NCBI GenBank assembly: GCA_949493535.1 | Contig: CASZWJ010000001.1 | Span: 140,850 to 204,849 of the forward strand | From: an uncultured Alphaproteobacteria bacterium | GTDB lineage: Bacteria; Pseudomonadota; Alphaproteobacteria; RF32; CAG-239 | Direction of reading: 5' to 3' | Length of the DNA: 64,000 nucleotides | Part shown: one piece after another, positions 1 to 64,000 of the stretch | How positions within the stretch are numbered: position 1 is the stretch's first letter | Layout: the number at the start of each line of letters is the position of its first letter | Notes under the pieces: model-generated | What the model saw: the letters and a program-made list of their open reading frames with translations, nothing else | Databases searched by the model: none | What the model was told of the DNA's origin: nothing | Position numbers and translations under genes: made by a program

Positions 1-223
1 GGATTCAAAAACGCGGGCGCAGGCATCGGCGGAGACATCGTCGGTGCTTTGGCAGGTGGCTAAAACCCTGCTGGTTAAATTTTGCAAAACAATGGTATCC
101 TGCTCATTGCCGTAAATAATGCGGGCAGGTTTTAACGGCAGCATCTCTTCAGTTTCCCGCCAGCTGCAGGAACATAATGCCAGAAAAGCGGCAAAAAGCC
201 ATAATGTTTTGTTTTTGCTCATG
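1..223 (-). CDS. putative secreted/lipoprotein, N-terminal part only (gene runs off the window start)
   Basis: Minus-strand ATG at 221-223, open to position 1. Translation MSKNKTLWLFAAFLALCSCSW... looks like a signal peptide with a Cys in a lipobox-like position. Absent from the ORF track because it is truncated. Confidence 0.3.
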
Positions 224-326
224 TTTTTAACCAAATTAATTGTACAATCGTTTACAGGTTATTCTAAAAAGATTAAAATTATATAAAGAAGCCGGCCTTG
301 AGCGTTATTTTGCGGGCAAAAAATGC

Positions 327-354
327 TTGCAAAAATAAAGTTTTGGTATATATT
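327..354 (+). promoter_or_regulatory. candidate sigma70 promoter of rpsF-rpsR-rplI
   Basis: TTGCAA (327-332), 16-nt spacer, TATATT (349-354). RBS AAGGAG at 435-440 before the rpsF ATG. Confidence 0.4.
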
Positions 355-447
355 CGCAAACGTCCCTTGCCTCCGGCTTTGACCGGCGGCTATACATTAA
401 CCGGCCTGTTTCAGGCCAATTGTTGAGAATCCATAAGGAGATTTTAT

Positions 448-786
448 ATGTCATTTTATGAGAGCGTGCTGATTGCACGTCAAGACCTCGGTCAATCTCA
501 AGTCAACAACATTGTTTCTGATTTGAGCAATGTTATCGCCAACAATGGCGGCGAAGTTGTCAGAGTTGACAATTGGGGTTTGAAAAACCTTGCTTACCGC
601 GTTAAGAAAAACCGTAAAGGTTACTATGTTGTTTTGAATATTTCCGCACCGGCTGCCGCTGTTGCAGAATATGAAAGACAAATGAGATTTAACGAAGACG
701 TTATTCGTTATATGACCATTAAAGTTGATGAATTGAGCAAAGAGCCTGCCGGTTCTGCCAACAATTCAGAAGCTGTAGAAGAATAG
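448..786 (+). CDS. rpsF: 30S ribosomal protein S6
   Basis: 112 aa, typical S6 N-terminus [13 protein letters not shown] with an acidic C-terminus. First gene of the conserved rpsF-rpsR-rplI cluster. Confidence 0.95.
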
Positions 787-796
787 GAGCGGTAAC

Positions 797-1024
797 ATGG
801 CTAAACAAGTATTTTTCAGAAGAAAAAAAGCATGCCCGTTTTCCGGTGAAGACGGTCTGACAATCGACTATAAAGATGTTAAACTGCTGTCTCGTTATAT
901 TTCCGAGAAAGGCAAAATCATCCCCAGCCGCATTACAGCTGTTTCTGCTAAAAAACAAAGAGAATTGGCAAGAGCGATTAAACGCGCTCGTTACATTGCT
1001 CTTCTTCCTTTTGTTGCTGATTAA
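797..1024 (+). CDS. rpsR: 30S ribosomal protein S18
   Basis: 75 aa, basic, with the S18 motif region [11 protein letters not shown]...[13 protein letters not shown]. Starts 10 nt after rpsF. Confidence 0.95.
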
Positions 1025-1038
1025 TAGGGAGTGGAAAA

Positions 1039-1530
1039 ATGGAAGTAATTCTTTTAGAACATGTAGAAAAATTGGGTAAAATGGGTGATAAAGTAACCGT
1101 AAAGAACGGTTATGCCCGCAACTACCTTTTGCCGACACGCAAAGCTTTGCGCGCTACCGAAGCTAATGTTGCTTATTATGAGAAACAGAAAGCCGAATTG
1201 GAAGCTCATAACAAAGCTTTGTTTGATGAAGCTAACAAAGTTGCCGAATCTTTGAAAGGTTACAGCGTTGTTTTGATTCGTCAGGCTGCCGAAACCGGCC
1301 AGTTGTACGGTTCTGTTACGATCCGTGACATTGCCGCAGCTGTTAAAGCAAGCGGTTTTGCCATTGAGCGCAAGCAGGTTTATCTGGAAAACGCCATTAA
1401 AGATCTGGGCGTTTATGAAGTTAAACTGAATCTGCATCCGGAAGTTACCCAGACTATTCTGGTTAACGTTGCCCGTACAGATGATGATGCTACTAAGCAG
1501 GCAAAAGCTTTTCAGTCTTCAGCTGAATAA
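1039..1530 (+). CDS. rplI: 50S ribosomal protein L9
   Basis: 163 aa, N-terminus MEVILLEHVEKLGKMGDKVTVKNGYARNYLLP is the hallmark of L9. Confidence 0.95.
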   Translation: MEVILLEHVEKLGKMGDKVTVKNGYARNYLLPTRKALRATEANVAYYEKQKAELEAHNKALFDEANKVAESLKGYSVVLIRQAAETGQLYGSVTIRDIAAAVKASGFAIERKQVYLENAIKDLGVYEVKLNLHPEVTQTILVNVARTDDDATKQAKAFQSSAE

Positions 1531-1582
1531 AAAATAGCGAGGGATTTGCAAAGCCGAAATCATGCTTGTTAATTTTCTTCTT

Positions 1583-1614
1583 GTGTACTCATTTTGTACA
1601 CTTAGGCATCTAAG
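1583..1614 (+). repeat. partial GTAC-core hairpin element (copy H)
   Basis: GTGTAC-tcatttt-GTACAC forms a 6-bp stem from two GTAC palindromes, adjacent to a small hairpin CTTAGgcatCTAAG. Matches the core of the dispersed family described in the findings. Confidence 0.45.
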
Positions 1615-1763
1615 TTCGCTTCGGTTGCTGTCGCTGCCCTTGCTTACTAAGATGTTCCAAAGTGCTTGCAGAGAAAAAATAACATTAGTTACTTTTTTCC
1701 CTTAGCGCTTGTCAAAAATTAACAGCGCAGCATTCCGACTTATCAAGCCCAAGGCTATAAAAT

Positions 1764-1800
1764 AAAAAAACACTCCCGATGATTTTCGGGAGTGTTTTTG
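1764..1800. terminator. bidirectional rho-independent terminator
   Basis: An A-run, then stem CACTCCCGA / TCGGGAGTG, then a T-run. It could terminate both the rplI transcript (+) and the small minus-strand ORF at 1833-2030. Confidence 0.7.
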
Positions 1801-1832
1801 TTTAAGAGAAAGCCTTGAGGCTTGAGAGCGTT

Positions 1833-2030
1833 TTAGTAACCGTAGAGGTTGCGGTGGCGAAGCCAGTCGAAGAATTTAACCCCGAGGGCTATTGTGCACA
1901 AACCGCCGGCACAGAAGAATGCGGCTGCTGCGACATCTTTGTTGTGGTTAATACCTGCAATCCAGAAGATTACAATACCGATTTCTGCGAGAGTTACTAA
2001 CGTCCAGAAGGTTTTTTCTGCTTTTCTCAT
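1833..2030 (-). CDS. hypothetical small membrane protein (65 aa, 2 TM)
   Basis: ORF MRKAEKTFWTLVTLAEIGIVIFWIAGI...AAAAFFCAGGLCTIALGV has two hydrophobic helices and coding-like codon usage. A terminator hairpin lies immediately downstream at 1764-1800. No clear SD. Confidence 0.4.
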   Translation of the reverse strand: MRKAEKTFWTLVTLAEIGIVIFWIAGINHNKDVAAAAFFCAGGLCTIALGVKFFDWLRHRNLYGY

Positions 2031-2135
2031 AGTGTTAATGTTTTAATTTGTTAATAATGTTTTTGTTATTAGTACTATACTATAATTTTGCTTCCTTTTC
2101 AAGTTTTTTTTGTCTAAATTTTTATCCAAAGAATG

Positions 2136-3170
2136 TTAAATCTCGTCCCAGCCTTCGACAGCGGTCGATTGGTTATAAGAAGAAACGTTCGCTTCAAAGA
2201 AGTTGCCCTTAACATTGCCTTCGCCGTTGGTGTCGGAAATCTTTTCCAGATTTTTATACGGCGTTTCGTTAAACCCTTCATAAATCGGTTCCAAACCGAT
2301 TTCTTTGAGGCGTTTGTTGGCCATAAACTTGGTGTATTGCTCAATTGTCTGCGGCGTAATGCCTAAAATCTGGTCGCCGATAATATGGTTGCTCCAGGCG
2401 ATTTCCTGTTCGGTAGCTTTGCGGAACATTTCGTAAATTTCATCATCATTAAAAAACTGCGGGCGTTCTTTGCGGATTTCTTTGATGATATTGGCGAAGA
2501 TAACACAATGGGTCAGCTCGTCTCGGTTGATGTATTTGATTTCATCGGCCGTGCCGATCATAAGCGAGCGGGCAGCCAGATTATAAAAGAAGTTAAATCC
2601 GTTGTAGAAATATAAACCTTCCAACAGAAAATTGGCGACTAAAACGCGGGCAAAATTCACGTCATTGCGGTCATCGATGAATTTCTGATAGATTTCGGCA
2701 ATATATTTGTTGCGTTCGAGCAAAACTTTGTCTTCACGCCAGCGGTCATATATTGTTTCACGCTTTTCGGCGGGAATAATGCTTTCGATAATATAAGCAT
2801 AGCTTTGGGAGTGCACGGCTTCCTGATAAGTCTGGATAGCAAGAATAAGATTGACTTCCGGTGCGGTGATATAATCTGAAATGTTTGGCAGGTTATTGGT
2901 TTGGATACTGTCCAAGAAAACCAGGAAAGACAAAATGCCGTCATAAGCGTTTTGTTCGGCCGGTGTCAGTTCATCGTAGGCGCGTTTGTCGTCAAACAGG
3001 GAAACTTTTTCGGGAATCCAAAAGTTTTCCATCATCAGGCGGTAAAGCTTGTTTGCCCATTGGTATTTGACATTGTTCAGGTTAAACAGGTTCGTGACAT
3101 TTCCGGCAATCATTTTTCTTTGCAGAACATCATCGTTACCGTCAATATTAAACAGTTTTTTTCTTTGCAT
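2136..3170 (-). CDS. nrdB: ribonucleoside-diphosphate reductase beta subunit (class Ia)
   Basis: 344 aa ferritin-like R2 protein with EAVHSQSY and the C-terminal ...EGWDEI tail. Sits directly downstream of nrdA on the same strand. Confidence 0.9.
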   Translation of the reverse strand: MQRKKLFNIDGNDDVLQRKMIAGNVTNLFNLNNVKYQWANKLYRLMMENFWIPEKVSLFDDKRAYDELTPAEQNAYDGILSFLVFLDSIQTNNLPNISDYITAPEVNLILAIQTYQEAVHSQSYAYIIESIIPAEKRETIYDRWREDKVLLERNKYIAEIYQKFIDDRNDVNFARVLVANFLLEGLYFYNGFNFFYNLAARSLMIGTADEIKYINRDELTHCVIFANIIKEIRKERPQFFNDDEIYEMFRKATEQEIAWSNHIIGDQILGITPQTIEQYTKFMANKRLKEIGLEPIYEGFNETPYKNLEKISDTNGEGNVKGNFFEANVSSYNQSTAVEGWDEI

Positions 3171-3191
3171 TCTTTTATTTCCTTTATCTTC

Positions 3192-5471
3192 TTAACCGGC
3201 GCAGCTGACGCATTCTTCTTTGGCGGCGGAAGAGCCGTCTTTCTGAATGGTGCGGGTATAATACAGGGTTTTGATGTCTTTTTTCCAAGCCGACATAATT
3301 GTTTCATAAATGTCTTTGGCGCGGATATCCCTGTTGAGGTTGTACATCAGTTCAATAGAAATACCGGTATCAATCCATTTGTTAATCCTTGCCATTACTT
3401 CAATGATTTTGCGTTGGTCGATATTGCGGTTTTCCTGATAAAACCAGAATTTGTCGCGGATATAGGGCGGACAGTTCGGAATGCTGCCTTTGCCGTGGGT
3501 TTCAACGAAAAATTTGCTGTAAATCGGCAAGACCGAGGCTGTGCAGCCTTGGATTAATGAAGAACTGGTATTCGGCGCAATCGCTGAAATTTGCGAATTG
3601 CGAATACCGTGTTGAGCCAACTCTGCAAAAATCTGCGCCCATTCCTGTTTGTGTTTGGCATTTGCCTCAAACCAGATTTGCGGCTTGCCGAAGATTAAGC
3701 CTTTATCCCAATCAGAGCCTTTGTATGCGCCGAAAGTTCCTTTCTTTTTGGCAAGTTCAATGCTGGCTTTGATATTGTAAATTGCCATTTTTTCAAACAG
3801 TTCATCAACATAATCGGCAGAGTTGATATAAGGAATGTTGTTTTTTGCCAGCATATCGGCCAGACCCATGGCTCCGACGCCGATTGTGCGATAACGCTGA
3901 TTGTGCTGCGAACCCTCCAAAATCGGTACCTGCGTAAAATCAATGGCATTATCCAAAATGCGGACGGAAGTTTGGCAAATGCTTTCCAGTTCTTCGTCAT
4001 TTTCAACATTGGCCAGGTTAATGGAAACCAGATTGCAGACGTGGACCAGCCCGTCGGAAGTTTCAGAAATGATTTTGCCGTTTTCAATTCTTTTTTCCGC
4101 GAATTTTGCCGGACGGACATTGCTGTGGGATTCCGTGCAAAGGTTGGTGCCGACAATCACGCCGTCATGCTTGTTCGGGTTATAACGGTTTAACGTGTCT
4201 TTGAATGCAATATAGGGCATGCCGGTTTCAATCTGAGATTTCATCAGGCGTTTTAACAGTTCTTTGGCGGGAACGAATTTTGCCATTTCCAGTTTGCCGA
4301 ACTCTGCGTCAAGGTAAAGCTGGTTATACAAGTCTTCAAATTCTTTGCCCCAGAGGTCGGCAATTTCTTTGCCGTATTTCTCGCGGACTTCATGCGGGTC
4401 AACCAGCAGCCATTTTTCATTGTTTTCGACTTTTTTCATAAACAAGTCGGGAATGACGACCTGCGGGAAGATATCATAGGCTTTCATGCGCTGGTCGCCG
4501 TTTTCGGTGCGCAATTCCAAAAAGTTTTCGATATCCAGATGCCACATATCCAAAGAAACGGTAACAGCCCCTTTGCGTTTGCCCTGCTGGTTGACGGCAA
4601 TAGCCGTGTCATTGATGATACGAATCCAAGGAATAACGCCGCCGGAAGAGTTTTTAATCCCTTTGATGCGCGAACCTTTGGAGCGGACACGCGAGATGTT
4701 GACGCCGACCCCGCCGCCGAATTTGGAAATAGCGGAAATCTGATCTATAACATAAAAAATCGAATCGCGGTTATCGTCCATAACGGTAATAAAGCAAGAG
4801 CTGAGGTTGCCGTTCGGGCGGCGCAGATTCATCAGCAAGGGCGTGGCCAGAGAGATTTTGCGGTCGGCCAGTTTTTGATATGTGTCTTTGACCTGTTGCA
4901 TGCGATTGGCTTTGTCTTCGTTTTGTTCAATCAACAACGCAATGGTCAGAAACATTTCCTGCGGCAGTTCGACAATATGGTCATTATGTTCGCAGAGGTA
5001 ACGTTTGATCAGCAGGTTGGCACCGGCATAATCATAGACCAAGTCATAAGCCGGGTTAATGAAAGATGCAGCTTCTTTAATTTCTTCTTTGGAATATTTC
5101 TCCGTAATGACAGATGAATAAACATTGTTTTTAACGGCATATTCCAAAAAGTTTTCATAAGCATATGGAACGGCGCTGCCGCTTTGGCGATAATTTTTAA
5201 CATCTTTGTAAAGGTCAAAGACTTTCAGGCGTCCGGCAACGTTTTTCCAATCCGGCTCAATGACGGAAGTCAGGTTTAAGGCGCTGAGGATTAAGGCTTT
5301 ATTGATTTCCGAAGCCGGCATTTCATTTTTGAAGAAAGAAGGGATTGTTTCCAATAATTTGTTTTTATCCAATTGAAAGCCGTCTGTTGCCCGCTCTACC
5401 GTTTTGGTGATTTTTTCTATGTCAAAAGCCGCGGTTTGTCCGTTTCTTTTGGTAATTTTTTGATTTTCCAT
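3192..5471 (-). CDS. nrdA: ribonucleoside-diphosphate reductase alpha subunit (class Ia)
   Basis: 759 aa, N-terminal ATP-cone (VIKRNGQTAAFDIEKI), catalytic NLCTE region, C-terminal CVSCAG redox tail. Confidence 0.92.
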   Translation of the reverse strand: MENQKITKRNGQTAAFDIEKITKTVERATDGFQLDKNKLLETIPSFFKNEMPASEINKALILSALNLTSVIEPDWKNVAGRLKVFDLYKDVKNYRQSGSAVPYAYENFLEYAVKNNVYSSVITEKYSKEEIKEAASFINPAYDLVYDYAGANLLIKRYLCEHNDHIVELPQEMFLTIALLIEQNEDKANRMQQVKDTYQKLADRKISLATPLLMNLRRPNGNLSSCFITVMDDNRDSIFYVIDQISAISKFGGGVGVNISRVRSKGSRIKGIKNSSGGVIPWIRIINDTAIAVNQQGKRKGAVTVSLDMWHLDIENFLELRTENGDQRMKAYDIFPQVVIPDLFMKKVENNEKWLLVDPHEVREKYGKEIADLWGKEFEDLYNQLYLDAEFGKLEMAKFVPAKELLKRLMKSQIETGMPYIAFKDTLNRYNPNKHDGVIVGTNLCTESHSNVRPAKFAEKRIENGKIISETSDGLVHVCNLVSINLANVENDEELESICQTSVRILDNAIDFTQVPILEGSQHNQRYRTIGVGAMGLADMLAKNNIPYINSADYVDELFEKMAIYNIKASIELAKKKGTFGAYKGSDWDKGLIFGKPQIWFEANAKHKQEWAQIFAELAQHGIRNSQISAIAPNTSSSLIQGCTASVLPIYSKFFVETHGKGSIPNCPPYIRDKFWFYQENRNIDQRKIIEVMARINKWIDTGISIELMYNLNRDIRAKDIYETIMSAWKKDIKTLYYTRTIQKDGSSAAKEECVSCAG

Positions 5472-5583
5472 TACGACTCAGTCCTTTGCTTATGTTTGAA
5501 AATACGCATAATGCAGTGTGCAAAAATTATCGTTTATTTAATACATTTAATTTATTTTTAATCACAACTTAATTTGAGGAGCT

Positions 5584-6861
5584 GTGATGTTAAAAAAGTG
5601 GTGGCAGTCCGCAGAAATATATTTTGACCGCCGGATGTTGACAATGGTCGGTCTGGGTTTTTCCAGCGGATTTCCTTTTTTGCTGGTCAGCGGCACTTTG
5701 GCACTTTGGCTGACCGAGTCCGGAATCGGTCTGGAAATGATAGGCCTGTTTTCTTTGGTTAAAACGCCATATAGTTTTAAATGGCTGTGGTCGCCTGTTG
5801 TAGACCGAATCCGCCTGCCTTTTTTTGACCGGCTGGGGCGCCGCCGCGGCTGGGCATTTTTTTCGCAGCTTTTATTGCTTTCGGCAATTTTGGGAATGTC
5901 TTTGGTTAATCCCGCTCAAGCCGTGTATTTGTTGATGTTTCTTGCTTTTCTGACAGTTATCGCTTCGGCAACGCAGGATATTGCGCTGGACGCTTATCGT
6001 GTGGAAGCTTTTGACAATAAAGAACAGGCTGCCGGAACGGCAATTTTTATTTTGGGCTACCGGCTCGGGTCAATTTTTTCAGGTGCGGCGGCTTTGCTTT
6101 TGGCAACGGTTCTGAGTTGGCATGAAGTTTATGCTGTTATGGGCTTGGGTGCGGTTATCGGCATGGTAACAATCTTGAAATCCAGAGAACCAAAAAACTG
6201 CAAAGAATGCGGCGCGCCGTTTCAAGGCAGCCTGCTTGAACGTCTGTCCAACTTTTGGCGGACGGCGGTCAAAAGCCCGATTGCAGATTTTTTGAATCGC
6301 CCCGGCTGGTTTTGGGTCTTGTTGTTTATTATGATTTATAAGTTGTGCGATGCCTATATGGTGCCGATGACAATGCCTTTTTATGACGCAATGGGTTTCA
6401 GCAAAGAACAGATTGCTTTTGTGACGAAATTTTACGGTATGGCGGCGACAATCGGCGGCGGTATTCTGGGCGGCATTATCGTCAACCGCTGGGGAATCGT
6501 GAAGAGCTTATATCTGGGCGGCATTTTGCAGGGGCTGACGACTTTGATGTATGTGGCTCAGGCGTATTCCGGCAACAATATATATGTGTTAATGGGTACG
6601 GTTTCGTTGGATAATCTGGCCGGCGGCATGAGTACGACAGCTTTTGTGGCTTATATTTCTTCTTTGTGCAATGTGGCTTATACCGCGACCCAATATGCGT
6701 TGCTTTCTTCCTTTATGTCTTTGGCACGCGATTTGCTGGCTTCGACTTCCGGCGCATTGGCTAAAGCCGTCGGGTGGAGCAATTTTTTCATTATTACAAC
6801 CCTAATGGCGATACCGGGGATATTGCTTCTTGTTTATCTTCAACGCCGCTATAGAATTTAG
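5584..6861 (+). CDS. ampG: AmpG-family MFS muropeptide permease
   Basis: 425 aa, about 12 TM segments. The N-terminal region (LGFSSGFPFLLVSGTLALWL...KWLWSPVVDR) is typical of the AmpG/PAT family. Confidence 0.7.
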   Translation: MMLKKWWQSAEIYFDRRMLTMVGLGFSSGFPFLLVSGTLALWLTESGIGLEMIGLFSLVKTPYSFKWLWSPVVDRIRLPFFDRLGRRRGWAFFSQLLLLSAILGMSLVNPAQAVYLLMFLAFLTVIASATQDIALDAYRVEAFDNKEQAAGTAIFILGYRLGSIFSGAAALLLATVLSWHEVYAVMGLGAVIGMVTILKSREPKNCKECGAPFQGSLLERLSNFWRTAVKSPIADFLNRPGWFWVLLFIMIYKLCDAYMVPMTMPFYDAMGFSKEQIAFVTKFYGMAATIGGGILGGIIVNRWGIVKSLYLGGILQGLTTLMYVAQAYSGNNIYVLMGTVSLDNLAGGMSTTAFVAYISSLCNVAYTATQYALLSSFMSLARDLLASTSGALAKAVGWSNFFIITTLMAIPGILLLVYLQRRYRI

Positions 6862-6888
6862 GGGCTTGACTATATACTTTTCATGCTA

Positions 6889-6938
6889 GGGATTTTTTCG
6901 TTCATGTACCGGTTTTGTACACATCTCTCAAAAATCCC
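6889..6938 (+). repeat. GTAC-core hairpin element (copy G)
   Basis: Outer stem GGGATTTTT (6889-6897) pairs with AAAAATCCC (6930-6938), enclosing CATGTACcggttttGTACAC (6903-6922). Located in the 3' region of ampG. Confidence 0.6.
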
Positions 6939-6985
6939 GTCGCAGCAAAAGCATCTATTCAAGCCAAGGAAGGATAGAGGTTTTT

Positions 6986-7876
6986 TTAAGCCTTGTCGGG
7001 AAGCCTTCCGTATATTTTATCGCTCAGCCAATTGGGTAGTATTGAAACCAGCCAGGTTGCAAAACGCAATTGCCACGGGAAAGCGATAATGCCTTTGTTT
7101 TTCTCAATGCCTTTGGCAATGATTTCCGCCGCTTTGTCCGCTTCCATAAAGAAAGGCATCGGGCAGGTGTTCTGGTCGGTAATGCGGGAACGGACAAATC
7201 CGGGGCAGACAACATTAACGTTAATCCGTTCTTTTTTGAGTTTTAGCCGCATTGCTTCTCCCCATGCTTTGACGCAGGCTTTGCTTGCGCTGTAAGACGG
7301 GCAGGTCGGCAAGCCGTGATATCCGGCGATAGAGCTGACAATCGCAACGGAAAGGCTGTCTTCATGAAAAAACTCCACGCCCGATTTTCCGAGGTGCAGG
7401 CGTTGCCAGAACGGGATATAAAACGCCTTCTTCTCTTTTTTCTTTTTATTGATAAATTTATCAAGCGACGAAGCGTTTTCCTCTTGTGCTTTGACATGTT
7501 TCCGATAATCGGCTATTGCCGGCAGAACCGTATTTAACACGCCGCCGACGTTTGTTTCAAAAGTTTTGTAAATCGAATCCGTATTTTCGTTAATTGTGCC
7601 GATGCCGGCGTTGGCTATGACAATATTTAAAGCCGCTTTTTGATTGCATTCGGCAATCCATTCTTCCATGGTATTGCGGTCGGTAACGTCGATGATTTTT
7701 GCAAATACGGCAGCGCCGAGATTGCGGCATTTGTTTTCGACGATGTTCAGCCGGTCACCATTGCGCCCGCAGATGAACAGGTTTTTGGCTTCCGTTTTGG
7801 CATAATGCAGGGCCAAAGCTTCGCCGATGCCGGATGTGGCGCCGGTGATTAAAATATTTTTGCGGCGGTTTGTCAT
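6986..7876 (-). CDS. SDR-family oxidoreductase
   Basis: N-terminal TGATSGIGEALA Rossmann motif; YSASK catalytic motif present. Carries an internal lysine-rich insertion (NKKKKEKK). Confidence 0.8.
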   Translation of the reverse strand: MTNRRKNILITGATSGIGEALALHYAKTEAKNLFICGRNGDRLNIVENKCRNLGAAVFAKIIDVTDRNTMEEWIAECNQKAALNIVIANAGIGTINENTDSIYKTFETNVGGVLNTVLPAIADYRKHVKAQEENASSLDKFINKKKKEKKAFYIPFWQRLHLGKSGVEFFHEDSLSVAIVSSIAGYHGLPTCPSYSASKACVKAWGEAMRLKLKKERINVNVVCPGFVRSRITDQNTCPMPFFMEADKAAEIIAKGIEKNKGIIAFPWQLRFATWLVSILPNWLSDKIYGRLPDKA

Positions 7877-7976
7877 ATTATTATCCTTAAAGTAAAAACT
7901 TTTTAATATTTTGTTTTATATAATACGGAAAATGCTAAAAAAAAGTTTATGGAGACGGACATTGAGTATATCCAGC

Positions 7977-8870
7977 ATGACGGGTTTTGCCAGAGAAAGC
8001 GGCGAATATAATTTTGAAAAGACGGCTTTCAGCTGGTTTTGGGAAATTAAAAGCGTAAACAACAAATCTATAGACGTTAAGTTGAAGATGCCGGGTTGGC
8101 TGGACAGTCAGCTTTCATTGTTTTGCAAAAACGAGGCGGCACGCAACTTTGCTCGCGGAAGTTTCGGCGTTTATTTGGATATACGCGCTTCCAATGAAAC
8201 GCCGGAAGTTAAAATTAATGACGAGTTATTGCAAAAACTTGCGGCAAAGGCGATAGAGTTGTATGACACTTTTGACGGCAAATTGCAGAAACCGTCAACG
8301 ACGGAGCTGCTGGGGTTGAAAGGGGTGGTTGAAGTTGAAGATGCTGCGCTTGATGAAGAAGAAACCGCCGCTTTAGTCAGAAAATTATCGGAAAGCTTTA
8401 GCAAAGCCTGTCTGAAACTTAAAAGCGACCGCGAAGCCGAAGGCGTAAAAATCCGGAAGGCTTTGCTTGATATTCTTGATAATATTGCTACTATAGTTGC
8501 AAGAGTTGAAGATATTGCCAAAGCTCAGCCCGAAAGATTAAAAGCAAAGCTTCAGGAGCAAATTGCCGCTTTGCTGGAACCGTCAAACCAAATTTCGGAG
8601 GAGCGTCTGGCTCAGGAAGTGGCTCTGTATGTGGCGCGGGCCGATATTCAGGAAGAGATTGACCGTTTGAAAGCCCATATTAAAACGGCGCGGGATTTAC
8701 TCTCGTCAAACGAGGCTGTCGGCCGCCGTTTGGACTTTTTATGCCAAGAGCTGAACAGGGAAGCGAATACGACCTGTTCAAAATCAGGCGAGATTGAGCT
8801 GACCAATCTCGGAATGGAACTGAAAACGTTAATTGAACAATTTCGCGAACAAGTACAAAATATTGAATAA
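7977..8870 (+). CDS. yicC: YicC-family stress-induced protein
   Basis: SMTGFAR...W.W.I.SVN N-terminal motif and a C-terminal DUF1732-like region. The ORF track starts at 7911; an internal Met at 7977 matches the usual YicC start. Confidence 0.75.
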   Translation: MTGFARESGEYNFEKTAFSWFWEIKSVNNKSIDVKLKMPGWLDSQLSLFCKNEAARNFARGSFGVYLDIRASNETPEVKINDELLQKLAAKAIELYDTFDGKLQKPSTTELLGLKGVVEVEDAALDEEETAALVRKLSESFSKACLKLKSDREAEGVKIRKALLDILDNIATIVARVEDIAKAQPERLKAKLQEQIAALLEPSNQISEERLAQEVALYVARADIQEEIDRLKAHIKTARDLLSSNEAVGRRLDFLCQELNREANTTCSKSGEIELTNLGMELKTLIEQFREQVQNIE

Positions 8871-8879
8871 GGGGTTATC

Positions 8880-9545
8880 ATGAATCAGATTATCGAAAGA
8901 TTAAAAAAAGTCCGCCGCGGCGCAATGTTTATTATCGAAGGCCCGTCCGGTACCGGCAAAGGAACAATTGCCAAAGAGGTTTTGAAGCGTGATCCCAATA
9001 TCAAGTTTTCTGTTTCCGTTACGACACGCAAGCCTCGCGAGGGAGAGGTTGACGGTGTGGATTACTACTTCGTTACCAATGAGCAATATGACGAGTTTTT
9101 GGCTCAGGACGCTTTTTACGAGCATGTTGATTCCCAATACGGCGACCGCTACGGAACTTTGCGTTCGGAAGTCGACAGCTTTATCAATGTGGGGCAGGAT
9201 GTTTTGTTTGATATGGACTGGGTCGGCGCCCGCCAGATGAAAAGCAAGGCTTCAGATGATGTTGTGACAATTTATCTGTTGCCGCCGTCAATCAAAGAAC
9301 TGCGCCAGCGTCTGGAACGCAGAGGCACAGACAGCAAAGAGCTTATAGACAAGCGCATGGGTTTGATTTTGGACAAGATGAGCCATTGGGACGAGTTTGA
9401 CTATGTGATTGTCAATGTTGATATTGAAGAAACCGTAACCAAGGTTCAAAAGATTATTTCCGGCGAAAGAATGAAACGGGTTCGCCAAGTCGGCTTAAAA
9501 AGATTTGTTCACGAACTGGTCAAGGAAGTGGAAGAGAATGACTGA
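8880..9545 (+). CDS. gmk: guanylate kinase
   Basis: P-loop GPSGTGKGT and guanylate-kinase motifs (SVTTRKPREGEVDGVDYYFV). Confidence 0.9.
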   Translation: MNQIIERLKKVRRGAMFIIEGPSGTGKGTIAKEVLKRDPNIKFSVSVTTRKPREGEVDGVDYYFVTNEQYDEFLAQDAFYEHVDSQYGDRYGTLRSEVDSFINVGQDVLFDMDWVGARQMKSKASDDVVTIYLLPPSIKELRQRLERRGTDSKELIDKRMGLILDKMSHWDEFDYVIVNVDIEETVTKVQKIISGERMKRVRQVGLKRFVHELVKEVEEND

Positions 9546-10029
9546 CGTATTCTATGACCGTAACGGCAAGCCCAGATATGCCGATGATATTATACCGATT
9601 GAGCAAAAAGGCTATTTTGCGATTTTGGTAAAAGATGGCAAGGTTCTGGTAACTTATCCGCCGCAGGTCGATGTGCCGGAGTTTCCGGGCGGTTCGGTCT
9701 CGCGCCGGGAAGATTTCAGAGAGTGTTTGTATCGCAAGCTCTATGAAGAAACCGGATTGGATTTTATGCTTGATTACGGAATCAGAGAATATTCGCAAAC
9801 GGTCAATTACTATGCCGATGATGCCAAGCCGGCCGGCGTTTATTGCGTTTATGAACAAACGTTTATCGTTTATGACGCTTCGTCTTACGGTTTTGATACA
9901 AATGCCGAAATCTGGCGGACGCCTGAAAACGGTCAGGCGGCATGGGTGGCCGTTGATGATGTTGTTTCCGGCAGAGTTAATGTGAATTATGCGCACAGAC
10001 AAGCCGTTTGCGCAATGTTTCCGACTTAG
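9538..10029 (+). CDS. NUDIX hydrolase
   Basis: Nudix box GG...RE.LYRKLYEETG. The likely start ATG at 9538 overlaps the gmk stop; the ORF track's upstream start at 9505 is in frame. Confidence 0.6.
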   Translation: MTDVFYDRNGKPRYADDIIPIEQKGYFAILVKDGKVLVTYPPQVDVPEFPGGSVSRREDFRECLYRKLYEETGLDFMLDYGIREYSQTVNYYADDAKPAGVYCVYEQTFIVYDASSYGFDTNAEIWRTPENGQAAWVAVDDVVSGRVNVNYAHRQAVCAMFPT

Positions 10030-10038
10030 GCAGAAATT

Positions 10039-10608
10039 CTATTTCTTAAAAGAAGTCAGGTTTTCGCGCTGGAAACGGCTCATGCTTTTATAGACTAAAG
10101 CGGCATTTTGCAGAGCGTTTTTAACCCCGAGCGAAGCTGCTTTTTGGTATAGGTAAAAGGCCTCCGGCAAATCTTGTTTGACGCCGATGCCGCGGGCATA
10201 CATCCATGCTTTTATTTCAACGGCTTTAGGGTCGTTGTTATCGGCATAACGGTCGATTTCTTCCAGCTCAACCGGCGTTACGCGGTTTTCTTTAACAGCT
10301 TTGACGGCTTCTTTCCAGCGTTTAAGCTCTTCCAGCCTTTGCTGTTCACGGATTTTGCGTTCGTCTATCAGGCTGACGGGCTTATTTTCCGGTATGTCTT
10401 TTACTTCAGCCTGAGGATAGGCTTTGATAAAATCTTCTTCGAACAAAAGTTCCGGCTGATTGCGGTTTTTAACGAATATCGGCAAATATCCCTTGTTGTC
10501 ATCACGGACAAGGTCTCGGTATATTTCATCCAAACCGACAGCATGCGCCGTTTGCGAACAGAAGCATATTGCCAGCAGCGTAAAAAATATTTTCAGATAT
10601 TTGTTCAT
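10039..10608 (-). CDS. secreted Sel1-repeat protein
   Basis: Signal peptide MNKYLKIFFTLLAICFCSQTAHA. C-terminal Sel1-like repeat AWMYARGIGVKQDLPEAFYLYQKAASLG. Confidence 0.65.
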   Translation of the reverse strand: MNKYLKIFFTLLAICFCSQTAHAVGLDEIYRDLVRDDNKGYLPIFVKNRNQPELLFEEDFIKAYPQAEVKDIPENKPVSLIDERKIREQQRLEELKRWKEAVKAVKENRVTPVELEEIDRYADNNDPKAVEIKAWMYARGIGVKQDLPEAFYLYQKAASLGVKNALQNAALVYKSMSRFQRENLTSFKK

Positions 10609-10708
10609 TTCTTTATTTTATGTTTTCAAAACTTATGTTAATAGTACTTAACTGTTGCTGCTAATTAAAGCATAAATTGCCTTTTATGAACATTTTAGAG
10701 GTATAAAT

Positions 10709-11632
10709 ATGAAAAAAATATATAATTCGGTTACCGAGCTTGTCGGCAAGACCCCGTTGGTCAAGCTTTCGCGTCTGGCTAAGAAAAATAAGGTTAAAGC
10801 CAATATTTTGGCAAAATGCGAATTTTTTAACCCGTTGTTTTCGGTTAAAGACAGGGTTGCTTTGAATATGCTCGAAAAAGCGGCCGAAAAATATAAGATT
10901 ACCGATGAAACGGTGTTTGTTGAGGCAACGTCCGGAAACACCGGCATCGGTTTGGCGGGAATCTGTGCGGCAAAAGGCTATAAGCTGGTGATTACCATGC
11001 CGGAGAATATGACAAAAGAACGGATTATGCTGATGCGGCATTTTGGCGCCGAAGTGATTTTAACTCCGGCGGAAGACGGCATGAAAGGGGCAATTGCCAA
11101 AGCTGATATGCTGGCGGAAAAAAATCCGAACGTGATTTTGCTGCGCCAGTTTGCCAATGAGGCAAATCCGGCGGCACACCGTTTCGGTACAAGTATTGAA
11201 ATTATTGAGGATACGGGCGGCGAAGTTGATGTTTTTGTCAGTGCGGTCGGAACTTCCGGAACACTGACCGGTACAGTTTCAACCCTGAAAACCTGTAATC
11301 CCGATTTATATGTTATTGCCGTTGAGCCGGCTTCAAGTCCTGTTTTGAACGGCGGGAAGGCGGGGGCGCACAAAATTCCGGGAATCGGCGCCGGATTTGT
11401 GCCTGAGTTTTATGATAAGTCTTTAGTCAATGAGGTTATGGATATTACCGACGAAGAAGCATTGGCGATGTCCCGCCAGGCAGGAATGACGGAAGGCCTG
11501 TCTGTCGGCTTGTCTGCCGGCGCGGCATTATGCGCGGCGGTTAAGGCTGGGCAGCGTCCGGAATTTAAGGGCAAAAATATTGTCGTTATTATTCCGGACA
11601 GCGTTGATAAATATTTGTCCATGATGAACTGA
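10709..11632 (+). CDS. cysK: cysteine synthase A (O-acetylserine sulfhydrylase)
   Basis: PLP-lysine motif NPLFSVKDR and glycine loop TSGNTGIG. 307 aa. Confidence 0.9.
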   Translation: MKKIYNSVTELVGKTPLVKLSRLAKKNKVKANILAKCEFFNPLFSVKDRVALNMLEKAAEKYKITDETVFVEATSGNTGIGLAGICAAKGYKLVITMPENMTKERIMLMRHFGAEVILTPAEDGMKGAIAKADMLAEKNPNVILLRQFANEANPAAHRFGTSIEIIEDTGGEVDVFVSAVGTSGTLTGTVSTLKTCNPDLYVIAVEPASSPVLNGGKAGAHKIPGIGAGFVPEFYDKSLVNEVMDITDEEALAMSRQAGMTEGLSVGLSAGAALCAAVKAGQRPEFKGKNIVVIIPDSVDKYLSMMN

Positions 11633-11712
11633 TAAGCTGAAAAATTAAATTGCTAAATTTTCAGTACCGCGTTAATAATAGAGCAGTTTTTAAAATTGAA
11701 AAAGATTAACAG

Positions 11713-12822
11713 ATGAATCCAAAGTCAATATTGGGCCGTTATCTGGCCAAGCAGATTATTTATAATTTCATCGCTGTGCTGTTAATGGTGCTGGGTGTGG
11801 TTTTGCTGTTTGAAGTCGTTGAGCTGCTGCGCAAAGCTTCTAACCGCGAAGACGTGACTTTTTGGTTTATTATGGAAATGGCCTTGACCAAAATGCCGCG
11901 AACGCTGGACATGGTTTTTCCGTTTGTGATGATGATTGCGGCAATGGTAACGTTTTGGCGGGTGAGCAAAACAAACGAATTTGTCGTTATCCGTGCGGCA
12001 GGCGTTTCCATTTGGGGCTTTCTGACGCCGGTTTTGTTTGCCGTCTTTGCTCTGGGCGTGCTGAATATTACGGTTATGAATCCGATTGCGGCAAAAATGT
12101 ATGAGATTTATGAAACGCTGGATTACCGTTTTGATACCCGAAATCCGAATGCCGTTTTATTCTCGGACAAGGGTTTGTGGACGAGGGAAGCGCTTGATGA
12201 AGATACGTTTCAGGTTATGCAGGCGAAATCTGCCCGGCAGGAAAATGACGATTCATTGTTTTTGCGTGATGTAAGCATTCTGGAAATGAACAGAAAATCT
12301 CAGCCCGAACGACGGATTGAGGCTTTTGTGGCAACGCTGAACGACGGTTATTTTGACTTGAAAGACTTGAAAATTTATGCCGCCGGAAAGCCGGTCGAAA
12401 CCTTAAGCAGCCTGAAATATAAAACGGCTTTGACCGTTGACCGCATTAAAGAAAATTTTGTTGAGCCGGATGCCATTTCTTTTTGGGATTTGCCGGGGAC
12501 AATCAGTTTTTATGAACATTCGGGCTTTTCGGCCTTAAAGCACAAGCTGCGTTATTATTCGCTGCTGGCTTCTCCGTTTTTGTTGTGTTCAATGGTGTTG
12601 GTGGCGGCCGTTTTTGCTTTGCGCCCGAATAATCGCCGCGGCGGCGTTATGTTTTTGATTGTCGGCGGCATTTCAACCGGTTTTGTCGTTTATTTCCTTT
12701 CGCAGCTGATTTATGCTTTTGGCTTGAACGGGGATATTCCCGGCGTTTTGGCGGTATGGACGCCGACGCTTATCGCGACTTTGGTAAGCGTGTCTCTGCT
12801 GCTTCATTTGGAAGACGGTTAA
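11713..12822 (+). CDS. lptG: LPS export ABC permease, LptF/LptG family
   Basis: 369 aa, YjgP/YjgQ-type topology: 3 TM, a large periplasmic domain, then 3 TM. N-terminus ILGRYLAKQ is typical of the family. Confidence 0.75.
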   Translation: MNPKSILGRYLAKQIIYNFIAVLLMVLGVVLLFEVVELLRKASNREDVTFWFIMEMALTKMPRTLDMVFPFVMMIAAMVTFWRVSKTNEFVVIRAAGVSIWGFLTPVLFAVFALGVLNITVMNPIAAKMYEIYETLDYRFDTRNPNAVLFSDKGLWTREALDEDTFQVMQAKSARQENDDSLFLRDVSILEMNRKSQPERRIEAFVATLNDGYFDLKDLKIYAAGKPVETLSSLKYKTALTVDRIKENFVEPDAISFWDLPGTISFYEHSGFSALKHKLRYYSLLASPFLLCSMVLVAAVFALRPNNRRGGVMFLIVGGISTGFVVYFLSQLIYAFGLNGDIPGVLAVWTPTLIATLVSVSLLLHLEDG

Positions 12823-12907
12823 AGAAAACCCGTCTGGCGGGTATACGGGGCGTTTTGGCGGTGTCGTTTTCTTGAGTGTCTCTTGTATACTCTGAGGTTG
12901 CGCTTCT

Positions 12908-12923
12908 GAAATCACTCTATATC
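12908..12923 (+). repeat. solo right-arm of the dispersed element (copy F)
   Basis: GAAATCACTCTATATC matches the right terminal repeat of copies A/B/C. No convincing left arm is seen. Confidence 0.4.
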
Positions 12924-13108
12924 TCATGTTATTCGAGTTTTTCTAATCGGTTCATATATATTTGAAATGTTTTAAGTGAGAATTTATGAAAATAGTTAAG
13001 CTTATTTCTTAGCGGATTGTTTTTTTATTTCTATAAGATATAAAAAATGCTGGATTTTTAAAAAGTTTTCTGTTATATCTCTTTACAGAATTGATAATAT
13101 TAGATGAG

Positions 13109-13135
13109 GCGGGGTAAAAACCCCGCTTCTTTCGT
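13109..13135 (+). promoter_or_regulatory. leader hairpin, candidate attenuator of the rimP-nusA-infB operon
   Basis: GCGGGG-taaaaa-CCCCGC followed by the T-rich TTCTTTCG, about 17 nt before the rimP RBS AAGGA (13136-13140). Confidence 0.4.
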
Positions 13136-13151
13136 AAGGAAAACAGAAAAC

Positions 13152-13673
13152 ATGCAAACAAAACACCCATTACAGGATTTACTGGAACCGGTCGTCGAAG
13201 GTTTGGGCTATGAATTGGTGCGGATTTTGACAATCGGCCAGAAAGATCCGACCCTGCAAATTATGATTGACCGGAAAGACGGCAAAGACATTACGGTTGA
13301 CGATTGTGCAACAGTCAGCCGTAAAATTTCTGAGGTTATGGATGAAAAAGATCCGATAGAAGACCGTTATTCGCTGGAAGTCAGTTCGCCGGGGCTGGAC
13401 CGTCCGTTAACCAAAGTTGAACATTTTAAACGTTTTGCCGGTTATGAAACCAAAATTGAAACAGGTGTTGAAGTTTCCGGACGCAAGAGATTTAAGGGCA
13501 AGACCCTTGGCGTTGATGCCGACAATAATATCAAACTGGAAATGGACGGCCAGGAATATGCCATTCCGTTTGAAGATATTAATAAGGCCAAAATCGTGCT
13601 GACAGACGAACTGTTGGCAGAATATATGGCTGCCCATGAAAATGATGAAGCCGTCGAGCTTGATGAAGAATAA
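13152..13673 (+). CDS. rimP: ribosome maturation factor RimP
   Basis: Start MQTKHPLQDLLEPVVEGLGYELVRI matches the RimP N-terminus. The ORF track's 13104 start would include the leader hairpin; ATG 13152 has an RBS. Confidence 0.85.
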   Translation: MQTKHPLQDLLEPVVEGLGYELVRILTIGQKDPTLQIMIDRKDGKDITVDDCATVSRKISEVMDEKDPIEDRYSLEVSSPGLDRPLTKVEHFKRFAGYETKIETGVEVSGRKRFKGKTLGVDADNNIKLEMDGQEYAIPFEDINKAKIVLTDELLAEYMAAHENDEAVELDEE

Positions 13674-13705
13674 GTTTTGATAAATATTTTAACAGAGGAT
13701 TTGAA

Positions 13706-15247
13706 ATGCAAAATATTGAGAGTATGCCCAGACCAGAAATTATCTTAGTTGCCGATACCGTTGCCCGCGAAAAAAATATTGAACGCGATGACGTATTAGA
13801 AGCTATGGAAATTGCCATTCAAAAAGCCGGCCGTTCAAAATACGGTTTTGAGCATGATATCCGCGCGCATATTGACCGCAAAACCGGCGCGATTACTCTG
13901 GCGCGCTACCGCGAAGTTGTCGAATCGGAAGACATGGTTGAAAATGACGTTACGCAAATGACGTTAAAACAGGCCAAGGCTTATAACAAAGACATTAAAG
14001 CCGGCGAATTTATCATTGATAACCTGCCGCCGATTGACTTCGGACGTATTGCCGCCCAAACCGCAAAGCAGGTTATTGTCCAGAAAGTTCGTGATGCCGA
14101 GCGCAACAAACAGTATGAAGAATACAAAGAAAAAGTCGGTACGATTATCAACGGTACGGTTAAACGTGTTGAATTCGGCAATGTGGTTCTGGATATCGGC
14201 AAGGCCGAAGCTGTTTTGCGCCGCGATGAAATTATTCCGAGAGAAAAATTCAAAAACGGCGACCGTGTCCGCGCTTATGTTTTGGACGTACGTAAAGAAA
14301 ACAAAGGTCCGCAAATTTTCTTATCCCGTACTTGCCCTGAATTTTTGGCAAAATTGTTTACTTCCGAAGTTCCGGAAATTTACGACGGCATTGTCAAAAT
14401 TGTTTCCGTTGCCCGTGATCCGGGATCTAAGGCAAAAATCTCGGTTAAAACCGATGACGTGACGGTTGATGCCGTCGGCGCCTGCGTCGGTTTGCGCGGT
14501 ATTCGCGTTCAGGCTGTGGTTACGGAACTTCAAGGCGAAAAAATCGATATCGTCCCTTATTCTGAAGACAAAGCCCAATTTATTGTCAGCGCTTTGGCTC
14601 CGGCCGAAGTCAGCAAGGTTGTTCTTGATGAAGAAAACAACCGCATTGAAGTTGCTGTTCCGCAAGACCAGTTCTCTATTGCTATCGGCCGCCGCGGCCA
14701 GAATGTTAAACTGGCTTCCCAGCTGGTCGGCTGCGATATTGACGTTTTGACCGAAGAACAGGAACAAGAGCGTCGCTCTAATGAAAACAAAGTCCGTTCT
14801 CAGCGCTTTATGGAAGCTTTGGATGTTGATGAAATGATTGCTCATTTGTTAATCGCCGAAGGTTTCTCAACGGTTGACGAAGTTGCTTTGGTTTCCGTTT
14901 CCGAATTGGCCGAAATTGAAGGCTTTGACGAAGACGTTGCCAATGAGCTTCAGGCCAGAGCCAAGGCTTTTGTTGAAAAACGCAACCAAGAATTTGAAGA
15001 AAAGAGCAAATCATTGGGCATTGATGAAAAAATTCAGCAGATTGAAGGGCTTGATCGCGATATGATTTTGACTTTGGCTAATGCCGGCGTAAAAAATATT
15101 GACGATTTGGGCGATTTGGCTACAGATGAATTGATTGAAATTCTCGGCGAAAATACCATTTCTGTTGTCGAAGCCAACAAAATCATTATGGCTGCCCGTG
15201 AACATTGGTTTGAAAATGAAGAACAGTCAGAAGAAACTGTTGAATAA
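13706..15247 (+). CDS. nusA: transcription termination/antitermination factor NusA
   Basis: 513 aa with S1 and KH domains and C-terminal acidic repeats. Conserved position between rimP and infB. Confidence 0.95.
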   Translation: MQNIESMPRPEIILVADTVAREKNIERDDVLEAMEIAIQKAGRSKYGFEHDIRAHIDRKTGAITLARYREVVESEDMVENDVTQMTLKQAKAYNKDIKAGEFIIDNLPPIDFGRIAAQTAKQVIVQKVRDAERNKQYEEYKEKVGTIINGTVKRVEFGNVVLDIGKAEAVLRRDEIIPREKFKNGDRVRAYVLDVRKENKGPQIFLSRTCPEFLAKLFTSEVPEIYDGIVKIVSVARDPGSKAKISVKTDDVTVDAVGACVGLRGIRVQAVVTELQGEKIDIVPYSEDKAQFIVSALAPAEVSKVVLDEENNRIEVAVPQDQFSIAIGRRGQNVKLASQLVGCDIDVLTEEQEQERRSNENKVRSQRFMEALDVDEMIAHLLIAEGFSTVDEVALVSVSELAEIEGFDEDVANELQARAKAFVEKRNQEFEEKSKSLGIDEKIQQIEGLDRDMILTLANAGVKNIDDLGDLATDELIEILGENTISVVEANKIIMAAREHWFENEEQSEETVE

Positions 15248-15269
15248 TAACTAAAGAAAAGCAGGTTTT

Positions 15270-15839
15270 ATGAAAGCTGAAGAAACAAGGAAATGCATCG
15301 TGAGCGGCGATGTGCTGCCAAAAGAAGAAATGCTGCGCTTTACCGTTACGCCTGATAATACGGTTGTTCCCGATTTTAAGAAAAAACTTCCGGGGAAAGG
15401 AATTTGGGTGAAAAATTCCAAAACGGCCTTACAGACAGCGGTTGCCAAAAACCTTTTTTCGAAAGCGGCAAAGAAATCTGTAAAAGTTGATGCGGGGTTA
15501 GTTGAAATGGTTGAAAAGCTGCTTAAAAAGCATGGTTTGGAGACCATTTCTCTGGCTCGCAAAGCCGGCGTGTTGCTGACCGGTTTTGAAAAAGTCAGCG
15601 ACGCTGTTAAGAAAAATAAAGCGGCTTTTATTTTAGAAGCCAAAGATGCCGGAGCAGACGGGCATAACCGGATTATGCTGCTGGCTAAGAATTTGGAAGT
15701 TTTCCATACTTATGAAATTGAGGAGTTGGACAAGGCATTAGATAAAGTTAATACGGTTCATGCCGCTTTTTTGCAAAGTGAAATGGCCAAAGCAGTTCAT
15801 AACGAGTTTTCCAGATTGGAAGATTTTTTAAATTCTTAG
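15270..15839 (+). CDS. YlxR (DUF448)-like RNA-binding domain fused to an L7Ae/YlxQ-like domain
   Basis: N-terminal [18 protein letters not shown]...GKGIWV is DUF448-like. The C-terminal half ([34 protein letters not shown]) resembles L7Ae-family YlxQ. Both sit in the usual nusA-infB spacer position. Confidence 0.7.
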
Positions 15840-15867
15840 AAATAGGATAAGCAGAGAAGGAATAATA

Positions 15868-18336
15868 ATGACAGAAGATAATGCAAAAAATAAATTAACA
15901 TTATCAGGAAAATCTACCCTGACGCTGAAATTGGGCGATAAAGCCAAATCGGTAAATAACGAGGGTAAAAAAGTTGTTCAGGTTGAGGTTCGCAAAAAGA
16001 GAATTATCAATCCCTCAACCGTCGGTTCGGAGCCGAAAGTTAAAATTGATGACGCAACGGCGGCAAAGCTTCGTTTGATTGCCGAAGCCAAAGAGCATGA
16101 GGCCAGACGCCGTCAGGAAGAGGAAGAAAAAGCCATTGCCCGCCAGAAACAGCAGGAAGAAGACAAACGCCGCCAGGAAGAAGAAGCAAAAGCCTTAGCT
16201 GCCGCTAAAGAAGCCGAAGAAGCAGCACGTGCCGCCGCGGCTAAACAGAATGCCAAAAAAGACGATTTTGCAGAAGCTTCGGCTGAAGACAGATCCTTTA
16301 AGGCAAAAGAAAAGAAATCTAAAGATTTTGATGATGACGATGATGAAAATGTTTATCACAAGAAAACAGTTGTTTCTCGTGACGATTCATTTGAACAAGA
16401 TCGTAAAAAGGTGACCAAACGCAGTTTTGAGCCGCAAAAACGCAATGGCGGAAAATTTAGCGTTCATAATATTATGGGCGATGATGATGACGACGATTAC
16501 GGGTTCGGCGGACGCAGACGTTATAAGAAAAAACAGCCGAAACAGCAGCCGGTTCAACAGCAGCCTCAGGAAAAAATCATTCGCGAGGTTATTGTTCCCG
16601 AAGTTATTACCGTTCAGGAACTGGCTAACCGTATGGCTGAAAAAAGCGCCGATGTTATCAAAAAATTGATGGCTTTGGGCGTGATGGCGACCATTAATCA
16701 GCCGATTGACGCTGATACGGCTCAGATTGTGGTTGAAGAATTGGGGCACAAGGTTAAACGTGTGGCTGACAGCGACGTCGAGCTGGGTTTGGAAGGCAAA
16801 GAAGACCAGCCGGAGGACTTGTTGCCGCGTGCGCCGGTCGTGACCGTTATGGGACACGTCGACCATGGTAAAACTTCTTTGCTTGACGCTTTGCGCGAAA
16901 CTAACGTTGTTGCCCGCGAGGCCGGTGGTATTACCCAGCATATCGGTGCTTATCAGATTACGGTTCCGACCGGTGATAAGATTACGTTTATTGATACGCC
17001 GGGTCACGAAGCTTTTTCAGAGATGCGCGCCCGCGGTGCCAAAGTAACGGATATTGTGGTTTTGGTTGTGGCCGCCAATGACGGTATCATGCCGCAAACG
17101 ATTGAAGCTATCCGCCATGCTCAGGCAGCGGAAGTTCCGATTGTGGTGGCAATTAACAAAATCGATTTGCCCGGTGCTGATCCTATGAAAGTCAAAACAG
17201 CTTTGTTGCAACATGGAATTGCCGTTGAAGAAATGGGCGGCGATAGTTTATGTGCCGAGGTTTCTGCCAAAAAGCGCATGAATATTGACAAGTTGGTCGA
17301 AGCTATATTGTTGCAGGCCGAGATTTTGGATTTGAAAGCTAATCCCAACCGCAAAGCAGAGGGTGCCGTTGTTGAGGCCAAAATGGAAAAAGGCCGCGGT
17401 TCCGTTGCTACCGTTTTGGTTCAGAGGGGCAATCTGAAAATCGGCGATATTATCATCGCCGGCAAGGAATGGGGACGTGTCCGCGCGATGTTTAACGAAC
17501 ACGGCAAGAAAATTTTTGAGGCAGGTCCGGCTACGCCGGTTGAGGTTCTCGGTTTGCAGGGCACGCCTGCTGCCGGTGATGATTTCATTGTTGTTGCCGA
17601 TGAGACTCAGGCCAAGCAGGTTACCAATTACCGTATTTGTAAAGAGCGTGATGCCAAGATTGTTAAATCGGCAAAATCAGCTATGGAACAGATGCTTGAT
17701 AAAATTAAATCAGGCGAATCCAAGCACCTGCCGATTATTATCAAAGCCGATGTTCAAGGTTCGGTCGAGGCTTTGGAAGGAACTCTTAACAAGCTGTCTA
17801 CGAGTGAGGTTGATGTTCAGATTTTGCATTCTGCCGTCGGTCCGATTTCCGAATCTGATATTTCTCTGGCAAAAGCTTCCAACGCGTTGATTATCGGTTT
17901 TAATGTCCGTGCCATTCCGCAAGCCCGCGATGCGGCTCGCCGTGACGGTATTGAAATTAAATATTACTCAATTATCTATGATGTTGCCGATGACGTGAAG
18001 AAAGGTTTGGAAGGCATGCTTTCTCCCGAACTGAAAGAAAAACTGCTCGGATATGCCGAAATTCGCGAAGTATATAATATTACCGGCGTTGGCAAAGTTG
18101 CCGGCTGTATGATTACCGAAGGTATTGTCCGCCGCGGAGCAAAAGTCCGCCTGCTGCGTGATAACGTCGTTATTCATGACGGTTCGTTAGGACAGCTCAA
18201 ACGTTTCAAAGAAGACGTTAAAGAAGTCCGTGAGGGTTATGAATGCGGTATGAGTTTTGAAAACTACAACGACATTCAAAAAGGCGACTTTATTGAGTGT
18301 TATGAGATTGAGGAAATTGCCGCAAAACTTTCATAA
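15868..18336 (+). CDS. infB: translation initiation factor IF-2
   Basis: 822 aa. GTPase motifs [17 protein letters not shown]. The N-terminal region is Lys/Glu/Ala-rich with poly-Asp tracts. Confidence 0.95.
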
Positions 18337-18360
18337 CGGCCAACTAATACAGATTTTGCG

Positions 18361-18410
18361 GGTTGAAAGTGTCCTCTCGTACTTTTATGTACGCTCCGGT
18401 ACTTTCACCC
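18361..18410 (+). repeat. GTAC-core hairpin element, subfamily 2 (copy D')
   Basis: Outer stem GGTTGAAAGTG pairs with TACTTTCACCC, enclosing CGTACttttatGTACG. The inner stem differs from copy E by a compensatory T-A to C-G change. Confidence 0.55.
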
Positions 18411-18458
18411 TGAAATCTTATTATTTATTTCGTTCTGAAAATTTTGCATGCAAGTTCG

Positions 18459-18511
18459 TCTAGCGGTTTTCTGAGCGATTTTACGGTGATGATAAAAATC
18501 ACTCTATAAAT
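18459..18511 (+). repeat. collapsed copy of the element (terminal arms only, copy D)
   Basis: TCTAGCGGTTTTC + CTGAGCGATTTTAC sits directly next to AAAATCACTCTATAAAT. The central GTAC core is missing, so the left and right arms alone form a hairpin. Confidence 0.5.
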
Positions 18512-18562
18512 TCCACTATCCAAACTTTCATAGTTTGGCTCTAATGTAAAAGGTAAAAGAAT

Positions 18563-18940
18563 ATGCCGAATAATAAAGAACCATCACAAAGACAGCTTCG
18601 GGTCGGGCAAGAAATCCGCCGGATTATATCTTCTGAAATCGAGCGTGGAGAAGTTCGTAATTTGCAGGGAATTGATACTATGGTGACTGTCACCGAGGTT
18701 CATGTTTCTCCTGATTTGAAATATGCCAACGCCTATGTTATGACATTGAACGGAACATTTTTGAAAGAAGTTCTTGAGGCTTTGAACTTGGCTTCCAACC
18801 ATTTTCGCAAGAGTGTCGGACGCAATACAAATCTGCGTTATGTTCCTGAAATTGTTTTCAGAGAAGATAATTCATTTGCAGAAGTGGACAAGATTGAAAA
18901 ACTGCTGCATGATCCGCGTGTTCAACAGGATTTAAAATAA
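18563..18940 (+). CDS. rbfA: ribosome-binding factor A
   Basis: 125 aa. RbfA KH-like motif region QRQLRVGQEIRRIIS...VTVTEVHVSPDLKYANAY. Confidence 0.9.
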   Translation: MPNNKEPSQRQLRVGQEIRRIISSEIERGEVRNLQGIDTMVTVTEVHVSPDLKYANAYVMTLNGTFLKEVLEALNLASNHFRKSVGRNTNLRYVPEIVFREDNSFAEVDKIEKLLHDPRVQQDLK

Positions 18941-19069
18941 AAGCATAGAAAATTTATTTGGAAAAGCATCGGTTCTCCGGTGCTTTTTTTTGTTTGATTT
19001 TTGTCAATATTTCTTTTATGTTATAAGCTATAAATCAATTAATTTATAAACCTTTAATATTTATTATGT

Positions 19070-20020
19070 ATGGCTAACAAAAATGAAAAGCGTGAGGTTT
19101 ATGTCTGCAAAAATGATGAGGGAAACCGCAGCGTATTTGTTTATCAAAACGGTGAACGCTATTTCGGGCGTCTTTGCCGAATTTCTGATAACAGTGTAAT
19201 TCTTGAGTGGAATTTTGATGCTTATTTCTGTTTGGATAATTATTTTCTTTATCTGACAGGGGACAATTGGTTCTGCTTTAAGTTAGAACCGGAAGCACGT
19301 ACCGTTTATTTAGGACGCCGGTTGGCTGAAACGTTCTACGTTCATGAAAATGAAGCGGGTATGGTGCATTATGCTTATTTCGACTATGACGGAGATTATT
19401 GTTTGTTGGAGAGCAATGCTTTGCGGGTGGAAAAGGGCTATCATCGCGGTTCAAATGAAGAATGTATCCTGGTATTTGAAAAAGTAAAATTCTGCAAAGT
19501 CTTTTATTTGGCTCCCTGGGGTAATTGGATTGATCCTGTTCACTTCTTTTCTTTTATGAATGAGTGTAGCGGATATTTTTCTGTTGAAGCCGGAGAGCAG
19601 AATACACTTTATGGGCTTTTCTATGACGAAAAAGACGAAGGTTATCATCTGCTTCACACGGGAAAAAATTTGAGTCTGTTTCGCAATGCTTTTGTAAATA
19701 AGGAAGGAGATAAGTTTAACCTTTATCTCTATGACGGAAAGGAGCTTGTTGCAGCGGAAGAAGGAAGCCGTTTCTTTCAGAATTCCGAAGGGCTTGTTCT
19801 TGATGACAAATTTTGGGCTTGCCGAGATGATATTTTGGATATGCTTAATCTGAATATGCTGGATGTGCCTGAAACCATTGCTGAACAGTTTGCAGGGGAT
19901 AAATCTGGAGATGCCGTCTCTGTTGTTGACGAATCAGAGCCTTCTCCGGAACCTCGGCCAAAAATCGGATTTTTCCGCAGATTGCGCCGTTGGTTGGATT
20001 TTGGAAAACGAAGCCGGTGA
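19070..20020 (+). CDS. hypothetical protein (316 aa, aromatic-rich)
   Basis: Long ORF with coding-like codon usage. I recognise no family. No obvious SD. Inserted between rbfA and pyrE/truB. Confidence 0.45.
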   Translation: MANKNEKREVYVCKNDEGNRSVFVYQNGERYFGRLCRISDNSVILEWNFDAYFCLDNYFLYLTGDNWFCFKLEPEARTVYLGRRLAETFYVHENEAGMVHYAYFDYDGDYCLLESNALRVEKGYHRGSNEECILVFEKVKFCKVFYLAPWGNWIDPVHFFSFMNECSGYFSVEAGEQNTLYGLFYDEKDEGYHLLHTGKNLSLFRNAFVNKEGDKFNLYLYDGKELVAAEEGSRFFQNSEGLVLDDKFWACRDDILDMLNLNMLDVPETIAEQFAGDKSGDAVSVVDESEPSPEPRPKIGFFRRLRRWLDFGKRSR

Positions 20021-20168
20021 TTTTAATCGTAAAAAGACGATAAGGGATGTCTCTTATCGTCTTTTTGTTTGTCTAATTTTTGGCAATTTCGGTTGACTTT
20101 AAATGTTTTAAGAGTATTTTGTAATAGCTTTTATAAGTCTAATTTAATAATTTTAAAAATTTTTATGT

Positions 20169-20891
20169 ATGAAAACGAATGTTTCTACTGCTTCCGAAAT
20201 GGCTGTGCTTTTACTGAATTATGGTGTGGTTAAACTCAGCCCCGAAGCTCCTTTTACTTGGGCTTCCGGCTTGAAGTCTCCCATCTACTGCAATAACAGA
20301 GATTTGCTGTCTCTGGCAGAAGATGAAGATCGTGACAAAATTATCGACATGCTGGCGGAGACATCTGTAGATGCTTTGCTTTCGCCCTCGGAAGATATTG
20401 ATTCCGTTGTTATTGTCGGCGTGGCTACCGGAGCAATCCCTTGGGGCGCAATGCTGGCCTATACGCTGGGTGTTCCCTATGGTTATGTGATTTCAGCACC
20501 GAAAGACCATGGTGCGGATTCCAACCGGCCGACGCCGGAAGAAGAGCAAGCCCGTCTGGCCAAGTGCCTGATCGGTAAGTTTCCGAAGAACGCCAAGGTT
20601 GTTATTGTCGAAGACCTTATCTCGACCGGCGGATCAAGCCTGCATGCCGAAAAGGTCGTTCGTGCCGCTGGTTATGATGTTGCCGGAATGGTTGCGTTGT
20701 TCTCTTATGGTTTTGAAGAGGCTCATAAAGCCTTTGCCGAAGTTGACTGCGATGTTGTTACCCTGAGTGATTATGACGAGCTGATTGCGGTAGCGCTGAA
20801 ATCCGGACATATTTCCGAGGAGCAGTTTGCTTCGCTTCAGGAATGGCGTGAGAATCACAGGGTATGGAGTCAGGCTCGTGGTGGAAAGTAG
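20169..20891 (+). CDS. pyrE: orotate phosphoribosyltransferase-like (type I PRTase)
   Basis: VKLSPEAPFTWASGLKSPIYCNNRDLL matches the OPRT F.L.SG..SP.Y motif. PRPP-binding loop VVIVEDLISTGGS. Confidence 0.7.
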   Translation: MKTNVSTASEMAVLLLNYGVVKLSPEAPFTWASGLKSPIYCNNRDLLSLAEDEDRDKIIDMLAETSVDALLSPSEDIDSVVIVGVATGAIPWGAMLAYTLGVPYGYVISAPKDHGADSNRPTPEEEQARLAKCLIGKFPKNAKVVIVEDLISTGGSSLHAEKVVRAAGYDVAGMVALFSYGFEEAHKAFAEVDCDVVTLSDYDELIAVALKSGHISEEQFASLQEWRENHRVWSQARGGK

Positions 20892-20913
20892 TGCAATCTT
20901 AATGTAAGAAAAA

Positions 20914-20948
20914 CAGGTTAATCCTTACAAGATTAACCTGTTTTTTTA
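20914..20948 (+). terminator. rho-independent terminator after pyrE
   Basis: Perfect 10-bp stem CAGGTTAATC / GATTAACCTG followed by T7. Confidence 0.75.
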
Positions 20949-21002
20949 TTGACCTTCGGTTGTTTTTATCTATGCTGAAAGCAGTTGTTTAAGGAGGATG
21001 TA

Positions 21003-21941
21003 ATGGGGCGGCGGAAAAAAGGCAATAATGTCCATGGCTGGCTGGTGATTGATAAGCCCGGGGATATGGGGTCTACGGATGTTGTTAATCAGACGAGGCG
21101 GTTGTTTAATGCCAAGAAGAACGGGCATACCGGTACGCTTGACCCTTTTGCAACCGGCGTTTTGCCGATAGCATTCGGCGAAGCGACTAAGCTTATCCCG
21201 TTTGTGACTGACGGCGACAAAGAATATGAATTTGTCGTTCAATGGGGGGCTGCAACGGCCAGCGGCGATACGGAAAGCGAAGTTATTTCCCGCGCGGATA
21301 AAATTCCCTCTAAGGACGAAATTTTAGCGGTTATTCCCAAGTTTATCGGAGAAATCAAACAGGTTCCGCCGGCTTATTCCGCAATTAAAATCAACGGGCA
21401 GCGGGCTTATGATTTGGCGCGAAAAGGCGAAACCGTGGAAATTCCCGAGCGAATCGTAACAATTTATAATTTGGAGCTGCTTGAAGAGTTGCCGGAAAAT
21501 AGGGCAAAGTTTCGGGTTGCCTGTTCAAAAGGGACATATGTCCGCACTTTGGGGCAGGATTTAGCGCTGGCTTTGGGGACTTTGGGCTATTTGACCGAGC
21601 TGCGTCGGACGAAATGCGGTAAATTTTCGCTCGATGATACGATTTTGCTGGAAAATTTGAAAAATATGGTGCATATTGAGAACCTAAAAGAAGTTTTGCT
21701 TCCGGTAATAACTTCTCTGCGCGACATCGCGGAGCTAGCTGTAACCGAAGCAGATGTTGCCAAACTCCGGCAGGGGCAAGCCATTTCACCGAGATTATAT
21801 CAGGATCAAAACCTGAAAGAAGGTGTGGCTGTTGCTGTTTGTAACGGGGAGCTGGTGGCTGTTTTGCGAATCGAGGAGAAAAGGATTTCCCCTCAGCGCG
21901 TTTTTAATTTTAACGAAAATGCCGAAAATGGTTCGGTGTAA
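21003..21941 (+). CDS. truB: tRNA pseudouridine(55) synthase
   Basis: HGWLVIDKPGDMGSTDVV and the catalytic GTLDPFATGVL motif. ATG at 21003 is preceded by RBS AAGGAGGA; the ORF track begins at an upstream TTG. Confidence 0.88.
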   Translation: MGRRKKGNNVHGWLVIDKPGDMGSTDVVNQTRRLFNAKKNGHTGTLDPFATGVLPIAFGEATKLIPFVTDGDKEYEFVVQWGAATASGDTESEVISRADKIPSKDEILAVIPKFIGEIKQVPPAYSAIKINGQRAYDLARKGETVEIPERIVTIYNLELLEELPENRAKFRVACSKGTYVRTLGQDLALALGTLGYLTELRRTKCGKFSLDDTILLENLKNMVHIENLKEVLLPVITSLRDIAELAVTEADVAKLRQGQAISPRLYQDQNLKEGVAVAVCNGELVAVLRIEEKRISPQRVFNFNENAENGSV

Positions 21942-21961
21942 AAATTTAAAAAGGAAAACAG

Positions 21962-22231
21962 ATGTCGATTACTAATGAAAAAAAACAAGAATTAATCAAA
22001 ACTTATGCTATTAATCCGAATGATACCGGTTCTCCGGAAGTTCAGATTGCTATTTGGACTGCCCGTATCAACAGTTTGATTGAGCATTTCAATACTCATG
22101 CAAAAGACAAACATTCTCGTTTGGGCTTGATGAAAATGGTTTCACGCCGCCGTCACCTTTTGGACTATCTGAAAGGCAAGAGCGAGAGCCGTTATCAGGA
22201 AATCATTAAAAAACTGGATCTCAGAAAATAA
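21962..22231 (+). CDS. rpsO: 30S ribosomal protein S15
   Basis: 89 aa, typical S15 sequence ...[22 protein letters not shown]...[14 protein letters not shown]. Confidence 0.95.
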
Positions 22232-22253
22232 TCAGGGAATCGTTTTTATGCAG

Positions 22254-22345
22254 TATCTAGAGCGATTTTACGCCGTCTCAAAAAATTCATGTACCCAAAT
22301 GTACACTAAAATTTTTTTCGCGACTAGAAATCACTCTATCTATCA
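22254..22345 (+). repeat. full-length ~90-bp nested palindromic intergenic element (copy A)
   Basis: Left arm TCTAGAGCGATTTTA (22256-22270). Core hairpin AAAAAATT-c-aTGTAC-ccaaat-GTACAct-AATTTTTT (22280-22317). Right arm AAATCACTCTATCTAT (22328-22343), which is the inverted complement of the left arm with one mismatch. Confidence 0.7.
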
Positions 22346-22387
22346 GCTTAAAAACAATTCTGCTTGGTTAGAAGATAATTAAAGGGT

Positions 22388-22416
22388 GCGGGGCGCTGGC
22401 TCCGCTTTCCTTTTAT
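22388..22416 (+). terminator. possible rpsO terminator/attenuator
   Basis: GC-rich hairpin GCGGggcgctggctCCGC followed by TTTCCTTTT. Confidence 0.35.
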
Positions 22417-22457
22417 AAAAAAATCCTTGGTTTTCAAGGTGAGGAATATGGGCTTAG

Positions 22458-22499
22458 CTCTTAGGCAAGAGCATTGAAAAAGATGCTTTTTCCTAAGAG
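22458..22499 (+). promoter_or_regulatory. pnp leader hairpin (candidate RNase III autoregulatory site)
   Basis: CTCTTAGG-caag-AGCAT-tgaaaaag-ATGCT-tttt-CCTAAGAG. A long bipartite stem about 45 nt upstream of the pnp ATG, analogous in position to the E. coli pnp leader. Confidence 0.5.
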
Positions 22500-22541
22500 G
22501 TAAGTCCGGAAGATGTAAAAATGTTATAGAAAGGATATCGT

Positions 22542-24668
22542 ATGATAGATTTTAAAGTGTCCAGAAAAGAAATGGACTGGGGCGGCCGCAAGTTGGTTTT
22601 AGAAACCGGTAAAGTTGCCCGTCAGGCTGAAGGCGCCGTTTTGGCAACCTATGGCGAAACAGAAGTTATCGCAACGGTCTGCGCGGCTAAAGAAGCCAAG
22701 CCTGATCAGGACTTTTTCCCGTTGACAGTCAACTATCAGGAAAAATATTATGCTGCCGGCAAAGTTCCGGGCGGCTTTATGAAAAGAGAAGGCAAACCTT
22801 CCGAACGCGAAGTTTTGATTTCCCGTTTGATTGACAGGCCTATCCGCCCTTTGTTTCCCGATGCTTTCAAAAATGAAGTTCAGGTCGTCTGCACCGTTTT
22901 GTCTCATGACAAACAAACAGACTCCGATATCTTGTCAATGATTGCCGCTTCTGCCGCTTTGGCTGTTTCCGGCATTCCGTTCTTAGGGCCTATCGGCGCT
23001 GCCAAAGTCGGCTATAAAGACGGGCAGTATATTTTGAACCCGACTATTGAACAAATGAAAGATACCCAGCTTGAATTGTCTGTTGCCGGAACCAAAGAAG
23101 GCGTTTTGATGGTTGAATCCGAAGCTCAGGAACTTTCTGAAGAAACTATGCTTGGCGCTGTTATGTTTGGTTTTGAAAACTTCCAGCCGGTTATTAAAAT
23201 GATTGACGAATTGGCTGCCGAAGCAGGCAAACCCCGCTGGGTTGCACCGACCTTCCCGAAAGAGTTTGACGAACTTTATGCCCGTGTCGAAAAAGAATTC
23301 CGCACTAAATATGAAGAGGCTTTCAAAGAGACCGACAAGTTGAAACGCGGTGAAAATCTCGGCAGATTGGCTGAAGAAGTCAAAGCTACCATTGATGAAG
23401 AAAATGAGTTGGAAGTCCGCTATGTCGGCGATGTTATTGAAAAACTGATGCACAGCGTTATGCGCGAAGGCGTTTTGACAACCGGCCGCCGTATTGACGG
23501 ACGCGATACCAAAACCGTTCGCCCGATCCAATGCGAAGTTGACGTGTTGCCGATGGCTCACGGTTCTGCATTGTTTACCCGCGGCGAAACCCAAGCACTG
23601 GTTGTGACAACGCTGGGTACCGGCGATGATGCGCAAATCGTTGACGGTTTGATGGATGAGTATAAAGAAGACTTTATGCTGAATTACAACTTCCCACCGT
23701 TTTCCGTTGGCGAATGCGGCCGTATGGGTTCTCCGGGGCGTCGCGAAATCGGACACGGAAAGCTTGCTTGGCGCGCTATTCACCCGATGATGCCGAAAGA
23801 CAAGGATACTTTCCCTTATACAATCCGCGTTGTTTCCGAAATTATGGAATCAAACGGCTCTTCTTCTATGGCTACCGTTTGCGGTACGACCATGTCTTTG
23901 CAGGCTGCCGGCGTTCCTTTGGAAAAACCTGTTGCCGGTATTGCTATGGGGTTGATTAAGGAAGATGACGGTCGCGTGGCTATTTTGACTGATATTCTCG
24001 GCGATGAAGACCACCTCGGCGATATGGATTTCAAAGTTGCCGGAACCAAAGACGGCGTAACTGCTTTGCAAATGGATATTAAAATTACTTCCATTACCAA
24101 AGAAATCATGGAAAAAGCTTTGGCTCAGGCTCATGAAGGCCGTATTCACATCATGGGCGAAATGGCTAAGGCAATTTCCGAACCGCGCGCGCATGTTTCC
24201 GACAAAGCGCCGCGTATTGTTGCCATTAAGATTCCGGTTGACAAAATCCGTGAAGTTATCGGTTCCGGCGGTAAGGTTATTCGTGAAATTACCGAAAAAA
24301 CCAATACCAAAATCGATATTTCCGATGACGGCGTTATCAAAATCGCTTCTATGAAAAAAGAAGACGGCGATGCCGCTTTGGAATGGATTATGGGCATTGT
24401 GGCCGAACCGGAAGCCGGCGTTATCTACAAAGGCGTGATTACCAAAATTATGGATTTTGGCGCTTTTGTCCGCTTCCTCGGCACGACCGAAGGTTTAGTC
24501 CACATTTCCGAAGTTAAGAACGAACGCATTGCTTCCGTTTCCGACTTCTATAAGGAAGGCGATACCATGTGGGTTAAATGCCTTGGTACCGATAATCGTG
24601 GCAAAATCAAACTTTCTGCCAAGAGAGTCAATCAGGAAACAGGCGAAGATTTAGAAGTGGAAAAATAA
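22542..24668 (+). CDS. pnp: polyribonucleotide nucleotidyltransferase (PNPase)
   Basis: 708 aa. Two RNase PH domains, then KH and S1 C-terminal domains. Confidence 0.95.
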
Positions 24669-24690
24669 ATCCGGAGTTTGTTGAAAGAAT

Positions 24691-24730
24691 AAAATGCGGC
24701 GGCTGTGTCTGCCGCATTTTTTGTGTTTTT
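24691..24730 (+). terminator. rho-independent terminator after pnp
   Basis: ATGCGGC-ggctgtgtct-GCCGCAT followed by TTTTTTGTGTTTTT. Confidence 0.7.
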
Positions 24731-24892
24731 AAGCTGTAATTAAATGTTGACGGAACAGGAATAAGTTTCTATGGTTCAATTATATAAAAACTTATTTATT
24801 CCCTAAGAATTATGCCTTGCTCTCAGGTGTCTTTTTTTGCGGAAAAAACATTCTGACAGTACCTAAATATTATTTAACTTTAATGATAAGCT

Positions 24893-25186
24893 ATGGAAAC
24901 GTTGACAGTTGTCTTGTTTTTGCTGTTCAGCGCTCTGGTTTGTGTTTTTCGTTTTTGGAGTGTTATTCGTAATGCAAAAAGAGTGAAACGCGAAAATGTT
25001 AAGCAAGAAGCCATTGTTTTGGCCCGAGTTAAAGAAAAAAGAGATTCCGTCTGGATTTGCAAGTTCTTTAGATTCGGCAACCATTATGGCTTTTTTCGCG
25101 GAAAACCGAAATCAGACCGCGTTGAAGCTGTTATTGTCGGTTATGACAAAGAAACCGATATGTATGAACTAAAAGAATTGTTCTGA
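24893..25186 (+). CDS. hypothetical small protein with N-terminal TM helix (97 aa)
   Basis: ORF with a hydrophobic N-terminus (LTVVLFLLFSALVCVF) and weak RBS. I recognise no family. Confidence 0.3.
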   Translation: METLTVVLFLLFSALVCVFRFWSVIRNAKRVKRENVKQEAIVLARVKEKRDSVWICKFFRFGNHYGFFRGKPKSDRVEAVIVGYDKETDMYELKELF

Positions 25187-25355
25187 CTGACAATTAAAGG
25201 CATTTTTTGCGGTGAAACGCAAAAGTGCCTTTAGTTTTGTAGCTTGTATAAAAAAATCTTGAATAATCCAAAATTTGGGTGTATGAGTCGAGTCAATCGT
25301 ACGGACACCCCTGGAGGTTCGGCGATGTTTTTAACTTAAATAAAGGATTTTTAAA

Positions 25356-25646
25356 ATGTCTGATATTACATTTAATGCAATGAAACGTGAGAAAGCAGGT
25401 AAGGGGGCAGCTCGTGCATGTCGTCGTGAGGGTCGTGTCCCTGCAGTTATTTATGGCGGCAACAAAGATGCCATTATGATCAGCCTTAACCCGGTTGAAC
25501 TCGAAAAAGCTTTGGATATGGTCGGCTTTTACGATGCTGATATTGAAATCGTTTTAGACGGCAAGAAACACAGCGTTGTTTGTCAGGATGTGCAGTTTCA
25601 TCCTGTGTCTGACGCGCCGATTCACGTCGACTTTTTAAGAAAATAA
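25356..25646 (+). CDS. rplY: 50S ribosomal protein L25 (short form)
   Basis: 96 aa. MSDITFNAMKREKAGKGAARACRREGRVPAVIYGG is the L25 signature. Confidence 0.85.
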   Translation: MSDITFNAMKREKAGKGAARACRREGRVPAVIYGGNKDAIMISLNPVELEKALDMVGFYDADIEIVLDGKKHSVVCQDVQFHPVSDAPIHVDFLRK

Positions 25647-25680
25647 GTCATATTTTGGCTTATTAATACGGAAATTGCGG

Positions 25681-25728
25681 GGAGAAAGTTTCCTCATGTA
25701 CGTTTATGTACACTCCGGTACTTTCTCC
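25681..25728 (+). repeat. GTAC-core hairpin element, subfamily 2 (copy E)
   Basis: GGAGAAAGT pairs with ACTTTCTCC (9 bp), enclosing CATGTAC-gtttat-GTACACT-ccgg-TAC. Three GTAC units sit at 10-bp phasing. Confidence 0.6.
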
Positions 25729-25821
25729 CTTATTTCTTATTACTAAGCTCAAACTCTGACTTATTTTCAGCGGCTTATTTTCAAATCCTGCGTGTCAGGG
25801 TTTTTTTGTAGAAAGTTAAAA

Positions 25822-26394
25822 ATGTTTTTAATCGTTGGTTTGGGGAATCCCGGTGCGGAATATGACAAGACGCGGCATAATGCCGGCTTTATGGCGGCAG
25901 ATGCTTTACATGCCTGTTATCGTTTTGCCCCATATAAATCCAAGTTTGACGGTTTGATTGCCGAAGGGCAAATCAATGGTGAAAAAGTATTTCTGTTAAA
26001 GCCCCAGACCTATATGAACCTTTCCGGAAATTCGGTTGTCAAAGCGGCTAATTTTTATAAGATTTTGCCGCAGAATATTGTTGTTATTCATGATGATTTG
26101 GATTTGCCGGCCGGTAAAATCAAAGCCAAAACAGGAGGAGGCGCCGGCGGGCATAACGGACTGAAGTCTATTGATGCGGCGATTACTCCTGATTATCATC
26201 GTATCCGTTTGGGGGTTGGCCATCCGCAGGGTGCTGGCGAAGCGGTTGTCAATCATGTTTTGTCTCGCTTTTCAAAGTCTGATTTTGAGCTGATTGAGCA
26301 AAATATTGATTTGATATGCGAAACGCTGCCGGTTCTGTTGAAAGAAGGTATGGCAAGCTATTCCAACAAACTCGGAATGGCTGCCAAAAAATAG
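25822..26394 (+). CDS. pth: peptidyl-tRNA hydrolase
   Basis: MFLIVGLGNPG...RHNAGF. The ORF track starts at an upstream GTG at 25792; the canonical Pth N-terminus begins at ATG 25822. Confidence 0.85.
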   Translation: MFLIVGLGNPGAEYDKTRHNAGFMAADALHACYRFAPYKSKFDGLIAEGQINGEKVFLLKPQTYMNLSGNSVVKAANFYKILPQNIVVIHDDLDLPAGKIKAKTGGGAGGHNGLKSIDAAITPDYHRIRLGVGHPQGAGEAVVNHVLSRFSKSDFELIEQNIDLICETLPVLLKEGMASYSNKLGMAAKK

Positions 26395-26450
26395 CGACAT
26401 TTATCGTTTATATAAAAAATTCCTTGAAACAGCGGGCGTTATCGGTTAAA

Positions 26451-26488
26451 ACTCTGTCTAAGTTGAATATTTCAGACGGAGTTTTTTA
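26451..26488 (+). terminator. rho-independent terminator after pth
   Basis: ACTCTGTCT / AGACGGAGT stem followed by TTTTTT. Ends 3 nt before the ychF ATG. Confidence 0.5.
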
Positions 26489-26490
26489 AT

Positions 26491-27600
26491 ATGGGTTTTA
26501 ATTGCGGTATTGTCGGCTTGCCGAATGTGGGCAAATCTACGTTGTTTAATGCTTTGACGCAAACGATTGCAGCTCAGGCAGCCAATTTTCCTTTTTGTAC
26601 GATTGAGCCGAATACGGGGCGCGTTGCGGTTCCCGATAAACGTTTAGACAAGCTGGTCGAGATGGTGCAGCCAAAGTCGGTTGTGCCGACACAGCTTGAA
26701 TTTGTGGATATTGCCGGTTTGGTAAAAGGCGCTTCCAAAGGCGAGGGGCTGGGTAATCAATTTTTGGCCAATATTCGCGAAACGGATGCGATTATTCATG
26801 TTTTGCGTTGCTTTGACGATGATAACATTACCCACGTAGAAGGTTCGGTTGATCCGGTGCGCGATGCGGAGATTGTTGAAACAGAATTGATGATTGCTGA
26901 TCTTGAATCTTTGGAAAAACGTTTTGATCAGGCTCAGAAAAAAGCCCGCGGCGGCGATAAAGAAGCGATTGTTAATGTGAGTGTCATGGGACCGGTTATC
27001 GAGGCTCTCAAAGCGGGCAAGCCGGCACGTACGGCAATGCCGGACAGCGGCAATAAAGATGCCGTGAAAGCGTATAAAATGCTCCAGCTTTTGACAGCCA
27101 AGCCGGTTTTGTATGTTTGTAATGTTGATGAAGATTCTGCTGCGACCGGCAATAAGTTTTCCGAGCAGGTTTTTGCCAAGGCAGCAAATGAAAATGCCGA
27201 AGCGGTAATTATCTCCGCGGCAATCGAATCGGAAGTTGCACAATTGGAATCTGATGAAGAAAAGAAAGAGTTTTTAGATTCTTTGGGATTGGATGAATCC
27301 GGCTTGTCAAAAATTATTCGCGCCGGCTATCGCCTTCTGGGCTTGGAAACTTATTTTACTTGCGGTGTTAAAGAGGTTCGTGCTTGGACTTTTATGAAAG
27401 GTTCCAAAGCGCCGCAATGTGCCGGTATAATCCATTCTGATTTTGAACGCGGATTTATTCGCGCCGAGACAATTTCATATAATGATTTTGTCACTTTAGG
27501 CGGGGAGCAGGCCTGTAAAGAAGCCGGTAAAATGCGTTCCGAAGGCAAAGAATATGTCGTGCAGGACGGGGATATATTGGAGTTTCTCTTCAACGTATAA
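26491..27600 (+). CDS. ychF: ribosome-binding ATPase YchF
   Basis: [13 protein letters not shown]-loop. Obg-family with a C-terminal TGS-like region. Confidence 0.9.
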
Positions 27601-27621
27601 ATAAAGTTTATCTAATGGGTA

Positions 27622-27708
27622 TTTAGAGCGATTTTACATTGTTTCAGAAAATCCATGTACTTCTTTGCACACTGGGATTTTCTTCGTAATTAGAAATCAC
27701 TCTATATC
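27622..27708 (+). repeat. full-length nested palindromic intergenic element (copy B)
   Basis: Left arm TTAGAGCGATTTTAC (27623-27637). Core GAAAATCC-aTGTAC-ttcttt-GCACAct-GGATTTTC (27647-27682). Right arm GAAATCACTCTATAT (27693-27707). Stem bases co-vary relative to copies A and C. Confidence 0.7.
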
Positions 27709-27750
27709 CCTCATTATCTAAACTTTAGATAAATTGTAAGGAATTTAAAA

Positions 27751-28218
27751 ATGAGATTGGCTTTGTTTCAGCCGGATATTCCGCAAAATACGGGGACATT
27801 ATTGCGTTTGGGCGCTTGTCTGGATGTTGAGCTTGATATTATTGAACCCTGCGGTTTTATTTTTTCCGAACGGACGTTGAAACGTTCCGGTATGGATTAT
27901 CTTGATAAGGTTAAATACCGCCGTCATAATTCCTGGTATGATTTTTTGGAATATCGTAAAGAACACCCCGAAGAATACGGGAGATTAGTCCTTTTGACAA
28001 CGAAGGCCAGCAGTCCTTATTATGATTTTAAATTTGAGCCGAATGACATTATTTTAATGGGCAGGGAAAGTGCCGGCGTACCGCAGGAAGTGCATGAAAC
28101 GGTGGATGCCCGTTTGATTATTCCTATGAATGAAAATGCGCGTTCGATTAACGTTGCCGTTTCGGCGGTTATGGTTGTGGGCGAATGTCTGCGACAGACG
28201 AATGCTTTTCCGAAATAA
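27751..28218 (+). CDS. trmL: tRNA (cytidine/uridine-2'-O)-methyltransferase, SpoU/TrmL family
   Basis: 155 aa SPOUT fold (LAL FQPDIPQNTGTLLRLGA...). Typical of the TrmL size class. Confidence 0.75.
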   Translation: MRLALFQPDIPQNTGTLLRLGACLDVELDIIEPCGFIFSERTLKRSGMDYLDKVKYRRHNSWYDFLEYRKEHPEEYGRLVLLTTKASSPYYDFKFEPNDIILMGRESAGVPQEVHETVDARLIIPMNENARSINVAVSAVMVVGECLRQTNAFPK

Positions 28219-28250
28219 ATAAAAACCTCGGAAAATCCGAGGTTTTTATT
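28219..28250. terminator. bidirectional rho-independent terminator
   Basis: An A-run, stem AACCTCGG / CCGAGGTT with loop aaaat, then a T-run. Serves the convergent trmL (+) and the 28251-29612 gene (-). Confidence 0.75.
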
Positions 28251-29612
28251 TTATCTTCCAGTGTCCCTTTGAGCTTTGAATGCGTCAATGCGGATTTTAC
28301 GTTCTGCATTTCTGTTTTGTTCAAAGGTTTTTTCATCAATGCCTTTTTCAGAAGCTTTCTTTTTTCTTATTTCAGCAACTTTAGCCTCATTGCGTTGTCT
28401 TCTTAAGGCGCTTTCGAGGTGGCGGGGTTGTTTCTTTAAGTCGTCTTCCTCAAGAGTTGTGCTTAATTTCACTCCTGATTCTAAAGCAGCAATGTTATAG
28501 TATGTTTGCATGTTTTTGTTGAACATGGTTACATCCATAACTTCATCCGGAGAATTGGTTTTATGGTCATTAATTTTTTCTCTGACGGCATTAAGCTCTT
28601 TTGCATCGTTTAATACAGCCTGAATTTGCGGGTCCGTGATGCCGTTGAGTTCTTCTGCTGTCGGAGCATTTTTTACCTTTATACCGGCCATTTGAGCGGC
28701 AGCAAAGTAAGTTGCTTTATCTTTTATGTCTGTATAGGCGCCCAAATCAAATTCTTCGCCCGGTTTGTCCATTTTGTGGTCAAGAGTGTCGCTCCATGCG
28801 TTAGCATAGCTGACAGGCTCTTTTTCTTCCGTTTTCGGGGCTTTGTCTGCTTCAGCCGTTTTTTCTTGATTTTCTGCGCCTTCGGATGCTTTTGTTTTAG
28901 CGTCGTTGACCATATCCTGAAGTTCTTTCGGCCATTGAGACATTTCTTCTTCAGTCGGGCCGTTTACGGGATTAGCGCCGTTTATGTAGCAAGCCGCCAG
29001 AAGTTTTGCTTTAAATTCAGGTGATTTTATATCGCCGAATTCAATGTCCGGACCGTTTTTCTTCATGGCAAGAGCAACGGTCTGTTCAAAATATTTGTTG
29101 TCAGGCGTATTGCCGTTGTAACCTTTTAAAGTGACATTATGCGGGCTTTTGTAGCTGATTTGGGCTGCATATTCGCCGTTATTTTTCTTATCTTTACTGT
29201 CATACAGGCGGATACAAACGTCATTTTCGGAGCCGGCTATATTTATATCTTCAAACTCTTTGTCGTTGTCTGTAGCCCATTGGCGCCATTCATTTTTGTA
29301 GTCTTCTTTCCAGTTGTCGTATACCGGTGTTTCGGCACCCTCAGATTCTTTGGATTCATGCGTATTTTCATTGCCGGGATTATCATGGTCGCTGATAGTC
29401 GTTCCCTGGTTTTCTTTATTATCAACATTGGCAGAACTGTCTTTTTTTTCAATTGAAAGATCTTCGATTTTGATCCTATCGACGATTTGGCTCAATTCTC
29501 CACCTTCTTTTATGGCGGCTTCAATGGCTTCTTTCAGTTTAGTGTCATCCCATTCTCTGCCATCAGGAAGTTTAAGTGCGCTTTTAACATCATCAAAAGA
29601 TATGTCAGCCAT
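28251..29612 (-). CDS. hypothetical acidic protein (453 aa)
   Basis: Long ORF, strongly acidic and K/E/D-rich (low complexity). No signal peptide. I recognise no domain. C-terminal basic coiled-coil-like tail. Confidence 0.5.
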   Translation of the reverse strand: MADISFDDVKSALKLPDGREWDDTKLKEAIEAAIKEGGELSQIVDRIKIEDLSIEKKDSSANVDNKENQGTTISDHDNPGNENTHESKESEGAETPVYDNWKEDYKNEWRQWATDNDKEFEDINIAGSENDVCIRLYDSKDKKNNGEYAAQISYKSPHNVTLKGYNGNTPDNKYFEQTVALAMKKNGPDIEFGDIKSPEFKAKLLAACYINGANPVNGPTEEEMSQWPKELQDMVNDAKTKASEGAENQEKTAEADKAPKTEEKEPVSYANAWSDTLDHKMDKPGEEFDLGAYTDIKDKATYFAAAQMAGIKVKNAPTAEELNGITDPQIQAVLNDAKELNAVREKINDHKTNSPDEVMDVTMFNKNMQTYYNIAALESGVKLSTTLEEDDLKKQPRHLESALRRQRNEAKVAEIRKKKASEKGIDEKTFEQNRNAERKIRIDAFKAQRDTGR

Positions 29613-29707
29613 GATTTTTCTCCGTCTTAAAACTTTTATTGTTTTTAATATATCATAAAAAAAATGTTTTGTCTAATTTTTTGTTTATTGTTACAAAAAT
29701 TTCATAT

Positions 29708-30421
29708 TTAAAACAATTCCTGAAATTCTTCCGGCGAATTTGCCGCTAAATAAGGATTGCATTCCTTTTCTAATCCCAAAGGAATTGGGGATACTGGCAA
29801 ATTTCGGGCAAGATTTTGCCGGGCTTTTTGTACATATTGCAGCAATTTTTCTGAATTTGGCAGCAAGTGCAGTGCCATGGGAATTGAATGTAGGGTGTAT
29901 TCGTGTCCGGGGTAGAAAACGATGTCATCGGGCAGCTGCTTTATTTTTTGCAGAGCGCTATACATTTCTTCAATGCTGCCTTCAAACAGCCCGCCGATGC
30001 AAAGATTAAATAATGTATCGCCGGTGAAAACGATTTTGTCTTTAGGGAAATACCACAAAATATGCCCTTGAGTATGTGCCGAAACATCAATAATTTCAGC
30101 GGTACTGTCTCCTAATGTAAATGTTTCTCCCGGATGTATGCCAATGTCAAAACCCGGAATACGCGCCGCATCATTTATGTTGGCCACGACTTTTGAACCG
30201 TAAAGGCTTTTTATTTCCAGATTGGCATCCGTATGGTCGAAGTGGTGGTGCGTATTGAATATATAATCCGGTTTTATCCCGAGTTCATCGCATTTTTTTA
30301 TAATGGGTGCCGCTTCCGAAGGGTCGACAACAGCTGATTTGCCGCTCTTTTCATTTACCAGCAAATAAGAATAATTGTCCATTTTTCCGGCGCGGCAAAG
30401 AATAGTATATACTTTTAACAT
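29708..30421 (-). CDS. gloB: hydroxyacylglutathione hydrolase (glyoxalase II), MBL fold
   Basis: Metallo-beta-lactamase motif NTHHHFDHTDAN. 237 aa. Confidence 0.8.
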   Translation of the reverse strand: MLKVYTILCRAGKMDNYSYLLVNEKSGKSAVVDPSEAAPIIKKCDELGIKPDYIFNTHHHFDHTDANLEIKSLYGSKVVANINDAARIPGFDIGIHPGETFTLGDSTAEIIDVSAHTQGHILWYFPKDKIVFTGDTLFNLCIGGLFEGSIEEMYSALQKIKQLPDDIVFYPGHEYTLHSIPMALHLLPNSEKLLQYVQKARQNLARNLPVSPIPLGLEKECNPYLAANSPEEFQELF

Positions 30422-32103
30422 TAGAGATAATCCTCGGGAATAATGTCATCTATTTGAGACGGGTCAATATATTGGCCGGCATAATCTTTATAAATGCCGG
30501 AGCGGATGAAAACTTCATATAAATCAGGGTCTATATGGCCGTTATTTTTCATTTCCCGCATAATTGTCAGAACCTGTGAAAGTTTTTTGGGTTCTTTGTA
30601 GGGGCGGTCATTGGCTGTCAGGGCTTCGAAGATGTCTGCTATTGCCATGATTTTGGCCGGTACAGACATTTGATCTCCGGTCAGGCCGTTCGGATAGCCT
30701 TTGCCGTCAACGCGTTCATGGTGGGCACCGGCATATTCGACAACATTTGCCAATTCTTTGGGAAAGGGCAGGGCTTTGAGCATATCTATCGTTACAACAA
30801 TATGTTCATTAATTTTTTCGCGTTCTTCTTTGTTGATTGTGCCGTTTCTGACTTTAAGATTGTAAAGTTCGCCGCGGTTATACTGTTCTGATAAATGGTC
30901 TTCACGGTTTTGCAGCAAGTTTTCATATCCGGGGTTATCTGCGGCATTTTTATCGCTGATATGGTCACGCTCGGCCCATGAAATGCCTTTGAGACGGCTG
31001 AAATAGCGAATAAAGCGTTTTTGGCTGATTCTTTCCATGGCTTTTATATCGTCATCGCTCAAGGGCGTGTCGCCGGTGTTGCAACGGGCTATGAGTGCAA
31101 ACTCGTCTTCAAGTTCTTTGACCTTTGCAACAAATTCTGCCTGAAGCGTTTCTACGGAAGCAGTATTGGCAAGGCGTTTTTTGAGATAGTCGATATGAGC
31201 ATCCCGTCTCAGAATTTCAAACCGGCAGCGAATCTCATGAATGCGGTTGTAAATGGTTTCCAATTTGGTTGCTTTATCAACAATATATTCCGGAGTGGTA
31301 ACTTTTCCGCAGTCATGAAGCCATGAAGCGATGTTTAAGGCATACCAGTCGTCGTTGCTCATTTCAAAGTCTTTTAACGGGCCGTTTTCTTCTTGAACGG
31401 CAGCTGTGGCCAGCATGCGCGCAATTACAGGAACTCTCTGGCAGTGAGCGCCGGTGTAAGGCGATTTTGCGTCAATGGCGCGAGCCAAAACTTCAATAAA
31501 GGATTCCAGAAGTTGTCCGTAATCTTCGCTGAGTTTGCGATTTTCCAAAATCAAGACTGCCAGCCCGCAGATTTCTTGGATATATTCAATCATATCTTTG
31601 GTAAAAGAGATGTTTTTGCCTTTGGCGTCTTTAGGATTTATCAGTTGGACAACGCCGATGACATACCCTTTTGAATTTGTCAGCGGAAAGCTTAAAAGCG
31701 CGATGGAATTGTAGTTGTTTAGGGAGTCATAGTTGGCAAAAAAACTGTTGTCTAATTCGGGAACATTGTATATTGCCGGCAGATTGATAACTTCGTTATT
31801 AAGGGCTGAAATTTCTGCCGCCGATTTTGTTTCTTTGCTTCTGCTCTCCGGCAAATAAAGCCCTTGGCTGTAAATGTTATTGTCTGACCCTATCCGGTCA
31901 AAATTCAGCTTGTTGTTGAAACTGTATTCCAAATTCAGGAATTTATCATCATTGCAATTATAAAAAAAACCGGCTTCAGCAGCACAAGTTGAAGCGGCCA
32001 GCTTAATAATCCTCCCTATTACAGCCGTATAATTCTTAGTCCGGACAGATGACAAGATGATGTCCAGAAGTTCGTTTAATACTGAAGAATCTTCATTTTG
32101 CAA
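30421..32103 (-). CDS. GAF-domain HD-GYP cyclic-di-GMP phosphodiesterase
   Basis: C-terminal HD (WLHDCGK) and HHERVDGKGYP motifs. N-terminal GAF-like region. Its stop overlaps the gloB start, implying an operon. Confidence 0.75.
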   Translation of the reverse strand: MQNEDSSVLNELLDIILSSVRTKNYTAVIGRIIKLAASTCAAEAGFFYNCNDDKFLNLEYSFNNKLNFDRIGSDNNIYSQGLYLPESRSKETKSAAEISALNNEVINLPAIYNVPELDNSFFANYDSLNNYNSIALLSFPLTNSKGYVIGVVQLINPKDAKGKNISFTKDMIEYIQEICGLAVLILENRKLSEDYGQLLESFIEVLARAIDAKSPYTGAHCQRVPVIARMLATAAVQEENGPLKDFEMSNDDWYALNIASWLHDCGKVTTPEYIVDKATKLETIYNRIHEIRCRFEILRRDAHIDYLKKRLANTASVETLQAEFVAKVKELEDEFALIARCNTGDTPLSDDDIKAMERISQKRFIRYFSRLKGISWAERDHISDKNAADNPGYENLLQNREDHLSEQYNRGELYNLKVRNGTINKEEREKINEHIVVTIDMLKALPFPKELANVVEYAGAHHERVDGKGYPNGLTGDQMSVPAKIMAIADIFEALTANDRPYKEPKKLSQVLTIMREMKNNGHIDPDLYEVFIRSGIYKDYAGQYIDPSQIDDIIPEDYL

Positions 32104-32200
32104 AGCTGTTTCCGCCTGTTTACAAATTTTTCGTTATTTTAAAAGATATAATCAATTTATTAATATTTATCTAATGCGGAGCTGAAAGAAACAGGCGGTT

Positions 32201-33304
32201 TTAAGATATTTTTGAAATCAGGTAATTGACGTCTTCTTCGTTTAAATCTTCACCTGCGGAACCATAGGATAAGATACGTTCAATAACTTTGTGGGCAAAG
32301 GCTTTGCTGTCATTTTTCTTATAGTCAAAACGGATGTCTTTTATAACTTTTAAGGCGCTGAATACGGCCGGAAACATGGCTTTGGGGATATATGCTTTGC
32401 GCAGCAGATTGCGAATCATAAAGTCCATGCTGGTATTAAACAGAATTTTGCGGACTTCTGTTATCGGCGTGTTTGAAAGGTAGACTAAAGCATATTCAAA
32501 GAACTTTAAATCTCCCATGCAGATTGAGCGGACAACCAATGTCGGTGTCAGACGGTTTGAAGCATAAAGTTGGTGAATCAACTCTTCAATCTGTTTGTCG
32601 GAACTGTATTCTTCAGAAATTTTTAAGGTGGCTTTTTCTTTAACCTGTTCAACAATGTCGCTGGCAATGTTATTCGGCAGGTTGTGGTTAAAAACTAAGC
32701 GGCGTAAAAGTTCTTCAGAGAGCGAATGAACAATTTTTTCAATGATTGAAACCGGAAGTTCGGAACGATAGACCATGTTCTTTTTGATGTTTTCGCTTTC
32801 AGGAAAACGGTCAACAATCAGGTTATATGTATTTTCTTTGATTTCGGCGCTTTCATTGGAGATTAAAACGCCGATAACTTCTTCCGGACATTTTTCCGCA
32901 ATATATTGCGTGATGTCGTCAGACAAGTTTTTTCGCATGGCGACAGCTTTTTGCTTGTTGATGTTTTGGGCATCAATAATGCTGATGATGTCTTCCTGTG
33001 TCAGGTCTGAATAGTATTTAATGAAAGGCAGAGAAACGCTTTCGGTATCGTTGATTAAGGCTTTTACTATATCGCTTGGAATATTGCGGCTGTTTTTAAG
33101 GCTGTCGGATAAGGCTTCTCGGACTTTTGTTTCAACATCATTAACCAGAATACGGAAAATTTCTTCGGCAAGCAGGTGTCCGCGGACAGTAATGTTTTTA
33201 TCATTGTAATAAGCGCCGACTTTCTGTGCGGCAATAGCTTTATTGTCTGCATTAAGATTTTGGGATAACTTGCTAATGTCTTCTTTAGTTAATATACTGT
33301 TCAT
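32201..33304 (-). CDS. hypothetical helical-repeat protein (DUF2336-like?)
   Basis: 367 aa predicted all-alpha protein. The family assignment is from memory only. Confidence 0.4.
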   Translation of the reverse strand: MNSILTKEDISKLSQNLNADNKAIAAQKVGAYYNDKNITVRGHLLAEEIFRILVNDVETKVREALSDSLKNSRNIPSDIVKALINDTESVSLPFIKYYSDLTQEDIISIIDAQNINKQKAVAMRKNLSDDITQYIAEKCPEEVIGVLISNESAEIKENTYNLIVDRFPESENIKKNMVYRSELPVSIIEKIVHSLSEELLRRLVFNHNLPNNIASDIVEQVKEKATLKISEEYSSDKQIEELIHQLYASNRLTPTLVVRSICMGDLKFFEYALVYLSNTPITEVRKILFNTSMDFMIRNLLRKAYIPKAMFPAVFSALKVIKDIRFDYKKNDSKAFAHKVIERILSYGSAGEDLNEEDVNYLISKIS

Positions 33305-33382
33305 GCGTTTTATCCGGTTCTGAATTATAGAATATATTATATTGCCTTTTTGTCAATTGGTACAATTAAGTTTTTGTTACAA

Positions 33383-34315
33383 TCAGCCGGTCGGGCGTTT
33401 GTATCTTAGTTTTGAAGCATCGACATTGATAAGCTCATAAAAAGTAATCGTATAGTCCAACAATCCGATGTAATTGGGTTCCGGCGATAAGAGTACGAAT
33501 GACGAAGCCATTGAGCGCCCGTCGATAATTTTGTGACGTTGCCGCTGAGCTTCCCTTAATGAGCGGGCGTCTTCAAAGTTGACGCTTGAATTGATTTTCA
33601 GGGCAAAAGATTTCATTGCGTCATATAAAGTCGGAAAAACTTTTATACGATATGTTTTATCTTCGGTTTCGTCTTCCGGCAGCAGCCCGTCTTCTGAATG
33701 CCAAACGACTTCTTTGTAAAGAGAGTTGCCTTCCTTTGCCAAACGGGATTTGCCCCAATCAGTTTCAATTCCGGCAACGGCAATCATAACGGAAGGCGGA
33801 ATGATGTCTATTTTGTTAATCAGCTTGCTCAGCAGGAGCTTATAGCGGCGATAACCTTTAAAACGAGTAAAAACGTTATATTTTTCGGCTGTTGTTTCCA
33901 GCCAGGCTTCTTGTTCTTTGCTGAGTTCGTGAGTGGCTTCGAAATGTTCTGTCAGCTCTTCCAGCTGTTTGCGTTCTGCCAGAATATTCTCATTTACTTT
34001 AATGGCCAAAGGAGATAAAATTTGGATAAAGAGTTGGTTCCTTAAGTTCTCATCTTCAATTTCGGCGAAATCCGAGGGCAGGCGTTTTAGGAAAATGGCG
34101 GGTACCTGCCATGTATCGCGGGGAATAAATTGGCTGTAGTCATTTTCTTCATATAGTTTTTGCAGCTCGGGAACGGTTATTTTATCAATGTATATTTCCG
34201 GCGCTGTATTGTCAGCCGCTTCTGCCGCCATTACGGATGCGGCGTTAAATAACGCTGCGGCGAATATTATAAAGCAAGCTGTAAATTTAATTTTTGTTTT
34301 CTTTGATTTTTTCAA
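33383..34315 (-). CDS. secreted glucosaminidase-domain protein (Bax/FlgJ-like)
   Basis: Signal peptide MKKSKKTKIKFTACFIIFAAALFNAASVMA. AVAGIETDWGKS resembles the AQAALESGWG motif of mannosyl-glycoprotein endo-beta-N-acetylglucosaminidases. Confidence 0.5.
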   Translation of the reverse strand: MKKSKKTKIKFTACFIIFAAALFNAASVMAAEAADNTAPEIYIDKITVPELQKLYEENDYSQFIPRDTWQVPAIFLKRLPSDFAEIEDENLRNQLFIQILSPLAIKVNENILAERKQLEELTEHFEATHELSKEQEAWLETTAEKYNVFTRFKGYRRYKLLLSKLINKIDIIPPSVMIAVAGIETDWGKSRLAKEGNSLYKEVVWHSEDGLLPEDETEDKTYRIKVFPTLYDAMKSFALKINSSVNFEDARSLREAQRQRHKIIDGRSMASSFVLLSPEPNYIGLLDYTITFYELINVDASKLRYKRPTG

Positions 34316-34850
34316 AATTTCTGACCTCTTTTACCTGAGGGATGTACGTTTTAAGAACTTTCTCAACGCCTTCTTTGAGTGTTACCAAAGCGTAGGGGCA
34401 GCCGGCGCAGTTGCCTTTCATTTCGACATAAACAATGCCGTTATCAAAACTTTTGAAAACAATATCGCCGCCGTCTTGTTTGACGGCAGGACGGATACGG
34501 GCATTCAGCAAACCGATAATTTGTCCGATTATTTCCTCATCTTCCGGCGAAGAAGGGGCTTTTTCTTCAATCAGCGTTTGTTCTCCTAAAGAAATATGAT
34601 CCATGATTTCTGCCAAAATCTGCGGTTTCAAATCTTCCCAGAGCGCAGAATCTTCTTTGGTGACGGAAATAAGTTCTTCCGTTATGAACAAGGATTTAAT
34701 CCCGCCGAGATCAAAGAGTTTTTCTGCCAGCGGCGATTTGCGCAGGGATTTGGCATCGACAAATTCGGCTCGGCCGGATTGCAGAAGTTTTACCGGCGGA
34801 AAAAAATTGAGAACATTATCGTCAGCGGTTATTTGCGTTTCAATCAGCAT
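34287..34850 (-). CDS. NifU/Nfu-like Fe-S cluster scaffold protein
   Basis: N-terminal Nfu_N-like region and C-terminal NifU CxxC motif (GNCAGCPYA). Confidence 0.7.
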   Translation of the reverse strand: MLIETQITADDNVLNFFPPVKLLQSGRAEFVDAKSLRKSPLAEKLFDLGGIKSLFITEELISVTKEDSALWEDLKPQILAEIMDHISLGEQTLIEEKAPSSPEDEEIIGQIIGLLNARIRPAVKQDGGDIVFKSFDNGIVYVEMKGNCAGCPYALVTLKEGVEKVLKTYIPQVKEVRNFEKIKENKN

Positions 34851-34859
34851 TGTTATTCC

Positions 34860-35900
34860 TTATTTTGTTTCACTGCCGGACAAGGCAGTAATGATGTCTT
34901 GGTTTGCATCTTTTGATCTTATCATAAAATAAGCCAGATATTGCAAGTGGTTCGGTGCGGCCATACTGTTTAATTGCGCATTGCGGATATACAATGAATC
35001 CAGTTTTGAGGCGTCTTCCAGAGCTTTCAGGCTGCGGGTCCATAAGAGATAGGCGTCTTTATCGACAAGAATATCTTTATAATCGTTTCCCAGAGCTTTT
35101 AAAAGCAGATAATAAGCATAGGCTTTCCCTTGATTGTAATAAAAAACATTATCGGCTTTAAAATCAGTCCAGCTGCCGCTTTCTTCACGGATTTGGGAAT
35201 CCAGTTTTTCGACGGATGTATTCAAATCTTTGTTAATTCTGGTCAGGATGTATGCTAAATCTGCCGGATTGCGATAAAACGGAATGGAACCGGCATTGAG
35301 CTGTTGGTTGAATTTTATCAATTGTTTGCGCGCTTTGCGGTATTGGCTGTGGGCAGAGGGAACCGGCGTGAAACTGTTTGTCGGCGAAAACATCCAAATA
35401 TGCCCGTCATATTTTAAAAGTTTTCCCGCCGTTTTTAAATGCGGTTCATCTGCGTCGCTGACAATAGGTGTGTCCAGCCGCCGTGCCATTGCAGAGACGA
35501 CATTTGATGTCGCCTTGATAATTCCCAATTGAAATTCGGGCATGTTATCCAAGAAAAAAGTCGGGAAAAAGAATGGCAAATTCGGCGTCCACATTTTTTC
35601 GTTAACTTCGCGATTGATAATAAACGAAGCCATTTCAACAGCAGAAGACTGTTGCGGATTTTTGATGTTTATTTCGTAATCCGTGGTCTTGTCAATATTT
35701 TGGAGCCAGAGTCCGCCAAGAGGATAGTATAAGCAAATAAAAGCGATTAAGGAAACAAGCAGCACCCGCCACCAAGAGCCGATAAAAACCATTGTTTTCG
35801 ATAAAAGCTGCCGCATTTGCAAAGCCTTTACCCCTTTCAGGCGGGATTTAAGGTAAGACGCTTTTTCCGACAAGAATTTTTTTAAGCTAAATTCAGACAT
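34860..35900 (-). CDS. membrane-anchored hypothetical protein (DUF2333-like?)
   Basis: 346 aa, one N-terminal TM helix (WWRVLLVSLIAFICLYYPLGGLW). The 3' end overlaps the murJ start by 8 nt. Confidence 0.4.
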   Translation of the reverse strand: MSEFSLKKFLSEKASYLKSRLKGVKALQMRQLLSKTMVFIGSWWRVLLVSLIAFICLYYPLGGLWLQNIDKTTDYEINIKNPQQSSAVEMASFIINREVNEKMWTPNLPFFFPTFFLDNMPEFQLGIIKATSNVVSAMARRLDTPIVSDADEPHLKTAGKLLKYDGHIWMFSPTNSFTPVPSAHSQYRKARKQLIKFNQQLNAGSIPFYRNPADLAYILTRINKDLNTSVEKLDSQIREESGSWTDFKADNVFYYNQGKAYAYYLLLKALGNDYKDILVDKDAYLLWTRSLKALEDASKLDSLYIRNAQLNSMAAPNHLQYLAYFMIRSKDANQDIITALSGSETK

Positions 35901-37476
35901 TCTTTTTGCCCTTTTTTAAGACCATGCAGGCAATATCCATTATATCCATTGCTCCTGTCAGTTTAGCGGCAACAGCGAAAGTTGCAACACCGAAACAACA
36001 CAAACCCACAAAAATCGGGAGCTGTATAATGTATCCTCGGTCAAGCCAGTTTCCGTAACAGGATTGCAGAAAAATTTCCGCTCCGTAAATAGACATCCCC
36101 ATTATAGCCGAACTGATGATGATTTTGATGATTTTATGAATCAGCTGCGGAGTGAAAGCCCAAAATCCCCGTTTTTTCAGCCCTCTGATGTATTGTCCGA
36201 GAGAAACAAACGCGGCAATAGTTGTGGCAGAGGCAATACCTACATGTCCCAAAGGCCTCATTAGCAGCAGGGCAAAACAGAGGTTAGTCAAAAGGACGAC
36301 GATGCTGTATTTGACCGGCGTTTTGGTGTCGCCGCGGGCAAAAAAGTTAGGCGTAAGGGCTTTGACCAAAACATATGCCGGCAACCCGACGGCATAAGCA
36401 ATGACTGCTTGGGTGGTCATTGCTGTTTCAAATGCGCCGAATTTTCCGTGTTGGAATAAAATCCGGACAATCGGTTCTCCCAAAACGATTAGAGCTACTG
36501 CGGCGGGAATGGACAGAAGGGCGCCATATTCGCAGGCTTTGTTTTGAACATGGCAGGCTTGTTCACTTTCTTCCGCTTTGATGTGTTTGGAAAGAACAGG
36601 CAGAATGGCGACGCTGATTGCCGCGCCGACAACGCCCAGAGGAAGCTGTTGCAAACGGTTTGCATAATAAAGCCATGAAATGGCGCCGGTTCCGACAAGC
36701 GAAACGAGAATCGTGTCGACAACCATGTTAATCTGATAAACGCCGGCTCCGAGCACTCCCGGCCCGATACGTTTGAACAGGGTTTTGATTTCAGAATCTT
36801 TGAGCAGCCGAATAATATTGAATTGCGGGTGAATATAAACTTTTTGCCGGCGGAGAAAATATGCCAGCCAAAAAATTTCTAACAGTCCGGCAAAAGTTAT
36901 GCCTGCAGAAATGCCGTGAGCCGGCGTTATGCTGAAAGGAACAAAAACAAATACGGAAGCAATCATCATCAGGTTAAGGATAACCGGTGCGGCAGCCGGT
37001 GCGGCGAATTTTCCTAATGAATTTAATATGCCGGACTGGAAAGAAACTATGGAAATGAATAATAAAAACGGAAAAGTTATGCGTGACAGCGATGTGGCCA
37101 AAGCAATTTTATCGGGGTTGCTGATGAAACCCGGCGCCATAATACGAACAATCCAAGGCATAAATAATTCCATGCCGACAACAAAAATCAATAAGATGAC
37201 AGCCAGAACCGATATTGCCTGAGATGCAAACCGAATGGCTTTGTCTTCACCGTCGCTGACCATCTTTTGCGAAACCATCGGAACAAAAGCCGAGGTAAAG
37301 GCCCCTTCGGCAAAAAGGCTGCGAAACAGGTTGGGAAGCTTGAATGCGACAAAGAACGCGTCGGCAACCATTCCCGCGCCTAAAAAGTTTGCCAAAACCA
37401 TATCGCGGACAAAGCCGGTTATGCGGCTGATTAGCGTAAAGCCTCCGAAAGCGGCTATCGACTTAAATAAAGACAT
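35893..37476 (-). CDS. murJ: lipid II flippase MurJ
   Basis: N-terminus MSLFKSIAAFGGFTLISRITGFVRDMVLANFLGAGMVADAFFVAFKLPNLFR is the MurJ/MviN signature. 527 aa polytopic. Confidence 0.9.
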   Translation of the reverse strand: MSLFKSIAAFGGFTLISRITGFVRDMVLANFLGAGMVADAFFVAFKLPNLFRSLFAEGAFTSAFVPMVSQKMVSDGEDKAIRFASQAISVLAVILLIFVVGMELFMPWIVRIMAPGFISNPDKIALATSLSRITFPFLLFISIVSFQSGILNSLGKFAAPAAAPVILNLMMIASVFVFVPFSITPAHGISAGITFAGLLEIFWLAYFLRRQKVYIHPQFNIIRLLKDSEIKTLFKRIGPGVLGAGVYQINMVVDTILVSLVGTGAISWLYYANRLQQLPLGVVGAAISVAILPVLSKHIKAEESEQACHVQNKACEYGALLSIPAAVALIVLGEPIVRILFQHGKFGAFETAMTTQAVIAYAVGLPAYVLVKALTPNFFARGDTKTPVKYSIVVLLTNLCFALLLMRPLGHVGIASATTIAAFVSLGQYIRGLKKRGFWAFTPQLIHKIIKIIISSAIMGMSIYGAEIFLQSCYGNWLDRGYIIQLPIFVGLCCFGVATFAVAAKLTGAMDIMDIACMVLKKGKKNV

Positions 37477-37609
37477 TTTGTTGTTAAACCTCGGCTTTTA
37501 TTTATTGAATTTTAAGCATTCTAGTGTATTAATAAGGCAAAAGCGAGAAAAATTCTTGAATTATGAAACGTCAGGCATAACTTTTATTGCGGAATTATAA
37601 AATTAAGAG

Positions 37610-37638
37610 TTGACAAAGAAAGCTAAACTTGCGATAAT
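37610..37638 (+). promoter_or_regulatory. consensus sigma70 promoter
   Basis: TTGACA (37610-15), 17-nt spacer, GATAAT (37633-38). RBS AAGGAG at 37666-71, ATG at 37679. Confidence 0.6.
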
Positions 37639-37678
37639 AGACAAAAAGATGCGATAAAAGATTTAAAGGAGAAGTTTT

Positions 37679-37930
37679 ATGAGCAAATTGAATGATATTA
37701 AGGACAAACTGTCCAAAAAAGGAACAAAGCTGCGCGACTTTATGGGGAATAAGACCAAAGCCGTGGCTTTTCAAGGCAATAAACTTATTAGCAATTTGAA
37801 AAAGGCAACAGAGAATTTTAGCGCAAATCTGAAAATCGAAGAGAAAAGTTATACTCCTGAAGAAAGAGAAGCTTATAACGAAGAAATGATCAGACAAATT
37901 GAGATTGAAAACAGTTATTCTCGTTATTAG
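37679..37930 (+). CDS. hypothetical lysine-rich small protein (83 aa)
   Basis: Its own strong promoter, RBS and downstream terminator. Sequence MSKLNDIKDKLSKKGTKLRDF...; I recognise no family. Confidence 0.5.
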   Translation: MSKLNDIKDKLSKKGTKLRDFMGNKTKAVAFQGNKLISNLKKATENFSANLKIEEKSYTPEEREAYNEEMIRQIEIENSYSRY

Positions 37931-37971
37931 TTTTTTAAGCTGAACTTCTCTTTAGGTTAAAGAAAATTTTG

Positions 37972-38000
37972 AAAGGCTCCTGATTTCAGAGCCTTTTTTT
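37972..38000 (+). terminator. rho-independent terminator
   Basis: AGGCTC-ctgatttca-GAGCCT followed by T7. Confidence 0.65.
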
Positions 38001-38149
38001 ATGGGCTATCTTGCAAAAAACGTGTGTTTGTTTTGGGGAGAAAGTTGGCGGAACCATAACGTTTTTTCGCAGGGAAGAGGTCAAACTGCGAAAATGGTTT
38101 AATTTAGAATCTCCGGTTCGCGGAGGGATATTTATTGTCCGAATTGTAA

Positions 38150-38482
38150 TTGCCTGCCCGAAGTTTTAATGCTATATTAGAAAAAAATATTGAGGGAGCA
38201 GAAATGGAGAAGTTATTTAAATTGTTGGCAAAAGCGAGCGCTTTTGTTTTGCTTCTGGTTTTAATTCCGTTTATTTTGGCCTATGTTGTTGGTTCTTTTC
38301 TGACTTCTGCCGATTATTGGCTTTTGACAAAAATTTGCAGAGTTGTGGTTTTGGCCCTGATTATTGTTGTGCCGATGCTGGTGCGGCGCTGGCGGGAGAA
38401 TCAACGCTTTTTTGTTAAATGGGTTGGTTTGTTATTGCTTTATGTGGTGGTGACAACCTTTTTATGGGCAAAAGGATTTTAG
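38150..38482 (+). CDS. hypothetical small membrane protein (3 TM)
   Basis: Hydrophobic ORF. A more likely start is MEKLFKLL at 38204. Confidence 0.3.
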   Translation: MPARSFNAILEKNIEGAEMEKLFKLLAKASAFVLLLVLIPFILAYVVGSFLTSADYWLLTKICRVVVLALIIVVPMLVRRWRENQRFFVKWVGLLLLYVVVTTFLWAKGF

Positions 38483-38514
38483 ATGTTTTTTTTTGATTTT
38501 AAGTCCTTGCTTTT

Positions 38515-38739
38515 TTGTCGAAATTTGTTAATGTGACGTTCAAAATGCTTTATCCCGATTTGAGACAAGCTTTGATTGGAATCGGTGCTGATAAAGAGGT
38601 GTTGAATTCTGCGACCTGGTGTGAAGAGAAAGATAGAAATGATGCTTGGAAGTTGAGCTTTAACAATGGTTGTATTAGCCGCGCTTATCGAGACGGTTTT
38701 TACTCCTTTGTTCGTCCGGTTCTTATTTTGCCTGATTGA
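38515..38739 (+). pseudogene. fragment of a DUF1566 (Lcl C-terminal-like) domain protein
   Basis: 74-aa ORF. ...AWKLSFNNGCISRAYRDGFYSFVRPV matches only the C-terminal half of DUF1566 (...aWyvnFsnG.....yyvRcVR). The N-terminal WRLPT half is missing. Confidence 0.35.
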
Positions 38740-38759
38740 TTTTGTGCGACTTACTAATG

Positions 38760-38800
38760 AAAAAGGGTTCCTGAGAAAATCGGGAACCCTTTTGTTTTAT
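38760..38800. terminator. bidirectional rho-independent terminator
   Basis: AAAA, then GGGTTCC-tgagaaaatc-GGAACCC, then TTTTGTTTT. Lies between the convergent 38515 ORF and typA. Confidence 0.7.
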
Positions 38801-40620
38801 TAATCGGCAATATCCGGTTTTTGGCGTTTGCGCTGCAACGGATCAAGAATCCGTTTGCGCAGACGCAGGCTTTTGGGTGTTACTTCCAAAAGTTCATCTG
38901 CTTGAATATAGGACAAGCCTTGTTCCAGAGATATTTTGCGCGGCGGAATCAAGTCAATGGCATCGTCTTTGCCGGCAGCGCGGATATTGGTCAGCTGTTT
39001 TGACTTGGTCGGGTTGACTTCCAAATCATTCGGTTTGGTGTGTTCGCCGATAATCATGCCGACATAAACCGGAGAGTTGTGTTCAATGAACATCGGGCCG
39101 CGGTCTTGCAGTTTCCATAAAGAATAAGCAATAGCCGTACCTGCTTCGGAAGAAATCAGAACACCGTTGCGGCGGCCTTCGATTTCACCTTTGAACGGCT
39201 GATATTCTTTAAAGCTGCGGTTCATGACACCGGTTCCTCTGGTGTCGGTTAAAAATTCGGAGTGGTAACCGATTAAACCGCGGGAAGGCGCATTGAAGAC
39301 CAAGCGGACTTTGTTGCCGATTTGCGACGGAATCATATCGAGCATTTCTGCGCGGCGAGAGCCGAGTTTTTCAACAACAGTACCGGAAAATTCTTCATCA
39401 ACGTCAACAACGACTTCTTCAACCGGTTCCAGCAGATTGCCGTTTTCGTCTTTGTGCATTAAAACGCGCGGGCGGGAAATTGAAAGTTCAAAACCTTCGC
39501 GGCGCATGGTTTCAATCAAAACGCCCAGTTGCAATTCGCCGCGTCCGGCGACTTCAAATGAATCCGAACTGTCGGTACGGGAGATTTTGAGGGCGATGTT
39601 GCCTTCGGCTTCTTTGCAAAGACGATCCCAAATCATACGGGAAGTAACTTTATCGCCTTCGCGTCCGGCCAAAGGAGAATCGTTAATTGAGAAGGTCATT
39701 GACAATGTCGGCGGGTCAATCGGCTGTGCCGGAATATGCTCGTTAACATCAAAAGCGCAGATTGTATCGGCAACGGTACCTTTAACAATACCGGCAACGG
39801 CAATGATGTCGCCGGCGTGCGCTTCTTCCAAAGCTTCGCGATTTAAGCCGCGGTATGCCAGAATCTTGCTGATGCGGACTCTTTCAAGCTCTTTGTTTTC
39901 GGCGTTCAAGACTTTGACCATGTCATTTACTTTGAGGCTACCGCTTTGAACTTTACCGGTCAACAGACGACCGATGAATTTGTCAGCTTCCAAAGTGGTG
40001 GCCAGCATTGAAAAAGGTTTGTCCGGCTGGCAGTTCGGTTTGGGAACATAAGAGCAAATCAGTTCAAACAACGGGCTTAAATCTTTTTTCTCGTCATTCA
40101 TGTCTTTAACGGCCCAGCCGTTGCGTCCGGAAGCATAAAGAACAGGGAAATCCAGCTGTTCGTCATTAGCATTCAAGCTGACAAACAAATCAAAAATTTC
40201 ATCAAGCACTTCATCGGCGCGGGCATCGGCTTTGTCAGCCTTGTTGATAACGACAATCGGTTTTAAGCCGAGTTTCAAAGCTTTTCCGGTAACGAACTTG
40301 GTTTGCGGCATCGGGCCTTCTGAAGCGTCAACCAGCAGAACAACGCCGTCGACCATAGATAAAATACGTTCGACTTCGCCGCCGAAATCAGCGTGTCCCG
40401 GTGTGTCTACAATGTTGATGTGGATGCCGTTCCAATTAACGGAAGTGCATTTTGACAGAATGGTAATGCCTCTTTCACGTTCCAAATCGTTGCTGTCCAT
40501 AACGCAGGTTTCAACCTTTTGGTTGTCACGGAACGTGCCGCTTTGTTTTAAAAGTCCGTCAACCATTGTGGTTTTGCCGTGGTCGACGTGGGCAATTATT
40601 GCAATATTCCTTAATTCCAT
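38800..40620 (-). CDS. typA: translational GTPase TypA/BipA
   Basis: MELRNIAIIAHVDHGKTT, DTPGHADF, NKAD. 606 aa. Confidence 0.92.
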   Translation of the reverse strand: MELRNIAIIAHVDHGKTTMVDGLLKQSGTFRDNQKVETCVMDSNDLERERGITILSKCTSVNWNGIHINIVDTPGHADFGGEVERILSMVDGVVLLVDASEGPMPQTKFVTGKALKLGLKPIVVINKADKADARADEVLDEIFDLFVSLNANDEQLDFPVLYASGRNGWAVKDMNDEKKDLSPLFELICSYVPKPNCQPDKPFSMLATTLEADKFIGRLLTGKVQSGSLKVNDMVKVLNAENKELERVRISKILAYRGLNREALEEAHAGDIIAVAGIVKGTVADTICAFDVNEHIPAQPIDPPTLSMTFSINDSPLAGREGDKVTSRMIWDRLCKEAEGNIALKISRTDSSDSFEVAGRGELQLGVLIETMRREGFELSISRPRVLMHKDENGNLLEPVEEVVVDVDEEFSGTVVEKLGSRRAEMLDMIPSQIGNKVRLVFNAPSRGLIGYHSEFLTDTRGTGVMNRSFKEYQPFKGEIEGRRNGVLISSEAGTAIAYSLWKLQDRGPMFIEHNSPVYVGMIIGEHTKPNDLEVNPTKSKQLTNIRAAGKDDAIDLIPPRKISLEQGLSYIQADELLEVTPKSLRLRKRILDPLQRKRQKPDIAD

Positions 40621-40657
40621 AATATTATTTCTTTCCTAAATGGTCGTCATGTCATGA

Positions 40658-40701
40658 TTTTGATAACCTCGTGTACTGTTTTGTACACGTCGGTATCAAA
40701 A
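40658..40701 (+). repeat. GTAC-core hairpin element (copy I)
   Basis: TTTTGATAAC pairs with GGTATCAAAA, enclosing the perfect palindrome CGTGTAC-tgtttt-GTACACG. Lies in the typA upstream region. Confidence 0.55.
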
Positions 40702-40842
40702 TTATTTCCAGCACAACCATTTATCAAAGAAATGGCGGCTTCATAAATCTGACATGAAATCTAAAATTCGTTCCTAACATACCAAGATAAAATTAAATTA
40801 CAAGAATTTAGTATAAAAATTTGTCGTTTTTTCTTTTACAGA

Positions 40843-40880
40843 TTTAAGAAAAGCCGAACATTTCGGTTCGGCTTTTGAGA
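40843..40880 (-). terminator. terminator of the PfkB-kinase gene
   Basis: Perfect 10-bp stem AAAGCCGAAC / GTTCGGCTTT with loop atttc. T-rich on the minus-strand 3' side. Confidence 0.6.
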
Positions 40881-40894
40881 TGATTTTTTTTACG

Positions 40895-41917
40895 TTATGG
40901 GCGGATGCCATATTCGGTGAGTTTTTTGCGGACAAAACCGCGCAAAGAAATCTCCGGTCTGGCGCCATAGTGCGAAATGATTTCCGAGGCGGCAATGCTG
41001 CCGATGATGGCGCTGGTGCCGAGAGAGCGTCCCTGAGTTAAGCCGTATAAGAAACCGGCGGCATATAAATCGCCGGCACCGGTCGTATCAACGACATCGG
41101 CCACTTTCTCCGCTTCGACAAAAGTTTTGGTGCGGCCGTTAATAACAACCGAGCCTTTGGCGCTGCGGGTAATTGCAGCGATTTCGACATCGGGTTTTAT
41201 CATATCCAAGGTTTTGTAAAAGTCTTCTTCATCATAAAGGCTTTTGATTTCTTCTTCGTTGCAAAACAGGATGTCTACATATTGTTTAATCAGGCGGATA
41301 AATTCGCCGCGGTGGCGTTTGACGCAGGAACAGTCAGACAGGCTGAAAGCAACTTTACGATGATGTTTTTTTGCCAGCTTGCAGGCTTTTAACATGGCTT
41401 TTTGTGCGGAATATTGATCCCAGAGATAGCCTTCGAGATAGATGATTTTAGCGGCGCTGATAATATTTTCGTCAATATCGGCAGTTGAAAGTCTGCGTGC
41501 GGCGCCGAGATATGTGAACATTGTGCGTTCGGCATCGGGGGTGATGAGGACGATGCTGCGTCCGGTGACCGGCCCTTCATTGAGTGCAGGCGTGTCAAAG
41601 TCAACGCCGGCCGCGCCGATGTCGCGTTTGAATGTTTGTCCGAGTTCGTCATCATGAACTTTGCCGATGAAAGCAGGGGTTCCGCCGAGGGAAGCCAAGG
41701 CAGCAACGGTGTTGGCTGCCGAACCGCCGGAAACTTCGCGTTCGGGAATCAAATCCTGATAAATTTTGCCGGCATCCACGGCTTCAACAAGTGTCATGCC
41801 GCCTTTTTTTAATTGGCGTTCGGTTAAAAAGCCTTCGCCGACTTTTGCCAGAACGTCAACAATAGCGTTGCCAATTCCTACAACATCGTAGAAAGTGTTG
41901 TCAGCTTTTGTAATCAT
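40895..41917 (-). CDS. PfkB-family carbohydrate/adenosine kinase
   Basis: N-terminal VVGIGNAIVDV and C-terminal DTTGAGDLYAAGFLYG motifs of the ribokinase/adenosine kinase family. Confidence 0.75.
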   Translation of the reverse strand: MITKADNTFYDVVGIGNAIVDVLAKVGEGFLTERQLKKGGMTLVEAVDAGKIYQDLIPEREVSGGSAANTVAALASLGGTPAFIGKVHDDELGQTFKRDIGAAGVDFDTPALNEGPVTGRSIVLITPDAERTMFTYLGAARRLSTADIDENIISAAKIIYLEGYLWDQYSAQKAMLKACKLAKKHHRKVAFSLSDCSCVKRHRGEFIRLIKQYVDILFCNEEEIKSLYDEEDFYKTLDMIKPDVEIAAITRSAKGSVVINGRTKTFVEAEKVADVVDTTGAGDLYAAGFLYGLTQGRSLGTSAIIGSIAASEIISHYGARPEISLRGFVRKKLTEYGIRP

Positions 41918-41987
41918 GCTAAAAAATCCAAAAAATTAAACTTACCGCTCATTATTAATCTATATTTGCGGATTCTGCAAGGGGCAA

Positions 41988-42026
41988 AATAAAAAGCCCT
42001 GTCAGATTAACAGGGCTTAAAATTTT
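41988..42026 (-). terminator. terminator of the ferredoxin gene
   Basis: AGCCCTG-tcagattaa-CAGGGCT with TTTTATTTT on the minus-strand 3' side. Confidence 0.65.
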
Positions 42027-42040
42027 CAAAACGCTGAAAA

Positions 42041-42295
42041 TTAGTCGTTGGCATTCGGCCATTCTTTAGATTTTTCTGCGTTGAATTCAATCCATTTCGG
42101 ATCAGCGTCATCAGAGTTGCTGATAGCTTCCTGCGGGCATTCGGAAATGCAAACGCCGCAATCAATGCAAGTGTCAGGATCAACAACAAGCATTGTTTCG
42201 CCTTCGTGGAAAGCGTCAACCGGACAAACATCTGCGCAAGATTTGCATTTGATGCAGGAATCATTAACTACGGATACCATATTGAAAAACTCCAT
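42041..42295 (-). CDS. fdxA: 4Fe-4S ferredoxin
   Basis: 84 aa with two Cys clusters (CIKCKSCADVCPV; CIDCGVCISECP). Confidence 0.8.
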   Translation of the reverse strand: MEFFNMVSVVNDSCIKCKSCADVCPVDAFHEGETMLVVDPDTCIDCGVCISECPQEAISNSDDADPKWIEFNAEKSKEWPNAND

Positions 42296-42363
42296 GTAAT
42301 TACATTAATATCAGCCCTTAATTTACAGAGATTATAATTAAAATCAAGTATTTTGTTGCAAGG

Positions 42364-42396
42364 TGTTGCGAAACGGGCAAATGTTCCCCATATATA
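42364..42396 (+). promoter_or_regulatory. candidate sigma32 (RpoH) heat-shock promoter of htpG
   Basis: TTGCGAAA (-35-like), 12-14 nt spacer, CCCCATATAT (42386-42395), matching CCCCATNT. Confidence 0.5.
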
Positions 42397-42429
42397 AAGA
42401 AAACAAAAGATTATCAGAGGAGTTTTATC

Positions 42430-44268
42430 ATGTCCGAGAAAATGAATTTTCAGGCAGAAGTCAGCAAATTATTAGATATTGTGGTCAATTCTCTTTATTC
42501 GGAAAAATATATTTTTCTGCGGGAGTTGATTTCTAATGCCAGCGATGCCTGTGACAAATTAAAATATTTGGTGCTGACTAATCCGGATATTGCCAAAGAG
42601 TCCGGCGAATTTAAAATTTGGATTACGCCCGATGCCAAAACCGGCACTTTGAAAATTGCCGATAACGGAATCGGCATGAACCGCGATGACCTGATTAACC
42701 ATTTGGGCACTATTGCCAAATCGGGAACGGCCGATTTTGTGAACAATGCCAAAGACAACGGTTCCGGCGTTGATTTAATCGGACAATTCGGCGTGGGTTT
42801 TTATTCGGCCTTTATGGTTGCAAACAAAGTTGAAATCCTGACTAAAAAAGCCGGCGAAGACAAAGCCTGGTTTTGGTCTTCTAATGGTATCGGCGGTTTT
42901 GAAATCCGCGAAGCCGAGAAAAAAACAAACGGTACGGAAATCAAACTCTTTTTGAAAGAAGACGACAAAAACTTTACCGATACGATTTATCTGCGCCATA
43001 TTATCCGCACTTATTCCGACCATATTGATTATCCGATTGTTTTATGTCTGGGCGAGGCCGGCGAAGAAACGGTCAATACCGGTTCCGCTTTATGGGCGCG
43101 GCATAAAAGCGAGATTACCGAAGAACAATATAAAGAATTTTACCACCATATTTCCAAGAATTTTGACGATCCGTGGATGACGCTGCACTTTAAAGCCGAA
43201 GGCAGTATTGAATATACCGGTTTGCTTTATATTCCGAAACAAGCGCCGTATGATTTGTTCCAGCCGGACCGCAAAAACGGTTTGAAACTTTATGTCAACA
43301 AAGTGTTTATTTCCGACAAGGTTGAAGAATTGCTGCCGAGTTATCTGCGTTTTGTCAAAGGCGTGATTGACTCATCCGATTTGCAGCTCAATATTTCGCG
43401 CGAGATGCTGCAGCATAACGCTTTGATTGAAAAAATCAAACACGGTACCGTTTCCCGCCTCTTGAAGGAGTTGAAAAAGCGTTCGGAAAATTATGATGAT
43501 TATCTTGTCTTCTGGAAAGATTTCGGCATTGCTTTTAAGGAAGGCATTTACGAAGATTTTTCGAATCGCGAAGATATTGCCGGCTTGTCCCGTTTCCATT
43601 CAACGCATGATGTTGAGAAATATACGTCGCTTGACGAATATATTTCCCGTGTTCAGGGCGATAAGAAGTTTATCTATTATATTACCGGCGATGATGTGAA
43701 TGTTCTGATGAACAATCCGCAGCTGGAGGCTTTCAAAGCTCAGGGAATCGAAGTTTTGCTGCTGACGGATCCGATTGACGAGTTTTGGACGCAGACTTTG
43801 CCAAACTATAAAGGCTATACGATTAAGCATATTAATCAGGCCGATATCGACTGGAAGCTGGAACGCGGCGAGCAGAAAGCCGCTGACGGCGATATGCAAA
43901 AGTTGGTTGATAAGCTGACCGAAATGTTTAAAAACGAAGTCGGCAAGGTAACAACGACAGACAAACTGACAAAGTCGCCGGCCAGCCTGACGGTTGAAAA
44001 CGGCCAAATGTCTATCCATTTGGAACGTTTGATGCGCAACCACCAGCAGCAGACCGCTTTTGCCAGCACGCGAATATTGGAACTTAATCCTTATCATCCG
44101 CTGATTATCAAGCTTTCGGAAATGGTTGGCGAAAACAAGGATATCGAAAAGGTAGAAGAAGTTTCAAAAATCCTGCTCGACCAAGCCAAGATTGCCGAAG
44201 GCGAAGCTATTTCAGACCCGTCGTTTTATTCGGAAAAATTGTCTGAATATATTTTAAAAGCGATTTAG
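42430..44268 (+). CDS. htpG: chaperone HtpG (Hsp90)
   Basis: N-terminal GHKL ATPase motifs (LISNASDA; IGQFGVGFYS). 612 aa. Confidence 0.95.
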   Translation: MSEKMNFQAEVSKLLDIVVNSLYSEKYIFLRELISNASDACDKLKYLVLTNPDIAKESGEFKIWITPDAKTGTLKIADNGIGMNRDDLINHLGTIAKSGTADFVNNAKDNGSGVDLIGQFGVGFYSAFMVANKVEILTKKAGEDKAWFWSSNGIGGFEIREAEKKTNGTEIKLFLKEDDKNFTDTIYLRHIIRTYSDHIDYPIVLCLGEAGEETVNTGSALWARHKSEITEEQYKEFYHHISKNFDDPWMTLHFKAEGSIEYTGLLYIPKQAPYDLFQPDRKNGLKLYVNKVFISDKVEELLPSYLRFVKGVIDSSDLQLNISREMLQHNALIEKIKHGTVSRLLKELKKRSENYDDYLVFWKDFGIAFKEGIYEDFSNREDIAGLSRFHSTHDVEKYTSLDEYISRVQGDKKFIYYITGDDVNVLMNNPQLEAFKAQGIEVLLLTDPIDEFWTQTLPNYKGYTIKHINQADIDWKLERGEQKAADGDMQKLVDKLTEMFKNEVGKVTTTDKLTKSPASLTVENGQMSIHLERLMRNHQQQTAFASTRILELNPYHPLIIKLSEMVGENKDIEKVEEVSKILLDQAKIAEGEAISDPSFYSEKLSEYILKAI

Positions 44269-44326
44269 GCATTAATTAAATTTTATGTTTTTTGCCATAC
44301 ACTCCTTTTATTCTTAAGAGGAGTGT

Positions 44327-45007
44327 ATGATGCTATATGCGGTTTACGGTTTTGTTTTCGGAATATTCATTCCTTATATGGCGCGCCGTTTTGAAAAATT
44401 TATGCCGGCGACTTTTGCCTATGCTTTATATCAATTGTTTCGTCCGGGGAAATTTCTTTCGTCAGACCAGCGCAGAGATGCACGTTATCTTTGCCTGAAA
44501 AAAAAGTTTTTATGGCGGTCTTTCATGTGGGGGCTTGTTTCATCCGCTCTCAGCTTTGCCGCGGTTTATCAATTCGGAGCGGCACATATTGTCTGGTATT
44601 TGTATTTTATATGGTCTTTGCTGCTGTTGACCGAAATAGACTACCGTATGTATCTTCTGCCGGATATTTTGACAATTCCACTGTTGATTATCGGTTCAGT
44701 TTATGCCGTGCTGGCCGGCGGCTGGCTCAGTCCTGCCGAAAGTTCTCTGGGGGCGCTTGCCGGTTATTTTCTGCCGGTTGTGGCAAGTTTGTTTTTAGTT
44801 TGGAAAGATAAAGATATGTTCGGCGGCGGCGATATAAAACTGCTGGCGGCTATCGGGGCATGGTTCGGGCCGGAAAAACTTATTTATACAATTTTGACGG
44901 CGGTGGTGCTTTTTAGCGTTTATGCTTTGCTTAAGAGGCAGCGTTCGGGGGCATTCGGTCCGGCAATAGCTGCTGCTGCAATTATTATTGCATTCTATTT
45001 CTTTTGA
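44327..45007 (+). CDS. A24-family prepilin peptidase (TadV/CpaA-like, no methyltransferase domain)
   Basis: Polytopic. Catalytic Asp motifs EIDYRMYLLPD and GGGDIKLL. Confidence 0.55.
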   Translation: MMLYAVYGFVFGIFIPYMARRFEKFMPATFAYALYQLFRPGKFLSSDQRRDARYLCLKKKFLWRSFMWGLVSSALSFAAVYQFGAAHIVWYLYFIWSLLLLTEIDYRMYLLPDILTIPLLIIGSVYAVLAGGWLSPAESSLGALAGYFLPVVASLFLVWKDKDMFGGGDIKLLAAIGAWFGPEKLIYTILTAVVLFSVYALLKRQRSGAFGPAIAAAAIIIAFYFF

Positions 45008-45044
45008 GCTAGAATAATATAAATTTATTTTTGAGGATAAGAAC

Positions 45045-45782
45045 ATGAGGTTCAGCGATATAAAAGATTTGATTCCCGGCAAAAAGCGCCGCAAGCAAAA
45101 AGAAGACAAGCGCAAGCTGACAGCTTTGGTTGAAAGCCATAAGTTTGATCTTTTTATCATGTTTATCATTTTGGCCGATGCTGCTGTTTTGGGCTTTATG
45201 ACATCGAACTATATTGATGTTTTCATGGACAATGTTTTGTTCATGTTAGACCGTTTGTTCATGGGCATATTTATTGCCGAAATGCTGATGAAGCTTTATG
45301 TTTACAGAAAAGGTTTTTTCAAAAAAGGCTGGAATGTTTTTGATTTTGTTATCGTTGCCGTTTCATCCGTTCCTTTTGCCAGCGCCTTTATCGTTCTCAG
45401 AACTTTCCGCATTTTCCGCTTGCTGAAATATCTCGGCCGTTTTCCTACTCTGAACGGTATGGTTGAAATTTTTATCAAACTGTTGCCGAATTTTGTTGCA
45501 TTGTTGGCGATTATGGCAGTGATTTTTTATTCTTTTGCGGTTATCGGCGTCAGCTTATATGGCGATGTTTTCAAAGATTTTGACTGCTTGGGCAGCGCGC
45601 TGTTTGTTTTGGTGCAGGCCTTTACCCTTGACGGCTGGGCTTCGTCTATTGCGCGTCCGGTTATGTCTGTTTATCCGGATGCATGGTTATATTTCAGCAC
45701 GTTTATTATGCTTTCGCTGTTGGTTGTGACATCTTTCCTGATGAGCGCAATCTCTAAGACGGTATCTGTTTTCAAAAGATAA
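45045..45782 (+). CDS. voltage-gated ion channel, NaChBac-like 6-TM
   Basis: S4 with R at every third position (LRTFRIFRLLKYLGR). Pore loop FTLDGWAS instead of the NaChBac TLESWAS. Confidence 0.7.
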   Translation: MRFSDIKDLIPGKKRRKQKEDKRKLTALVESHKFDLFIMFIILADAAVLGFMTSNYIDVFMDNVLFMLDRLFMGIFIAEMLMKLYVYRKGFFKKGWNVFDFVIVAVSSVPFASAFIVLRTFRIFRLLKYLGRFPTLNGMVEIFIKLLPNFVALLAIMAVIFYSFAVIGVSLYGDVFKDFDCLGSALFVLVQAFTLDGWASSIARPVMSVYPDAWLYFSTFIMLSLLVVTSFLMSAISKTVSVFKR

Positions 45783-45848
45783 GAACTTTTAGTGCAAAAA
45801 GCCCTGCGCGATAAAAATCGGCAGGGCTTTTTTTAGTTCAAAATCGTT

Positions 45849-46418
45849 TTATTTGCCGGAGCAGAAATGATTGATAACTTCTCCTACTTTGTCCGCATGG
45901 AAAATCAATTCGGGATACATGAACCAAACAGACAAGATTTTTCGGTATTCGACATCCGTGAGGCAGTCAGCCAATGGAGACAGAAGAAAACGCGTCAGTC
46001 CTGTTTCTTCAATGTTTAATGCAGTGCAGCGTTTCAGCTCAAAACCGATTATTCCTGCTTTGTGTTGAGACGCTTTTTCTATTTCGACAAAATAGTTGTA
46101 CGGCAGAAAACCTGACGAATCTTTTGAAGATGAGGAAAGCGCCTGCTCAATATAGTCTTCAACGACAACGTGGCAGAAAACCATAAAATTGCTTTTATAT
46201 TTATGATTGTCGGGAGCCCTTAACATTTCAAGCTGTTTTTGGGGATCCGTTATCAGTGCTTCAAAGTCTTGATAAGCTATGCTTTGGTGGCCGTAAATGA
46301 CGCTGATGATGCCCAAAAAATGTTTTTTTGCTTTTTCAGAGGCTTCAATACCGTTTATCAGATTAAAAATCCGATTTTGTAATTCTTTTGTTTTCATAAT
46401 TTGTTTTTTTATATACAT
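45849..46418 (-). CDS. hypothetical protein (189 aa)
   Basis: ORF only. Divergent from groES. Confidence 0.35.
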   Translation of the reverse strand: MYIKKQIMKTKELQNRIFNLINGIEASEKAKKHFLGIISVIYGHQSIAYQDFEALITDPQKQLEMLRAPDNHKYKSNFMVFCHVVVEDYIEQALSSSSKDSSGFLPYNYFVEIEKASQHKAGIIGFELKRCTALNIEETGLTRFLLSPLADCLTDVEYRKILSVWFMYPELIFHADKVGEVINHFCSGK

Positions 46419-46580
46419 ATCTATAGGTTTCCGGAAACGAGTATACTATGTACAAAAATTTTGTCAAAAACTTTTTCTTGTTATTTTTTTCGATTTTTTT
46501 AATTGAAAACTTGACTTTATCCTTTTTAATGCCTAACTAACCCGATAGATAATTGTATTTAATTTTGGAGATGAATAACT

Positions 46581-46871
46581 ATGACTATTAAACCTCTTCA
46601 GGATCGTGTCCTGGTTAAAAGACTTGATGAAAACACCAAAACGGCCGGCGGCATTATTATTCCCGATACAGCAAAAGAGAAGCCGAGCGAAGGCATTGTT
46701 GAAGCCGTCGGTTCGGGAATGGTTACTCCTGAAGGAAAAGTTATTCCGATGAGCGTTAAGGTCGGCGACAAGGTTTTATTCGGCAAATGGTCCGGTACGG
46801 AAATCAAAGTCAATGGTGAAGACCGTTTAATCATTAAAGAGCCCGAAATCCTCGCAATAATCTCCGAATAA
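46581..46871 (+). CDS. groES: co-chaperonin GroES
   Basis: [35 protein letters not shown]. 96 aa. Confidence 0.95.
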
Positions 46872-46875
46872 TGAG

Positions 46876-46965
46876 CATCTAGAGCGATTTATCGTCGGTT
46901 CGAAAAATTCATGTACTTCTATGTACACTAAAATTTTTCTCACCCCTTAAATCACTCTATCTATC
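46876..46965 (+). repeat. full-length nested palindromic intergenic element (copy C) in the groES-groEL spacer
   Basis: Left arm TCTAGAGCGATTTA (46877-90). Core GAAAAATT-ca-TGTAC-ttctat-GTACA-ct-AATTTTTC (46901-38). Right arm AAATCACTCTATCTAT (46948-63). About 90% identical to copy A. Confidence 0.7.
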
Positions 46966-47024
46966 TCATTCTGCGAAGATTAGAAACGTGAAAGTTTTTT
47001 TTAGATAAAATGGAAAGGAATTAA

Positions 47025-48674
<1,650 letters not shown>

Positions 48675-48818
48675 TTCCATTTAATCTTAAAGAAATTAAG
48701 GAGAGCATTAATTGCTCTCCTTTTTTTTGTGGATTTTCGTAAATAGACAAATTTTGGGGAAGGGTGTGTTGACTCAATGTTCAAAATGTGCTATTTTCAG
48801 AGATGAAAAGAAATTATT

Positions 48819-49808
48819 ATGGCTACGAAGATACGATTGTGTATAAAGGTTTATCCTTTCCTGATAATTTTCTTTTTTATGTCTAACAATTTAAATTTTT
48901 TAACTATGTACGGATACGAAAGTGCAGAAGAAAGAAAACAGCGTGAAGAAGAAAAGAAAGCTCAGACGAAAAAAATCATCAAGCTCAGCCTTTGTGGCGT
49001 GTTAGCTCTTGTGGGACTTTTCTTTGTTCTGGGATGTTACTCAGTGATGAGTGCAGAAGAGGTCGGTGTGAAAGTAACTTTAGGTAGTATCGACGATGGT
49101 GTCCATCGCGGTTTCTCCTTCAAGTGGCCTTTCATCTCATCGTTTAAGAGATTCCCGACAACGGCCCAGCGAATCGAGCGTCAGGATGCCGCTTACACGA
49201 AAGACATTCAGACTGCCTCAATCAAGTATGTCGTGACATACCGGATTGTCGATCAGGCTGCCGATGAAATGTACAAGGCGTATGGTATGGCTTACGAGAG
49301 TAAGTTAATCATGCCGGCTCTTGACGGTGTTATCAAAAACGTCGTCGGTCGCTGGAATGCCCAAGAACTTGTCGGCAATCGTGAGAAAGCGAGAATGGAA
49401 ATCCAAGAGCAGCTTCGGAAAGAAATCAATTCGAAGTATATCACGGATATCGTGTATCAGCTTGCAGACGTCGATTATTCCGACGCCTTTGAAAAGTCTA
49501 TCGAAGATAAGGTGATGGCCGAGCAAAAAGCTCTTAAGGCAATCAACGAAACTCGTGAGATTGAAGAAAAGGGACGTCAGAAGATTGTACAGGCTCAGGC
49601 TGATTCCGCAGCGGTGGTTATTGCCTCCAAGGCTAGTGCCGAAGCGCTGGACATCGAAGGTAAGGCTCTTGCCCGCAATGCACAGGCTATCCGCCTGCGC
49701 GAGCTGGAAGTTCAGGCCAAGTTTGCAGAGAAACTTAATCCGCAGACTCTGGTTATCACCGACAGCAAGTCCGGCATGATGCTGAACTTGGGCAACAATG
49801 GAAAGTAA
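48819..49808 (+). CDS. SPFH/Band-7 (prohibitin/HflC-like) membrane protein
   Basis: N-terminal TM followed by an SPFH domain, with a coiled-coil Ala/Gln-rich C-terminus. Confidence 0.7.
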   Translation: MATKIRLCIKVYPFLIIFFFMSNNLNFLTMYGYESAEERKQREEEKKAQTKKIIKLSLCGVLALVGLFFVLGCYSVMSAEEVGVKVTLGSIDDGVHRGFSFKWPFISSFKRFPTTAQRIERQDAAYTKDIQTASIKYVVTYRIVDQAADEMYKAYGMAYESKLIMPALDGVIKNVVGRWNAQELVGNREKARMEIQEQLRKEINSKYITDIVYQLADVDYSDAFEKSIEDKVMAEQKALKAINETREIEEKGRQKIVQAQADSAAVVIASKASAEALDIEGKALARNAQAIRLRELEVQAKFAEKLNPQTLVITDSKSGMMLNLGNNGK

Positions 49809-49868
49809 AAACCTTTGCTTTGCAAAAAAAACATTTGTTTTCCTCCGCTGTGAAGCGGGGGTTTTTTT

Positions 49869-50405
49869 ATGTTTTGTTCAGAATTTCAGGATAAGATAGA
49901 AGAACAAAGGAGAATATTTATGGATGAGTTTGTTAATTTTGAAAAATTGGAAATTTTGCAGAAGCAGGGAAAACTCAGTCCGGAAGAATTTGCTGAGCAA
50001 AAGCAAATCCTTTTCAGGCGGGCAATGCGCGAATCCGGCGAACATGCAAACCCGAAGAGCGGTGTGATTTATATTTTGTTGGCTTGGTTTTTGGGAACAA
50101 TCGGTATCCATAACTTTTATGCCGGCTATGCGGGGTGGGCCGTCATACAATTGTTATTGACGCTGTCAGCACCTTTGTTTTTGTTTGTGCCGCTGATTGT
50201 GACGGCCTTGTGGGCATTTTTAGAACTGCTGTTTCAAAATACATCGCGGGGCGGAAGAAAATTCAGCGGCAGCCGCAAGGTGATTTGGATGTTGCGAATC
50301 GGCGCGGTTGCCTGGTTTGTTGCGGCGCTTGCTTCGGCTGTTTTTGTTGATTTCAATCTGCCGGTTGAGTTGCCGGAAGAAGATATCATACCGGAAAGCT
50401 TTTAG
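49869..50405 (+). CDS. SHOCT-like N-terminal motif + TM2-domain membrane protein
   Basis: FEKLEILQKQGKLSPEEFAEQKQILF is SHOCT-like. GTIGIHNFYAGYAGW is the TM2-domain motif. The start may be the internal Met near 49920. Confidence 0.5.
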   Translation: MFCSEFQDKIEEQRRIFMDEFVNFEKLEILQKQGKLSPEEFAEQKQILFRRAMRESGEHANPKSGVIYILLAWFLGTIGIHNFYAGYAGWAVIQLLLTLSAPLFLFVPLIVTALWAFLELLFQNTSRGGRKFSGSRKVIWMLRIGAVAWFVAALASAVFVDFNLPVELPEEDIIPESF

Positions 50406-51175
50406 TCTTTTTTCTTTTTATTCAATTCCGTAAATTCATAATATTTGGCTATTTTCAGAAAGCGGAAATTGGCAAGAACCAATGCCTGAATATAGCCTTG
50501 AGTGCCGAGTAGGCAATATCTTTTGCCAATATAATAATGTAGAAACTGGCGCGGAAATTCGGTGAAAATACGCAGTTTGGATACTTTGCGTTTTTCTGCG
50601 GCCAGCGTTTTTACCAGTTCGGAGCTGTGAATATTATATTTGTTTGTTGCCTGTTCCAGTGTCAGAATACAGAAATGATGTATATGGTTTTTCAGCTTGC
50701 CGATTTTTTGCCCTTTGGCGACGTTGACACGGTCTTTATTGTATAAATCTTTGGGCATTGATGCAAATTTGCGGTTATAAAGGCGTACCGGCTTAAAGCT
50801 GTGGGCAAAACGCCGCGGCATTTCATCCTGCGGAAACATATTGACGATTTTAATCTGATAAGCGTTGAATTCCGGCACGCCTGATTTCAGGCGATTAATT
50901 TCTTCAACCAGTTCTTCGGATAAAACTTCGTCCGCATCAAGCATTAAGACCCAGTTGTTGGCGCATTGCTGCTCTGCGAAATGTTTTTGATCGCAATAGC
51001 TGTGCCAATCGTGGTGGATTGTTTTGGCGCCGAATTTTTTGGCGATATTTAATGTGTCATCTGTTGAACCGCTGTCGACGACTAAAATTTCATCGGCGAC
51101 TTTTGCTGCTTGTGCTAATGTTTTGTTCAGGCGCTGCTCTTCGTTTTTTGTAATCAGGTAAACAGATAACTTCAT
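50402..51175 (-). CDS. family-2 glycosyltransferase
   Basis: MKLSVYLITKNEEQRL...VVDSGSTDDT...DADE GT-A motifs. Confidence 0.75.
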   Translation of the reverse strand: MKLSVYLITKNEEQRLNKTLAQAAKVADEILVVDSGSTDDTLNIAKKFGAKTIHHDWHSYCDQKHFAEQQCANNWVLMLDADEVLSEELVEEINRLKSGVPEFNAYQIKIVNMFPQDEMPRRFAHSFKPVRLYNRKFASMPKDLYNKDRVNVAKGQKIGKLKNHIHHFCILTLEQATNKYNIHSSELVKTLAAEKRKVSKLRIFTEFPRQFLHYYIGKRYCLLGTQGYIQALVLANFRFLKIAKYYEFTELNKKKKD

Positions 51176-51356
51176 AAAAAAATCCTTTAATGAAATGATA
51201 TTTTTTTCAACTTATTGTAATTTGTGCGGCGTGACAAGTTAAATTTTTTGCCGCAATTGTTTGATTTTAGGCATAAGGATAAAAAATATGAAAAAATATG
51301 AAAAAAATGCTTGCAATTTTTTTCGGTTATGGTATTTAATATCTCGTTCTAACGAT

Positions 51357-51431
51357 GCGGGCGTAGCTCAGGGGTAGAGCGCAACCTTGCCAAGGTTGAT
51401 GTCGAGGGTTCGAATCCCTTCACCCGCTCCA
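51357..51431 (+). tRNA. tRNA-Gly (anticodon GCC)
   Basis: Cloverleaf: acceptor GCGGGCG / CACCCGC with one C-A mismatch, D-arm GCTC/GAGC, anticodon stem CAACC/GGTTG with loop TTGCCAA, T-arm GAGGG-TTCGAAT-CCCTT, genomically encoded CCA. Confidence 0.85.
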
Positions 51432-51438
51432 ATTCAAA

Positions 51439-51465
51439 GCCACTCATTATGAGTGGTTTTTTTTG
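51439..51465 (+). terminator. rho-independent terminator after tRNA-Gly
   Basis: CCACTC-attat-GAGTGG followed by T8. Confidence 0.7.
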
Positions 51466-51633
51466 TATGGTGAAGGGATGAAACCCTGTCTGGCTCATAG
51501 GCTTCATTGTCGCCAACTCGCTGCGTCACTCGGTTTATAACATTTGTTTCGCGGTGCTGCTGCCGGCTCACAAATTAACAAACGCTCACCTGCCGTTAAA
51601 AACATCTCCGCCGGAGATATTTTTTGCCTCCAG

Positions 51634-51648
51634 CCCGCTCCAATTCAA
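51634..51648 (+). repeat. direct repeat of the tRNA-Gly 3' end (att-like)
   Basis: CCCGCTCCAATTCAA here matches 51424-51438 (the tRNA 3' end plus 7 nt of flank). Preceded by a hairpin plus T-run (51603-51626). Confidence 0.5.
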
Positions 51649-51848
51649 TCCTACTTTTTTATATAAGAAAGTGTTGGCAGGTTTTAGCCTTGGGAAGCCG
51701 GCGGGGCGATTTTTTTGCGTTATGATGTTTGGGCTATGCCTGTGGTTTGAACTTTCGGCAATGGCTTGGAGTATTTATGTTGATTAACTGAAAAGCCTTT
51801 GATTCTTTTATGTGATTTTGCTATTTATAAGATATCGAGGATTCTTTT

Positions 51849-52874
51849 GTGAAGTGGGGAAGCGACATGGAAAATAGCGAACAATTCGATTGGCAAAAAC
51901 TAAAAAAACAAATTGGCATTATACGTCTGAAAATCCGTCGGGGCTTACACCGTTTTGATCAAAAATATAAAATCAGACATAACAGCAAGCGTTTAATTTT
52001 GCTGGCGGCATTGAAGACGATTGCCGCTTTGACTCCAGGAAATGCGGCTCAAGCTCAAGAACTTTCTTTGAAACAAGATAAAAACCAGCATAATACCGAA
52101 CTTCTGGCGATGGCTAAGGTTGCCAATTTGGATGCCAGTGTCATTTGGGAGCGCTTGAATGCCTATATTGACGGACGCCAGAAAGATTTTGCTATGAGCT
52201 TATCTGCCGATTTGGCTGATAATATTGAGACTGTCAAAAACGGTAAGAAAAAAGGGCGTAAGGCGGCGACGTTAAGAGATTTATTCGGTCCGGTCAATAA
52301 TCGTTTTTATTGTTCGATAAGCGGTTTGAAAACAATTGAAGAATTGTCGAAAAGAGAAGGTTATATGGAATATGACTTTCTGTTGAAATGTATTAATAAT
52401 CCGCATTCCTGTCTGAGTGTTATTAATGGTTTGTCAAAATATTACGGTGATGATTGCAAAACATCCGATATTAAAAAGACGCTTGCAGAGCAACAAAAGA
52501 TGAATCCGAACTCAGTGTTTATTGTGTTGATGAATAGCAAAACAAACAGCAGCAGCGGTAAACATTTTGTTATCGTTACGCCGGAATTTGCCGCAGATTC
52601 CGTTGTTTATGTTAATGACAATCCCAAGTTAAAAGTTTATGGCTTTAATTCTGAGGTTATTGCTGATCCGGATACTTATTTTGCCGGGACGAGAAACCGC
52701 GGTCATGTTTATAATTTGACGGAAATGGGGCGCGATAAATTAATTGAACTGTTTTATTCCGGGCATTTAAGCTTGAATCCTCAACAACAAGAAAATGAAC
52801 TTATTCATTTTGAGCCGGTCGGAATGCAGGAAAAACCCCGTCCTTTATCAAAGTCGCGCGGCAGAAGCAGATAA
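51849..52874 (+). CDS. hypothetical protein (341 aa)
   Basis: A 20-nt gap separates it from the downstream dGTPase-like gene. Spaced Cys/His/Asp residues (FYCSISG...GKHFVIV...VYVNDN) are compatible with, but do not prove, a papain-like fold. Confidence 0.45.
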   Translation: MKWGSDMENSEQFDWQKLKKQIGIIRLKIRRGLHRFDQKYKIRHNSKRLILLAALKTIAALTPGNAAQAQELSLKQDKNQHNTELLAMAKVANLDASVIWERLNAYIDGRQKDFAMSLSADLADNIETVKNGKKKGRKAATLRDLFGPVNNRFYCSISGLKTIEELSKREGYMEYDFLLKCINNPHSCLSVINGLSKYYGDDCKTSDIKKTLAEQQKMNPNSVFIVLMNSKTNSSSGKHFVIVTPEFAADSVVYVNDNPKLKVYGFNSEVIADPDTYFAGTRNRGHVYNLTEMGRDKLIELFYSGHLSLNPQQQENELIHFEPVGMQEKPRPLSKSRGRSR

Positions 52875-52895
52875 AGTTTTTTTTGGGGATATAAA

Positions 52896-54338
52896 ATGTC
52901 TGAAAACATATATGAAAAAATTTTGCTGCCCATTCGGTTGCGGCAGTCTGATATTAAAGACCGCGAAGCTTTGGACGAGTTTTTGAGCGATAAATCGAGG
53001 ATTATTTATTCCTCGTCGTTTCGCCGTTTGCAACAAAAAGCGCAGGTTTTTTCTTTGGAGCTTAATTCAAGTGTCCGTTCAAGACTGACGCATTCTCTTG
53101 AGGTGGCTGATACGGGGCGGATTTTAGCAACTAAAATCGCCAGAAGGCTTTGCAAATCAGGTGTGATAACGGCAGATCAGGCCGCGGAAATTCCTGCTGT
53201 TGTTGAAAATGCCTGTCTGATGCATGATATAGGCAATCCCCCGTTCGGACATTTGGGGGAAGCGGCAATTATAAAGTGGGCCAAAGAGAATTTGGAAAAA
53301 GACGCATTGTCGGCCGGCGTCGATTTTGAGCGTTTAGGCAGGCTGAAAGAAGATTTTTACCAGTTTGACGGCAATCCGCAAGGCATCCGTATTGTCAGCC
53401 GTTTACATTGTGATAAAGATGAATTCGGTTTGAACTTGAGTCTCCCTTCGTTGTTGTGTGCGGTCAAATATGCCCGAGCAGCCGGCGAAGAGGCACCCAA
53501 AGGCGTGGATATTAAAAAGAAAGCCGGATATTTTCAATCAGAGATTCCCGTAGTAGAAAAAGCTTGCGCTAAAATCAACCGGCAGAGAGATTGCCGCTAT
53601 CCGCTCACATATATTATGGAAGCTGCGGATGATATTTCTTATTGTCTGAGCGATATTTCTGACGGGATTGCCAAAGGCATTATTACTGCCGAGCAGTTTT
53701 TGAAAGAGTTTCAGAAAATTTGGCGCGCAAAATATCCGAATGAGGAAATACCGCTCAAATCTCTTGCTCAAGAAAAAGTTAAAAATTTCAGCGTTGAGGT
53801 TTGTATTGATTTGAGCCACAAAGCCGTTGATGCTGCGGCGGAAGAATTCATTAGCCGTTATGACGAATTTTGTGCCGGACAAACAGGTTCTTTAATTACG
53901 GAAAAAATGCCTATGGGACGGGTTTTGGAAGCTATTAAAGAGTTTTCCTGCCGCAGAATTTATCGTTCGGAAGAGGCAGAAAGCATTGAACTTTCCGGTT
54001 TTGCCGTTTTATCCGGATTGCTGCAAAATTACTTCGGCCAGCTGATTAAAATCAATGCCGATGAATTTGCCGGCTTAGTTGCCGGAAAACGTGTTAAAGG
54101 ACGGATATATGAACAACTGTTATTTAACCGGCTTTCGAAAAGGCTGATTGACAGCTATAGTTACCAGCTTGACGAATGGCTGAATAATGAGAAAGCGGTT
54201 GAAAAATATGGCAAAGAAAATCTTGAGTGGTGGCTGCGCGTGCATTTGATTGTTGACCATATCAGCGGCATGACGGATAATTTTGCTTTATCAGAATATC
54301 AGATTCTTGAAGGCATTAAAATTAATAATAAAAATTAA
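52896..54338 (+). CDS. dgt: dGTPase-like HD-domain triphosphohydrolase (Dgt family)
   Basis: RIIYSSSFRRLQQKAQV, RLTHSLEVADTGR, CLMHDIGNPPFGH. 480 aa. Confidence 0.8.
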   Translation: MSENIYEKILLPIRLRQSDIKDREALDEFLSDKSRIIYSSSFRRLQQKAQVFSLELNSSVRSRLTHSLEVADTGRILATKIARRLCKSGVITADQAAEIPAVVENACLMHDIGNPPFGHLGEAAIIKWAKENLEKDALSAGVDFERLGRLKEDFYQFDGNPQGIRIVSRLHCDKDEFGLNLSLPSLLCAVKYARAAGEEAPKGVDIKKKAGYFQSEIPVVEKACAKINRQRDCRYPLTYIMEAADDISYCLSDISDGIAKGIITAEQFLKEFQKIWRAKYPNEEIPLKSLAQEKVKNFSVEVCIDLSHKAVDAAAEEFISRYDEFCAGQTGSLITEKMPMGRVLEAIKEFSCRRIYRSEEAESIELSGFAVLSGLLQNYFGQLIKINADEFAGLVAGKRVKGRIYEQLLFNRLSKRLIDSYSYQLDEWLNNEKAVEKYGKENLEWWLRVHLIVDHISGMTDNFALSEYQILEGIKINNKN

Positions 54339-54395
54339 GCTCGCAATTGCCAAAAAAGTGATTATATCTGTTTCGAAACAGTTTCGGAGCAGAGA

Positions 54396-54881
54396 ATGAA
54401 GAGAGTTTATGCTTATTTAAAACATCTGACAGCCAAAGAAAAAAATTATTCGGACAGTTGGTTTCAGCTTGATGAAAGATTGCGTTTTGTAACGGTCGGG
54501 CTTGCCAATACGGTTGTCCGTTATTTGATTTTTGTCGGATTGGGGTTGTGGTTGTCTATCGAGCATTATCAATGTATTTTGCTGGCTTCGTGGCTGTTGT
54601 CCTCAGTAACGGCTTTTCTTGCTTATAAACTTTTGGTTTTTGAAACCGAAGGGGAGCATTTAAAAGAATATTTAAAATCTTTGTTGATTTGGACAATCAG
54701 CTATTTTCTTAATGCGGGAATGCTTAAATGGCTGGTCGGCGGTTTAGGCATAAATGCCTATTTGGCGCAAGCGGCTGCTATTGCCGTTATTACGGTCATT
54801 AATTATCTGTTGTTTAAGCACTATGCGTTTAAGCAGAAAAAAACAGGATTTTTTGCAAAACTCTACGGCATTTTTGATTAG
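54396..54881 (+). CDS. GtrA-family membrane protein
   Basis: RFVTVGLANTVVRYLIFVGL. Four predicted TM helices, 161 aa. Confidence 0.55.
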   Translation: MKRVYAYLKHLTAKEKNYSDSWFQLDERLRFVTVGLANTVVRYLIFVGLGLWLSIEHYQCILLASWLLSSVTAFLAYKLLVFETEGEHLKEYLKSLLIWTISYFLNAGMLKWLVGGLGINAYLAQAAAIAVITVINYLLFKHYAFKQKKTGFFAKLYGIFD

Positions 54882-55417
54882 AAACTGAGGCGGATGCCTG
54901 CGGTTAATTCGTTTATGCTGTCAAAGTAGTCGATGCCTTCATTGATAGAAGTGTAATGATACATTGCGCGCAGGCCGATATGGCTGTTTAAGTTAATTTG
55001 CATGCCAAGGCCGAAACGCGGGCCGTGGCAATCCAGTTTTTCTTTTGTCAGACTGTCGAAATTTCCTTCAAATTCATATTTTGCATAGCCGACAGATCCT
55101 ACGAAATCAATGTATTCATTGGTCGGAAGCCGGAGAACAAAGTCTGCTCCGTAAGTTTTTATTTTGGAATCATTATCATTTTTGTTGCTGTCCGAATAGG
55201 TTTTGTAATATCCTTCAAGGCTAAAACCGCTTATGCTTATGCCGATAACGGGGCCAATACTGTTGTAGTTGCTTTCAAGATAATTTTCCGCGCCGTTTTC
55301 ATAGCTGAAATGAGAACGCGTGAAGTCTGCGCCGAGGACGAGGTCAGCTTTTGCCGGTGTGGACGAGAGAATTACGGCGACGGCGGATAAAATTGTTAAA
55401 AGATGATTTTTTTTCAT
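54878..55417 (-). CDS. outer-membrane beta-barrel protein (OmpA-like/OMP_b-brl family)
   Basis: Signal peptide, alternating amphipathic beta-strands, C-terminal Phe. Confidence 0.6.
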   Translation of the reverse strand: MKKNHLLTILSAVAVILSSTPAKADLVLGADFTRSHFSYENGAENYLESNYNSIGPVIGISISGFSLEGYYKTYSDSNKNDNDSKIKTYGADFVLRLPTNEYIDFVGSVGYAKYEFEGNFDSLTKEKLDCHGPRFGLGMQINLNSHIGLRAMYHYTSINEGIDYFDSINELTAGIRLSF

Positions 55418-55520
55418 GACGGCCCCTTATTTTTTATTAATGTTCCCAGTTTAGCCTGAATTTGTTAAATATCAATTAAGTAAACGTTTGCAGAATTGAT
55501 TTTATTGTTTTAAGCTTATT

Positions 55521-56123
55521 TTGCCAAATAGTCAGGAGGGCAATATGAAACATACGATGCATTTGATGCGTTTTACTTATGATAAAATTGTTCATGGAAC
55601 AAAACGGATAGACTTGCGCCTCTTTGATGATGAATATAAAAAAATAAAGCTTAACGATATTATCGAGTATGTCAGAGAAGACAGCGGCCGCAAATTAATT
55701 TGTTTGGTTCGCGGCGTGATTGTGTGCGAGCGATTTGACGATATTATCGAATTGCTTCCTGTTCAAATGTTTGGTTATGACAGCAAAGAAGAGATAAAAG
55801 TGCGGGTTCGGCGGATTTACAGTTTTGAGGAACAGATGACACATCATGCTCTCGGCATTATTATTATGCCATTGCAGGAAGATAGCGTTGAAAATGAGAA
55901 TGAAGATGAATATCTTTCTTACCATCGGGATGAGGCTTTAGATTTGAAAACTTCACGGATTAAAAACTTTACCAAAGTCAATCAAATGACGGATGAAGAA
56001 GTTTCTTGGAAACCTATCAGCCAGCAGATTGAGCATAGCGATGAAGAAGGGATGTCCGGTGAAGAAAAAGCCGAAAAAGTTATGAAGATGAGAATGAAAG
56101 AAAGGTTTGACTATGACAGATGA
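55521..56123 (+). CDS. ASCH-domain protein with acidic C-terminal tail
   Basis: HGTKRIDLRLFDDEY resembles the ASCH GxKxxExR motif. The 3' end overlaps the next gene by 17 nt. Confidence 0.45.
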   Translation: MPNSQEGNMKHTMHLMRFTYDKIVHGTKRIDLRLFDDEYKKIKLNDIIEYVREDSGRKLICLVRGVIVCERFDDIIELLPVQMFGYDSKEEIKVRVRRIYSFEEQMTHHALGIIIMPLQEDSVENENEDEYLSYHRDEALDLKTSRIKNFTKVNQMTDEEVSWKPISQQIEHSDEEGMSGEEKAEKVMKMRMKERFDYDR

Positions 56124-56715
56124 TTGCTTTGCCAAGGCTATTATAAATCGCCGTTCTATTTATCAGCTGGGGAAAGATGAAATCCTTTCTTCCGATGAAA
56201 TTACGGAAATAGTGAATACTGCGGTTAAATATGCTCCGACGGCATTTAATTCCCAATCGGCGCGTGCCGTCGTTTTGTTTGGCGAAAAGTATCTGGCTTT
56301 TTGGCAAATGGTCATGGCTGAATTGCGTAAAATCGTTCCGGCGGAAAAATTTGCAGCGACTGAACATAAAATAAATTCTTTTATGCAAGGTTACGGAACG
56401 GTTTTATTTTTTGAAGATGAGAAAATTATTGAGAATTTGCAGGCAAAATATCCGTTATATAAGGATATTTTTCCGAAATGGTCATTGCAATCCAGCGGCA
56501 TGTTGCAGTTTATTATCTGGACGGCATTGGAAAAAGCCGGCTTGGGTGCCAGTTTGCAGCATTATAATCCGCTGATAGATATCGAGACGGCAAAAATGTT
56601 TGGCCTGCCGGATAATTGGAAACTTTTGGCGCAAATGCCGTTTGGCAGCATTGCTGCTCCGGCAGATGAAAAAACGTTTATGCCATTGGATGAACGGGTA
56701 AAAGTTTTTAAATAA
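56107..56715 (+). CDS. nitroreductase-family protein
   Basis: RRSIYQLGKD...PTAFNSQSARAVVLFGEK is typical of NAD(P)H nitroreductase-like proteins. Confidence 0.7.
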   Translation: MTMTDDCFAKAIINRRSIYQLGKDEILSSDEITEIVNTAVKYAPTAFNSQSARAVVLFGEKYLAFWQMVMAELRKIVPAEKFAATEHKINSFMQGYGTVLFFEDEKIIENLQAKYPLYKDIFPKWSLQSSGMLQFIIWTALEKAGLGASLQHYNPLIDIETAKMFGLPDNWKLLAQMPFGSIAAPADEKTFMPLDERVKVFK

Positions 56716-56759
56716 TACTTGCATATTTTGTGTTTTAATTTTATTACTGTTCTGTCATC

Positions 56760-56849
56760 GGAGAGATGGCAGAGTGGTCGAATGCGATTGACTCGAAATC
56801 AGTTGTACTCGTGAGGGTACCCAGGGTTCGAATCCCTGTCTCTCCGCCA
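56760..56849 (+). tRNA. tRNA-Ser (anticodon CGA)
   Basis: 90 nt. Acceptor GGAGAGA / TCTCTCC, anticodon stem ATTGA / TCAGT with loop CTCGAAA, long variable arm, T-arm CAGGG-TTCGAAT-CCCTG, discriminator G and encoded CCA. Confidence 0.85.
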
Positions 56850-56854
56850 TTAAT

Positions 56855-56886
56855 AAAAAACCCCGTCATGTACGGGGCTTTTTATT
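56855..56886 (+). terminator. rho-independent terminator after tRNA-Ser
   Basis: CCCCGT-catgta-ACGGGG followed by CTTTTTATT. Confidence 0.7.
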
Positions 56887-56997
56887 AATGATGAGGGGAG
56901 CTTGATTTGAACCCTGGGAAAAGGGTTCGACAGCAAGCGAGAGCGAGACGGAAGTATCGCGGTCGGCTTTGCCGATGAGCGAAGATGCGGCGAAGCC

Positions 56998-57016
56998 AAT
57001 CCCTGTCTCTCCGCCA
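56998..57016 (+). repeat. 19-bp direct repeat of the tRNA-Ser 3' end (att-like) with duplicated downstream context
   Basis: AATCCCTGTCTCTCCGCCA is identical to 56831-56849. It is followed by a second diverged hairpin (GAAGCCCC.../...GGGTGCTTC) and TTATTGATGAGG, mirroring the sequence after the tRNA. Confidence 0.6.
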
Positions 57017-57180
57017 ATAACAAAAGAAGCCCCATAAGGGTGCTTCTTTTGTTATTGATGAGGTTAAATTCCGGAGAAAGGGCGGCTACAAACAGCAGGT
57101 TGCCGAAAGTCTGCCGGCGGCGTGTACGGCAAGCCGTGCAGTGGTGTTGCCGCCTATCTCTTTCTTTCGCCATTTTGATT

Positions 57181-57212
57181 AAAAAGATGCTTGTTTACAG
57201 CGTCTTTTTTTG
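57181..57212. terminator. bidirectional terminator downstream of the recombinase gene
   Basis: AAAAA, then AGATGC-ttgtttaca-GCGTCT (one G-T pair), then T7. Confidence 0.55.
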
Positions 57213-57259
57213 TGTGTTCGTTAGTAATTCCTGATTTGCGAAGGGCGAAACAGCCGGAA

Positions 57260-57847
57260 TTATCGTTTTAAAAACCGGTGGAGAGTTGACAGGTTAACAT
57301 GGAGATCGTGGGCAATTTTAATTTTCGGTATTTGGTTTGCAATCATGTTTTTTATGATGTTTTCTTTACCCTGCAATTTTGTGGTTTTATTTTTGCTGCC
57401 TTTAGGGCGGCCGATGCTTTTTCCCTCATTGCGCAGGCGTAATAAAGCTTCTTTGGTTCGCGCCGAGATAAGGTTTCTTTCAATTTCGGCACTTAAGCCA
57501 AAGGCAAATGCCAAAACTTTTGACTGGATATCCGCTCCGAGTTTGTAGTTTTCTTTGACAGTCCAGACCTGACAGCCTTGTTCCAGACAGTGGTGCAGGA
57601 TACTCATGATTTGCATCAGGTTTCGGCCTAAGCGTGACAGTTCAGAGGTTATTAAAATGTCATCGGATTTAAGGTTTTTTAATATCTTACCGAGTTTTCT
57701 TTTGTTCAGTTCTTTTGTGGACGATATTGTTTCGATAATCCAGTGATTGATTTTAAGATTATGCAGATTTGCAAATTTTGTTATTTCGAATTTTTGGTTT
57801 TCAGTATTTTGTTTGTCGGTACTTATTCTGATGTAACTATAAATCAT
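57260..57847 (-). CDS. small serine recombinase (resolvase/invertase family)
   Basis: MIYSYIRISTDKQNTENQ (catalytic Ser region), 195 aa, C-terminal HTH IAHDLHVNLSTLHRFLK. SD AAGGAT 8 nt upstream. Confidence 0.85.
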   Translation of the reverse strand: MIYSYIRISTDKQNTENQKFEITKFANLHNLKINHWIIETISSTKELNKRKLGKILKNLKSDDILITSELSRLGRNLMQIMSILHHCLEQGCQVWTVKENYKLGADIQSKVLAFAFGLSAEIERNLISARTKEALLRLRNEGKSIGRPKGSKNKTTKLQGKENIIKNMIANQIPKIKIAHDLHVNLSTLHRFLKR

Positions 57848-57910
57848 TGCTGCTAATCCTTTGTCTTTTTTATTTGATTAGCATTCTACTATTGATTTGT
57901 GTTATTGAAA

Positions 57911-58061
57911 ATAAACGAACGTTTAATTGAATTATAGTTATATTCTAATATTTTGTCAAGCTAATTAATAATCAAGATAAAAACATAAATAAAACAACAT
58001 GTTAGTTTTTTATAAGAATATTCTGGTCTTTTTATGAAACAGGCAAAATAACGTTCGTTAT
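57911..58061. promoter_or_regulatory. inverted-repeat-flanked ~125-bp segment upstream of the recombinase (res-like site or invertible switch candidate)
   Basis: AAACGAACGTTT at 57913-57924 and AACGTTCGTT at 58050-58059 share a 10-bp inverted core. The consensus promoter lies between them. Confidence 0.4.
57931..57959 (-). promoter_or_regulatory. perfect consensus sigma70 promoter reading toward the recombinase gene
   Basis: Minus-strand reads TTGACA (57959-57954), 17 nt, TATAAT (57936-57931). Confidence 0.6.
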
Positions 58062-58132
58062 TTTGCAATGGAGCAGGAAAGCGGGCGTTGGTTAAAGTGA
58101 AATGTATATAATTTTAAGCAAAGGAAAAACAG

Positions 58133-58495
58133 ATGATTTCTTTTATTAAAAACAATATTTTGACTCTTTGCTGTATGACAATAATGATTTTATTGGGTAC
58201 GGCAGACGGTGCTCTCGCTGCCGGAACCTATGATTTGATGGGTACTGCGCAGATGAAAGCTGTTGCTGTATTCAAATCTGTAAAAACGATTATCTTTGTT
58301 GTCGGCGGTTTCGGTTTGGTTGCTTTGGCTTTCATGGCTATTTTCGGCAAACTGGACTGGAAAAAATTCTCAATGCTGGCTGTCGGTTTGGCTATTTTGG
58401 CTGCTGCCGGCGCTATCGTTGACTATGCAACCGGCGATGATGCTGGAGCGGATTTCAGTGATAGTTTTGGGAAAAGTGCACAGTCGTCGATTTAA
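58133..58495 (+). CDS. TrbC/VirB2-like pilin-type small membrane protein
   Basis: Signal peptide ending ALA-AG, then two hydrophobic segments and an acidic tail. 120 aa. The fold guess comes from topology only. Confidence 0.35.
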   Translation: MISFIKNNILTLCCMTIMILLGTADGALAAGTYDLMGTAQMKAVAVFKSVKTIIFVVGGFGLVALAFMAIFGKLDWKKFSMLAVGLAILAAAGAIVDYATGDDAGADFSDSFGKSAQSSI

Positions 58496-58551
58496 AAATG
58501 TTGTTTGATTAAAATTGTATTCAATTTCTCTTTAATATATTTAGCAGCTCG

Positions 58552-58590
58552 GAGCAGCAGGCAACCAGCATTCCTGCTGCTCTTTTGTTT
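58552..58590 (+). terminator. rho-independent terminator after the pilin-like gene
   Basis: Perfect 10-bp stem GAGCAGCAGG / CCTGCTGCTC followed by TTTTGTTT. Confidence 0.75.
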
Positions 58591-59059
58591 AGAGCGAGTG
58601 GAATTTTTCTAATTCGAGCAGTTTTTGTTTGATGTCCAGACCGCCGGCATATCCGACTAGTTTTCCGTTTGAGCCGATGACTCTGTGGCAGGGAATGATT
58701 ATGCCTATAGGATTTTTGTTATTGGCCATGCCGATTGCACGGCAGGCTTTCGGATTACTTATTTTAACGGCCATGTCTTTATAAGAAGCCGTTTGCCCGT
58801 AGGGAATAGTCAGGAGGGCTTGCCATGCCGCTTGTTGAAATGTTGTTCCTTGGGGGGCTAACGGCAGTTCAAAAGTTTTACGGTAGCCGTTGAAGTATTG
58901 TTGCAGTTGCAGCCATGCTTCTTTTATCAGTTTGGTTTCTTTAATTTCGGCATTTTGCGGTAGTTTGGGGCTGTTGCCAAAATTGCAGTTTGTCAATTTA
59001 TTATTCTCTTCAGCCAAAGTCAGCAAACCGAACGGCGATTCATAAGAGTATTTAAACAT
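58589..59059 (-). CDS. ogt: methylated-DNA--protein-cysteine methyltransferase
   Basis: Active-site IPCHRVIGSNGKLVGYAGG. Confidence 0.85.
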   Translation of the reverse strand: MFKYSYESPFGLLTLAEENNKLTNCNFGNSPKLPQNAEIKETKLIKEAWLQLQQYFNGYRKTFELPLAPQGTTFQQAAWQALLTIPYGQTASYKDMAVKISNPKACRAIGMANNKNPIGIIIPCHRVIGSNGKLVGYAGGLDIKQKLLELEKFHSL

Positions 59060-59062
59060 GGC

Positions 59063-59836
59063 TTATTTTTTATTTAACGGAGAATCTTTTATGCCGATGC
59101 GGCCGATAAAAGGGAGCTTTAATGCCGGACGATAAAAATCAATACCGAAAGTCATGCCCAACAGGTTGACTTCTATGCCCTCGGCTTTTCCTATCGTTAT
59201 GCCAAACAAGCCCCAGAGCGAAAGCTGATAGCCGCTGCCGCTTTCCGAATTTCCGAAAAAATCGCCTTTGTTTATCCAGTCTTTGCCGATAGCATGCGGC
59301 GGCAATTCAACGGTCAGTTCGGGAGTGTTGCGGATGATATTGGCAATAAATGAATTGCTGTTTGGGCCGGGCCAGACATTGTAATAAGTTTTATAGGGGT
59401 AATCGTTTACATATTTGATGATTTTGGGTATTGCCCGCTCAGCTTTTTCCCCGCGGATTTCTTCAATCAATTCGGGTTTGGAGCCATACCAATAACGGTC
59501 GGGAATGTCTTGTTTGACAACAACGGCGTTACCGGAGAAATAAAGATTCCAGCCCATAACCTGATAAGTAACGTAGTAATCGGCATCTTTTTCTTTCGTG
59601 GCTATCCAACTGTGTACGGACAGATAACCGCGCCAGTTGATCGTGCGGGCCGCATAGACCTGTACAACCGCTTCCGAAACTTCTGACGGTGCCGGAGCTA
59701 TTCCGGCGCTGTCTCTTCTGGCTGTCCGCCAATCTCTGTGTGTTAGAATCATGCTGATAATTAGTCCGGTCAAAAATACGCCAAGCAGATATTTATAAAA
59801 AGTTTTGTTTTTTAAGAAACATAAGTTAATTTTCAT
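59063..59836 (-). CDS. hypothetical membrane-anchored protein (DUF3750-like?)
   Basis: N-terminal TM, 257 aa. Starts 3 nt upstream of ogt, i.e. operonic. Confidence 0.45.
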   Translation of the reverse strand: MKINLCFLKNKTFYKYLLGVFLTGLIISMILTHRDWRTARRDSAGIAPAPSEVSEAVVQVYAARTINWRGYLSVHSWIATKEKDADYYVTYQVMGWNLYFSGNAVVVKQDIPDRYWYGSKPELIEEIRGEKAERAIPKIIKYVNDYPYKTYYNVWPGPNSNSFIANIIRNTPELTVELPPHAIGKDWINKGDFFGNSESGSGYQLSLWGLFGITIGKAEGIEVNLLGMTFGIDFYRPALKLPFIGRIGIKDSPLNKK

Positions 59837-59853
59837 AATATAGATATTCCTGA

Positions 59854-61218
59854 TTATATAAAACTCAAGCTTTGGCTGGTTTTTGCAATATCCGTGGTTA
59901 TTTTGCGCGCATCTTCTTCCAGTTCCATATTTTCAAAGATATACAATGCGTCATGAAAATAATCGAGGGCTTCTTCCAGCAGGGCTTTATCAGAATTATG
60001 TTTGCCGAGGCGGTAATAGATTTCGCCGATGCTTTCCTGAATCTTTGCCCAAGATAACGGATCTCGTTTTTCCGTAATGACTTTTTGCCGGTTTTTATAG
60101 CAGGCGATAGCCAGTTCAGAGATGTCTTCGCTGTGGCTGAAACTTCCCAGAAGCGCCAGCATGTGAGCCAGTTCGCCTTGAATATTTGCCCAAAATTCAG
60201 GGAAAAGCGCATAGGTATAAATTTTTTCTGCTTCGCGTAACTGGAAGACGGCATCTCTTAAAGCCTGAATATCTTCTTTTTGGCGCCAGTAGTTAAAAAA
60301 CAGGTGTGACAACCGGTATGAGATATAGCCGTAGTCGTAAGGGTAGTTGTATTTGCTTAAATATTTCTGGGCTTGGCGGAAATAATTGATAGCGTTTTTG
60401 AAATGGGAATCCGGGCGGCGCAACGAATATTCGCCGGCATTGTCATACAGCTGGGCTATGTGGTTGTAAATGCAGCCGAGATGAATGGGGTTTTTTATTA
60501 GATCCTGATGTTTCAGCGCCGTATCAAACAGATTTTTTACAATTTTATAGTCTTTGACATCTCCGCGGTCATAGGCATAGCTCAAATAGATAATGCCCAG
60601 AATATTCATCACATAAGGCATATATTCAATAGACAATGTTTTTGCGGAATTGTCTTTTGACAGCAGGTTGATGTTTTTTTTAAGCAGAAATTTTTTCTGA
60701 ATCTTTGCCTGTTTATCTTTCGGATTTATTGCGCTGATAATGGCACCGTATATCAGGTTGCCGAGAGCTGGCGGAAATTTTTCCGGATTTGCCGCAATGT
60801 CTGCCGGAATGTAAAAACTGTCCATTAATGAGACAAAAGCATTATCTTCTTTTTCATATTGGTTAGTATTTTGGAAATTGATACGTATTTTTTCGCCTTC
60901 GCGGTAGCCCCAAACCAAGACATCTGCACCGGTCTTGTCAATAATCTCCTGCCCTTTGTCTATCAGGTCAAAAAGGGTTCTGCTATCCAGATTGAGAAAG
61001 GTTTTGGAAAAGGGTTCGTCAAAATAAGTAACGCTCAGCCCTTCCTTGTTTCCCATTTGCCGTGCGATTATCTCGCCGCTGCGGCTTTCGACGCTGTCTG
61101 AAAATTCTATAATGACGGCTTTGAAATTAATTTGCTGATAAGCTGCGAAAGTGTCGTCAGCCTCAGCCGATCGGGTGACTGTATGTAATTTGTCTTTTAT
61201 CCAGTGCAGCAGCTTCAT
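59854..61218 (-). CDS. hypothetical protein with TPR-like C-terminal half (454 aa)
   Basis: ORF only. The Tyr/Leu-rich helical C-terminus resembles TPR repeats. Confidence 0.4.
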   Translation of the reverse strand: MKLLHWIKDKLHTVTRSAEADDTFAAYQQINFKAVIIEFSDSVESRSGEIIARQMGNKEGLSVTYFDEPFSKTFLNLDSRTLFDLIDKGQEIIDKTGADVLVWGYREGEKIRINFQNTNQYEKEDNAFVSLMDSFYIPADIAANPEKFPPALGNLIYGAIISAINPKDKQAKIQKKFLLKKNINLLSKDNSAKTLSIEYMPYVMNILGIIYLSYAYDRGDVKDYKIVKNLFDTALKHQDLIKNPIHLGCIYNHIAQLYDNAGEYSLRRPDSHFKNAINYFRQAQKYLSKYNYPYDYGYISYRLSHLFFNYWRQKEDIQALRDAVFQLREAEKIYTYALFPEFWANIQGELAHMLALLGSFSHSEDISELAIACYKNRQKVITEKRDPLSWAKIQESIGEIYYRLGKHNSDKALLEEALDYFHDALYIFENMELEEDARKITTDIAKTSQSLSFI

Positions 61219-61219
61219 T

Positions 61220-62296
61220 TTAGCCTCTGCCTATATTGTTTTTTATATCTTCGATATTTTGGCGAATATCATCTATGAAATCTTTGTTGATTTCTTTCAG
61301 CCCTTTATCCGGCGTTTGCCAGTTTTTAAGTTTGTTCAGGAACCATGCGCCGAGAACTATACTTAATGCCGGAAGAGAATAAGCATTCGGCGAATAAAGC
61401 TGGAAACAGCCGATAATAATGAAAACTATTTGTAATTTGAATAAAAAGGTGCAGATTTCAACCGGCGACAAACCGGATATGTTGGCCTGATAGTAGGTTG
61501 TGTTGGCCGTTAAACTTTCATAGCGGTCGCGCAATGATATTTTTTTTACGGCAGACTGAAGCAATTCCAAAATGTAAAAAGCAATAAAGATAAAATTACA
61601 CGGAGCGAGCCCTTCGGCACTGCTGAAAACAAGAAGCCAGCCGATAACGAATCCTAAAACTTTGCAGGAATCCTGTGTCAGGCTCAAGCGCGCCGGATAC
61701 CAATTAAGGATGAGAAAGCTGCCGCTGACAGACATCAGCGAGATTGCAACCATTGTGTAAAACAGCGGAATGGCGTCAATGATGCCGAAAACGGCAAATG
61801 CGGCTCCGATACAAAATGTCTGGGTGCCGATGAGGCCGTCAACGCCATTGAGGATATAGTAAAAATTGCTGAATAAAAACCATATGGATAAAATGCAGAT
61901 ACGGTCAAGCCAGAAAGGCAGGTGCCCGTTAAACATTAAAAAGTCCGCAGGCAGCAGAAAAACTGAAATTCCGGCGGCCAGAAGGATTGCAGCCGGAGTA
62001 AAGCGGGCGATTTTCGGCAAGAGGGAAACGGCATAAACGGCGCCGGCCAGCAACAACGGAACAATTACCTGCAACCAGCCTATTTCATGAATAAAATCCC
62101 TTTGGGTGGGCGTGACGGCATATGCTAAAGAAAAGCAAATGAGGCAGCTCAGGTAGAAAGGGGCTGCGGCAAGGTTTTTTTTGAGAGACGCCATGTTTTC
62201 GGGAAAAGACATTTTTATATATGCCAGAGAACCGATAAAACTTATAAAAAAGCTGGCAAAAAAAGTTCCGAGAGTCAGAATAAGCCAGGTTTCCAT
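61220..62296 (-). CDS. polyprenyl-phosphate sugar-phosphate transferase-like (MraY/WecA GT4 family)
   Basis: About 10 TM. NFYYILNGVDGLIG resembles the N..N..DG.DGL motif. Confidence 0.45.
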   Translation of the reverse strand: METWLILTLGTFFASFFISFIGSLAYIKMSFPENMASLKKNLAAAPFYLSCLICFSLAYAVTPTQRDFIHEIGWLQVIVPLLLAGAVYAVSLLPKIARFTPAAILLAAGISVFLLPADFLMFNGHLPFWLDRICILSIWFLFSNFYYILNGVDGLIGTQTFCIGAAFAVFGIIDAIPLFYTMVAISLMSVSGSFLILNWYPARLSLTQDSCKVLGFVIGWLLVFSSAEGLAPCNFIFIAFYILELLQSAVKKISLRDRYESLTANTTYYQANISGLSPVEICTFLFKLQIVFIIIGCFQLYSPNAYSLPALSIVLGAWFLNKLKNWQTPDKGLKEINKDFIDDIRQNIEDIKNNIGRG

Positions 62297-62392
62297 GCCA
62301 AAATCCCTTCAATAAACAGTTATTATTTATTTTTTATAACCGTTTTCATCCTTATCTTCAAGCGGCTTTACCGCTTTATGCTAAGATAAATA

Positions 62393-63343
62393 TTATTTTT
62401 TTAACAACTGGTTGTAGTTATTTTTTATCAGTCGGCCGATTTGCGGCATTTTGCATTTGAATGTTTGGGCTTTGTTTATTAGCAGCGAATAGTAAGAATC
62501 CAGTTCCGCGGCATCATGCGCGCGCAATCGGCGGTTTTTTTTGAAGTAAAAATTGCGCGGGGTTTCAAGCAATTGCCGAAGCTGGTCGTTTTCTGAAAGC
62601 TGAATCTTTTCGAAAGCTGCCAAACGGCAGATTTCCGCGATGGCTGAAGATATTGCCTTTTTGCTTTCTTTGTTGTTTAAAATGTCTGAGATATGCTGCC
62701 TTTGCGCAGAAAAGAGATAGCCGATAATAAAAGGGGCGAAGTTTTCCCAGAAATTCTGCTGCGCATTGTTGCATCCGGCAATTTTAATATCCGAGGTTCG
62801 CAAAACGCCGGTAAGAATCTCGGTTTCTTTTTCATTTTTTGTTGTTGTCAGCGTTATTTGCGGCATTGGTCCAAAGGCTGTTAAGGCTGCGTTATCCAGT
62901 TCCAAAAAGCCTTTAAAATAGGCTTGGGACGCTTTGCTGCCGAGCAAGGGCCTTATTGTGTCCGGATTTTCAATATAATTGAAGCAAACCAGCGGACTGT
63001 TCGGGTAGGTCTTGCAGGGAAGCAGGGAAAGATTTGATTTTAGGCTGTAATGTTCTGACGCAACAATAATCAATTGCGGTTCAACGGCAATGCGCGAAGT
63101 TGCCGGAACGGTGAAGCTGTTTTTTTGCAGATTGTATTCTTCTTTGAGCGTAAAGCTGATGTTTTTTAAAGATGTTGCCGGCGCTTTGGCGTTTAATAAA
63201 AAGACATTATTGCCGCTTTGTTTGAATTTTGCCGCTAAGAACAAAGCCAGTGGGCTTTCTCCCAAAATATAGACGGGTTGTGTGCTGATTGGTTCTGCCA
63301 CAGCCGTTTCTTTTGCCTGTTGAGAAAATCTTTTAAAAAACAT
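62393..63343 (-). CDS. hypothetical Rossmann-like protein (degenerate ketopantoate-reductase/ApbA-like?)
   Basis: VYILGESPLALFLAAKF lies in the position of a dinucleotide-binding fold but lacks GxGxxG. The start codon abuts the rsmB stop (CAT/TTA). Confidence 0.3.
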   Translation of the reverse strand: MFFKRFSQQAKETAVAEPISTQPVYILGESPLALFLAAKFKQSGNNVFLLNAKAPATSLKNISFTLKEEYNLQKNSFTVPATSRIAVEPQLIIVASEHYSLKSNLSLLPCKTYPNSPLVCFNYIENPDTIRPLLGSKASQAYFKGFLELDNAALTAFGPMPQITLTTTKNEKETEILTGVLRTSDIKIAGCNNAQQNFWENFAPFIIGYLFSAQRQHISDILNNKESKKAISSAIAEICRLAAFEKIQLSENDQLRQLLETPRNFYFKKNRRLRAHDAAELDSYYSLLINKAQTFKCKMPQIGRLIKNNYNQLLKK

Positions 63344-64000
63344 TTAAGCTCCTTTTTGCAAACGGGCTATGAAAAAGGCATCGCTGCCGCCAGATGCCGC
63401 CAAGTGGCCGGGCAGGGTGCGTATAAAGCCTTCCGGAGTGATGATTTCTTCAAGGTTGCGGCCGATTTCTTGCGAATTAACCGGCTTTACGGAAAATTCG
63501 GGGTGATTTTTGATAAATTCTTCAATACGCTTTTCCCCTTCGTCTTTAGCAATTGAACAAGTGCAATAAACCAGGCTTCCGCCTTTTTTTAAAGCGTTGC
63601 CGGCAACGTCAAGAATATCTTTTTGCAGGGCTGCCAGCTTTTCAATATCCTGAAGCCGTTTGATATGGACAAGTTCCGGGTGGCGGCGGATCGTGCCGGT
63701 GGCTGAGCAGGGGGCGTCAAGCAAAATGGCGTCATATGCCGGTTCGGAAATGTTTTTCAGATATTCTAAAGCGTCGGCGCAAATGATTTCGGCGTTGAAT
63801 TTCAGCCGTTCAAGATTTTCTTTGAGTTTTTGCAGGCGCGGTTTGGAAATGTCAAGAGAGGTGACTTCGGCGCCGGCATTTATCAGCTGTGCAGTCTTGC
63901 CGCCCGGTGCGGCGCACAAATCCAAAACTTTCAGCCCTTTTATGTTTCCGAGGGTTCGGGCTGCCAGCGAAGCGGCAAAATCCTGAACCCACCATTCGCC
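63344..64000 (-). CDS. rsmB: 16S rRNA m5C methyltransferase RsmB/Sun family, C-terminal part (gene continues beyond window end)
   Basis: SAM-binding motifs DLCAAPGGKT, LDAPCSATG and the catalytic Cys region TCS. The ORF is open to the window edge. Confidence 0.7.
   Translation of the reverse strand, partial: GEWWVQDFAASLAARTLGNIKGLKVLDLCAAPGGKTAQLINAGAEVTSLDISKPRLQKLKENLERLKFNAEIICADALEYLKNISEPAYDAILLDAPCSATGTIRRHPELVHIKRLQDIEKLAALQKDILDVAGNALKKGGSLVYCTCSIAKDEGEKRIEEFIKNHPEFSVKPVNSQEIGRNLEEIITPEGFIRTLPGHLAASGGSDAFFIARLQKGA

Follow-up and report, generated by a model that had tools for sequence, protein, structure and literature searches.

A new family of rod-shaped palindromic repeats placed at stop codons in uncultured gut Alphaproteobacteria

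We identified a new family of bacterial palindromic repeat, of the REP/ERIC/Correia kind, which is lineage-specific and carried by the hundred in uncultured gut Alphaproteobacteria. In the whole 64-kb stretch of DNA analysed (the window), the original prediction had described a dispersed family of nested palindromes, present in many copies in 3'-UTRs and intercistronic spacers, with three full copies at 22254-22345, 27622-27708 and 46876-46965. Both the family and these copies were borne out. The extent of ~90 bp was an underestimate: the full repeat unit is a rod hairpin of ~134-135 nt that reaches ~27 nt past each arm via two further helices, and the region first flagged, 22254-22345, is the core of a unit spanning 22231-22365. 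The copies, which had been called near-identical, are better termed similar, because the other two share only 77% and 69% identity with the first (22254-22345) over 87 nt. All three carry TAGAGCGATTT/AAATCACTCTA as arms, with GTAC-N6-GTAC at the apex. The arm motif (≤1 mismatch) was found 8 times in the window against 1.76 expected, a count reached by 0 of 100 shuffles, and the apex motif CATGTAC-N6-GYACAC 6 times against 0.75 expected. The repeat is an undescribed, abundant genome feature of an uncultured gut Alphaproteobacteria clade.

In the window, a covariance model recovered no fewer than 8 units, every one on the + strand (Table 1), and the repeat follows about one in five of the ~40 plus-strand (leading-strand) genes there. 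Window units each fold as a single long hairpin (z -4.9 to -10.8 against dinucleotide shuffles). The unit in the rpsO-pnp spacer, flanked according to Pfam by S15 upstream and PNPase downstream, has its arms at 22258-22268 and 22328-22338 and its apex hairpin at 22288-22306; its outer stem begins at the rpsO stop codon (22229-22231), its folding energy is -31.3 kcal/mol (z -4.85), and it is nearly invariant in 9 conspecific contigs. Downstream of the ychF unit, a SpoU-family methyltransferase gene begins after 20 nt (Pfam assignments). The groES-groEL unit lies behind a Cpn10 gene (Pfam); its outer stem reaches into the last codons of groES, whose stop is the TAA inside the element (model offset +16). 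Two loci previously read as partial copies, 18361-18410 and 25681-25728, do belong to the family but turned out to be full-length units (69 and 68 bits, E ~1e-17), and they represent a sub-family with co-varied arms TAATAC(A/G)GA../..TCTTATTA. The former, with arms CTAATACAGATTT / AAATCTTATTA, a bulged C and the infB stop at model offset +16, stands in tandem with a short form that consists of outer stem and arms without the inner hairpin and is the sole short form among all sequence searched. The latter is followed by a canonical terminator at 25783-25803. Other proposed partial loci fared unevenly. Besides the short form, a decayed unit was recognised after lptF/G, which has lost the left arm and keeps the right one with part of the outer module (its ortholog in L061 has a plain terminator instead), together with a diverged unit that abuts the bipA start codon and keeps the + orientation between BipA and PfkB genes (Pfam). 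The unit after the MFS transporter gene was only marginal, with a clear inner-hairpin module (6889-6938) and flanks that do not fit the model, and the lone hairpin after rplI, not reported by the covariance model at E ≤ 10, is possibly a relic.

Table 1. Repeat units and related hairpins in the 64-kb window, with covariance-model scores
Feature	Position	Strand	Score or basis
Full unit, rpsO-pnp spacer	22231-22365	+	107 bits, E 3e-28
Full unit, directly after ychF stop codon	27597-27731	+	110 bits, E 5e-29; z -6.35
Full unit, groES-groEL spacer	46853-46986	+	121.6 bits, E 2e-32
Full unit, co-varied-arm sub-family, at infB stop codon	18318-18450	+	69 bits, E 3e-17; z -7.65
Short form, upstream of rbfA	18452-18527	+	39 bits, E 2e-8, model positions 8-128
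Full unit, co-varied-arm sub-family, after ribosomal protein L25 gene	25637-25769	+	68 bits, E 7e-17; z -10.8
Decayed unit after lptF/G	12819-12946	+	39 bits, E 2.5e-8
Diverged unit, between two minus-strand genes	40621-40738	+	32 bits, E 2.7e-6
Marginal unit after MFS transporter gene	6857-6970	+	14.8 bits, E 0.24
Lone GTGTAC-N7-GTACAC hairpin after rplI	1583-1614	+	seen in sequence

The rod is built from four helices, which are parted by conserved asymmetric internal loops. From the base inward they are the outer stem and a second helix, both variable, then the arm helix and the inner hairpin. The outermost helix embeds the upstream stop codon and typically sets an A-run and a short stem against a T-run; it forms the true ends of the element and is its most variable helix. 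The 11-nt arms, at first taken for terminal inverted repeats, are an internal helix of the 134-nt rod. This helix of 11 bp is conserved, being exact in sequence in 82 of 129 units, and a C.A mismatch or bulge is kept at one arm position across sub-families. The inner hairpin is variable, with an apex of the form YGTAC-loop-GTACR. The units also have a GTATAAY/GTCTAGY box, which pairs with YTCTCC/CTATCC. The AAC/GTT triplet varies, often to AAT/ATT or AGC/ACT. The earlier statement that all copies lie outside coding sequences could not be upheld, as the outer stem embeds the stop codon and covers the last codons of groES and infB.

The structure of the unit is maintained across species by compensatory changes. 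In the aligned units, 86% of cells were paired compared with at most 50% with slid partners, 32 of 47 pairs were altered on both sides, and 510 double-change cells were observed against 175 in shuffles. The internal loops and the C.A position were kept while the helices co-varied. We considered whether the repeat may be a polar site in double-stranded DNA or for chromosome architecture, bound by gyrase, a nucleoid protein or a replication-linked factor; BIMEs in E. coli have been proposed as such sites downstream of transcribed genes. The exact arms would suit this idea, as would an orientation that tracks the G-rich strand and a position at the 3' ends of transcription units. However, the extensive compensatory change in three helices points to selection on intrastrand pairing, not on duplex sequence, and the start at a stop codon has no obvious duplex-DNA rationale, which makes a site of this type very unlikely.

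Units occupy the stretch from the stop codon to the terminator or following cistron, in the sense orientation and essentially only behind G-rich-strand genes. A strict terminator was found within 110 nt of 20/126 units compared with 4/126 random positions. The upstream gene lay on the same strand as the unit in 88 of 93 cases; its stop codon began between model positions -2 and +5 in 61 cases and, in a further 14, at the TAA/TAG inside the element (+16), and TGA stops were depleted beside elements (1/69 vs. 78/478, p = 2e-4). With strands assigned by local GC skew, a quantity that partly reflects the coding strand, a sense unit was carried by 76 of 371 ORFs on the G-rich strand and by 0 of 172 on the other (p = 2e-14). 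Mean GC skew was 0.147 in co-oriented and 0.034 in anti-oriented genes, and in only 27 of 42 loci did the two gene sets agree in its sign. The cumulative skew climbs across the whole window, and the five units flanked by opposite-strand genes are all oriented with the G-rich strand. A role at the mRNA level alone leaves the absence behind lagging-strand genes unaccounted for. The upstream genes are core genes in conserved synteny (S15, IF-2, GroES, L25, YchF, PNPase and similar), and outer stems carry locus-specific compensatory changes, for example after a 754-aa ORF in three loci (L010, L025 and L048). Sense orientation, the stop-codon start, G-rich-strand restriction and cross-species compensatory conservation had all been absent from the original prediction. 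For REPs, location within 15 nt of a stop codon affects translation (PMC12306157).

Such positions could also be occupied by unusually long, possibly bidirectional, intrinsic terminators. Units lie directly after stop codons, their outer stems have the A-run/T-run form, and TTTT was present at the 3' foot in 67 of 126 units (53%). Nevertheless, the T-run is missing from the operon-internal window copies (rpsO|pnp, groES|groEL and ychF|spoU-family methyltransferase), and separate canonical terminators stand 3' of several units (in the window, those behind rpsO and the L25 gene; in L041, the one behind pnp). Moreover, the closing helix joins bases 130 nt apart, which would be kinetically poor for termination, and lagging-strand genes use ordinary terminators only. 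We regard a terminator function of the units as highly improbable.

Next to its placement, we examined the distribution of the repeat among relatives. The arm pattern was detected, with exact arms, at 86 loci: 84 came from MAGs of uncultured gut Alphaproteobacteria and the other 2 were chance matches. It was absent from viral contigs. Across 604 kb of the 84 MAG loci, the covariance model returned 255 hits, corresponding to ~150 units in more than 30 related MAG species, with sense hits scoring about twice as high as their mirror images. These counts rule against duplication of one local segment as the source of the copies. The host samples of the clade were human, rabbit, ruminant and chicken. 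Related genomes differ by gain and loss of units, by replacement with other sub-families, by tandem amplification and by occasional bursts of copying. The 3' end of pnp is empty in the window and in L027 and filled in L041 and L049; the L25 site has three different arm types in three species, with a different sub-family at the orthologous site in L027 and an arms-only hairpin in L049; and the ychF site was occupied in 7/7 species compared, by 1 to 5 tandem units. Tandem arrays have a 122-nt period with neighbouring units in direct orientation, and six near-identical copies at unrelated loci of one MAG represent a burst. No filled/empty site pair with alignable flanks was present among the loci compared. 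The gene ends of ychF, rpsO and L25 are occupied in nearly every species, which indicates site-specific targeting or a host function, not random transposition.

A host function could take the form of a non-mobile, cis-acting RNA element, in which the rod hairpin would be read by a lineage-specific RNA-binding protein or nuclease and the sites would be kept uniform by gene conversion; the closest analogy might be the intercistronic RNase III signals of phage T7. The sense orientation and stop-codon start agree with this reading, and so do the filling of the same gene ends across species with locus-specific outer-stem compensation, the conservation of internal loops and C.A position amid co-varying helices, and the location within the transcription unit upstream of canonical terminators. 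We nonetheless consider it rather unlikely, given that none of the 172 lagging-strand genes carries a unit, that one genome holds a six-copy burst, and that tandem arrays and decayed copies (12819-12946) exist. In addition, at some units, flanked by opposite-strand genes, the sense transcript would contain the reverse strand, which is also the better folder.

On the reverse strand, the one not found in the sense transcript, folding was better in 70 of 72 units treated as RNA and in 71 of 72 with DNA parameters (mean folding energy -57.6 vs. -46.9 kcal/mol for the sense strand). The asymmetry resides in the conserved inner parts (A.C 143 vs. G.U 72; C.U 52 vs. G.A 12), where sense-strand mismatches turn into G.U and G.A pairs on the reverse strand, whereas the outer stem has none (22 vs. 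22). Mutational bias was rejected as the source of the asymmetry, since the G-/T-rich + strand would favour sense G.T and the opposite was seen. A multi-copy small RNA encoded on the reverse strand would explain the G.U/G.A pairs and the lower energy of that strand, yet we found no conserved promoter-like sequence on the reverse-strand side, different loci have unrelated flanks, no Rfam family matched on either strand, and the RNA would be antisense to the stop-codon regions of dozens of unrelated essential genes. We therefore give this explanation almost no credence.

The better-folding reverse (bottom) strand may instead be the active form of a substrate for single-stranded DNA recombination or transposition, acted on by a putative tyrosine recombinase or HUH enzyme, for which integron attC sites and the ends of IS200/IS605 and REP would be the analogues. 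In large sedentary (chromosomal) integrons, the better-folding attC strand is likewise on the leading-strand template (PMC5371416), and the units share with them the post-ORF position and fixed orientation. The mismatch or bulge kept at one arm position across sub-families, and the conservation of structure and not of sequence, also speak for such a substrate. However, the flanks are essential core genes in synteny (S15, IF-2, GroES, L25) and not cassettes, the outermost helix is variable, unlike the R boxes of attC, the AAC/GTT triplet is not conserved, and neither an integrase nor a Y1 transposase is encoded in the window. We judge this substrate reading to be quite unlikely. A bolder version, to which we assign a small but appreciable probability, posits a novel, strand-specific single-stranded DNA machinery (recombinase or HUH) that would read the rod with its conserved C.A mismatch or bulge and place units solely at the stop codons of leading-strand genes. 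If true, it would amount to a chromosome-wide attC-/IS200-like system that has colonised core-gene 3' ends, or become domesticated there, clade-wide.

We then searched for mobility machinery and for traces of origin. Pfam scans of 54 ORFs, essentially all the long ones, revealed no transposase in the 64-kb window; a RAYT (Y1 HUH transposase) gene was likewise absent from the window, and its sole recombinase is a serine resolvase in an unrelated island near a tRNA. The arms begin and end with TA, and no consistent direct repeat was detected at the helix boundaries as a target-site duplication. No autonomous relative was found in the sequence searched, which is a weak test. Insertion of arms and inner hairpin into a prior outer hairpin is not supported as an origin because empty outer modules are absent (none in 670 kb). 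With no target-site duplication, empty outer module or transposase found, the term MITE, applied to the repeat earlier, stays an analogy. Descent of the outer stem from an older terminator stem was rejected as a general origin because the variable part, only an A-run and 3-4 bp, is too short. The only opposed pair of units (L070) was examined for a RAYT-like gene between them, and the 401-aa ORF there is unrelated and lies between convergent genes.

Weighing these observations, we favour with moderate confidence a non-autonomous, strand-specifically propagated element that is co-transcribed as a 3'-UTR or intercistronic hairpin. Such an element would be copied in trans by a putative activity specific to one strand, of which a reader of folded single strands would be the simplest form, and would persist because it does no harm in the slot that separates stop codon and terminator. 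Precedent comes from IS608 and ISDra2, which target the lagging-strand template (PMC6006769). The sense transcript of the element is predicted to fold into a long rod, probably acting as a barrier to 3'-exonucleases or as a processing site for an RNase III-type endonuclease, and the rod may thereby part the fates of neighbouring cistrons (rpsO|pnp, groES|groEL and infB|rbfA). Against this explanation stand the absence of a transposase from the 64-kb window and of a target-site duplication and an empty outer module; the better-folding reverse strand is not predicted by the RNA-role part. A 60-bp RNA rod within essential operons (rpsO-pnp, groES-groEL and infB-rbfA) likely affects mRNA processing and stability. 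In practical terms, the repeat will fragment short-read assemblies of these MAGs, and the covariance model can be used to mark it.

Finally, we compared the repeat with known families and systems. The view that it matches no known family held for curated RNA families: in Rfam 15, no match at E ≤ 1 overlapped any unit on either strand, and the gathering score was reached in the window by two tRNAs only. A literature search with four arm strings gave chance primer-type matches only. The proposed likeness to Correia elements (CREE/NEMIS, Neisseria) survived in part. Both are transcribed palindromic repeats of ~100-155 bp in intergenic or intercistronic positions, both start and end with TA and have GTAC-rich interiors, and their termini are alike over ~10 bases (TATAGTGGATT vs. 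TAGAGTGATTT on the reverse strand). The Correia terminal inverted repeat is 26-28 bp long, TATAGTGGATTAA(C/A)A..., with four published variants (PMC5039591), and only ~9/11 of its terminal bases resemble the arm. When an authentic 105-nt element (100% match in N. gonorrhoeae) was used as the reference, the full alignment scored 21.1 compared with 20.9 for controls with the arms kept and the interior shuffled, and homology was rejected; the bases resembling Correia termini form an internal helix here. A TA duplication, as at Correia ends, could not be demonstrated for the units; Correia elements insert in both orientations. MITEs are set apart by the variable true ends of our units, with no target-site duplication seen.

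Integron attC sites, including VCRs, resemble the repeat as imperfect palindromes (57-141 nt) located directly after an ORF in fixed orientation, in which structure is conserved over sequence, helix irregularities are retained and the better-folding bottom strand is on the leading-strand template. By contrast, attC sites have conserved outer R boxes where the outermost helix is variable here, and we found no R''/R' boxes with AAC/GTT and no cassette array; the flanking genes are core genes in conserved order and the window has no intI. REP/BIME/REPIN sequences are, like our units, high-copy extragenic palindromes at gene 3' ends that occur in mosaics with other modules, with hairpins upheld by compensatory change, and spread via a folded single strand is suspected for both. 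Yet REPs are hairpins of 20-40 nt with a conserved 5' GTAG/GTGG, usually in inverted pairs, whereas our unit is one 134-nt four-helix rod in direct-repeat arrays, with no GTAG signature, short hairpins or inverted doublets, and no RAYT was seen. The phage T7 RNase III signals are likewise a family of hairpins resembling one another, with asymmetric internal loops, in intercistronic, sense positions, and processing there leaves a protective 3' hairpin on the upstream mRNA. The unit described here is 2-3 times longer, chromosomal and dispersed over core genes, and the analogy is one of position and shape only.

A further likeness is to ERIC/IRU (~127 bp). Both are single long imperfect palindromes of ~130 nt in transcribed intergenic regions beside ORF ends, with high conservation from genus to genus. 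Internal deletions or insertions have given rise to shorter and longer forms in both, represented here by the short form at 18452-18527, and neither has a known transposase. The two differ in host clade and have no sequence relationship, and the ERIC core (ERIC1R and ERIC2 22-mers) gave 0 matches at ≤3 mismatches. To our knowledge, sense orientation, stop-codon embedding and G-rich-strand restriction are not features known for ERIC. Taken together, the multiple copies, the hairpin and the site polymorphism place the repeat among generic dispersed structured palindromic repeats (REP, ERIC, Correia and RUP kind), while its near-absolute orientation rule, stop-codon start and avoidance of lagging-strand genes are sharper than what reports on REP-, ERIC- or Correia-type repeats usually describe and make it a clean natural case for the study of repeat targeting and of action as RNA or folded DNA.

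As originally predicted, the left arm TAGAGCGATTT, the apex CATGTAC-N6-G(T/C)ACAC and the right arm AAATCACTCTA were present at 22254-22345, 27622-27708 and 46876-46965, which a repeat finder grouped as a single 87-nt family (identity 77% and 69%), and both motifs exceeded expectation in the window (arm, 8 observed vs 1.76 expected; apex, 6 vs 0.75). However, the proposed ~90-bp unit was too short: ~27 nt outside each arm is still conserved and complementary, and the full unit spans ~134 nt. Searching the window with a covariance model of the units (R1, filters off), we recovered the copies listed in the table, all on the + strand. Therefore, the stretches 18361-18410 and 25681-25728, taken at first for core-only copies, are complete units of a sub-family whose arms have co-varied to TAATAC(A/G)GA../..TCTTATTA and in which a bulged C replaces the C.A mismatch of the main type; the hairpin at 1583-1614, also counted as a copy, was not recognized by R1 in this search.

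Repeat units detected in the window and genes of the island near a tRNA
Feature	Position	Strand	Evidence
Marginal unit	6857-6970	+	R1 14.8 bits, E 0.24
Decayed unit	12819-12946	+	R1 39 bits
Full unit, co-varied arms	18318-18450	+	R1 69 bits
Short form without inner hairpin	18452-18527	+	R1 39 bits
Full unit (flagged finding)	22231-22365	+	R1 107 bits
Full unit, co-varied arms	25637-25769	+	R1 68 bits
Full unit	27597-27731	+	R1 110 bits
Diverged unit	40621-40738	+	R1 32 bits
Full unit	46853-46986	+	R1 122 bits
tRNA gene adjoining serine recombinase	56760-56846
Serine recombinase, Resolvase N-terminal domain, 195 aa	57260-57847	-	Pfam
TrbC/VirB2-type pilin gene adjoining serine recombinase	58133-58495

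The unit folds as a single rod consisting, from the outside inwards, of a variable outer stem (typically an A-run and a few base pairs, e.g., AAAAGTTCG/CGAACTTTT), a semi-conserved box (GTATAAY or GTCTAGY opposite YTCTCC or CTATCC), a variable short helix, the 11-bp arm helix, and a variable inner hairpin whose apex, YGTAC-loop-GTACR, lies under a conserved internal loop. Arm-to-arm distance is almost constant across loci (78-82 nt), and the window units each fold as a single hairpin with z-scores of -4.9 to -10.8. R1 was derived from a MAFFT alignment of 72 non-redundant units (A1), made without consulting structure; over 47 proposed pairs, standard pairs filled 86% of its cells, compared with 30-50% when partners were slid by 1-3 columns, while both sides had changed in 32 of the 47 pairs and double-change cells numbered 510 vs 175 in shuffles. 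The apex GTAC itself co-varies (GTAG/CTAC, GTAT/ATAC, TTAC/GTAA) and is thus a helix, not a fixed word. Compensatory change therefore maintains the rod; a binding site on duplex DNA is a minor alternative reading. In the 3' flanks of many units (e.g., loci L081, L083, L032, L044 and L061 of the genome scan below), (A/T)GTGCC recurs a few bases past the foot T-run, which suggests that the conserved unit may reach slightly further 3' in some sub-families.

Dispersal beyond the window was borne out by a scan of bacterial genomes, one for each species, in which pairs of arms separated by 50-70 nt were sought; it yielded 86 loci, two of them chance matches in Planctomycetes. The other 84 belong to MAGs recovered from the gut of humans, rabbits, deer, sheep and chickens; their labels are uncultured Alphaproteobacteria, 'Azospirillum sp.', Azospirillaceae or Candidatus Scatocola (Rhodospirillales in NCBI taxonomy). 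Across these loci (604 kb), R1 gave 255 matches at E < 1e-3, corresponding to ~150 distinct units, and scored the sense orientation about twice as high as its mirror image. The central arm pair of 129 distinct high-scoring units was mostly C.A (108; U.G, 7; A-U, 6; G-C, 4), and coordinately altered arms define several sub-families among them.

Unit and upstream gene share a strand in 88/93 cases. Window genes preceding units encode, by Pfam, an MFS transporter, LptF/G, IF-2, S15, L25, YchF and GroES, and those following them RbfA, PNPase, a SpoU-family methyltransferase and GroEL; elsewhere, translations inspected by eye indicated a broad core set (EF-G, PNPase, pyruvate kinase, Lon, MutL, RecJ, BamA-like, Era, GlyA and AlaS, among others). 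Long ORFs matching no Pfam family at E <= 1e-5 lie at 19070-20020, 28251-29612 (-), 51849-52874, 59854-61218 (-) and 62393-63343 (-), with one of them separating rbfA from truB in an operon that is otherwise conserved. In 61 cases the stop codon begins at the outer-stem foot, its first base falling between model positions -2 and +5; in 14, including groES and infB of the window, it begins exactly at +16, where the ORF enters the unit and stops at a TAA/TAG belonging to the unit, in the GTATAAY/GTCTAGY box. TGA stops are rarer beside units (1/69 vs 78/478, p = 2e-4). Where present, a canonical terminator lies 3' of the unit (window rpsO, 22388-22405; window L25, 25783-25803; pnp in locus L041), and a strict terminator occurred within 110 nt of 20/126 units vs 4/126 random positions. 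Thus, units are part of the transcription unit and occupy the interval from the stop codon to the terminator or the following cistron. Of 126 units, 67 have a T-run at their own foot, and terminator function is a minor alternative. In the rpsO-pnp spacer after the unit (22388-22505), the terminator-like hairpin at 22388-22405 with its T-run is accompanied by another, CTTAGGCAAGAGCATTGAAAAAGATGCTTTTTCCTAAG, which precedes pnp and recalls the pnp leader that RNase III cuts in E. coli.

Two strand asymmetries accompany this placement. Folded as RNA, the reverse complement was the more stable strand in 70/72 units (mean -57.6 vs -46.9 kcal/mol for sense), in 61/72 after in silico repair of two conserved mismatches, and in 71/72 with DNA parameters. 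The bias is confined to the conserved inner parts (sense strand A.C 143 vs G.U 72, C.U 52 vs G.A 12), the variable outer stem showing none (22 vs 22), and it opposes local composition, since sequence outside units is rich in G and T on the sense strand. A reverse-strand small RNA is a minor alternative here. Cumulative GC skew climbs across the whole window, and none of its ~20 minus-strand genes has a unit; over the loci, a sense unit followed the stop of 76/371 ORFs on the G-rich strand vs 0/172 on the other (p = 2e-14), with local skew mixing replication and coding-strand components. All five units between opposite-strand genes had the G-rich-strand orientation. Mean skew was 0.147 in co-oriented vs 0.034 in anti-oriented genes, with signs agreeing in 27/42 loci, and up to 11/125 units lay in loci with near-zero skew. 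As measured by local GC skew, to which gene orientation may contribute, the polarity is strong. Possibly the units are recombination sites that act as single-stranded DNA, the better-folding bottom strand being the active form; their geometry is like that of attC sites in large chromosomal integrons, where the leading-strand template carries the bottom strand (PMC5371416). However, attC-defining boxes and cassette context are missing from the units, and we regard this as improbable.

Orthologous gene ends vary in unit content among related genomes. At the pnp end, the window and L027 have just a terminator, whereas L041 has one unit and L049 two; at the lptF/G end, the window has a decayed unit and L061 a terminator with no unit; and at the L25 end, the window and L027 carry different sub-families and L049 a perfect hairpin made of the arms only. 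The rpsO-pnp unit is nearly invariant within the window's own species, and the ychF end is filled in 7/7 species compared, with 1-5 tandem units of differing inner types, plus a segmental duplication and a further small insertion within one unit in L081. A ~110-nt insertion starting AATTCCGACTA(A)GGCTTTGCC, which breaks a unit's 3' half at L081 about 3054-3188 and downstream, has the same insertion point in three genomes (L081, L014, L027) and may be another small mobile sequence targeting units. One MAG, CAKQNT, carries six near-identical units, outer stem included, behind unrelated genes, sharing a 3' module and a repeated terminator; just 3' of units in its loci L008, L035, L042, L059 and L079, module TAGAGATTGTGC is followed by the near-identical canonical terminator AAAAAGCTGAAAATTCA-N5-TGAATTTTCAGCTTTTT. 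Units and this second repeated module therefore form larger mosaics in that genome. Directly after a pyruvate kinase-like gene, L012 (6531-7300) holds a six-unit tandem array of 122-nt period, which could be real amplification or a MAG assembly artefact. In L041, the region upstream of rbfA (600-940) lacks the repeat; in its place is G+C-rich sequence containing internal inverted repeats (..CCTCGTCATCCTCGTGCCCGAAGGCCGCAGGCCGAAGG..GAGGATGACAAAA..), which differs from the rest of that genome. That the same gene ends stay occupied favours the main rival, an RNA element that belongs wholly to the host and is homogenised through gene conversion, but the burst of copies, the arrays and the absence of units behind lagging-strand genes speak against it, and we consider it unlikely. 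The transposon features implied by the MITE-like label were not borne out: no consistent target duplication and no empty outer module were found among the units examined, and no transposase among essentially all long window ORFs, which speaks against a classical transposon. The sole recombinase that these ORFs encode, a serine resolvase, belongs to an island close to a tRNA gene; the region 56760-58495 resembles the border, or what is left, of an integrated conjugative element.

Together, these data describe a lineage-specific, abundant and structurally constrained repeat with a fixed position, an orientation rule and clear turnover. Our preferred reading, held at about even confidence, is a non-autonomous element copied by a putative strand-specific activity and tolerated where it sits, after the stop codon and ahead of the terminator; a precedent is set by IS608 and ISDra2, whose target is the lagging-strand template (PMC6006769). 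In that position, the sense transcript would fold into a long rod that plausibly stops 3' exonucleases or serves as substrate for an endonuclease specific for double strands, and such blocking or cutting may uncouple neighbouring cistrons; REPs near stop codons affect translation (PMC12306157). Stop-codon anchoring, the orientation rule and the reverse-strand folding bias merit follow-up.

Among known families, Rfam 15 gave no match to the units at gathering score or at E <= 1, viral contigs none to the arm pattern, a search for the ERIC core none, and literature searches with the arm strings no relevant paper. Over ~10 bases, the arms look like the start of the inverted repeat of Correia elements (variants published in PMC5039591). 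We therefore tested homology with a 105-nt Correia element, whose authenticity a 100% match in N. gonorrhoeae confirmed; it aligned to units no better than to interior-shuffled ones (21.1 vs 20.9). Two entries of the plasmid collection, NZ_CP119140.1 and NZ_CP119142.1, are chromosome-sized (2.17-Mb Neisseria gonorrhoeae, at least 40 Correia elements each) and appear to be chromosomes filed as plasmids. The original REP/Correia/MITE-like assignment was thus wrong in its boundaries but right in kind: the family is a new one among bacterial interspersed palindromic repeats, a known kind of element.

Follow-up and report, generated by a model that had tools for sequence, protein, structure and literature searches.

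The 48 bases at positions 25681-25728 of the window, by which we mean the whole 64-kb stretch of DNA analysed, read GGAGAAAGTTTCCTCATGTACGTTTATGTACACTCCGGTACTTTCTCC and form the tip of a hairpin-forming repeat of about 130 nt, an imperfect palindrome of 120-135 nt. We found about 270 copies of such repeats, representing 200 distinct sequences, both in MAGs of related gut and rumen Alphaproteobacteria and in metagenomes. Of 81 related sequences, 28 contained copies, namely the window and 27 genome loci, and together these accounted for 101; metagenome loci contributed another 168. The carriers are relatives of Ca. Scatocola, Alphaproteobacteria of gut and rumen that have not been cultured. Compensated base pairs exceeded those in shuffled and slid-partner controls, supporting selection on a structured single-stranded nucleic acid. 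We consider it probable (about 0.6) that the repeats constitute a new family of the MITE/ERIC/Correia/RUP kind, that is, repeats whose hairpins are co-transcribed as part of the 3'UTR and whose structure is constrained.

The preliminary description of this DNA had pointed to a recurring GTAC-N6-GTAC core, and this was borne out: the window contained 7 matches against 0.07 expected, a count reached in 0 of 100 shuffles. When the loop could be 6 or 7 nt long and a single GCAC variant was admitted, eight core sites were obtained, at positions 1585, 6906, 18379, 22291, 25698, 27657, 40673, and 46913, and the motif of the eight window copies can be written YGTAC-N6-9-GTACR. In the copy that contains the 48 bases (copy E), TGTAC at 25697-25701 pairs with GTACA at 25708-25712 across the loop GTTTAT, and in copy D' the stem is CGTAC/GTACG (18378-18393); both stems of the previously proposed T-A/C-G switch were thus located. 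The three GTAC units spaced 10 nt apart that had been described in E and D' were likewise found, the third unit of E lying at 25718-25721. GTAC as a restriction-avoidance signal was considered and rejected, since its observed/expected ratio was 1.23 (Markov-2) and the depleted palindromes were GATC, CTAG, and GGCC.

The window copies belong to three families, t1 (A, B, and C), t2 (D' and E), and t3 (G, H, and I), that have only the apex in common. Copy E (25639..25768, + strand) is a complete t2 element that forms a single long imperfect hairpin; it was matched by nhmmer at 25641-25766 (E=3e-29), and the RNA fold of 25636-25772 had an MFE of -52.9 kcal/mol with z = -9.4. The element starts within the last codons and the TAA stop (25644-25646) of the L25 gene. 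Within it, the span 25681..25728 (+) comprises the core hairpin, an internal loop, and an inner stem of variable sequence, GGAGAAAGT/ACTTTCTCC; these correspond to pair columns 58-72/98-111 and 76-80/89-93 of the t2 alignment A1. Just 3' of E lies an intrinsic-terminator-like hairpin with a T-run, of the ordinary type (25783..25803, +), which places E within the 3'UTR; a similar arrangement follows copy A (22388-22405). Copy D' (18322..18447, +), the t2 element with the CGTAC/GTACG core, is 80% identical to E across 86 nt, and the infB frame closes at the element's own TAA (18334-18336), within the motif CATAACGG. Near it lies a t1 remnant (18465..18531, +; repeat families D19/D20) whose centre, including the core, is deleted, and the same site is occupied by an intact t1 element in locus L008 (7804-7929).

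Among the t1 elements, copy A (22235..22361, +; inner stem AAAAAATT/AATTTTTT) lies between rpsO and pnp, a site that carries a different 120-nt hairpin in loci L007 and L008, with only the outer stem in common. Copy B (27607..27724, +; inner stem GAAAATCC/GGATTTTC) follows ychF, has a damaged core (GCACA), and differs from copy C at three adjacent compensated pairs of the inner stem. Copy C (46861..46981, +) lies between groES and groEL, and the groES stop codon TAA (46869-46871) is inside its left end. The t3 elements are copy H (1531..1638, +), which has a 7-nt loop, a partly degenerate right arm, and a convergent gene context; copy G (6852..6972, +), with the stem GGGATTTTT/AAAAATCCC and the TAG stop of its upstream gene at 6859-6861; and copy I (40619..40741, +), which is on the leading strand, antisense to its neighbours, and the sole window copy flanked by two minus-strand genes. 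Copy G had been described as lying in the opposite orientation, but the family profile matched the + strand, as for every other copy. A decayed t1-like right half (12880..12945, +; repeat family D3) reads ..GAAATCACTCTATATCTCATGTTATTCGAGTTTTTC.

The covariation proposed from E and D' held in the larger set. Across the 200 distinct copies, the outer core pair was T-A in 81, C-G in 77, T.G in 8, and C.A in 2 (Fisher p ~1e-35, uncorrected for the relatedness of the copies), and the orthologue of D' in L007 carries TGTAC/GTACG, a T.G intermediate. The innermost core pair also changes, from C-G to G-C or T-A, and the GTAC letters themselves covary (GTAG..CTAC, GTAT..ATAC). In the t2 alignment of 30 copies, double changes were seen in 34 of 40 pairs; they filled 316 cells against 97 in shuffles, and 0 of 500 shuffles reached 316. 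The t2 covariation score was 0.698; shuffling brought it to 0.205, and sliding the partners gave no more than 0.19. Pairing was 93.6%, compared with 66.9% after shuffling. Alignments of t1 and t3 behaved in the same way. A lack of excess of compensatory changes, which would have spoken against selection on structure, was looked for, and an excess was found instead. The outer stems that had been reported to differ and still pair were all present and complementary, with one mismatch or bulge each in D' and I. Because the stems evolve by compensatory changes, it is the fold rather than the sequence that is kept.

The dispersed paralogs are old, with a median identity of 0.63 and a maximum of 0.86, so that recent transposition is not evident; recent bursts of transposition were not seen, near-identity being confined to local tandem copies. 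At the level of strains, orthologues varied in 26 of 890 paired columns and in 21 of 403 unpaired columns, and single changes were Watson-Crick<->G.U in 14 cases against A.C in 5. A constant set of bulges, among them a bulged C, and of pyrimidine-pyrimidine mismatches recurs in hundreds of copies, the pyrimidines being on the same strand throughout (C.T 745, T.T 215, and C.C 112, against A.G 104, A.A 96, and G.G 31). We also tried the G.U/A.C asymmetry as an indicator of the folding strand and abandoned it. In t2 consensus pairs G.U outnumbered A.C by 49 to 26, and arm-to-arm alignment of 164 distinct copies gave 334 against 312, which does not support RNA over single-stranded DNA as the selected form; the antisense strand folded slightly better, with an MFE on average 4.3 kcal/mol lower than that of the sense strand.

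Every copy forms a single long imperfect hairpin that has an A-run on one side and a T-run on the other, frequently as T|AAAA...TTTT|A; the MFE is -31 to -53 kcal/mol and z is -4 to -9. The ends read (T)AAAA-NNNYG-TATAATGG... or ..ATCTAGAGCGATTT. The common apex, YCR-YGTAC-loop(6-9)-GTACR-C, is carried by at least three families and by chimeras between them, such as those at L017 14168 and L026 11542. Arrays run head-to-tail on one strand (L022 9343-9833, L024 5554-5929, and L010 15677-16389). The outer stems may be remnants of terminator hairpins into whose loops the elements were inserted. That reading is in keeping with sites at which the outer stem is common and the interior has been swapped; against it, the outer stems are drawn from a limited, element-like set (AAAA-NNYG / CRNN-TTTT), and every array unit has an outer stem of its own.

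The elements are in sense orientation, and each starts either at a TAA or TAG stop codon or inside it. Beside them we counted 73 TAA, 22 TAG, and 2 TGA stops, against a background TGA frequency of 22.8% (p=5e-8), and the element itself encodes the stop of the ORF in 16 of the 69 t2 cases. The gene contexts were +E+ in 55 cases, +E- in 21, and -E- in 2, with none divergent; equal use of both orientations, the other outcome that would have counted against the preliminary description, was looked for and not seen, 55 copies being sense and 2 antisense in same-direction contexts. Divergent regions held a copy in 0 of 74 and 1 of 51 cases in two locus sets. The element strand agreed with the sign of GC skew for 100 of 101 copies in the genome loci and for 69 of 73 metagenome-locus copies with a clear skew sign, although this leading-strand orientation is confounded with the direction in which leading-strand genes are transcribed. 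Convergent regions held 40 copies in leading and 2 in lagging orientation, sense copies were almost never found after lagging-strand genes, and lag<lag regions contained any copy in only 3 of 105 and 1 of 65 cases, mostly in leading orientation.

The elements lie upstream of the following terminator or of the next gene and should therefore be transcribed into the 3'UTR of the upstream gene. They occupy operon junctions such as rpsO-pnp, groES-groEL, and infB-rbfA. We rejected the idea that they substitute for terminators because canonical terminators follow them at the background frequency (23/110 vs 141/668, 21% in both).

Comparison between species and strains revealed copies that had been gained, lost, replaced, tandemly duplicated, and recombined. 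At the end of infB, L028 carries an element and L017 carries none; at this site there is t1 in L008, and t2 with a t1 remnant in the window. At least six different elements follow pnp among species. Among the filled and empty sites compared, no high-identity pair resolved the junction or a TA duplication. A 91-nt length difference between L002 and the window was rejected as an element insertion, being only a variable spacer before truB. Of 38 copies, 26 had a T before the A-run, 23 had an A after the T-run, and 18 had both. No transposase was seen among the called genes near the elements in the pieces of about 20 kb taken from each genome. Strains are polymorphic for one or two tandem units, and the elements could serve as strain-typing markers for these MAGs.

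Under our preferred reading, the elements would have spread as small mobile DNA entering at TA, for which a stop codon offers a harmless TA, and would have persisted only at sites and in orientations where the transcribed hairpin was tolerated or useful. Their single-stranded fold would remain under continuing selection. One common trans-acting factor would dock at the invariant apical GTAC stem-loop and the internal loop beside it; this putative factor may be a nuclease or transposase, or else a protein that binds or processes RNA. Three features argue for such a specific recognition factor: the near-absolute orientation, the placement directly against TAA/TAG stops, and the apex common to several families. 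Most plausibly, the element, as a 3'UTR stem-loop near the stop, may modulate the stability or processing of the mRNA 3' end. Effects on mRNA stability or processing have been reported for ERIC in Yersinia and NEMIS in Neisseria (PMC2229807). Since the elements lie in the 3'UTRs of infB, rpsO-pnp, L25-pth, ychF, and groES-groEL, they may shape the expression of translation and chaperone machinery in a clade that is abundant in the gut but uncultured. Small repeats in bacteria are commonly regarded as selfish DNA in decay. In the present set a 60-bp stem has been preserved in hundreds of old, diverged copies, and the compensated stems with their fixed mismatches provide a natural data set on what constrains such hairpins.

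Some observations run counter to the MITE-like reading. Classical DDE-mobilised MITEs insert both ways, whereas about 95-99% of these elements have one orientation; the near-absence after lagging-strand genes is not predicted by random insertion followed by an RNA filter; the antisense strand has the lower folding energy; and TA stands at both ends of fewer than half of the copies examined (18/38). More speculatively, we put forward, as a rather doubtful alternative to ordinary cut-and-paste MITEs, a strand-specific hairpin system in which one enzyme would read the common apical YGTAC-loop-GTACR on single-stranded nucleic acid and install or copy the hairpin at the TAA/TAG stops of leading-strand genes. 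Its substrate could be the lagging-strand template or the transcript. The hairpin would then be mobile, targeted to stop codons, and oriented by replication; its outer modules would be interchangeable, and it may have been domesticated as a 3'UTR control module.

It is conceivable, though we would not favour it, that the elements are host cis-acting RNA elements whose mobility is secondary, 3'UTR modules with an apex read by a putative RNA-binding protein or by RNase III/E; the effect might be to set mRNA decay, to uncouple cistrons in operons, or to stall terminating ribosomes. Such stalling is reported for REP sequences of E. coli that lie no more than about 15 nt from a stop codon. The sense, stop-adjacent position at about 100 independent gene ends suggests such a role, as do the location inside the transcribed region ahead of terminators, the occupied operon junctions, the long maintenance of pairing despite 63% identity, and the recent single changes that favour G.U; at one site, moreover, different families are found among species, as if some hairpin were needed. 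The same gene ends nevertheless lack an element in many related species, lagging-strand genes go without, and the sense strand gains neither in folding energy nor in overall G.U count. In Rfam, no element matched any family, whether the gathering score was applied or E values up to 5 were allowed. Somewhat less probable in our view is that the hairpin is an element of single-stranded DNA, moved or copied on the lagging-strand template by a strand-specific enzyme, with transcription incidental; candidates would be an RT system that uses lagging-strand primers and an HUH/Y1 transposase like those of IS200/IS605 or RAYT. This would account for the agreement with GC skew in both locus sets, the excess of leading copies in convergent regions, the virtual lack of sense copies after lagging-strand genes, and the copy at 40619, which follows the leading strand and runs antisense to its genes. 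Structure kept while sequence varies is expected here too, and the conserved asymmetric mismatches and bulged C resemble the strand-selection marks of hairpin recombination sites. On the other side, no Y1/HUH or RT gene was seen in the roughly 1% of each genome sampled, the dispersed copies are old, and the elements are single 130-nt palindromes with TA-like ends instead of two subterminal hairpins or alternating 35-nt REPs; strict abutment to the stops of co-oriented genes would also require an extra target rule.

That the covariation is a mutational artefact is unlikely. Intramolecular template switching, a process with a replication-strand bias that occurs in quasi-palindromes of E. coli, could copy changes from arm to arm with no need of selection, and the three adjacent compensated pairs between copies B and C, as well as whole stems replaced between unchanged flanks, would fit it. 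The process perfects palindromes, yet the same mismatches and bulges are kept in hundreds of copies; paired columns also change more slowly than unpaired ones, and T.G intermediates outnumber C.A. We think it very improbable that the elements are intrinsic bidirectional terminators or that the core is a duplex palindromic operator for a dimeric DNA-binding protein. The A-run and T-run flanking the stem fit the one, and the operator-like symmetry of TGTAC-N6-GTACA fits the other, but copies lie inside obligatory operons such as groES-groEL, ordinary terminators follow at background frequency, and the stem beside the T-run is short and interrupted. A covarying stem of 60 bp, a loop length of 5-9, and the GTAG/CTAC variants are unexpected for an operator, and the divergent promoter regions are nearly empty.

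Searches of plasmids gave no match to the elements, those of phages gave only a chance 30-nt match in an unrelated phage gene, and our literature searches found no description of them. As in MITEs, the elements are small and non-coding with many dispersed intergenic copies, have terminal inverted repeats and fold into one long stem-loop, and show filled and empty orthologous sites; insertion in either orientation is not seen. Bacterial MITEs are shorter than 200 bp and have TIRs, TA termini, and stem-loop transcripts (PMC2229807). ERIC/IRU elements (about 127 bp) are alike in size, in being imperfect palindromes over their whole length with one long stem-loop transcript and TA termini, and in occupying transcribed intergenic regions of operons; a further likeness is that their effect on the flanking mRNA is orientation-dependent (PMC2229807). 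They differ in lacking sequence similarity to our elements, in being hosted by Gammaproteobacteria, and in forming one family, with no apical module common to several; they also occur in both orientations with no tie to stop codons. RUP of pneumococcus, a non-coding repeat of 107 bp, has terminal inverted repeats as well as a TA target and termini, and is mobilised at TA by an IS630-family transposase (PMC2229807). RUP copies are highly alike mutually, indicating recent mobility, whereas the dispersed elements here are about 63% identical; RUP also has an identified partner IS, and none was found here in the genome pieces of about 20 kb.

Correia/NEMIS elements share with ours the small palindromic form, TA ends, size variants, chimeras, and a frequent location at gene ends, and NEMIS hairpins are co-transcribed and cleaved by RNase III (PMC2229807). 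They lack strict orientation and are confined to Neisseria, whereas the host here is an uncultured Rhodospirillales-like alphaproteobacterium, and the 24-26 bp inverted repeat by which Correia elements are defined does not occur in ours, judged against an unaligned consensus. Integron attC sites are likewise imperfect palindromes between co-oriented genes that keep structure, extrahelical bases, and strand while sequence varies, but our elements have neither R''/L''-L'/R' boxes nor an integrase context, and their flanking genes are core housekeeping genes instead of cassettes. Intrinsic terminators, in which a U-tract comes immediately after a GC-rich stem at the close of a transcription unit, differ from the elements, whose basal stem runs for 4-6 bp and is then interrupted. 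In REP/BIME with RAYT and in IS200/IS605 palindromic elements, the hairpin is recognised rather than the sequence; this group shows a conserved tetranucleotide beside a variable stem, arrays at gene 3' ends, and a lagging-strand template bias. REPs, with a length of about 35 nt and a GTAG-type tetranucleotide at the 5' side, switch orientation from unit to unit within arrays and flank the RAYT gene, whereas our elements are about 130 nt and all head-to-tail. With IS200/IS605 the elements share an orientation tied to the lagging-strand template; IS200/IS605 elements, however, have two different subterminal hairpins, no terminal inverted repeats, and a fixed tetra- or pentanucleotide insertion target, in contrast to a single full-length palindrome with symmetric ends whose sole flank regularity is TA(A/G). 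The core and the ends offer a possible resemblance to Correia elements, which also contain GTAC-N5-GTAC and whose inverted repeat starts with TATAGTGGATT, similar to the t1 end ATAGAGTGATT.

The segment 25681-25728 (GGAGAAAGTTTCCTCATGTACGTTTATGTACACTCCGGTACTTTCTCC, read from the window) is the inner part of copy E, and its hairpin forms the tip of a hairpin repeat that abuts stop codons and belongs to a MITE-like family not described before. The window holds seven occurrences of the motif GTAC-N6-GTAC where 0.07 would be expected, a count reached in none of 100 shuffles, and a slightly looser pattern gives eight sites (1585, 6906, 18379, 22291, 25698, 27657, 40673 and 46913). A much longer imperfect palindrome is centred on every site; the 137 nt around E were predicted to form one hairpin (-52.9 kcal/mol, z = -9.4), and A and I behaved similarly. 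The outer stems quoted in the preliminary description are present and able to pair, and the core of D' (18378-18393) reads CGTAC..GTACG. Copy G, which had been placed in the opposite orientation, in fact shares its strand with all other copies.

Using the window PNPase, we gathered 80 syntenic loci from uncultured gut and rumen Alphaproteobacteria, whose hosts include Ca. Scatocola and 'uncultured Azospirillum sp.' MAGs; a JGI metagenome contig matches the window at 100% identity across 21 kb. The core recurs in the syntenic loci within three sequence families that have only the apex in common. Family t1 (copies A, B and C) has the layout ..ATCTAGAGCGATTTTACG..AAAAATTCA[core]CTAGAATTTTT..AAATCACTCTATCT.., family t2 (D' and E) reads AAAA-NNNYG-TATAATGG-N4-CTAATACAGAWWTGCGGG-variable-GTTTCCTCA[core]CTCCGGTAC-variable'-CCCT-WWWTCTTATTA-N4-CTCATTCTCC-RNNN-TTTT, and family t3 (G, H and I) reads GCAAAAGG-var-TCATGCTTG-var-CTCCTCG[core, loop 7-9]CGTCG-var-GCGCAGCA-var-CCTTTATCAAGC. 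Two chimeras combine an outer part of t2 with an inner part of t1 (locus L017, 14168) and the reverse (locus L026, 11542). Profile searches of 81 sequences found 101 copies, spread over 28 of them (27 genome loci plus the window), and a pattern scan of metagenomes added 168 copies in 119 loci, or 83 dereplicated clusters. No Rfam model matched any element, even at E up to 5, and nothing resembling the elements was found in plasmid and phage collections.

Compensatory base changes in the core had been taken to indicate selection on structure, and the larger sample bears this out. RNAalifold predicted 40 pairs from 30 t2 copies, 34 of them with compensatory changes; 16 of 25 pairs were compensated in t1 and 20 of 23 in t3. 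In t2, 93.6% of cells were paired, compared with 66.9% after shuffling and 38-50% with slid partners, 316 cells carried a double change against 97 when shuffled, and the covariation score was 0.698 against 0.205 and at most 0.19, respectively. The observed values were not attained in any of 500 shuffles; neither the shuffled nor the slid-partner control is phylogeny-aware. The outer pair of the core, tallied over 200 distinct copies, was T-A in 81, C-G in 77, T.G in 8 and C.A in 2, and the innermost was C-G in 150, G-C in 9 and T-A in 5. Because the innermost pair switches, GTAC can turn into GTAG..CTAC or GTAT..ATAC; what is conserved is the pairing, not the GTAC letters. Paralogs of one family lying more than 1 kb apart in a genome are only 63% identical in the median (maximum, 86%), so that pairing has been held through long divergence. 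Among strain-level orthologues, 26 of 890 paired columns varied versus 21 of 403 unpaired ones, the single changes being WC<->G.U (14), WC<->A.C (5) or other (7).

Every copy is intergenic. The first element of an array starts -14 to +7 nt relative to the stop codon, and in 97 non-redundant cases the stop sits within the A-run of the element or is a TAA or TAG that the element encodes, through a TATAAYGG motif (10 cases, including D') or a CTAATAC motif (4 cases). Adjoining stops were TAA in 73 cases, TAG in 22 and TGA in 2, whereas TGA ends 22.8% of other genes in the same loci (p = 5e-8). The palindromes usually end as T|AAAA...TTTT|A. Ordinary terminator hairpins lie downstream of E (25783-25803) and A (22388-22405), and such terminators follow elements as often as other gene ends (23/110 vs 141/668). 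The elements thus lie between the stop codon and whatever comes next, and we rejected them as terminators or terminator substitutes. A reading of the hairpins as terminators, or of the core as an operator, is unlikely.

The strand bias relative to transcription is strong: the upstream gene is co-oriented with the element in 85 cases (+E+, both neighbours co-directional, 55; +E-, convergent, 21; +E?, 9) versus 5, three of which involve spurious ORFs within an array. The gene-context survey found no copies between divergent genes. GC skew is positive throughout the window. The strand of the element matches the sign of the skew for 100 of the 101 copies in the genome-loci set and for 69 of 73 copies from clear-skew loci of an independent genome-wide metagenome sample (five more copies, in loci of near-zero skew, lie outside the 73). 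In convergent regions, 40 copies follow a leading-strand gene and 2 a lagging-strand gene. Copies were found in 3/105 and 1/65 lagging-lagging gene pairs, compared with 41/296 and 24/161 leading-leading pairs, and those between two lagging-strand genes mostly take the leading orientation and lie antisense to their neighbours, window copy I being one example. A pure rule of sense 3'UTR RNA does not fit, and a pure replication-strand rule likewise does not fit. Both constraints seem to act.

The most likely explanation, to which we give a probability of about 0.6, is a small mobile DNA that would enter at a TA, be co-transcribed within 3'UTRs and be retained as a single-stranded hairpin, its apical GTAC stem-loop acting as a putative docking site for a shared factor. 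A mainly host RNA function is a live, tentative alternative, and a replication-coupled mechanism acting on single-stranded DNA is live too, if doubtful. Comparing the arms, we counted 334 G.U and 312 A.C pairs, hence no overall G.U excess. The mismatch asymmetry was strong and conserved, with pyrimidine-pyrimidine mismatches on the sense strand (C.T 745, T.T 215, C.C 112) and few purine-purine ones (231 in total), which is why the antisense RNA folds better, by 4.3 kcal/mol on average in the nearest-neighbour model. The fixed mismatches are compatible with either RNA or single-stranded DNA as the folding form. They speak against passive palindrome homogenisation, so that template switching, which could also keep the arms complementary, is unlikely.

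The elements are small palindromes with TA-like ends, lie between genes where they would be co-transcribed, and turn over; on these grounds they group with the bacterial MITEs reviewed by Delihas (PMC2229807), namely ERIC, Correia/NEMIS and RUP. ERIC affects mRNA in an orientation-dependent manner, and RNase III cleaves NEMIS hairpins (PMC2229807). Unlike these, our elements have a near-absolute orientation, adjoin TAA/TAG stops, share one apical module among several families and chimeras, and remain paired in old, diverged copies. Assignment to Correia proper, REP/BIME, IS200/IS605 ends, intrinsic terminators or attC sites was rejected, since the elements lack the features that define each of these. 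Correia elements carry GTAC-N5-GTAC and a similar inverted-repeat start, a resemblance that we treat as a lead only.

Turnover is evident at orthologous gene ends. The infB end has no element in L017 and has one in L028; it is followed by t1 in L008, and by t2 and then an internally deleted t1 in the window and L007. Depending on the species, t1, t2, t3 or combinations follow pnp; the window has no element there. Where strains match at 100% identity in the flanks, some have one tandem unit and others two, and arrays are head-to-tail, often with alternating families. Near-identical tandem duplicates of elements with flanking segments, up to 98% identical, occur in L066 (20042-20199) and L185 (131-503). 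Recent copy gain seems to be by local duplication, not dispersal. Between rpsO and pnp, L007 and L008 carry a different 120-nt hairpin sharing only its outer stem with copy A (L007 9700-9830; -43 kcal/mol, z -3.5); it has no GTAC core, which hints at further hairpin-repeat families of this kind in the clade.

Several other features were observed. A box, (A)CAGCGGCT(T), follows the T-run of E (25769-25782) and is conserved 3' of several t2 T-runs after unrelated genes (L018 ~2585, L021 ~6510, L022 ~19995); it may be an extra module or the beginning of another element type. The pnp leader, 3' of the rpsO terminator, holds a conserved hairpin, CTCTTAGGCAAG..TTTTTGCCTAAGAG (22430-22530 and its L007 and L008 equivalents), similar in position to the RNase III-processed hairpin of the E. 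coli pnp leader. GTAC is not depleted in the window (O/E 1.23), and 17 of its 75 sites fall in the eight elements, 1.5% of the window. Among palindromic tetranucleotides, GATC (O/E 0.29), CTAG (0.36) and GGCC (0.47) are strongly depleted, a compositional pattern that suggests restriction-modification pressure. Strains also differ in the spacer that separates truB from the phosphoribosyltransferase gene (L002 4371-4513 vs window 20947-21003), which has been replaced and is ~91 nt longer in L002; the hairpin elements have no part in this difference. A 453-aa acidic low-complexity protein (28251-29612, minus strand) has no Pfam match and is kept in all strain contigs; ORFs of 316 aa (19070-20020) and 97 aa (24893-25186) received no family assignment. 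Straight after the tRNA-Ser(CGA) gene (56760-56849) comes an inverted copy of the 3' part of that gene with 77% complementarity (arms 56820-56866 and 56872-56918; whole feature 56760-56918), and an Rfam 'Plastid-psbl-rps4' match on the minus strand is merely this tRNA read in antisense. Past the inverted copy are two small ORFs on the minus strand (56850-57173 and 57260-57847). The arrangement may mark an integrated element, either as its scar or as its attachment site.

Follow-up and report, generated by a model that had tools for sequence, protein, structure and literature searches.

The window, which denotes the whole analyzed stretch of 64 kb, contains an intact tRNA-Ser(CGA) gene on the plus strand at positions 56760..56849 that was called by ARAGORN as tRNA-Ser(cga) and matched by the Rfam tRNA model with 58.1 bits. 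The last 19 nt of this gene, AATCCCTGTCTCTCCGCCA, corresponding to tRNA positions 58-76, form copy 1 of a plus-strand repeat (56831-56849) and recur exactly as copy 2 at 56998..57016, as an earlier note on this DNA had claimed. These were the only two exact matches in the 64 kb (starting at 56831 and 56998), no further copies were detected there with three mismatches allowed, and two matches to the 19-mer were reached in none of 100 shuffles. Both exact copies are followed by a terminator hairpin and a common tail in register over 47 nt, the tails reading TTTTATTAATGATGAGG and TTTTGTTATTGATGAGG (88%). The diverged duplication of the downstream context was thus confirmed, with the correction that the regular expression formerly given for the tail is slightly off for copy 2. 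The 19-mer represents a tRNA-Ser 3' end that is conserved very widely, occurring in 76 viral contigs and in at least 120 genomes of many phyla, and the exact identity of the two copies is therefore uninformative with respect to the origin of copy 2.

Terminator 1 (56850..56888, plus strand; terminator scan and fold) consists of a hairpin at 56861-56877 with A-rich and T-rich flanks. It is followed at 56889..56918 by an inverted and diverged repeat of the tRNA 3' end on the minus strand, comprising CCA, acceptor strand and T-arm, and is itself the centre of a palindrome with 47-nt arms (56820-56866 and 56872-56918; 77% complementary), both of which were detected by repeat search. Copy 2 is the 3' tail of unit 1 and leads into terminator 2 (57015..57057, plus strand; repeat search), which is of the type termed X, with 19-nt arms that are 95% complementary. 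This type stands directly 3' of tRNA-Ser in sister species, and terminator 2 shares 79-87% identity with the first terminators of L113, L215, L216 and L218 (L numbers designate individual loci or strains). A 39-bp deletion in strain L004 removes half of copy 2 together with the left arm of terminator 2. The adjoining unit 2 (57055..57172, plus strand) is a diverged or decaying homolog of unit 1, as revealed by full-length pairwise alignment, and the second-best match in the window to the covariance model R1 (10.3 bits, E 0.44). Its alignment to unit 1 identified a decayed repeat copy 3, CTATCTCTTTCTTTCGCCA, at its end (57154-57172, plus strand), which answers the search for a third 19-mer proposed in the earlier note. 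Terminator 3 (57181..57209, plus strand; terminator scan) is of the Z type and shares 74-79% identity with the Z terminators of L217, L167 and L218 versus 57-60% with terminators 1 and 2 of the window. The Z terminator directly follows tRNA-Ser at the empty sites L217 and L167 and precedes variable cargo (Cas9) in L218. The 47-nt inverted repeat, the second unit with its decayed copy and third terminator, the folding of the interval and the architecture behind tRNA-Gly described below are additions to the earlier note. A very weak fourth repeat copy may be located at 58566-58590.

The interval between copies 1 and 2 folds strongly (z = -8.95), and its 148 bp belong, as an intact copy, to a conserved family of non-coding sequences. 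Unit 1 (56896..57016, plus strand) is composed of an R1-type structured core and the tRNA-derived tail (covariance model R1, 105 bits, E 6e-32). Covariation tests on the plus strand delineated the helices P1 (56904-56907 with 56998-57001), H0 (56909-56915 with 56922-56928), H1 (56943-46 with 56957-60, with a C-GGAA-G cap at 56949-54) and H2 (56963-67 with 56971-75). In the family alignment 90.8% of the cells are paired versus 31-48% with the partners slid, nine base pairs are altered on both sides according to the family covariation test, and the covariation score was reached by none of 500 shuffles. Pairing amounts to 100% in H1, 90% in H2 and 76.5% in P1, and nearly all copies have C-GNRA-G as the H1 loop. 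At the level of sequence comparison, selection on a single-stranded fold is evident from these compensatory changes. Plus-strand RNA is favored over single-stranded DNA as the selected strand by the GNRA cap together with the G-U pairs. Pairing of the acceptor part of the 5' inverted copy with the tail was rejected as a selected feature, since it is seen only in younger units and has decayed in L113 as well as in L207, and no covariation supports a pairing between the H1 loop and the tail. The units contain no credible ORF, and no Rfam 15 family matched them at E<=1 in the window and nine further loci.

The tail of each unit matches the local tRNA, reading TCTCTCCGCCA behind tRNA-Ser and GCGCGTACCA or CGCGCCTACCA behind tRNA-Lys, and several species keep the acceptor part of the Lys-type tail even though its T-stem part has changed. 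The inverted tRNA-end copies of other loci likewise correspond to the tRNA of their own locus, be it Ser, Lys or Gly, and start right after a hairpin terminator. With regard to the criteria used for MITEs, the inverted and direct tRNA-end copies resemble terminal inverted repeats, yet they vary with the host tRNA. No short target-site duplication was seen around the units, and the tRNA-proximal and the distal terminators are not alike in L207, L209 and L211, so that a target-site duplication model was rejected.

The R1 family extends over at least 12 lineages of uncultured gut and rumen Alphaproteobacteria, all represented by metagenome assemblies, where it was found behind tRNA-Ser(CGA), tRNA-Ser(GGA) and tRNA-Lys(CTT). 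A search with a core pattern free of tRNA sequence yielded eight distinct real metagenome loci, all of which immediately follow a tRNA or the 3' half of one; L210 and L113 are one contig, and three matches in GC-rich coding DNA were due to chance. L176, L208, L212 and L213, noise matches in such DNA, were discarded as family loci. The first set of units was found with this core-derived pattern, and the invariance of AAAGGGTTCGAC in it is partly an ascertainment effect; loci found independently via flanking proteins also bear units. A 35-nt tRNA pattern was too widely conserved across phyla for scanning the genome collection, and among the matches listed only L113, L125, L123, L145 and L167 were useful loci. 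The R1 model assigned 66-130 bits to the units and had no matches in about 190 other tRNA-Ser or viral loci. A phage attP origin of the repeat was also rejected, since the 76 viral contigs with the 19-mer contain almost exclusively intact tRNA-Ser genes; a search of viral sequences with two core patterns gave no matches. No recombinase or integrase is linked to the units in any locus, and no conserved protein neighbor was found, the cca gene beside tRNA-Lys reflecting simple synteny.

The copy number of the units ranges from zero to two or more and is variable even where the genomes compared encode an identical flanking protein. The comparison with related genomes suggested in the earlier note indeed revealed empty sites: L217 is empty versus two units in L216, with an identical nitroreductase in both, and L125 is filled versus the syntenic and empty L145 and L123. 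L215 bears one unit, and among the tRNA-Lys sites L224-226 are empty, L222 carries one unit and L220 an array. Further arrays were detected in L203, L205, L216 and the window, the latter comprising two units and the third, decayed tRNA-end copy. Decay is confined to distal copies, namely copy 3 of the window and the tails of L215 and L216b, and the Z terminator, which adjoins the tRNA at empty sites, is distal in the window and in L218. The similarity of the cores crosses loci and hosts, whereas the terminator and tail modules follow the tRNA type. The cores of L207 and L209, for instance, are about 90% identical versus only 66% for the cca proteins; the cores of the window and L216 are 64% identical versus 81% for the nitroreductases.

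A second core family, termed X-type, has an R1-like layout and occurs inside tRNA-Lys arrays as well as behind tRNA-Gly. The plus-strand tRNA-Gly(GCC) gene of the window (51357-51431) is followed at 51432..51655 by a unit-like architecture on the same strand that begins with a terminator. It includes an X-type core (51455-51553), an exact 11-nt inverted copy of the tRNA-Gly T-stem and acceptor (51469-51479) and the tRNA-Gly 3' end with its flank, repeated in direct orientation (51634-51655). The core is homologous to X-type units of L220 and L209 (alignment; nhmmer E 1.6e-16), and such a unit is absent behind the tRNA-Gly of the sister genome L113.

The reading we favor, with roughly even chances of being correct, is that the 19-nt repeat marks the boundary of a non-coding module of about 170 bp and that miniature, integrase-less insertion modules of this kind stack behind tRNA genes. 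Each module would comprise a tRNA 3'-end copy extending from position 58 in the T-loop to CCA, the terminator, the diverged inverted copy, H0 built from the T-arm halves, and the core with the GNRA-capped H1 followed by H2, the whole forming a multi-helix junction shut by stem P1. Insertion would take place in the 3' part of a live tRNA gene, the function of which would be kept as the module brings a new 3' end and terminator; the older 3' end would be pushed downstream and be free to decay. Arrays may grow and shrink by repeated insertion and by unequal recombination between the direct repeats, and in the window the Z-terminator block would have come first, unit 2 next and unit 1 last. As there is no protein encoded in the modules, they would have to depend on a recombinase or a repair function provided in trans. 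This reading retains from the earlier att-like interpretation that the repeat marks insertion at a tRNA 3' end, with an identity block starting mid-T-loop at position 58 and empty sites in relatives. Several observations argue against it: the missing linkage to a recombinase in any locus, the failure to see a circular or excised form, the size of a circle of about 170 bp as an unusually small recombination substrate, and the covarying hairpin with its GNRA cap, which is expected of a functional RNA gene and not of passive att-site arms. Moreover, because the terminators and tails follow the tRNA type and the core lineages do not, a model in which the element carries everything requires module exchange or gene conversion, and local tandem duplication could also account for arrays such as those of L216 and L220. 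Repeats of tRNA 3' ends, routinely read as footprints of islands or prophages, can instead mark tiny, gene-less modules of conserved fold that colonize tRNA genes in arrays. If mobile, these would be among the smallest site-specific insertion elements described and wholly reliant on a trans-acting activity.

The putative insertion modules share features with larger elements. The islands at ssrA of Dehalococcoides are arranged in tandem, inserted at a mid-T-loop position and bounded by direct repeats of about 20 bp of the gene 3' end, with a conserved motif directly upstream of each repeat; some of them are without integration genes (PMC3146451). The units resemble them in the start of the repeat at position 58, the tandem arrays and the conserved core abutting each repeat. 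The Dehalococcoides islands, however, are gene-carrying elements of kilobases, many with a large CcrB-like serine integrase, DsiB, and a small PinR-like partner beside attL (PMC3146451), whereas the units are non-coding stretches of about 170 bp with a covarying folded core and an inverted tRNA-end copy, and no large serine recombinase (DsiB module) was found near them. Likewise, cis-mobilizable elements (CIMEs) keep attL and attR in the absence of an integrase, occur in tandem at tRNA 3' ends including that of tRNA-Lys, and newer ones enter the live att site; they are decayed ICEs or IMEs, usually of kilobases and with no conserved internal structure (PMC5704250). The units are similarly bounded by tRNA-end copies and carry no integration or transfer genes. 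Unlike CIMEs, they constitute sequence families with compensatory base-pair evolution in a conserved core, which speaks for their being maintained and not merely decaying; a parent ICE or IME of the units was not found.

A possible, although rather unlikely, alternative is that the units are vertically inherited genes of small structured RNAs, or 3'-trailer RNAs read through from the tRNA promoter. The tRNA-like 3' end, consisting of acceptor strand, CCA and terminator, would then be needed for processing or function, the arrays would arise by unequal crossing-over, and the cores at the tRNA loci of one genome would be homogenized by gene conversion. The compensatory changes, the GNRA-capped hairpin and the plus-strand G-U pairs are in agreement with this explanation, as is the fact that every unit ends with its own terminator. 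The lack of promoter-like conservation and of a linked recombinase fits read-through transcription, the association of tail and terminator, and not of the core, with the locus is what gene conversion would produce, and the acceptor part of the Lys-type tails has been kept in several species despite the changed T-stem part. On the other hand, the unit is wholly missing in sister genomes, even in the presence of an identical flanking protein, strain L004 has suffered the deletion in copy 2 and terminator 2 described above, and distal copies have decayed. Strong terminators separate the tRNA promoter from the units, no Rfam family matches them, and cores of about 90% identity in hosts with cca proteins of only 66% identity (L207 and L209) look more like transfer than descent. 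If the units were RNAs, they would make up a class not described before, their 3' end copying the adjoining tRNA.

It is less probable that the units represent a gene-less, structure- or RNA-guided mini-element, the folded strand of which would target any tRNA gene bearing the T-arm CCAGGGTTCGAATCCCTG. A duplex resembling the T-arm and acceptor part of the tRNA gene might be re-formed by the inverted and direct copies of the tRNA end, or else the 3' tail might serve as a guide or homology arm, and a recruited host enzyme for recombination, repair or tRNA processing would insert the module. Folded single strands act as attachment sites in integron attC and CTX phage attP, and TnpB of IS200/IS605 elements uses RNAs with guides derived from the flank. 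By analogy, a single strand of the unit may fold such that the inverted and direct copies rebuild the target-site duplex, or the conserved scaffold, continued by a 3' segment with the sequence of the local flank, may correspond to a TnpB guide RNA. These are resemblances only; no Xer, IntI, TnpA or TnpB partner was identified, and Rfam gave no match to a known scaffold RNA.

A replication by-product, for which we see slightly less probability still, would result from template switching at the terminator hairpin and the palindromic T-arm, giving a direct-inverted-direct triplication with neither function nor mobility. The inverted copy always fits the local tRNA, be it Ser, Lys or Gly, and starts right behind the hairpin terminator, and H0 is the exact junction expected between inverted and direct T-arm copies. 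Template switching nevertheless leaves unexplained why one conserved non-tRNA core with compensatory evolution is found at the same T-loop position of three tRNAs in at least 12 lineages, and it does not account for the second core family.

The remaining part of the earlier interpretation, according to which the repeats are attL and attR of a decayed or excised classical island made by a nearby serine recombinase, has been largely refuted and is very improbable. In agreement with the earlier note, a Resolvase-domain gene is present downstream; it encodes 195 aa (57260-57847; domain search), with its end 244 bp away and on the opposite strand. The deduced protein matches the equivalog model NF009949 of NCBIfam (Mpi-family DNA invertase) with 294 bits at a cut-off of 272 and the CcrB model with 29 bits at a cut-off of 900, and no paralog was detected by tblastn in the window or the loci searched. 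Inverted repeats at 57904-57923 and 58050-58069 lie beside the gene and flank a promoter scoring 12/12, which was not found in flipped orientation in the five assemblies spanning the segment; the contig of L006 stops at the inner edge of one of the two arms. On sequence grounds, the recombinase is thus probably an Mpi-type promoter invertase and not the maker of the units. It corresponds to Mpi of Bacteroides fragilis (PMC4747536) in the equivalog match and as a small serine recombinase adjoining a promoter between inverted repeats, and differs from it by the alphaproteobacterial genome, the TrbC/VirB2-like neighbor gene and a location outside a capsule locus.

In favor of an island, the direct repeat of the tRNA 3' end begins in the T-loop, serine recombinases can make such tandem repeats at ssrA in Dehalococcoides (PMC3146451), the recombinase/TrbC block is missing from L215 and L216, and the weak fourth repeat copy may exist. 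Against it, the invertase is absent from all other unit-bearing loci, and the 148-bp interval is intact, conserved and free of gene cargo, unlike the scar that a decayed or excised island would leave. A genuine island does exist in the clade (L203, L209, L228); its repeat measures 50 nt and starts at the anticodon loop, and it carries kilobases of cargo as well as a P4-type tyrosine integrase. T-loop and anticodon-loop sublocations of islands and prophages that target tRNA genes with tyrosine integrases were reportedly distinguished by Williams in 2002. The units share with such classical islands the identity block from a tRNA loop to the 3' end, the restoration of the tRNA by the inserted DNA and the empty sites, whereas they possess neither integrase nor cargo and are two orders of magnitude smaller. 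Whether mobile elements or RNAs, the units create recombination hot spots beside which cargo for defence and surface variation gathers, including Cas9, a DUF4365-like gene and the Mpi-type switch.

A remnant of a tandemly duplicated, degraded second tRNA-Ser, which the earlier note had considered as a refutation, is hardly credible: copy 2 does provide T-arm halves (AGGGTTCGA and AATCCCTG), acceptor strand and CCA, but ARAGORN found only two tRNAs in the window and no tRNA, pseudo-tRNA or tmRNA at this position, the Rfam tRNA model matched only 56760-56846 at the locus, and the reading is refuted by the sequence between the T-arm halves, which is common to tRNA-Lys units and not tRNA-like. A tmRNA, including the two-piece alphaproteobacterial form, was suggested by GGGTTCGAC..GCGAAA, which recalls the tmRNA 5' region, and was rejected because of the lack of ARAGORN calls and of Rfam matches at E<=1 and the Ser- or Lys-type tail. 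An alanine-type acceptor of a tmRNA (G3-U70, ACCA) was dismissed as well, the GGGGAGC that could provide G3-U70 being present only in the unit of the window. For a hammerhead-like core (GAUGAG...GAAA), the element order and stem complementarity are unfit and Rfam was negative. A small ORF or tag peptide starting from the conserved AUGAGCG is contradicted by varying frames and stop codons and by unit lengths that differ by non-multiples of three. Finally, the units break metagenome assemblies at tRNA genes and give rise to spurious ORF calls; a minus-strand ORF of 107 aa at 56850-57173, which has no Pfam match and is not conserved, appears as a gene call in one assembly.

The intact tRNA-Ser(CGA) gene was located at positions 56760-56849 by ARAGORN and Rfam, and its last 19 nucleotides, AATCCCTGTCTCTCCGCCA (56831-56849; copy 1), recur exactly at 56998-57016 (copy 2), whereas no further match was detected in the 64-kb window when three mismatches were tolerated. 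Two matches of the 19-mer were reached in none of 100 shuffled sequences. In identical register, each copy leads into a hairpin terminator, and the tails beyond are similar, so that the exact repeat and the duplicated, diverged terminator context described in an earlier note were both recovered. Few tRNA-Ser 3' ends are known to be as conserved as this 19-mer: among the matches listed it is present in more than 120 genomes of many phyla, as well as in 76 viral contigs, nearly all of which carry it in intact tRNA genes. Owing to this wide conservation, its identity alone is uninformative with respect to the origin of copy 2. Moreover, a 47-nt inverted repeat across the first terminator mirrors the tRNA 3' end (56820-56866 and 56872-56918; 77% complementary), and the interval between the copies folds much more strongly than shuffled sequence (z = -8.95). 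The unit ending in copy 2 (unit 1, 56896-57016) is succeeded, immediately after terminator 2, by a diverged unit 2 (57055-57172), which is alignable to unit 1 lengthwise and terminates in a decayed tRNA end, CTATCTCTTTCTTTCGCCA (57154-57172), next to a third terminator; a third copy, for which the note had proposed a search, is present in this decayed form in the window itself. Within the species, six assemblies share this arrangement. In one of them, strain L004 (GCA_964017975.1), 39 bp matching window positions 57009-57047 are deleted between short TCT repeats; terminator 2 has lost its left arm and copy 2 half of its length, and copy 2 is thus dispensable. A 107-aa ORF that spans both units on the minus strand (56850-57173) and is annotated in one assembly (L005) lacks a family match and a frame conserved among relatives and is almost certainly spurious.

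The more distant genomes L113 and L125, labelled as uncultured Alphaproteobacteria, contain a second tRNA-end copy 181 and 145 bp downstream, respectively, and their intervening sequences share the core AAAGGGTTCGAC..C.AGCGA.AG. A scan of metagenome contigs with this core pattern alone, the tRNA sequence being left out, resulted in eleven loci, including three chance matches in GC-rich coding DNA and one hit (L210) on the contig of L113. In all real loci, the match directly follows a tRNA or the 3' half of one. A covariance model of the unit core (R1) assigned scores of 66-130 bits to the units, which follow tRNA-Lys(CTT) or a close variant in L203, L204, L205, L207, L209 and L211, tRNA-Ser(GGA) in L206 and tRNA-Ser(CGA) in the window, L113 and L125, with tandem pairs in L203 and L205. 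Nearly all units end with the acceptor 3' strand of their own tRNA, the discriminator base and CCA, followed by a terminator. The T-arm CCAGGGTTCGAATCCCTG is common to all host tRNAs; R1 units are absent at the other tRNAs of the same loci, the T-arms of which differ. An R1 search of some 190 further loci, tRNA-Ser and viral, yielded nothing credible, and Rfam provided no family matching the units. With respect to short motifs, AGCGA is repeated three or four times per unit, and the heptamer GCGAAGC (or GCGTAGC) recurs just 5' of the tRNA-derived tail in several units, for example in the window (56991-56997), L205, L203, L215 and L216; this heptamer is known as a DNA mini-hairpin of unusual stability.

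An alignment of 11 and later 17 units supported four helices. The hairpin H0 (GAACCCT/AGGGTTC) consists of inverted and direct T-arm halves, while H1 is a 4-bp stem with the variants GGCG/CGCC, GCGA/UCGC, GGCA/UGCC and GCCA/UGGC and a C-GNRA-G loop in nearly all copies. The stem H2 includes the variants UCGGC/GCCGA, UCGCC/GGCGA, UAAGCC/GGCUUA and UCAGC/GCUGA, among others, and the closing stem P1 pairs GGAUU with AAUCC, or GGUUG with CAGCC in L211. In the 17 units, 90.8% of the cells are paired, compared with 31-48% when the partners are slid, and both-sided changes occur at nine pairs; the covariation score was attained by none of 500 shuffles. Pairing amounts to 100% in H1, 90% in H2 and 76.5% in P1. 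The GNRA cap, together with the G-U and tandem G-A pairs, favours the plus strand and RNA, single-stranded DNA being the alternative.

The occupancy of related sites was compared at tRNA-Ser loci anchored on the flanking nitroreductase and at tRNA-Lys loci anchored on cca. L215 contains one unit, the decayed tail of which abuts the Ogt gene, and L216 contains two. In L217, the tRNA is directly followed by a terminator of the same type as terminator 3 of the window ("Z"; 57181-57209 in the window) and a DUF4365-like gene (L217 3932-4525), and the nitroreductase proteins of L217 and L216 are exactly identical despite unit numbers of zero and two. One unit precedes the Z terminator and a type II Cas9 gene (L218 4184-6603) in L218. 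At tRNA-Lys, L222 carries one unit and the site is empty in L224-226, whereas on the minus strand of L220 (1450-2360) R1 alternates with a second core family (X-type), forming an array of two full copies and a partial third that repeats every 420 bp. L125 is filled, and L145 and L123 are devoid of the block though the tRNA and the downstream gene are the same. The empty sites sought in relatives are hence represented by L217, L224-226, L145 and L123. The tRNA-Lys T-arm is exactly where contigs L219 and L223 stop, and contig L221 stops within a unit, indicating that the repeats break assemblies. The Z terminator precedes different cargo, namely the DUF4365-like gene in L217, Cas9 in L218 and an invertase block in the window, marking the flank of tRNA-Ser as a hot spot of variable DNA.

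Core similarity tracked neither host nor locus. The Ser-CGA core of L113 and L218 is 88-90% identical to the cores at Ser-GGA (L206) and Lys (L207, L209) but merely 70% identical to the window unit at the orthologous locus. L207 and L209, both confirmed contigs, share about 90% identity in their cores and 66% in their Cca proteins, while the nitroreductases of the window and L216 are 81% identical and the cores 64%. This mismatch speaks for transfer, or else for highly uneven constraint. We consider it most likely, with belief and doubt in about equal measure, that the units are miniature integrase-less insertion modules that target certain tRNA genes in their 3' part; the main rival, a vertically inherited, tRNA-linked structured RNA, appears rather improbable. 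Evidence against a simple model in which the element carries everything comes from the terminator and tail modules, which track the tRNA type, so that module exchange or gene conversion between loci must occur.

The earlier note had read the repeat as an attL/attR signature, suggestive of a decayed or excised island scar or of a tandem att arrangement, and had pointed to a nearby serine recombinase. Such a gene, with a Resolvase domain, is indeed present on the opposite strand and ends 244 bp beyond the repeat. The NCBIfam equivalog for Mpi, a family of master DNA invertases, matches the 195-aa protein with 294 bits (cut-off 272), compared with only 29 bits for CcrB. A perfect TTGACA-17-TATAAT sigma-70 promoter (minus strand, 57931-57959) is enclosed by two inverted repeats (57904-57923 and 58050-58069) a short distance upstream of the gene; this promoter is located between the invertase gene and a gene for a TrbC/VirB2-like membrane protein (58133-58495) and, if flipped, would face the latter. 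The whole segment (57260-58495) looks like a phase-variation switch; in Bacteroides fragilis, capsule promoters are inverted by Mpi (PMC4747536). The flipped orientation was not found in the five assemblies spanning the segment, and a sixth contig, L006, ends at the inner edge of one repeat arm. Since the invertase/TrbC block (about 1.35 kb, 57210-58590) is missing from L215 and L216, in which Ogt follows directly after the units, the recombinase adjoins the repeat but did not cause it. Accordingly, the observation behind the note stands and its integration reading is partly supported: the recombinase drops out as cause, and the interval represents a member of a conserved family rather than a scar. 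A possible, very weak fourth tRNA-end remnant, aligned to the L215 tail, is present by the Ogt stop codon (58566-58590).

Terminator 2 of the window groups with the tRNA-adjacent terminators of L113, L215, L216 and L218, terminator 3 groups with the Z type seen at empty sites, and the decayed copies are consistently the distal ones. A target-site duplication is excluded because in L207, L209 and L211 the tRNA-adjacent terminator is conserved and the distal one unrelated. The Lys-type tail, AATCCyCAAG|CGCG..ACCA, is divided into an element-specific left part and nine or ten final bases that match the local tRNA, which places the junction within the acceptor strand. Every layout of units, empty sites, terminators and decay fits one insertion rule, by which a module of tRNA end, terminator, inverted copy, H0 and core would enter the live tRNA and displace earlier material outward. 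For these modules, the mode of insertion, the enzyme acting in trans and the kind of fold under selection are all inferred.

A literature search for such units revealed nothing equivalent. The two nearest described systems are the ssrA islands of Dehalococcoides, which form tandems bounded by 20-bp 3'-end repeats, insert in the mid T-loop, display a conserved motif before each repeat and in part lack integration genes (PMC3146451), and the CIMEs, which undergo accretion at tRNA genes (PMC5704250). Compared with both, the units are two orders of magnitude smaller and non-coding, and, unlike either, they constitute sequence families with a covarying fold and an inverted target copy.

The other tRNA of the window, tRNA-Gly(GCC), repeats the tRNA-Ser layout (51357-51655): a terminator is followed by an exact 11-nt inverted copy of the T-stem and acceptor (51469-51479), a stretch of about 150 nt unlike the tRNA and, 211 bp downstream, a second direct copy of the 3' end with its flank (51634-51655). 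The middle sequence is homologous to the X-type units that L220 and L209 carry in their tRNA-Lys arrays, and nothing is present behind tRNA-Gly in the sister genome L113. A 341-aa ORF (51849-52874), flanked by the tRNA-Gly unit and the gene for dGTPase, has no Pfam or NCBIfam match and is part of an insertion of about 1.4 kb, since the L113 dGTPase gene lies within about 185 bp of tRNA-Gly. Classical islands of the same clade, by contrast, differ clearly from the units: they encode a P4-type tyrosine integrase and kilobases of cargo and split tRNA-Lys at the anticodon loop, where their 50-nt repeat starts (L203 583-1740, L209 265-1482, L228 2700-2890); the repeats of L228 and L209 are 98% identical, and R1 and X units remain joined to the displaced tRNA-Lys 3' half. 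Among the compared contigs, Rfam additionally identified an STnc490 Hfq-binding RNA (L125 5492-5599; 61.5 bits, gathering score 56) and a SAM-I riboswitch (L204 9137-9222; 56.4 bits, gathering score 44.4), the latter being, to our knowledge, unexpected for Alphaproteobacteria.

Follow-up and report, generated by a model that had tools for sequence, protein, structure and literature searches.

A probable Mpi-type promoter inverton between a serine invertase gene and a TrbC/VirB2-family pilin gene in an uncultured alphaproteobacterium

The locus and its recombination sites

The locus forms a small part of the window (the whole 64-kb stretch of DNA analysed here) and consists of a serine recombinase gene and a pilin gene on opposite strands, separated by a 285-bp AT-rich spacer that carries two inverted recombination sites and a predicted strong promoter between them (Table 1).

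Table 1. Features of the invertase-pilin locus in window coordinates
Feature	Coordinates	Strand	Basis or detail
Invertase gene, 195 aa, Mpi-family small serine DNA invertase	57260..57847	-	ORF; Pfam Resolvase; NCBIfam NF009949
Candidate weak fixed promoter P2 outside the segment, TTTTCA-17-TAGAAT	57883..57911	-	promoter scan, 9/12
Proximal site, ATTGAAAATAAACG-AA-CGTTTAATTGAATT	57904-57933		centre AA at 57918-57919; 10-bp core at 57914-57923
Invertible unit, centre to centre, 136 bp between centres	57918..58055		in-silico flip reproduces contig L185
Predicted strong sigma-70 promoter P1 inside the invertible segment, TTGACA-17-TATAAT	57931..57959	-	promoter scan, 12/12
Distal site, CAGGCAAAATAACG-TT-CGTTATTTTGCAAT	58040-58069		centre TT at 58054-58055
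TrbC/VirB2-family pilin gene, 120 aa	58133..58495	+	Pfam TrbC 1.8e-9; 38.1 bits against a cutoff of 27.9

The recombinase had been described as a 195-aa protein of the resolvase/invertase family, and both its open reading frame and a Pfam Resolvase match (7e-30) bear this out. The protein carries the catalytic motif YIRISTDKQ, which includes Ser9, and a C-terminal helix-turn-helix region, and the residues Y5, R7, S9, R72 and R75 are unchanged in an alignment of 15 family members. It scores 294.1 bits against the NCBIfam equivalog model NF009949 (master DNA invertase Mpi family serine-type recombinase; curated cutoff of 272), with residues 1-194 of 195 covered by the match. In a search of the PDB the Gin invertase ranks highest (1e-13, ~30% identity), with much weaker similarity to the Tn3 resolvase (4e-6) and the gamma-delta resolvase (5e-5). 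Relatives of the recombinase number in the thousands; those among the closest that carry names are Mpi-family proteins from metagenome-assembled genomes of uncultured gut and rumen Alphaproteobacteria, and family members from Bacteroidales are ~57-60% identical to it. The best matches in a plasmid collection (50-58% identity) almost all carry an Mpi-family annotation of their own, and the collection yielded no close resolvase of plasmid or transposon origin. The initial annotation had left the enzyme between resolvases and invertases; its sequence places it in the Mpi invertase family, with Gin ranking above both Tn3 and gamma-delta.

The pilin assignment likewise holds, with the reading frame opening at 58133, 74 bp past the right core, and matching Pfam TrbC at 38 bits. 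The predicted product contains a signal peptide and two hydrophobic helices. The window is otherwise populated by ordinary chromosomal genes (ribonucleotide reductase, NusA, IF-2, PNPase, BipA, HtpG, GroEL and MurJ), and the immediate neighbours of the locus are genes for tRNA-Ser, a nitroreductase, MGMT and a DUF3750 protein. No transposase or transposon ends were found near the locus, and no type IV secretion genes occur among the large open reading frames of the window. The pilin gene is solitary here, being followed by the convergent MGMT gene and lying outside any type IV secretion system (T4SS) cluster.

The inverted repeat cores reported between the two genes (AAACGAACGTTT at 57913-57924 and AACGTTCGTT at 58050-58059) are present, and the AT-rich segment between them measures 126 bp (GC content ~0.26-0.28). 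The 10-mer core has exactly two exact copies within the 64-kb window. The probability of such a repeat arising by chance, given earlier as a few percent, was too low, since 12-21% of shuffles of the AT-rich 285-bp spacer contain a perfect 10-bp inverted repeat; the repeat alone is not significant, and the case must stand on other evidence. The repeats are also larger than the 10-bp core that had been noted. Each is the core of a 30-bp pseudo-palindromic, hix-like site in which two inverted half-sites (approximately ATTGaAAAtAAAcG, ~14 bp each) flank a 2-bp centre, and the distal site holds a 24-bp palindrome (58043-58066) broken only by its central TT. The crossover centres of the two sites are mutually inverted, the arrangement that yields inversion and not deletion. 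With a weight matrix derived from the half-sites of four species, the proximal and distal sites are the first and second hits in the window (30.8 and 28.1 bits), well separated from the next-best site (7.4 bits) and from the maximum of 17 bits reached in 30 shuffles. No further target site was detected by the matrix in the 64-kb window.

The cores agree with the published target of the Mpi enzymes, for which the repeat consensus is ARACGTTCGTN (PMC8375218). The reverse complement of the proximal core, AAACGTTCGT, fits both ARACGTWCGT and the published consensus (the core read on the minus strand is AAACGTTCGTT), while the distal core, TAACGTTCGTT, matches the consensus at 10 of 11 positions; AAACAAACGTTT is a naturally occurring variant of the core. 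In Bacteroides uniformis an inversion of 174 nt was seen experimentally between repeats that contain TTAAACGAACGTTTAA, and the 15-mer TAAACGAACGTTTAA is common to these repeats and to the proximal site (PMC12691588).

P1, recorded earlier as a perfect TTGACA-17-TATAAT promoter facing the recombinase, is found at 57959-57931 on the minus strand and is the sole perfect copy of this arrangement in the 64 kb, against 0.02 expected. In the window it points towards the invertase gene; after inversion it would occupy 58014-58042 on the plus strand and point towards the pilin gene. The -35 element of P2 sits within the outer half of the proximal site. On the pilin side, orientation A (that of the window) offers a lone TATAAT at 58107-58112 with no accompanying -35 element. 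A scan of the minus strand between the P1 start and the invertase gene flagged no terminator-like hairpin.

Both orientations of the segment in public assemblies

Public assemblies were searched for contigs that encode the exact invertase or the exact pilin protein, and the orientation counts given here are those of consensus assemblies only. Orientation A was found in ~13 distinct samples. The species is also present in samples ERZ14231498, ERZ14231496 and JGI 3300005461, and a 577-kb contig of the genome GCA_964017975.1 bears the locus. Orientation B, in which the segment is reversed, was found in two independent metagenome assemblies, represented by contigs L185 (ENA ERZ781214) and L194 (Logan SRR14944321). 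An in-silico flip of 57918-58055 reproduces L185 with no mismatch in the 285-bp spacer and 2 mismatches in 2,702 bp overall, while the differences between the unflipped window and L185 are confined to 57924-58049, exactly between the cores; this interval is the sequence that differs between the orientations. In L185, P1 points towards the pilin gene. The second contig, L194, comes from a different strain background and matches the flipped form of contig L189 with 1 mismatch in 1,005 bp. The inversion junctions map to both the proximal and the distal cores. The segment thus inverts in natural populations, with junctions exactly at the cores.

One further contig bears on this point. The 198-kb contig L006 stops precisely at the inner edge of the proximal core, as expected of a branch point in the assembly graph if that sample contains both orientations. 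The flipped form was recovered from ENA and Logan contigs through the pilin protein, and a 28-mer spanning the flipped junction gave no match in JGI metagenome contigs or in GTDB genomes. All long, well-covered contigs are in orientation A and the orientation B contigs are short or of low coverage. Together with the absence of the B junction from the JGI and GTDB collections, this suggests that B is a minority state or is seldom sampled, and the B contigs may represent chance sampling of a minority of cells.

The switch module and its partner genes in related genomes

The two-site module recurs in at least nine species with invertases of 65-100% identity, and the centres keep the same relative orientation. 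The proximal site is centred ~73 bp upstream of the start codon (centre TT, read with the gene), the distal site lies 120-145 bp further out (centre AA), and a sigma-70-like promoter adjoins the proximal site on its inner side. Conservation within the module is highest in the outer half-sites. At the position of candidate P2, TTTTCAAT is unchanged throughout the alignment, and in eight of nine species a TAnnnT element lines up 16-17 bp downstream of it.

The gene on the far side of the module differs among lineages. The window species and its relative at 81% identity have a TrbC/VirB2 pilin gene in this position; elsewhere the partner encodes a beta-barrel protein of the Opacity/OMP type (L018-L022 and L033), a lipoprotein (L028) or a 244-aa protein without a Pfam family (L015, L023 and L106). 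The last group includes a second case of inversion, in that L023, from the GTDB representative genome of a related species, is assembled in the orientation opposite to L015 (108 of 130 positions identical when reverse-complemented, against 79 of 130). Both centres of L023 are GA/TC where L015 has AA/TT, and this joint change is the covariation demanded of a crossover dinucleotide. Two other loci (L043 and L060) have perfect repeat pairs with still other centres.

Within the window species the pilin gene occurs in two settings. Five sister-strain contigs (L202-L206) match the window at 97-99% identity as far as exactly position 58434, a point within the pilin gene beyond which they diverge; in these contigs the pilin gene is followed by trbC2-like, trbC3-like and VirB3-like genes, which form the head of a T4SS operon. 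In L203 the same invertase and switch lie upstream of this operon head. By sequence comparison there are two haplotypes with a common switch, one with the lone pilin gene seen in the window and the other with the T4SS operon of the sister strains. The window haplotype may have arisen through recombination of pilin paralogs at 58434. T4SS operons on the chromosome also begin with relatives of this pilin (74% and 58% identical), and they contain as many as three TrbC paralogs in tandem, together with VirB4/TrbE and a 96-aa gene of VirB3 size. No Mpi-type sites were found in front of these operons, which belong to the more distant relatives L196 and L199-L201.

Beyond the closer relatives the module is harder to follow. 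The four-species weight matrix detects it only in relatives of at least ~65% identity, and the lack of a recognisable adjacent module next to many more distant family members in the matrix scan is therefore uninformative about these members. Inverted repeats of at least 14 nt occur upstream of family members at 40 of 137 loci, barely over the background of 23 of 137 in shuffled sequence, and the convincing additional pairs in this search were limited to L043 and L060. A recurring TAAACGCTC motif upstream of distant members was considered as a site and rejected, as it marks the conserved beginning of a gene on the opposite side (MSVY...), transcribed divergently. An enrichment of contig ends 50-500 bp from the invertase gene among 160 related loci was also set aside as evidence, because short contigs necessarily end near the gene; other contigs that start ~70 bp upstream of the gene have no recognisable site at their start.

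A proposed switch and its relation to known systems

Taken together, the locus is very probably a phase-variation switch (inverton) operated by a serine DNA invertase of the Mpi family. The likely agent of the inversion is the enzyme encoded at 57260-57847, as the adjacency of its gene to the sites and the co-conservation of gene and sites suggest. In the proposed mechanism, invertase dimers would bind both 30-bp sites, cleave at the centres and, after a 180-degree rotation of subunits and religation, leave the 136-bp segment inverted. In orientation A, transcription from P1 is predicted to start near 57924 on the minus strand, ~77 nt before the invertase gene, and to run through the proximal site, leaving the pilin gene without a good promoter. 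In orientation B, P1 would instead read through the distal site from a start near 58050 on the plus strand, ~84 nt before the pilin gene (in the sister strains, before the T4SS operon), and the invertase would be left with only the weak fixed P2, which is predicted to start near 57876 and may provide basal invertase expression in both orientations. The activity of P1 and P2 and the transcriptional consequences of inversion are predictions from promoter consensus. The benefit to the cell would lie in varying, within the gut, a pilus or secretion system exposed at its surface.

The inner half-site is predicted to travel with P1, such that a bound dimer would cover the start of P1 whichever way the segment lies. 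The overlap in both orientations suggests autorepression, and the invertase probably represses P1. Some such effect is needed, since the predominance of A runs opposite to the bias predicted by the simplest model: strong invertase expression should destabilise A, and one must assume autorepression, the need for a cofactor, or selection that disfavours cells in the pilus-ON state. A more speculative extension, which we advance tentatively, is that the switch is self-limiting. Flipping P1 towards the pilin or T4SS genes would strip the invertase of its sole strong promoter, stabilising the pilus-ON state and lowering the supply of invertase; if the enzyme also serves other invertons, like Mpi in B. 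fragilis, their pattern would be frozen. Were this so, it would amount to orientational control of a master serine invertase, with surface variation across the genome coupled to one local state.

Three other explanations deserve consideration. The initial annotation weighed an invertible promoter against a res site of the Tn3/gamma-delta type, in which the repeats would be resolvase subsites laid over the promoter and would serve autoregulation and the resolution of cointegrates or dimers without inversion. The Resolvase catalytic domain and the detectable similarity to the Tn3 and gamma-delta resolvases are what such a site would lead one to expect, and autoregulation is plausible because the proximal site overlaps the start region of P1 as well as the -35 element of candidate P2. 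A res site is nonetheless very improbable, because inversion and not resolution is observed directly (L185, L194 and L023), the sites are two and inverted where a res site would have three subsites, and the neighbourhood is one of housekeeping genes without a transposase or transposon ends; the curated family of the enzyme is that of the Mpi invertases, Gin is its nearest solved structure and the plasmid collection gave no close resolvase from a plasmid or transposon. The invertible promoter is the reading that prevails, given that both orientations occur in assemblies, that the enzyme is of the Mpi family with Gin nearest and that the cores fit the Mpi consensus. The observation of inversion would lose its force if the flipped contigs were artefacts created by assembly across inverted repeats and the segment were fixed in vivo. 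Coverage of L185 is only 2.4x, L194 is short and the flipped junction is missing from two other collections, yet an artefact is scarcely credible: the perfect core repeat is just 10 bp, far under assembler k-mer sizes, and identical exact junctions came from two pipelines and samples in two strain backgrounds. The flipped arrangement of L023 in an independent species, with co-varying centres, and the end of the 198-kb contig L006 at the core edge also speak against it.

A different possibility accepts that the segment inverts and holds that the sites and promoter chiefly regulate the invertase itself, with orientation A supplying a 'master' invertase for invertons elsewhere and the pilin gene being incidental. 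The family prototype works on many unlinked loci, A is dominant across all species and samples, and many family members have no adjacent two-site module, all of which would fit. Against this, the partner is consistently a gene for a surface, membrane or secreted protein that begins ~70-80 bp past the distal site; these genes have their own ribosome-binding site and no strong promoter, the partner in the sister strains is the head of a whole T4SS operon, and the 64 kb contain no other target site. An incidental pilin gene is thus unlikely, and we favour a phase-variation switch that acts on its partner gene.

By all the features testable here the locus is an Mpi-type inverton, ordinary in its type of switch and new in its host and cargo. 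The literature found, in coverage that is incomplete and with large inverton surveys in existence, contained no description of Mpi-family switches in Alphaproteobacteria; nor, within the same incomplete coverage, was a description found of control of VirB2 or T4SS genes by inversion. The locus extends Mpi-type promoter inversion, known mainly from the capsule loci of Bacteroides, to uncultured Alphaproteobacteria of the gut and rumen and links it to type IV secretion pilins and operons and to outer-membrane proteins. For these hosts, which have no cultured model, it would offer an on/off marker of a surface organelle that is readable from sequence and could be tracked directly in reads from metagenomes, with phage pressure or host state as possible correlates. 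A single promoter predicted to serve either the invertase or its cargo is a compact natural case of a recombinase whose supply would depend on the state that it sets, and the 30-bp sites with their co-varying centre provide a target model for finding more invertons in these genomes.

Several known switches resemble parts of this arrangement. In the fim system, recombinase expression depends on the orientation of the switch (orientational control). The E. coli fimS element (FimB/FimE) and the ipuS element of UPEC (PMC6083910) likewise place a recombinase gene beside a short invertible promoter for a surface organelle or adhesin, but these act through tyrosine recombinases, where the enzyme here is a serine recombinase, and differ in site architecture, with no sequence relationship. 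Closer in mechanism are Hin/hix, Gin/gix, Cin and Pin, which are also small serine recombinases with a C-terminal helix-turn-helix. Crossover sites of the Hin/Gin type are likewise built from two inverted half-sites that flank an asymmetric 2-bp centre (AA in hixL), and the sites of a pair are mutually inverted. The Hin segment, like the one described here, bears a promoter. Invertases of this group depend on a recombinational enhancer bound by Fis. The half-sites of the Hin/Gin type are 12 bp long as opposed to ~14 bp here, and in Hin, Gin, Cin and Pin the recombinase gene lies inside a segment of ~1-3 kb, whereas here it lies outside a segment of 136 bp.

The closest counterpart is Mpi of Bacteroides fragilis and related Bacteroides, which shares both the protein family and the repeat core (ARACGTTCGTN / TTAAACGAACGTTTAA). 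The flipping segments at the Bacteroides polysaccharide promoters are 170-190 bp, compared with 136 bp here, and in both cases the segment is short and carries a promoter; it switches surface structures on and off in Bacteroides and would do so here. The host is Bacteroides for Mpi and an uncultured gut alphaproteobacterium here, and the promoter is of the Bacteroides type in the former and a sigma-70 consensus in the latter. Unlike the layout of Mpi in B. fragilis, the switch described here is placed immediately between the gene for the invertase and the cargo, so that the promoter alternately faces the invertase gene, and the cargo is not a capsule locus but a VirB2-family pilin or T4SS operon, or in relatives an outer-membrane protein.

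Variation and symmetry at the recombination sites

The proximal recombination site carries a natural G-to-A variant at window position 57917, within the core and adjoining the crossover centre, in three related loci (L002 and the sister strains L202 and L203). In these loci AAACAAACGTTT replaces AAACGAACGTTT, with loss of the perfect 10-bp repeat, and all three are in the orientation in which promoter P1 faces the invertase gene. The variant might slow or lock the switch in these strains. The palindrome of the distal site (58043-58066), read on the minus strand, resembles a terminator in the scan, with a 10-pair stem followed by CTGTTTCATA. With P1 facing the invertase gene, this palindrome could stop transcripts that run into the segment from the direction of the pilin gene. 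The palindrome of the hybrid site formed by inversion is far weaker than that of the distal site.

Two further loci (L043 and L060) carry perfect 14-nt inverted repeat pairs upstream of Mpi-like genes, spaced 140-180 bp apart and differing in their centres (table). These are likely more self-adjacent invertons with diverged cores.

Repeat pairs upstream of Mpi-like genes and features of the tRNA-Ser region
Feature	Position	Match	Location
tRNA-Ser(CGA)	56760-56849		window
Inverted partial copy, tRNA-Ser(CGA) 3' end	56872-56918	77%	window
Direct partial copy, tRNA-Ser(CGA) 3' end	56998-57025	93%	window
Repeat pair AAAAAACG-GT-CGTT	-233/-56		upstream of Mpi-like gene (L043/L060 set)
Repeat pair ATAAACC-AC-CATTT	-203/-61		upstream of Mpi-like gene (L043/L060 set)

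Surroundings of the invertase genes

The tRNA-Ser(CGA) region of the window (56760-57063) has the appearance of a hotspot for integration in which att-like scars remain. A terminator-like hairpin accompanies each copy of the tRNA 3' end, recurring at a 167-bp offset. The stretch from the invertase 3' end to the tRNA differs among strains, being 39 bp shorter in L004. Its counterpart in the 81%-identical species is occupied either by Amidase_2 and Cas1/Cas2 genes or by acetyltransferase genes. In the 68%-identical clade (L018-L022), a second small serine recombinase gene (3610-4182; 190 aa, with HTH_7) lies directly downstream of the Mpi-like gene and convergent with it. Both genes are enclosed by what looks like a mobile island, which also carries a DUF6538/phage-integrase gene and RhuM.

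The pilin gene and its T4SS context

The pilin gene contains a sharp haplotype breakpoint at 58434/58435. Five sister-strain contigs (L202-L206) are 97-99% identical to the window as far as exactly 58434. Beyond this point they carry the head of a T4SS operon, made up of trbC2-like, trbC3-like and VirB3-like genes, whereas the window continues with 19 differing codons and then the convergent MGMT gene. The pattern SD(S/T)FG(K/Q)S is still common to both C-terminal tails, suggesting recombination between pilin paralogs. In a relative (L196-L198, 296-5685), the T4SS operon has three tandem TrbC paralogs and stands back-to-back with a secretin/TcpQ/PilO-type cluster, which is a type IVb-pilus-like system.
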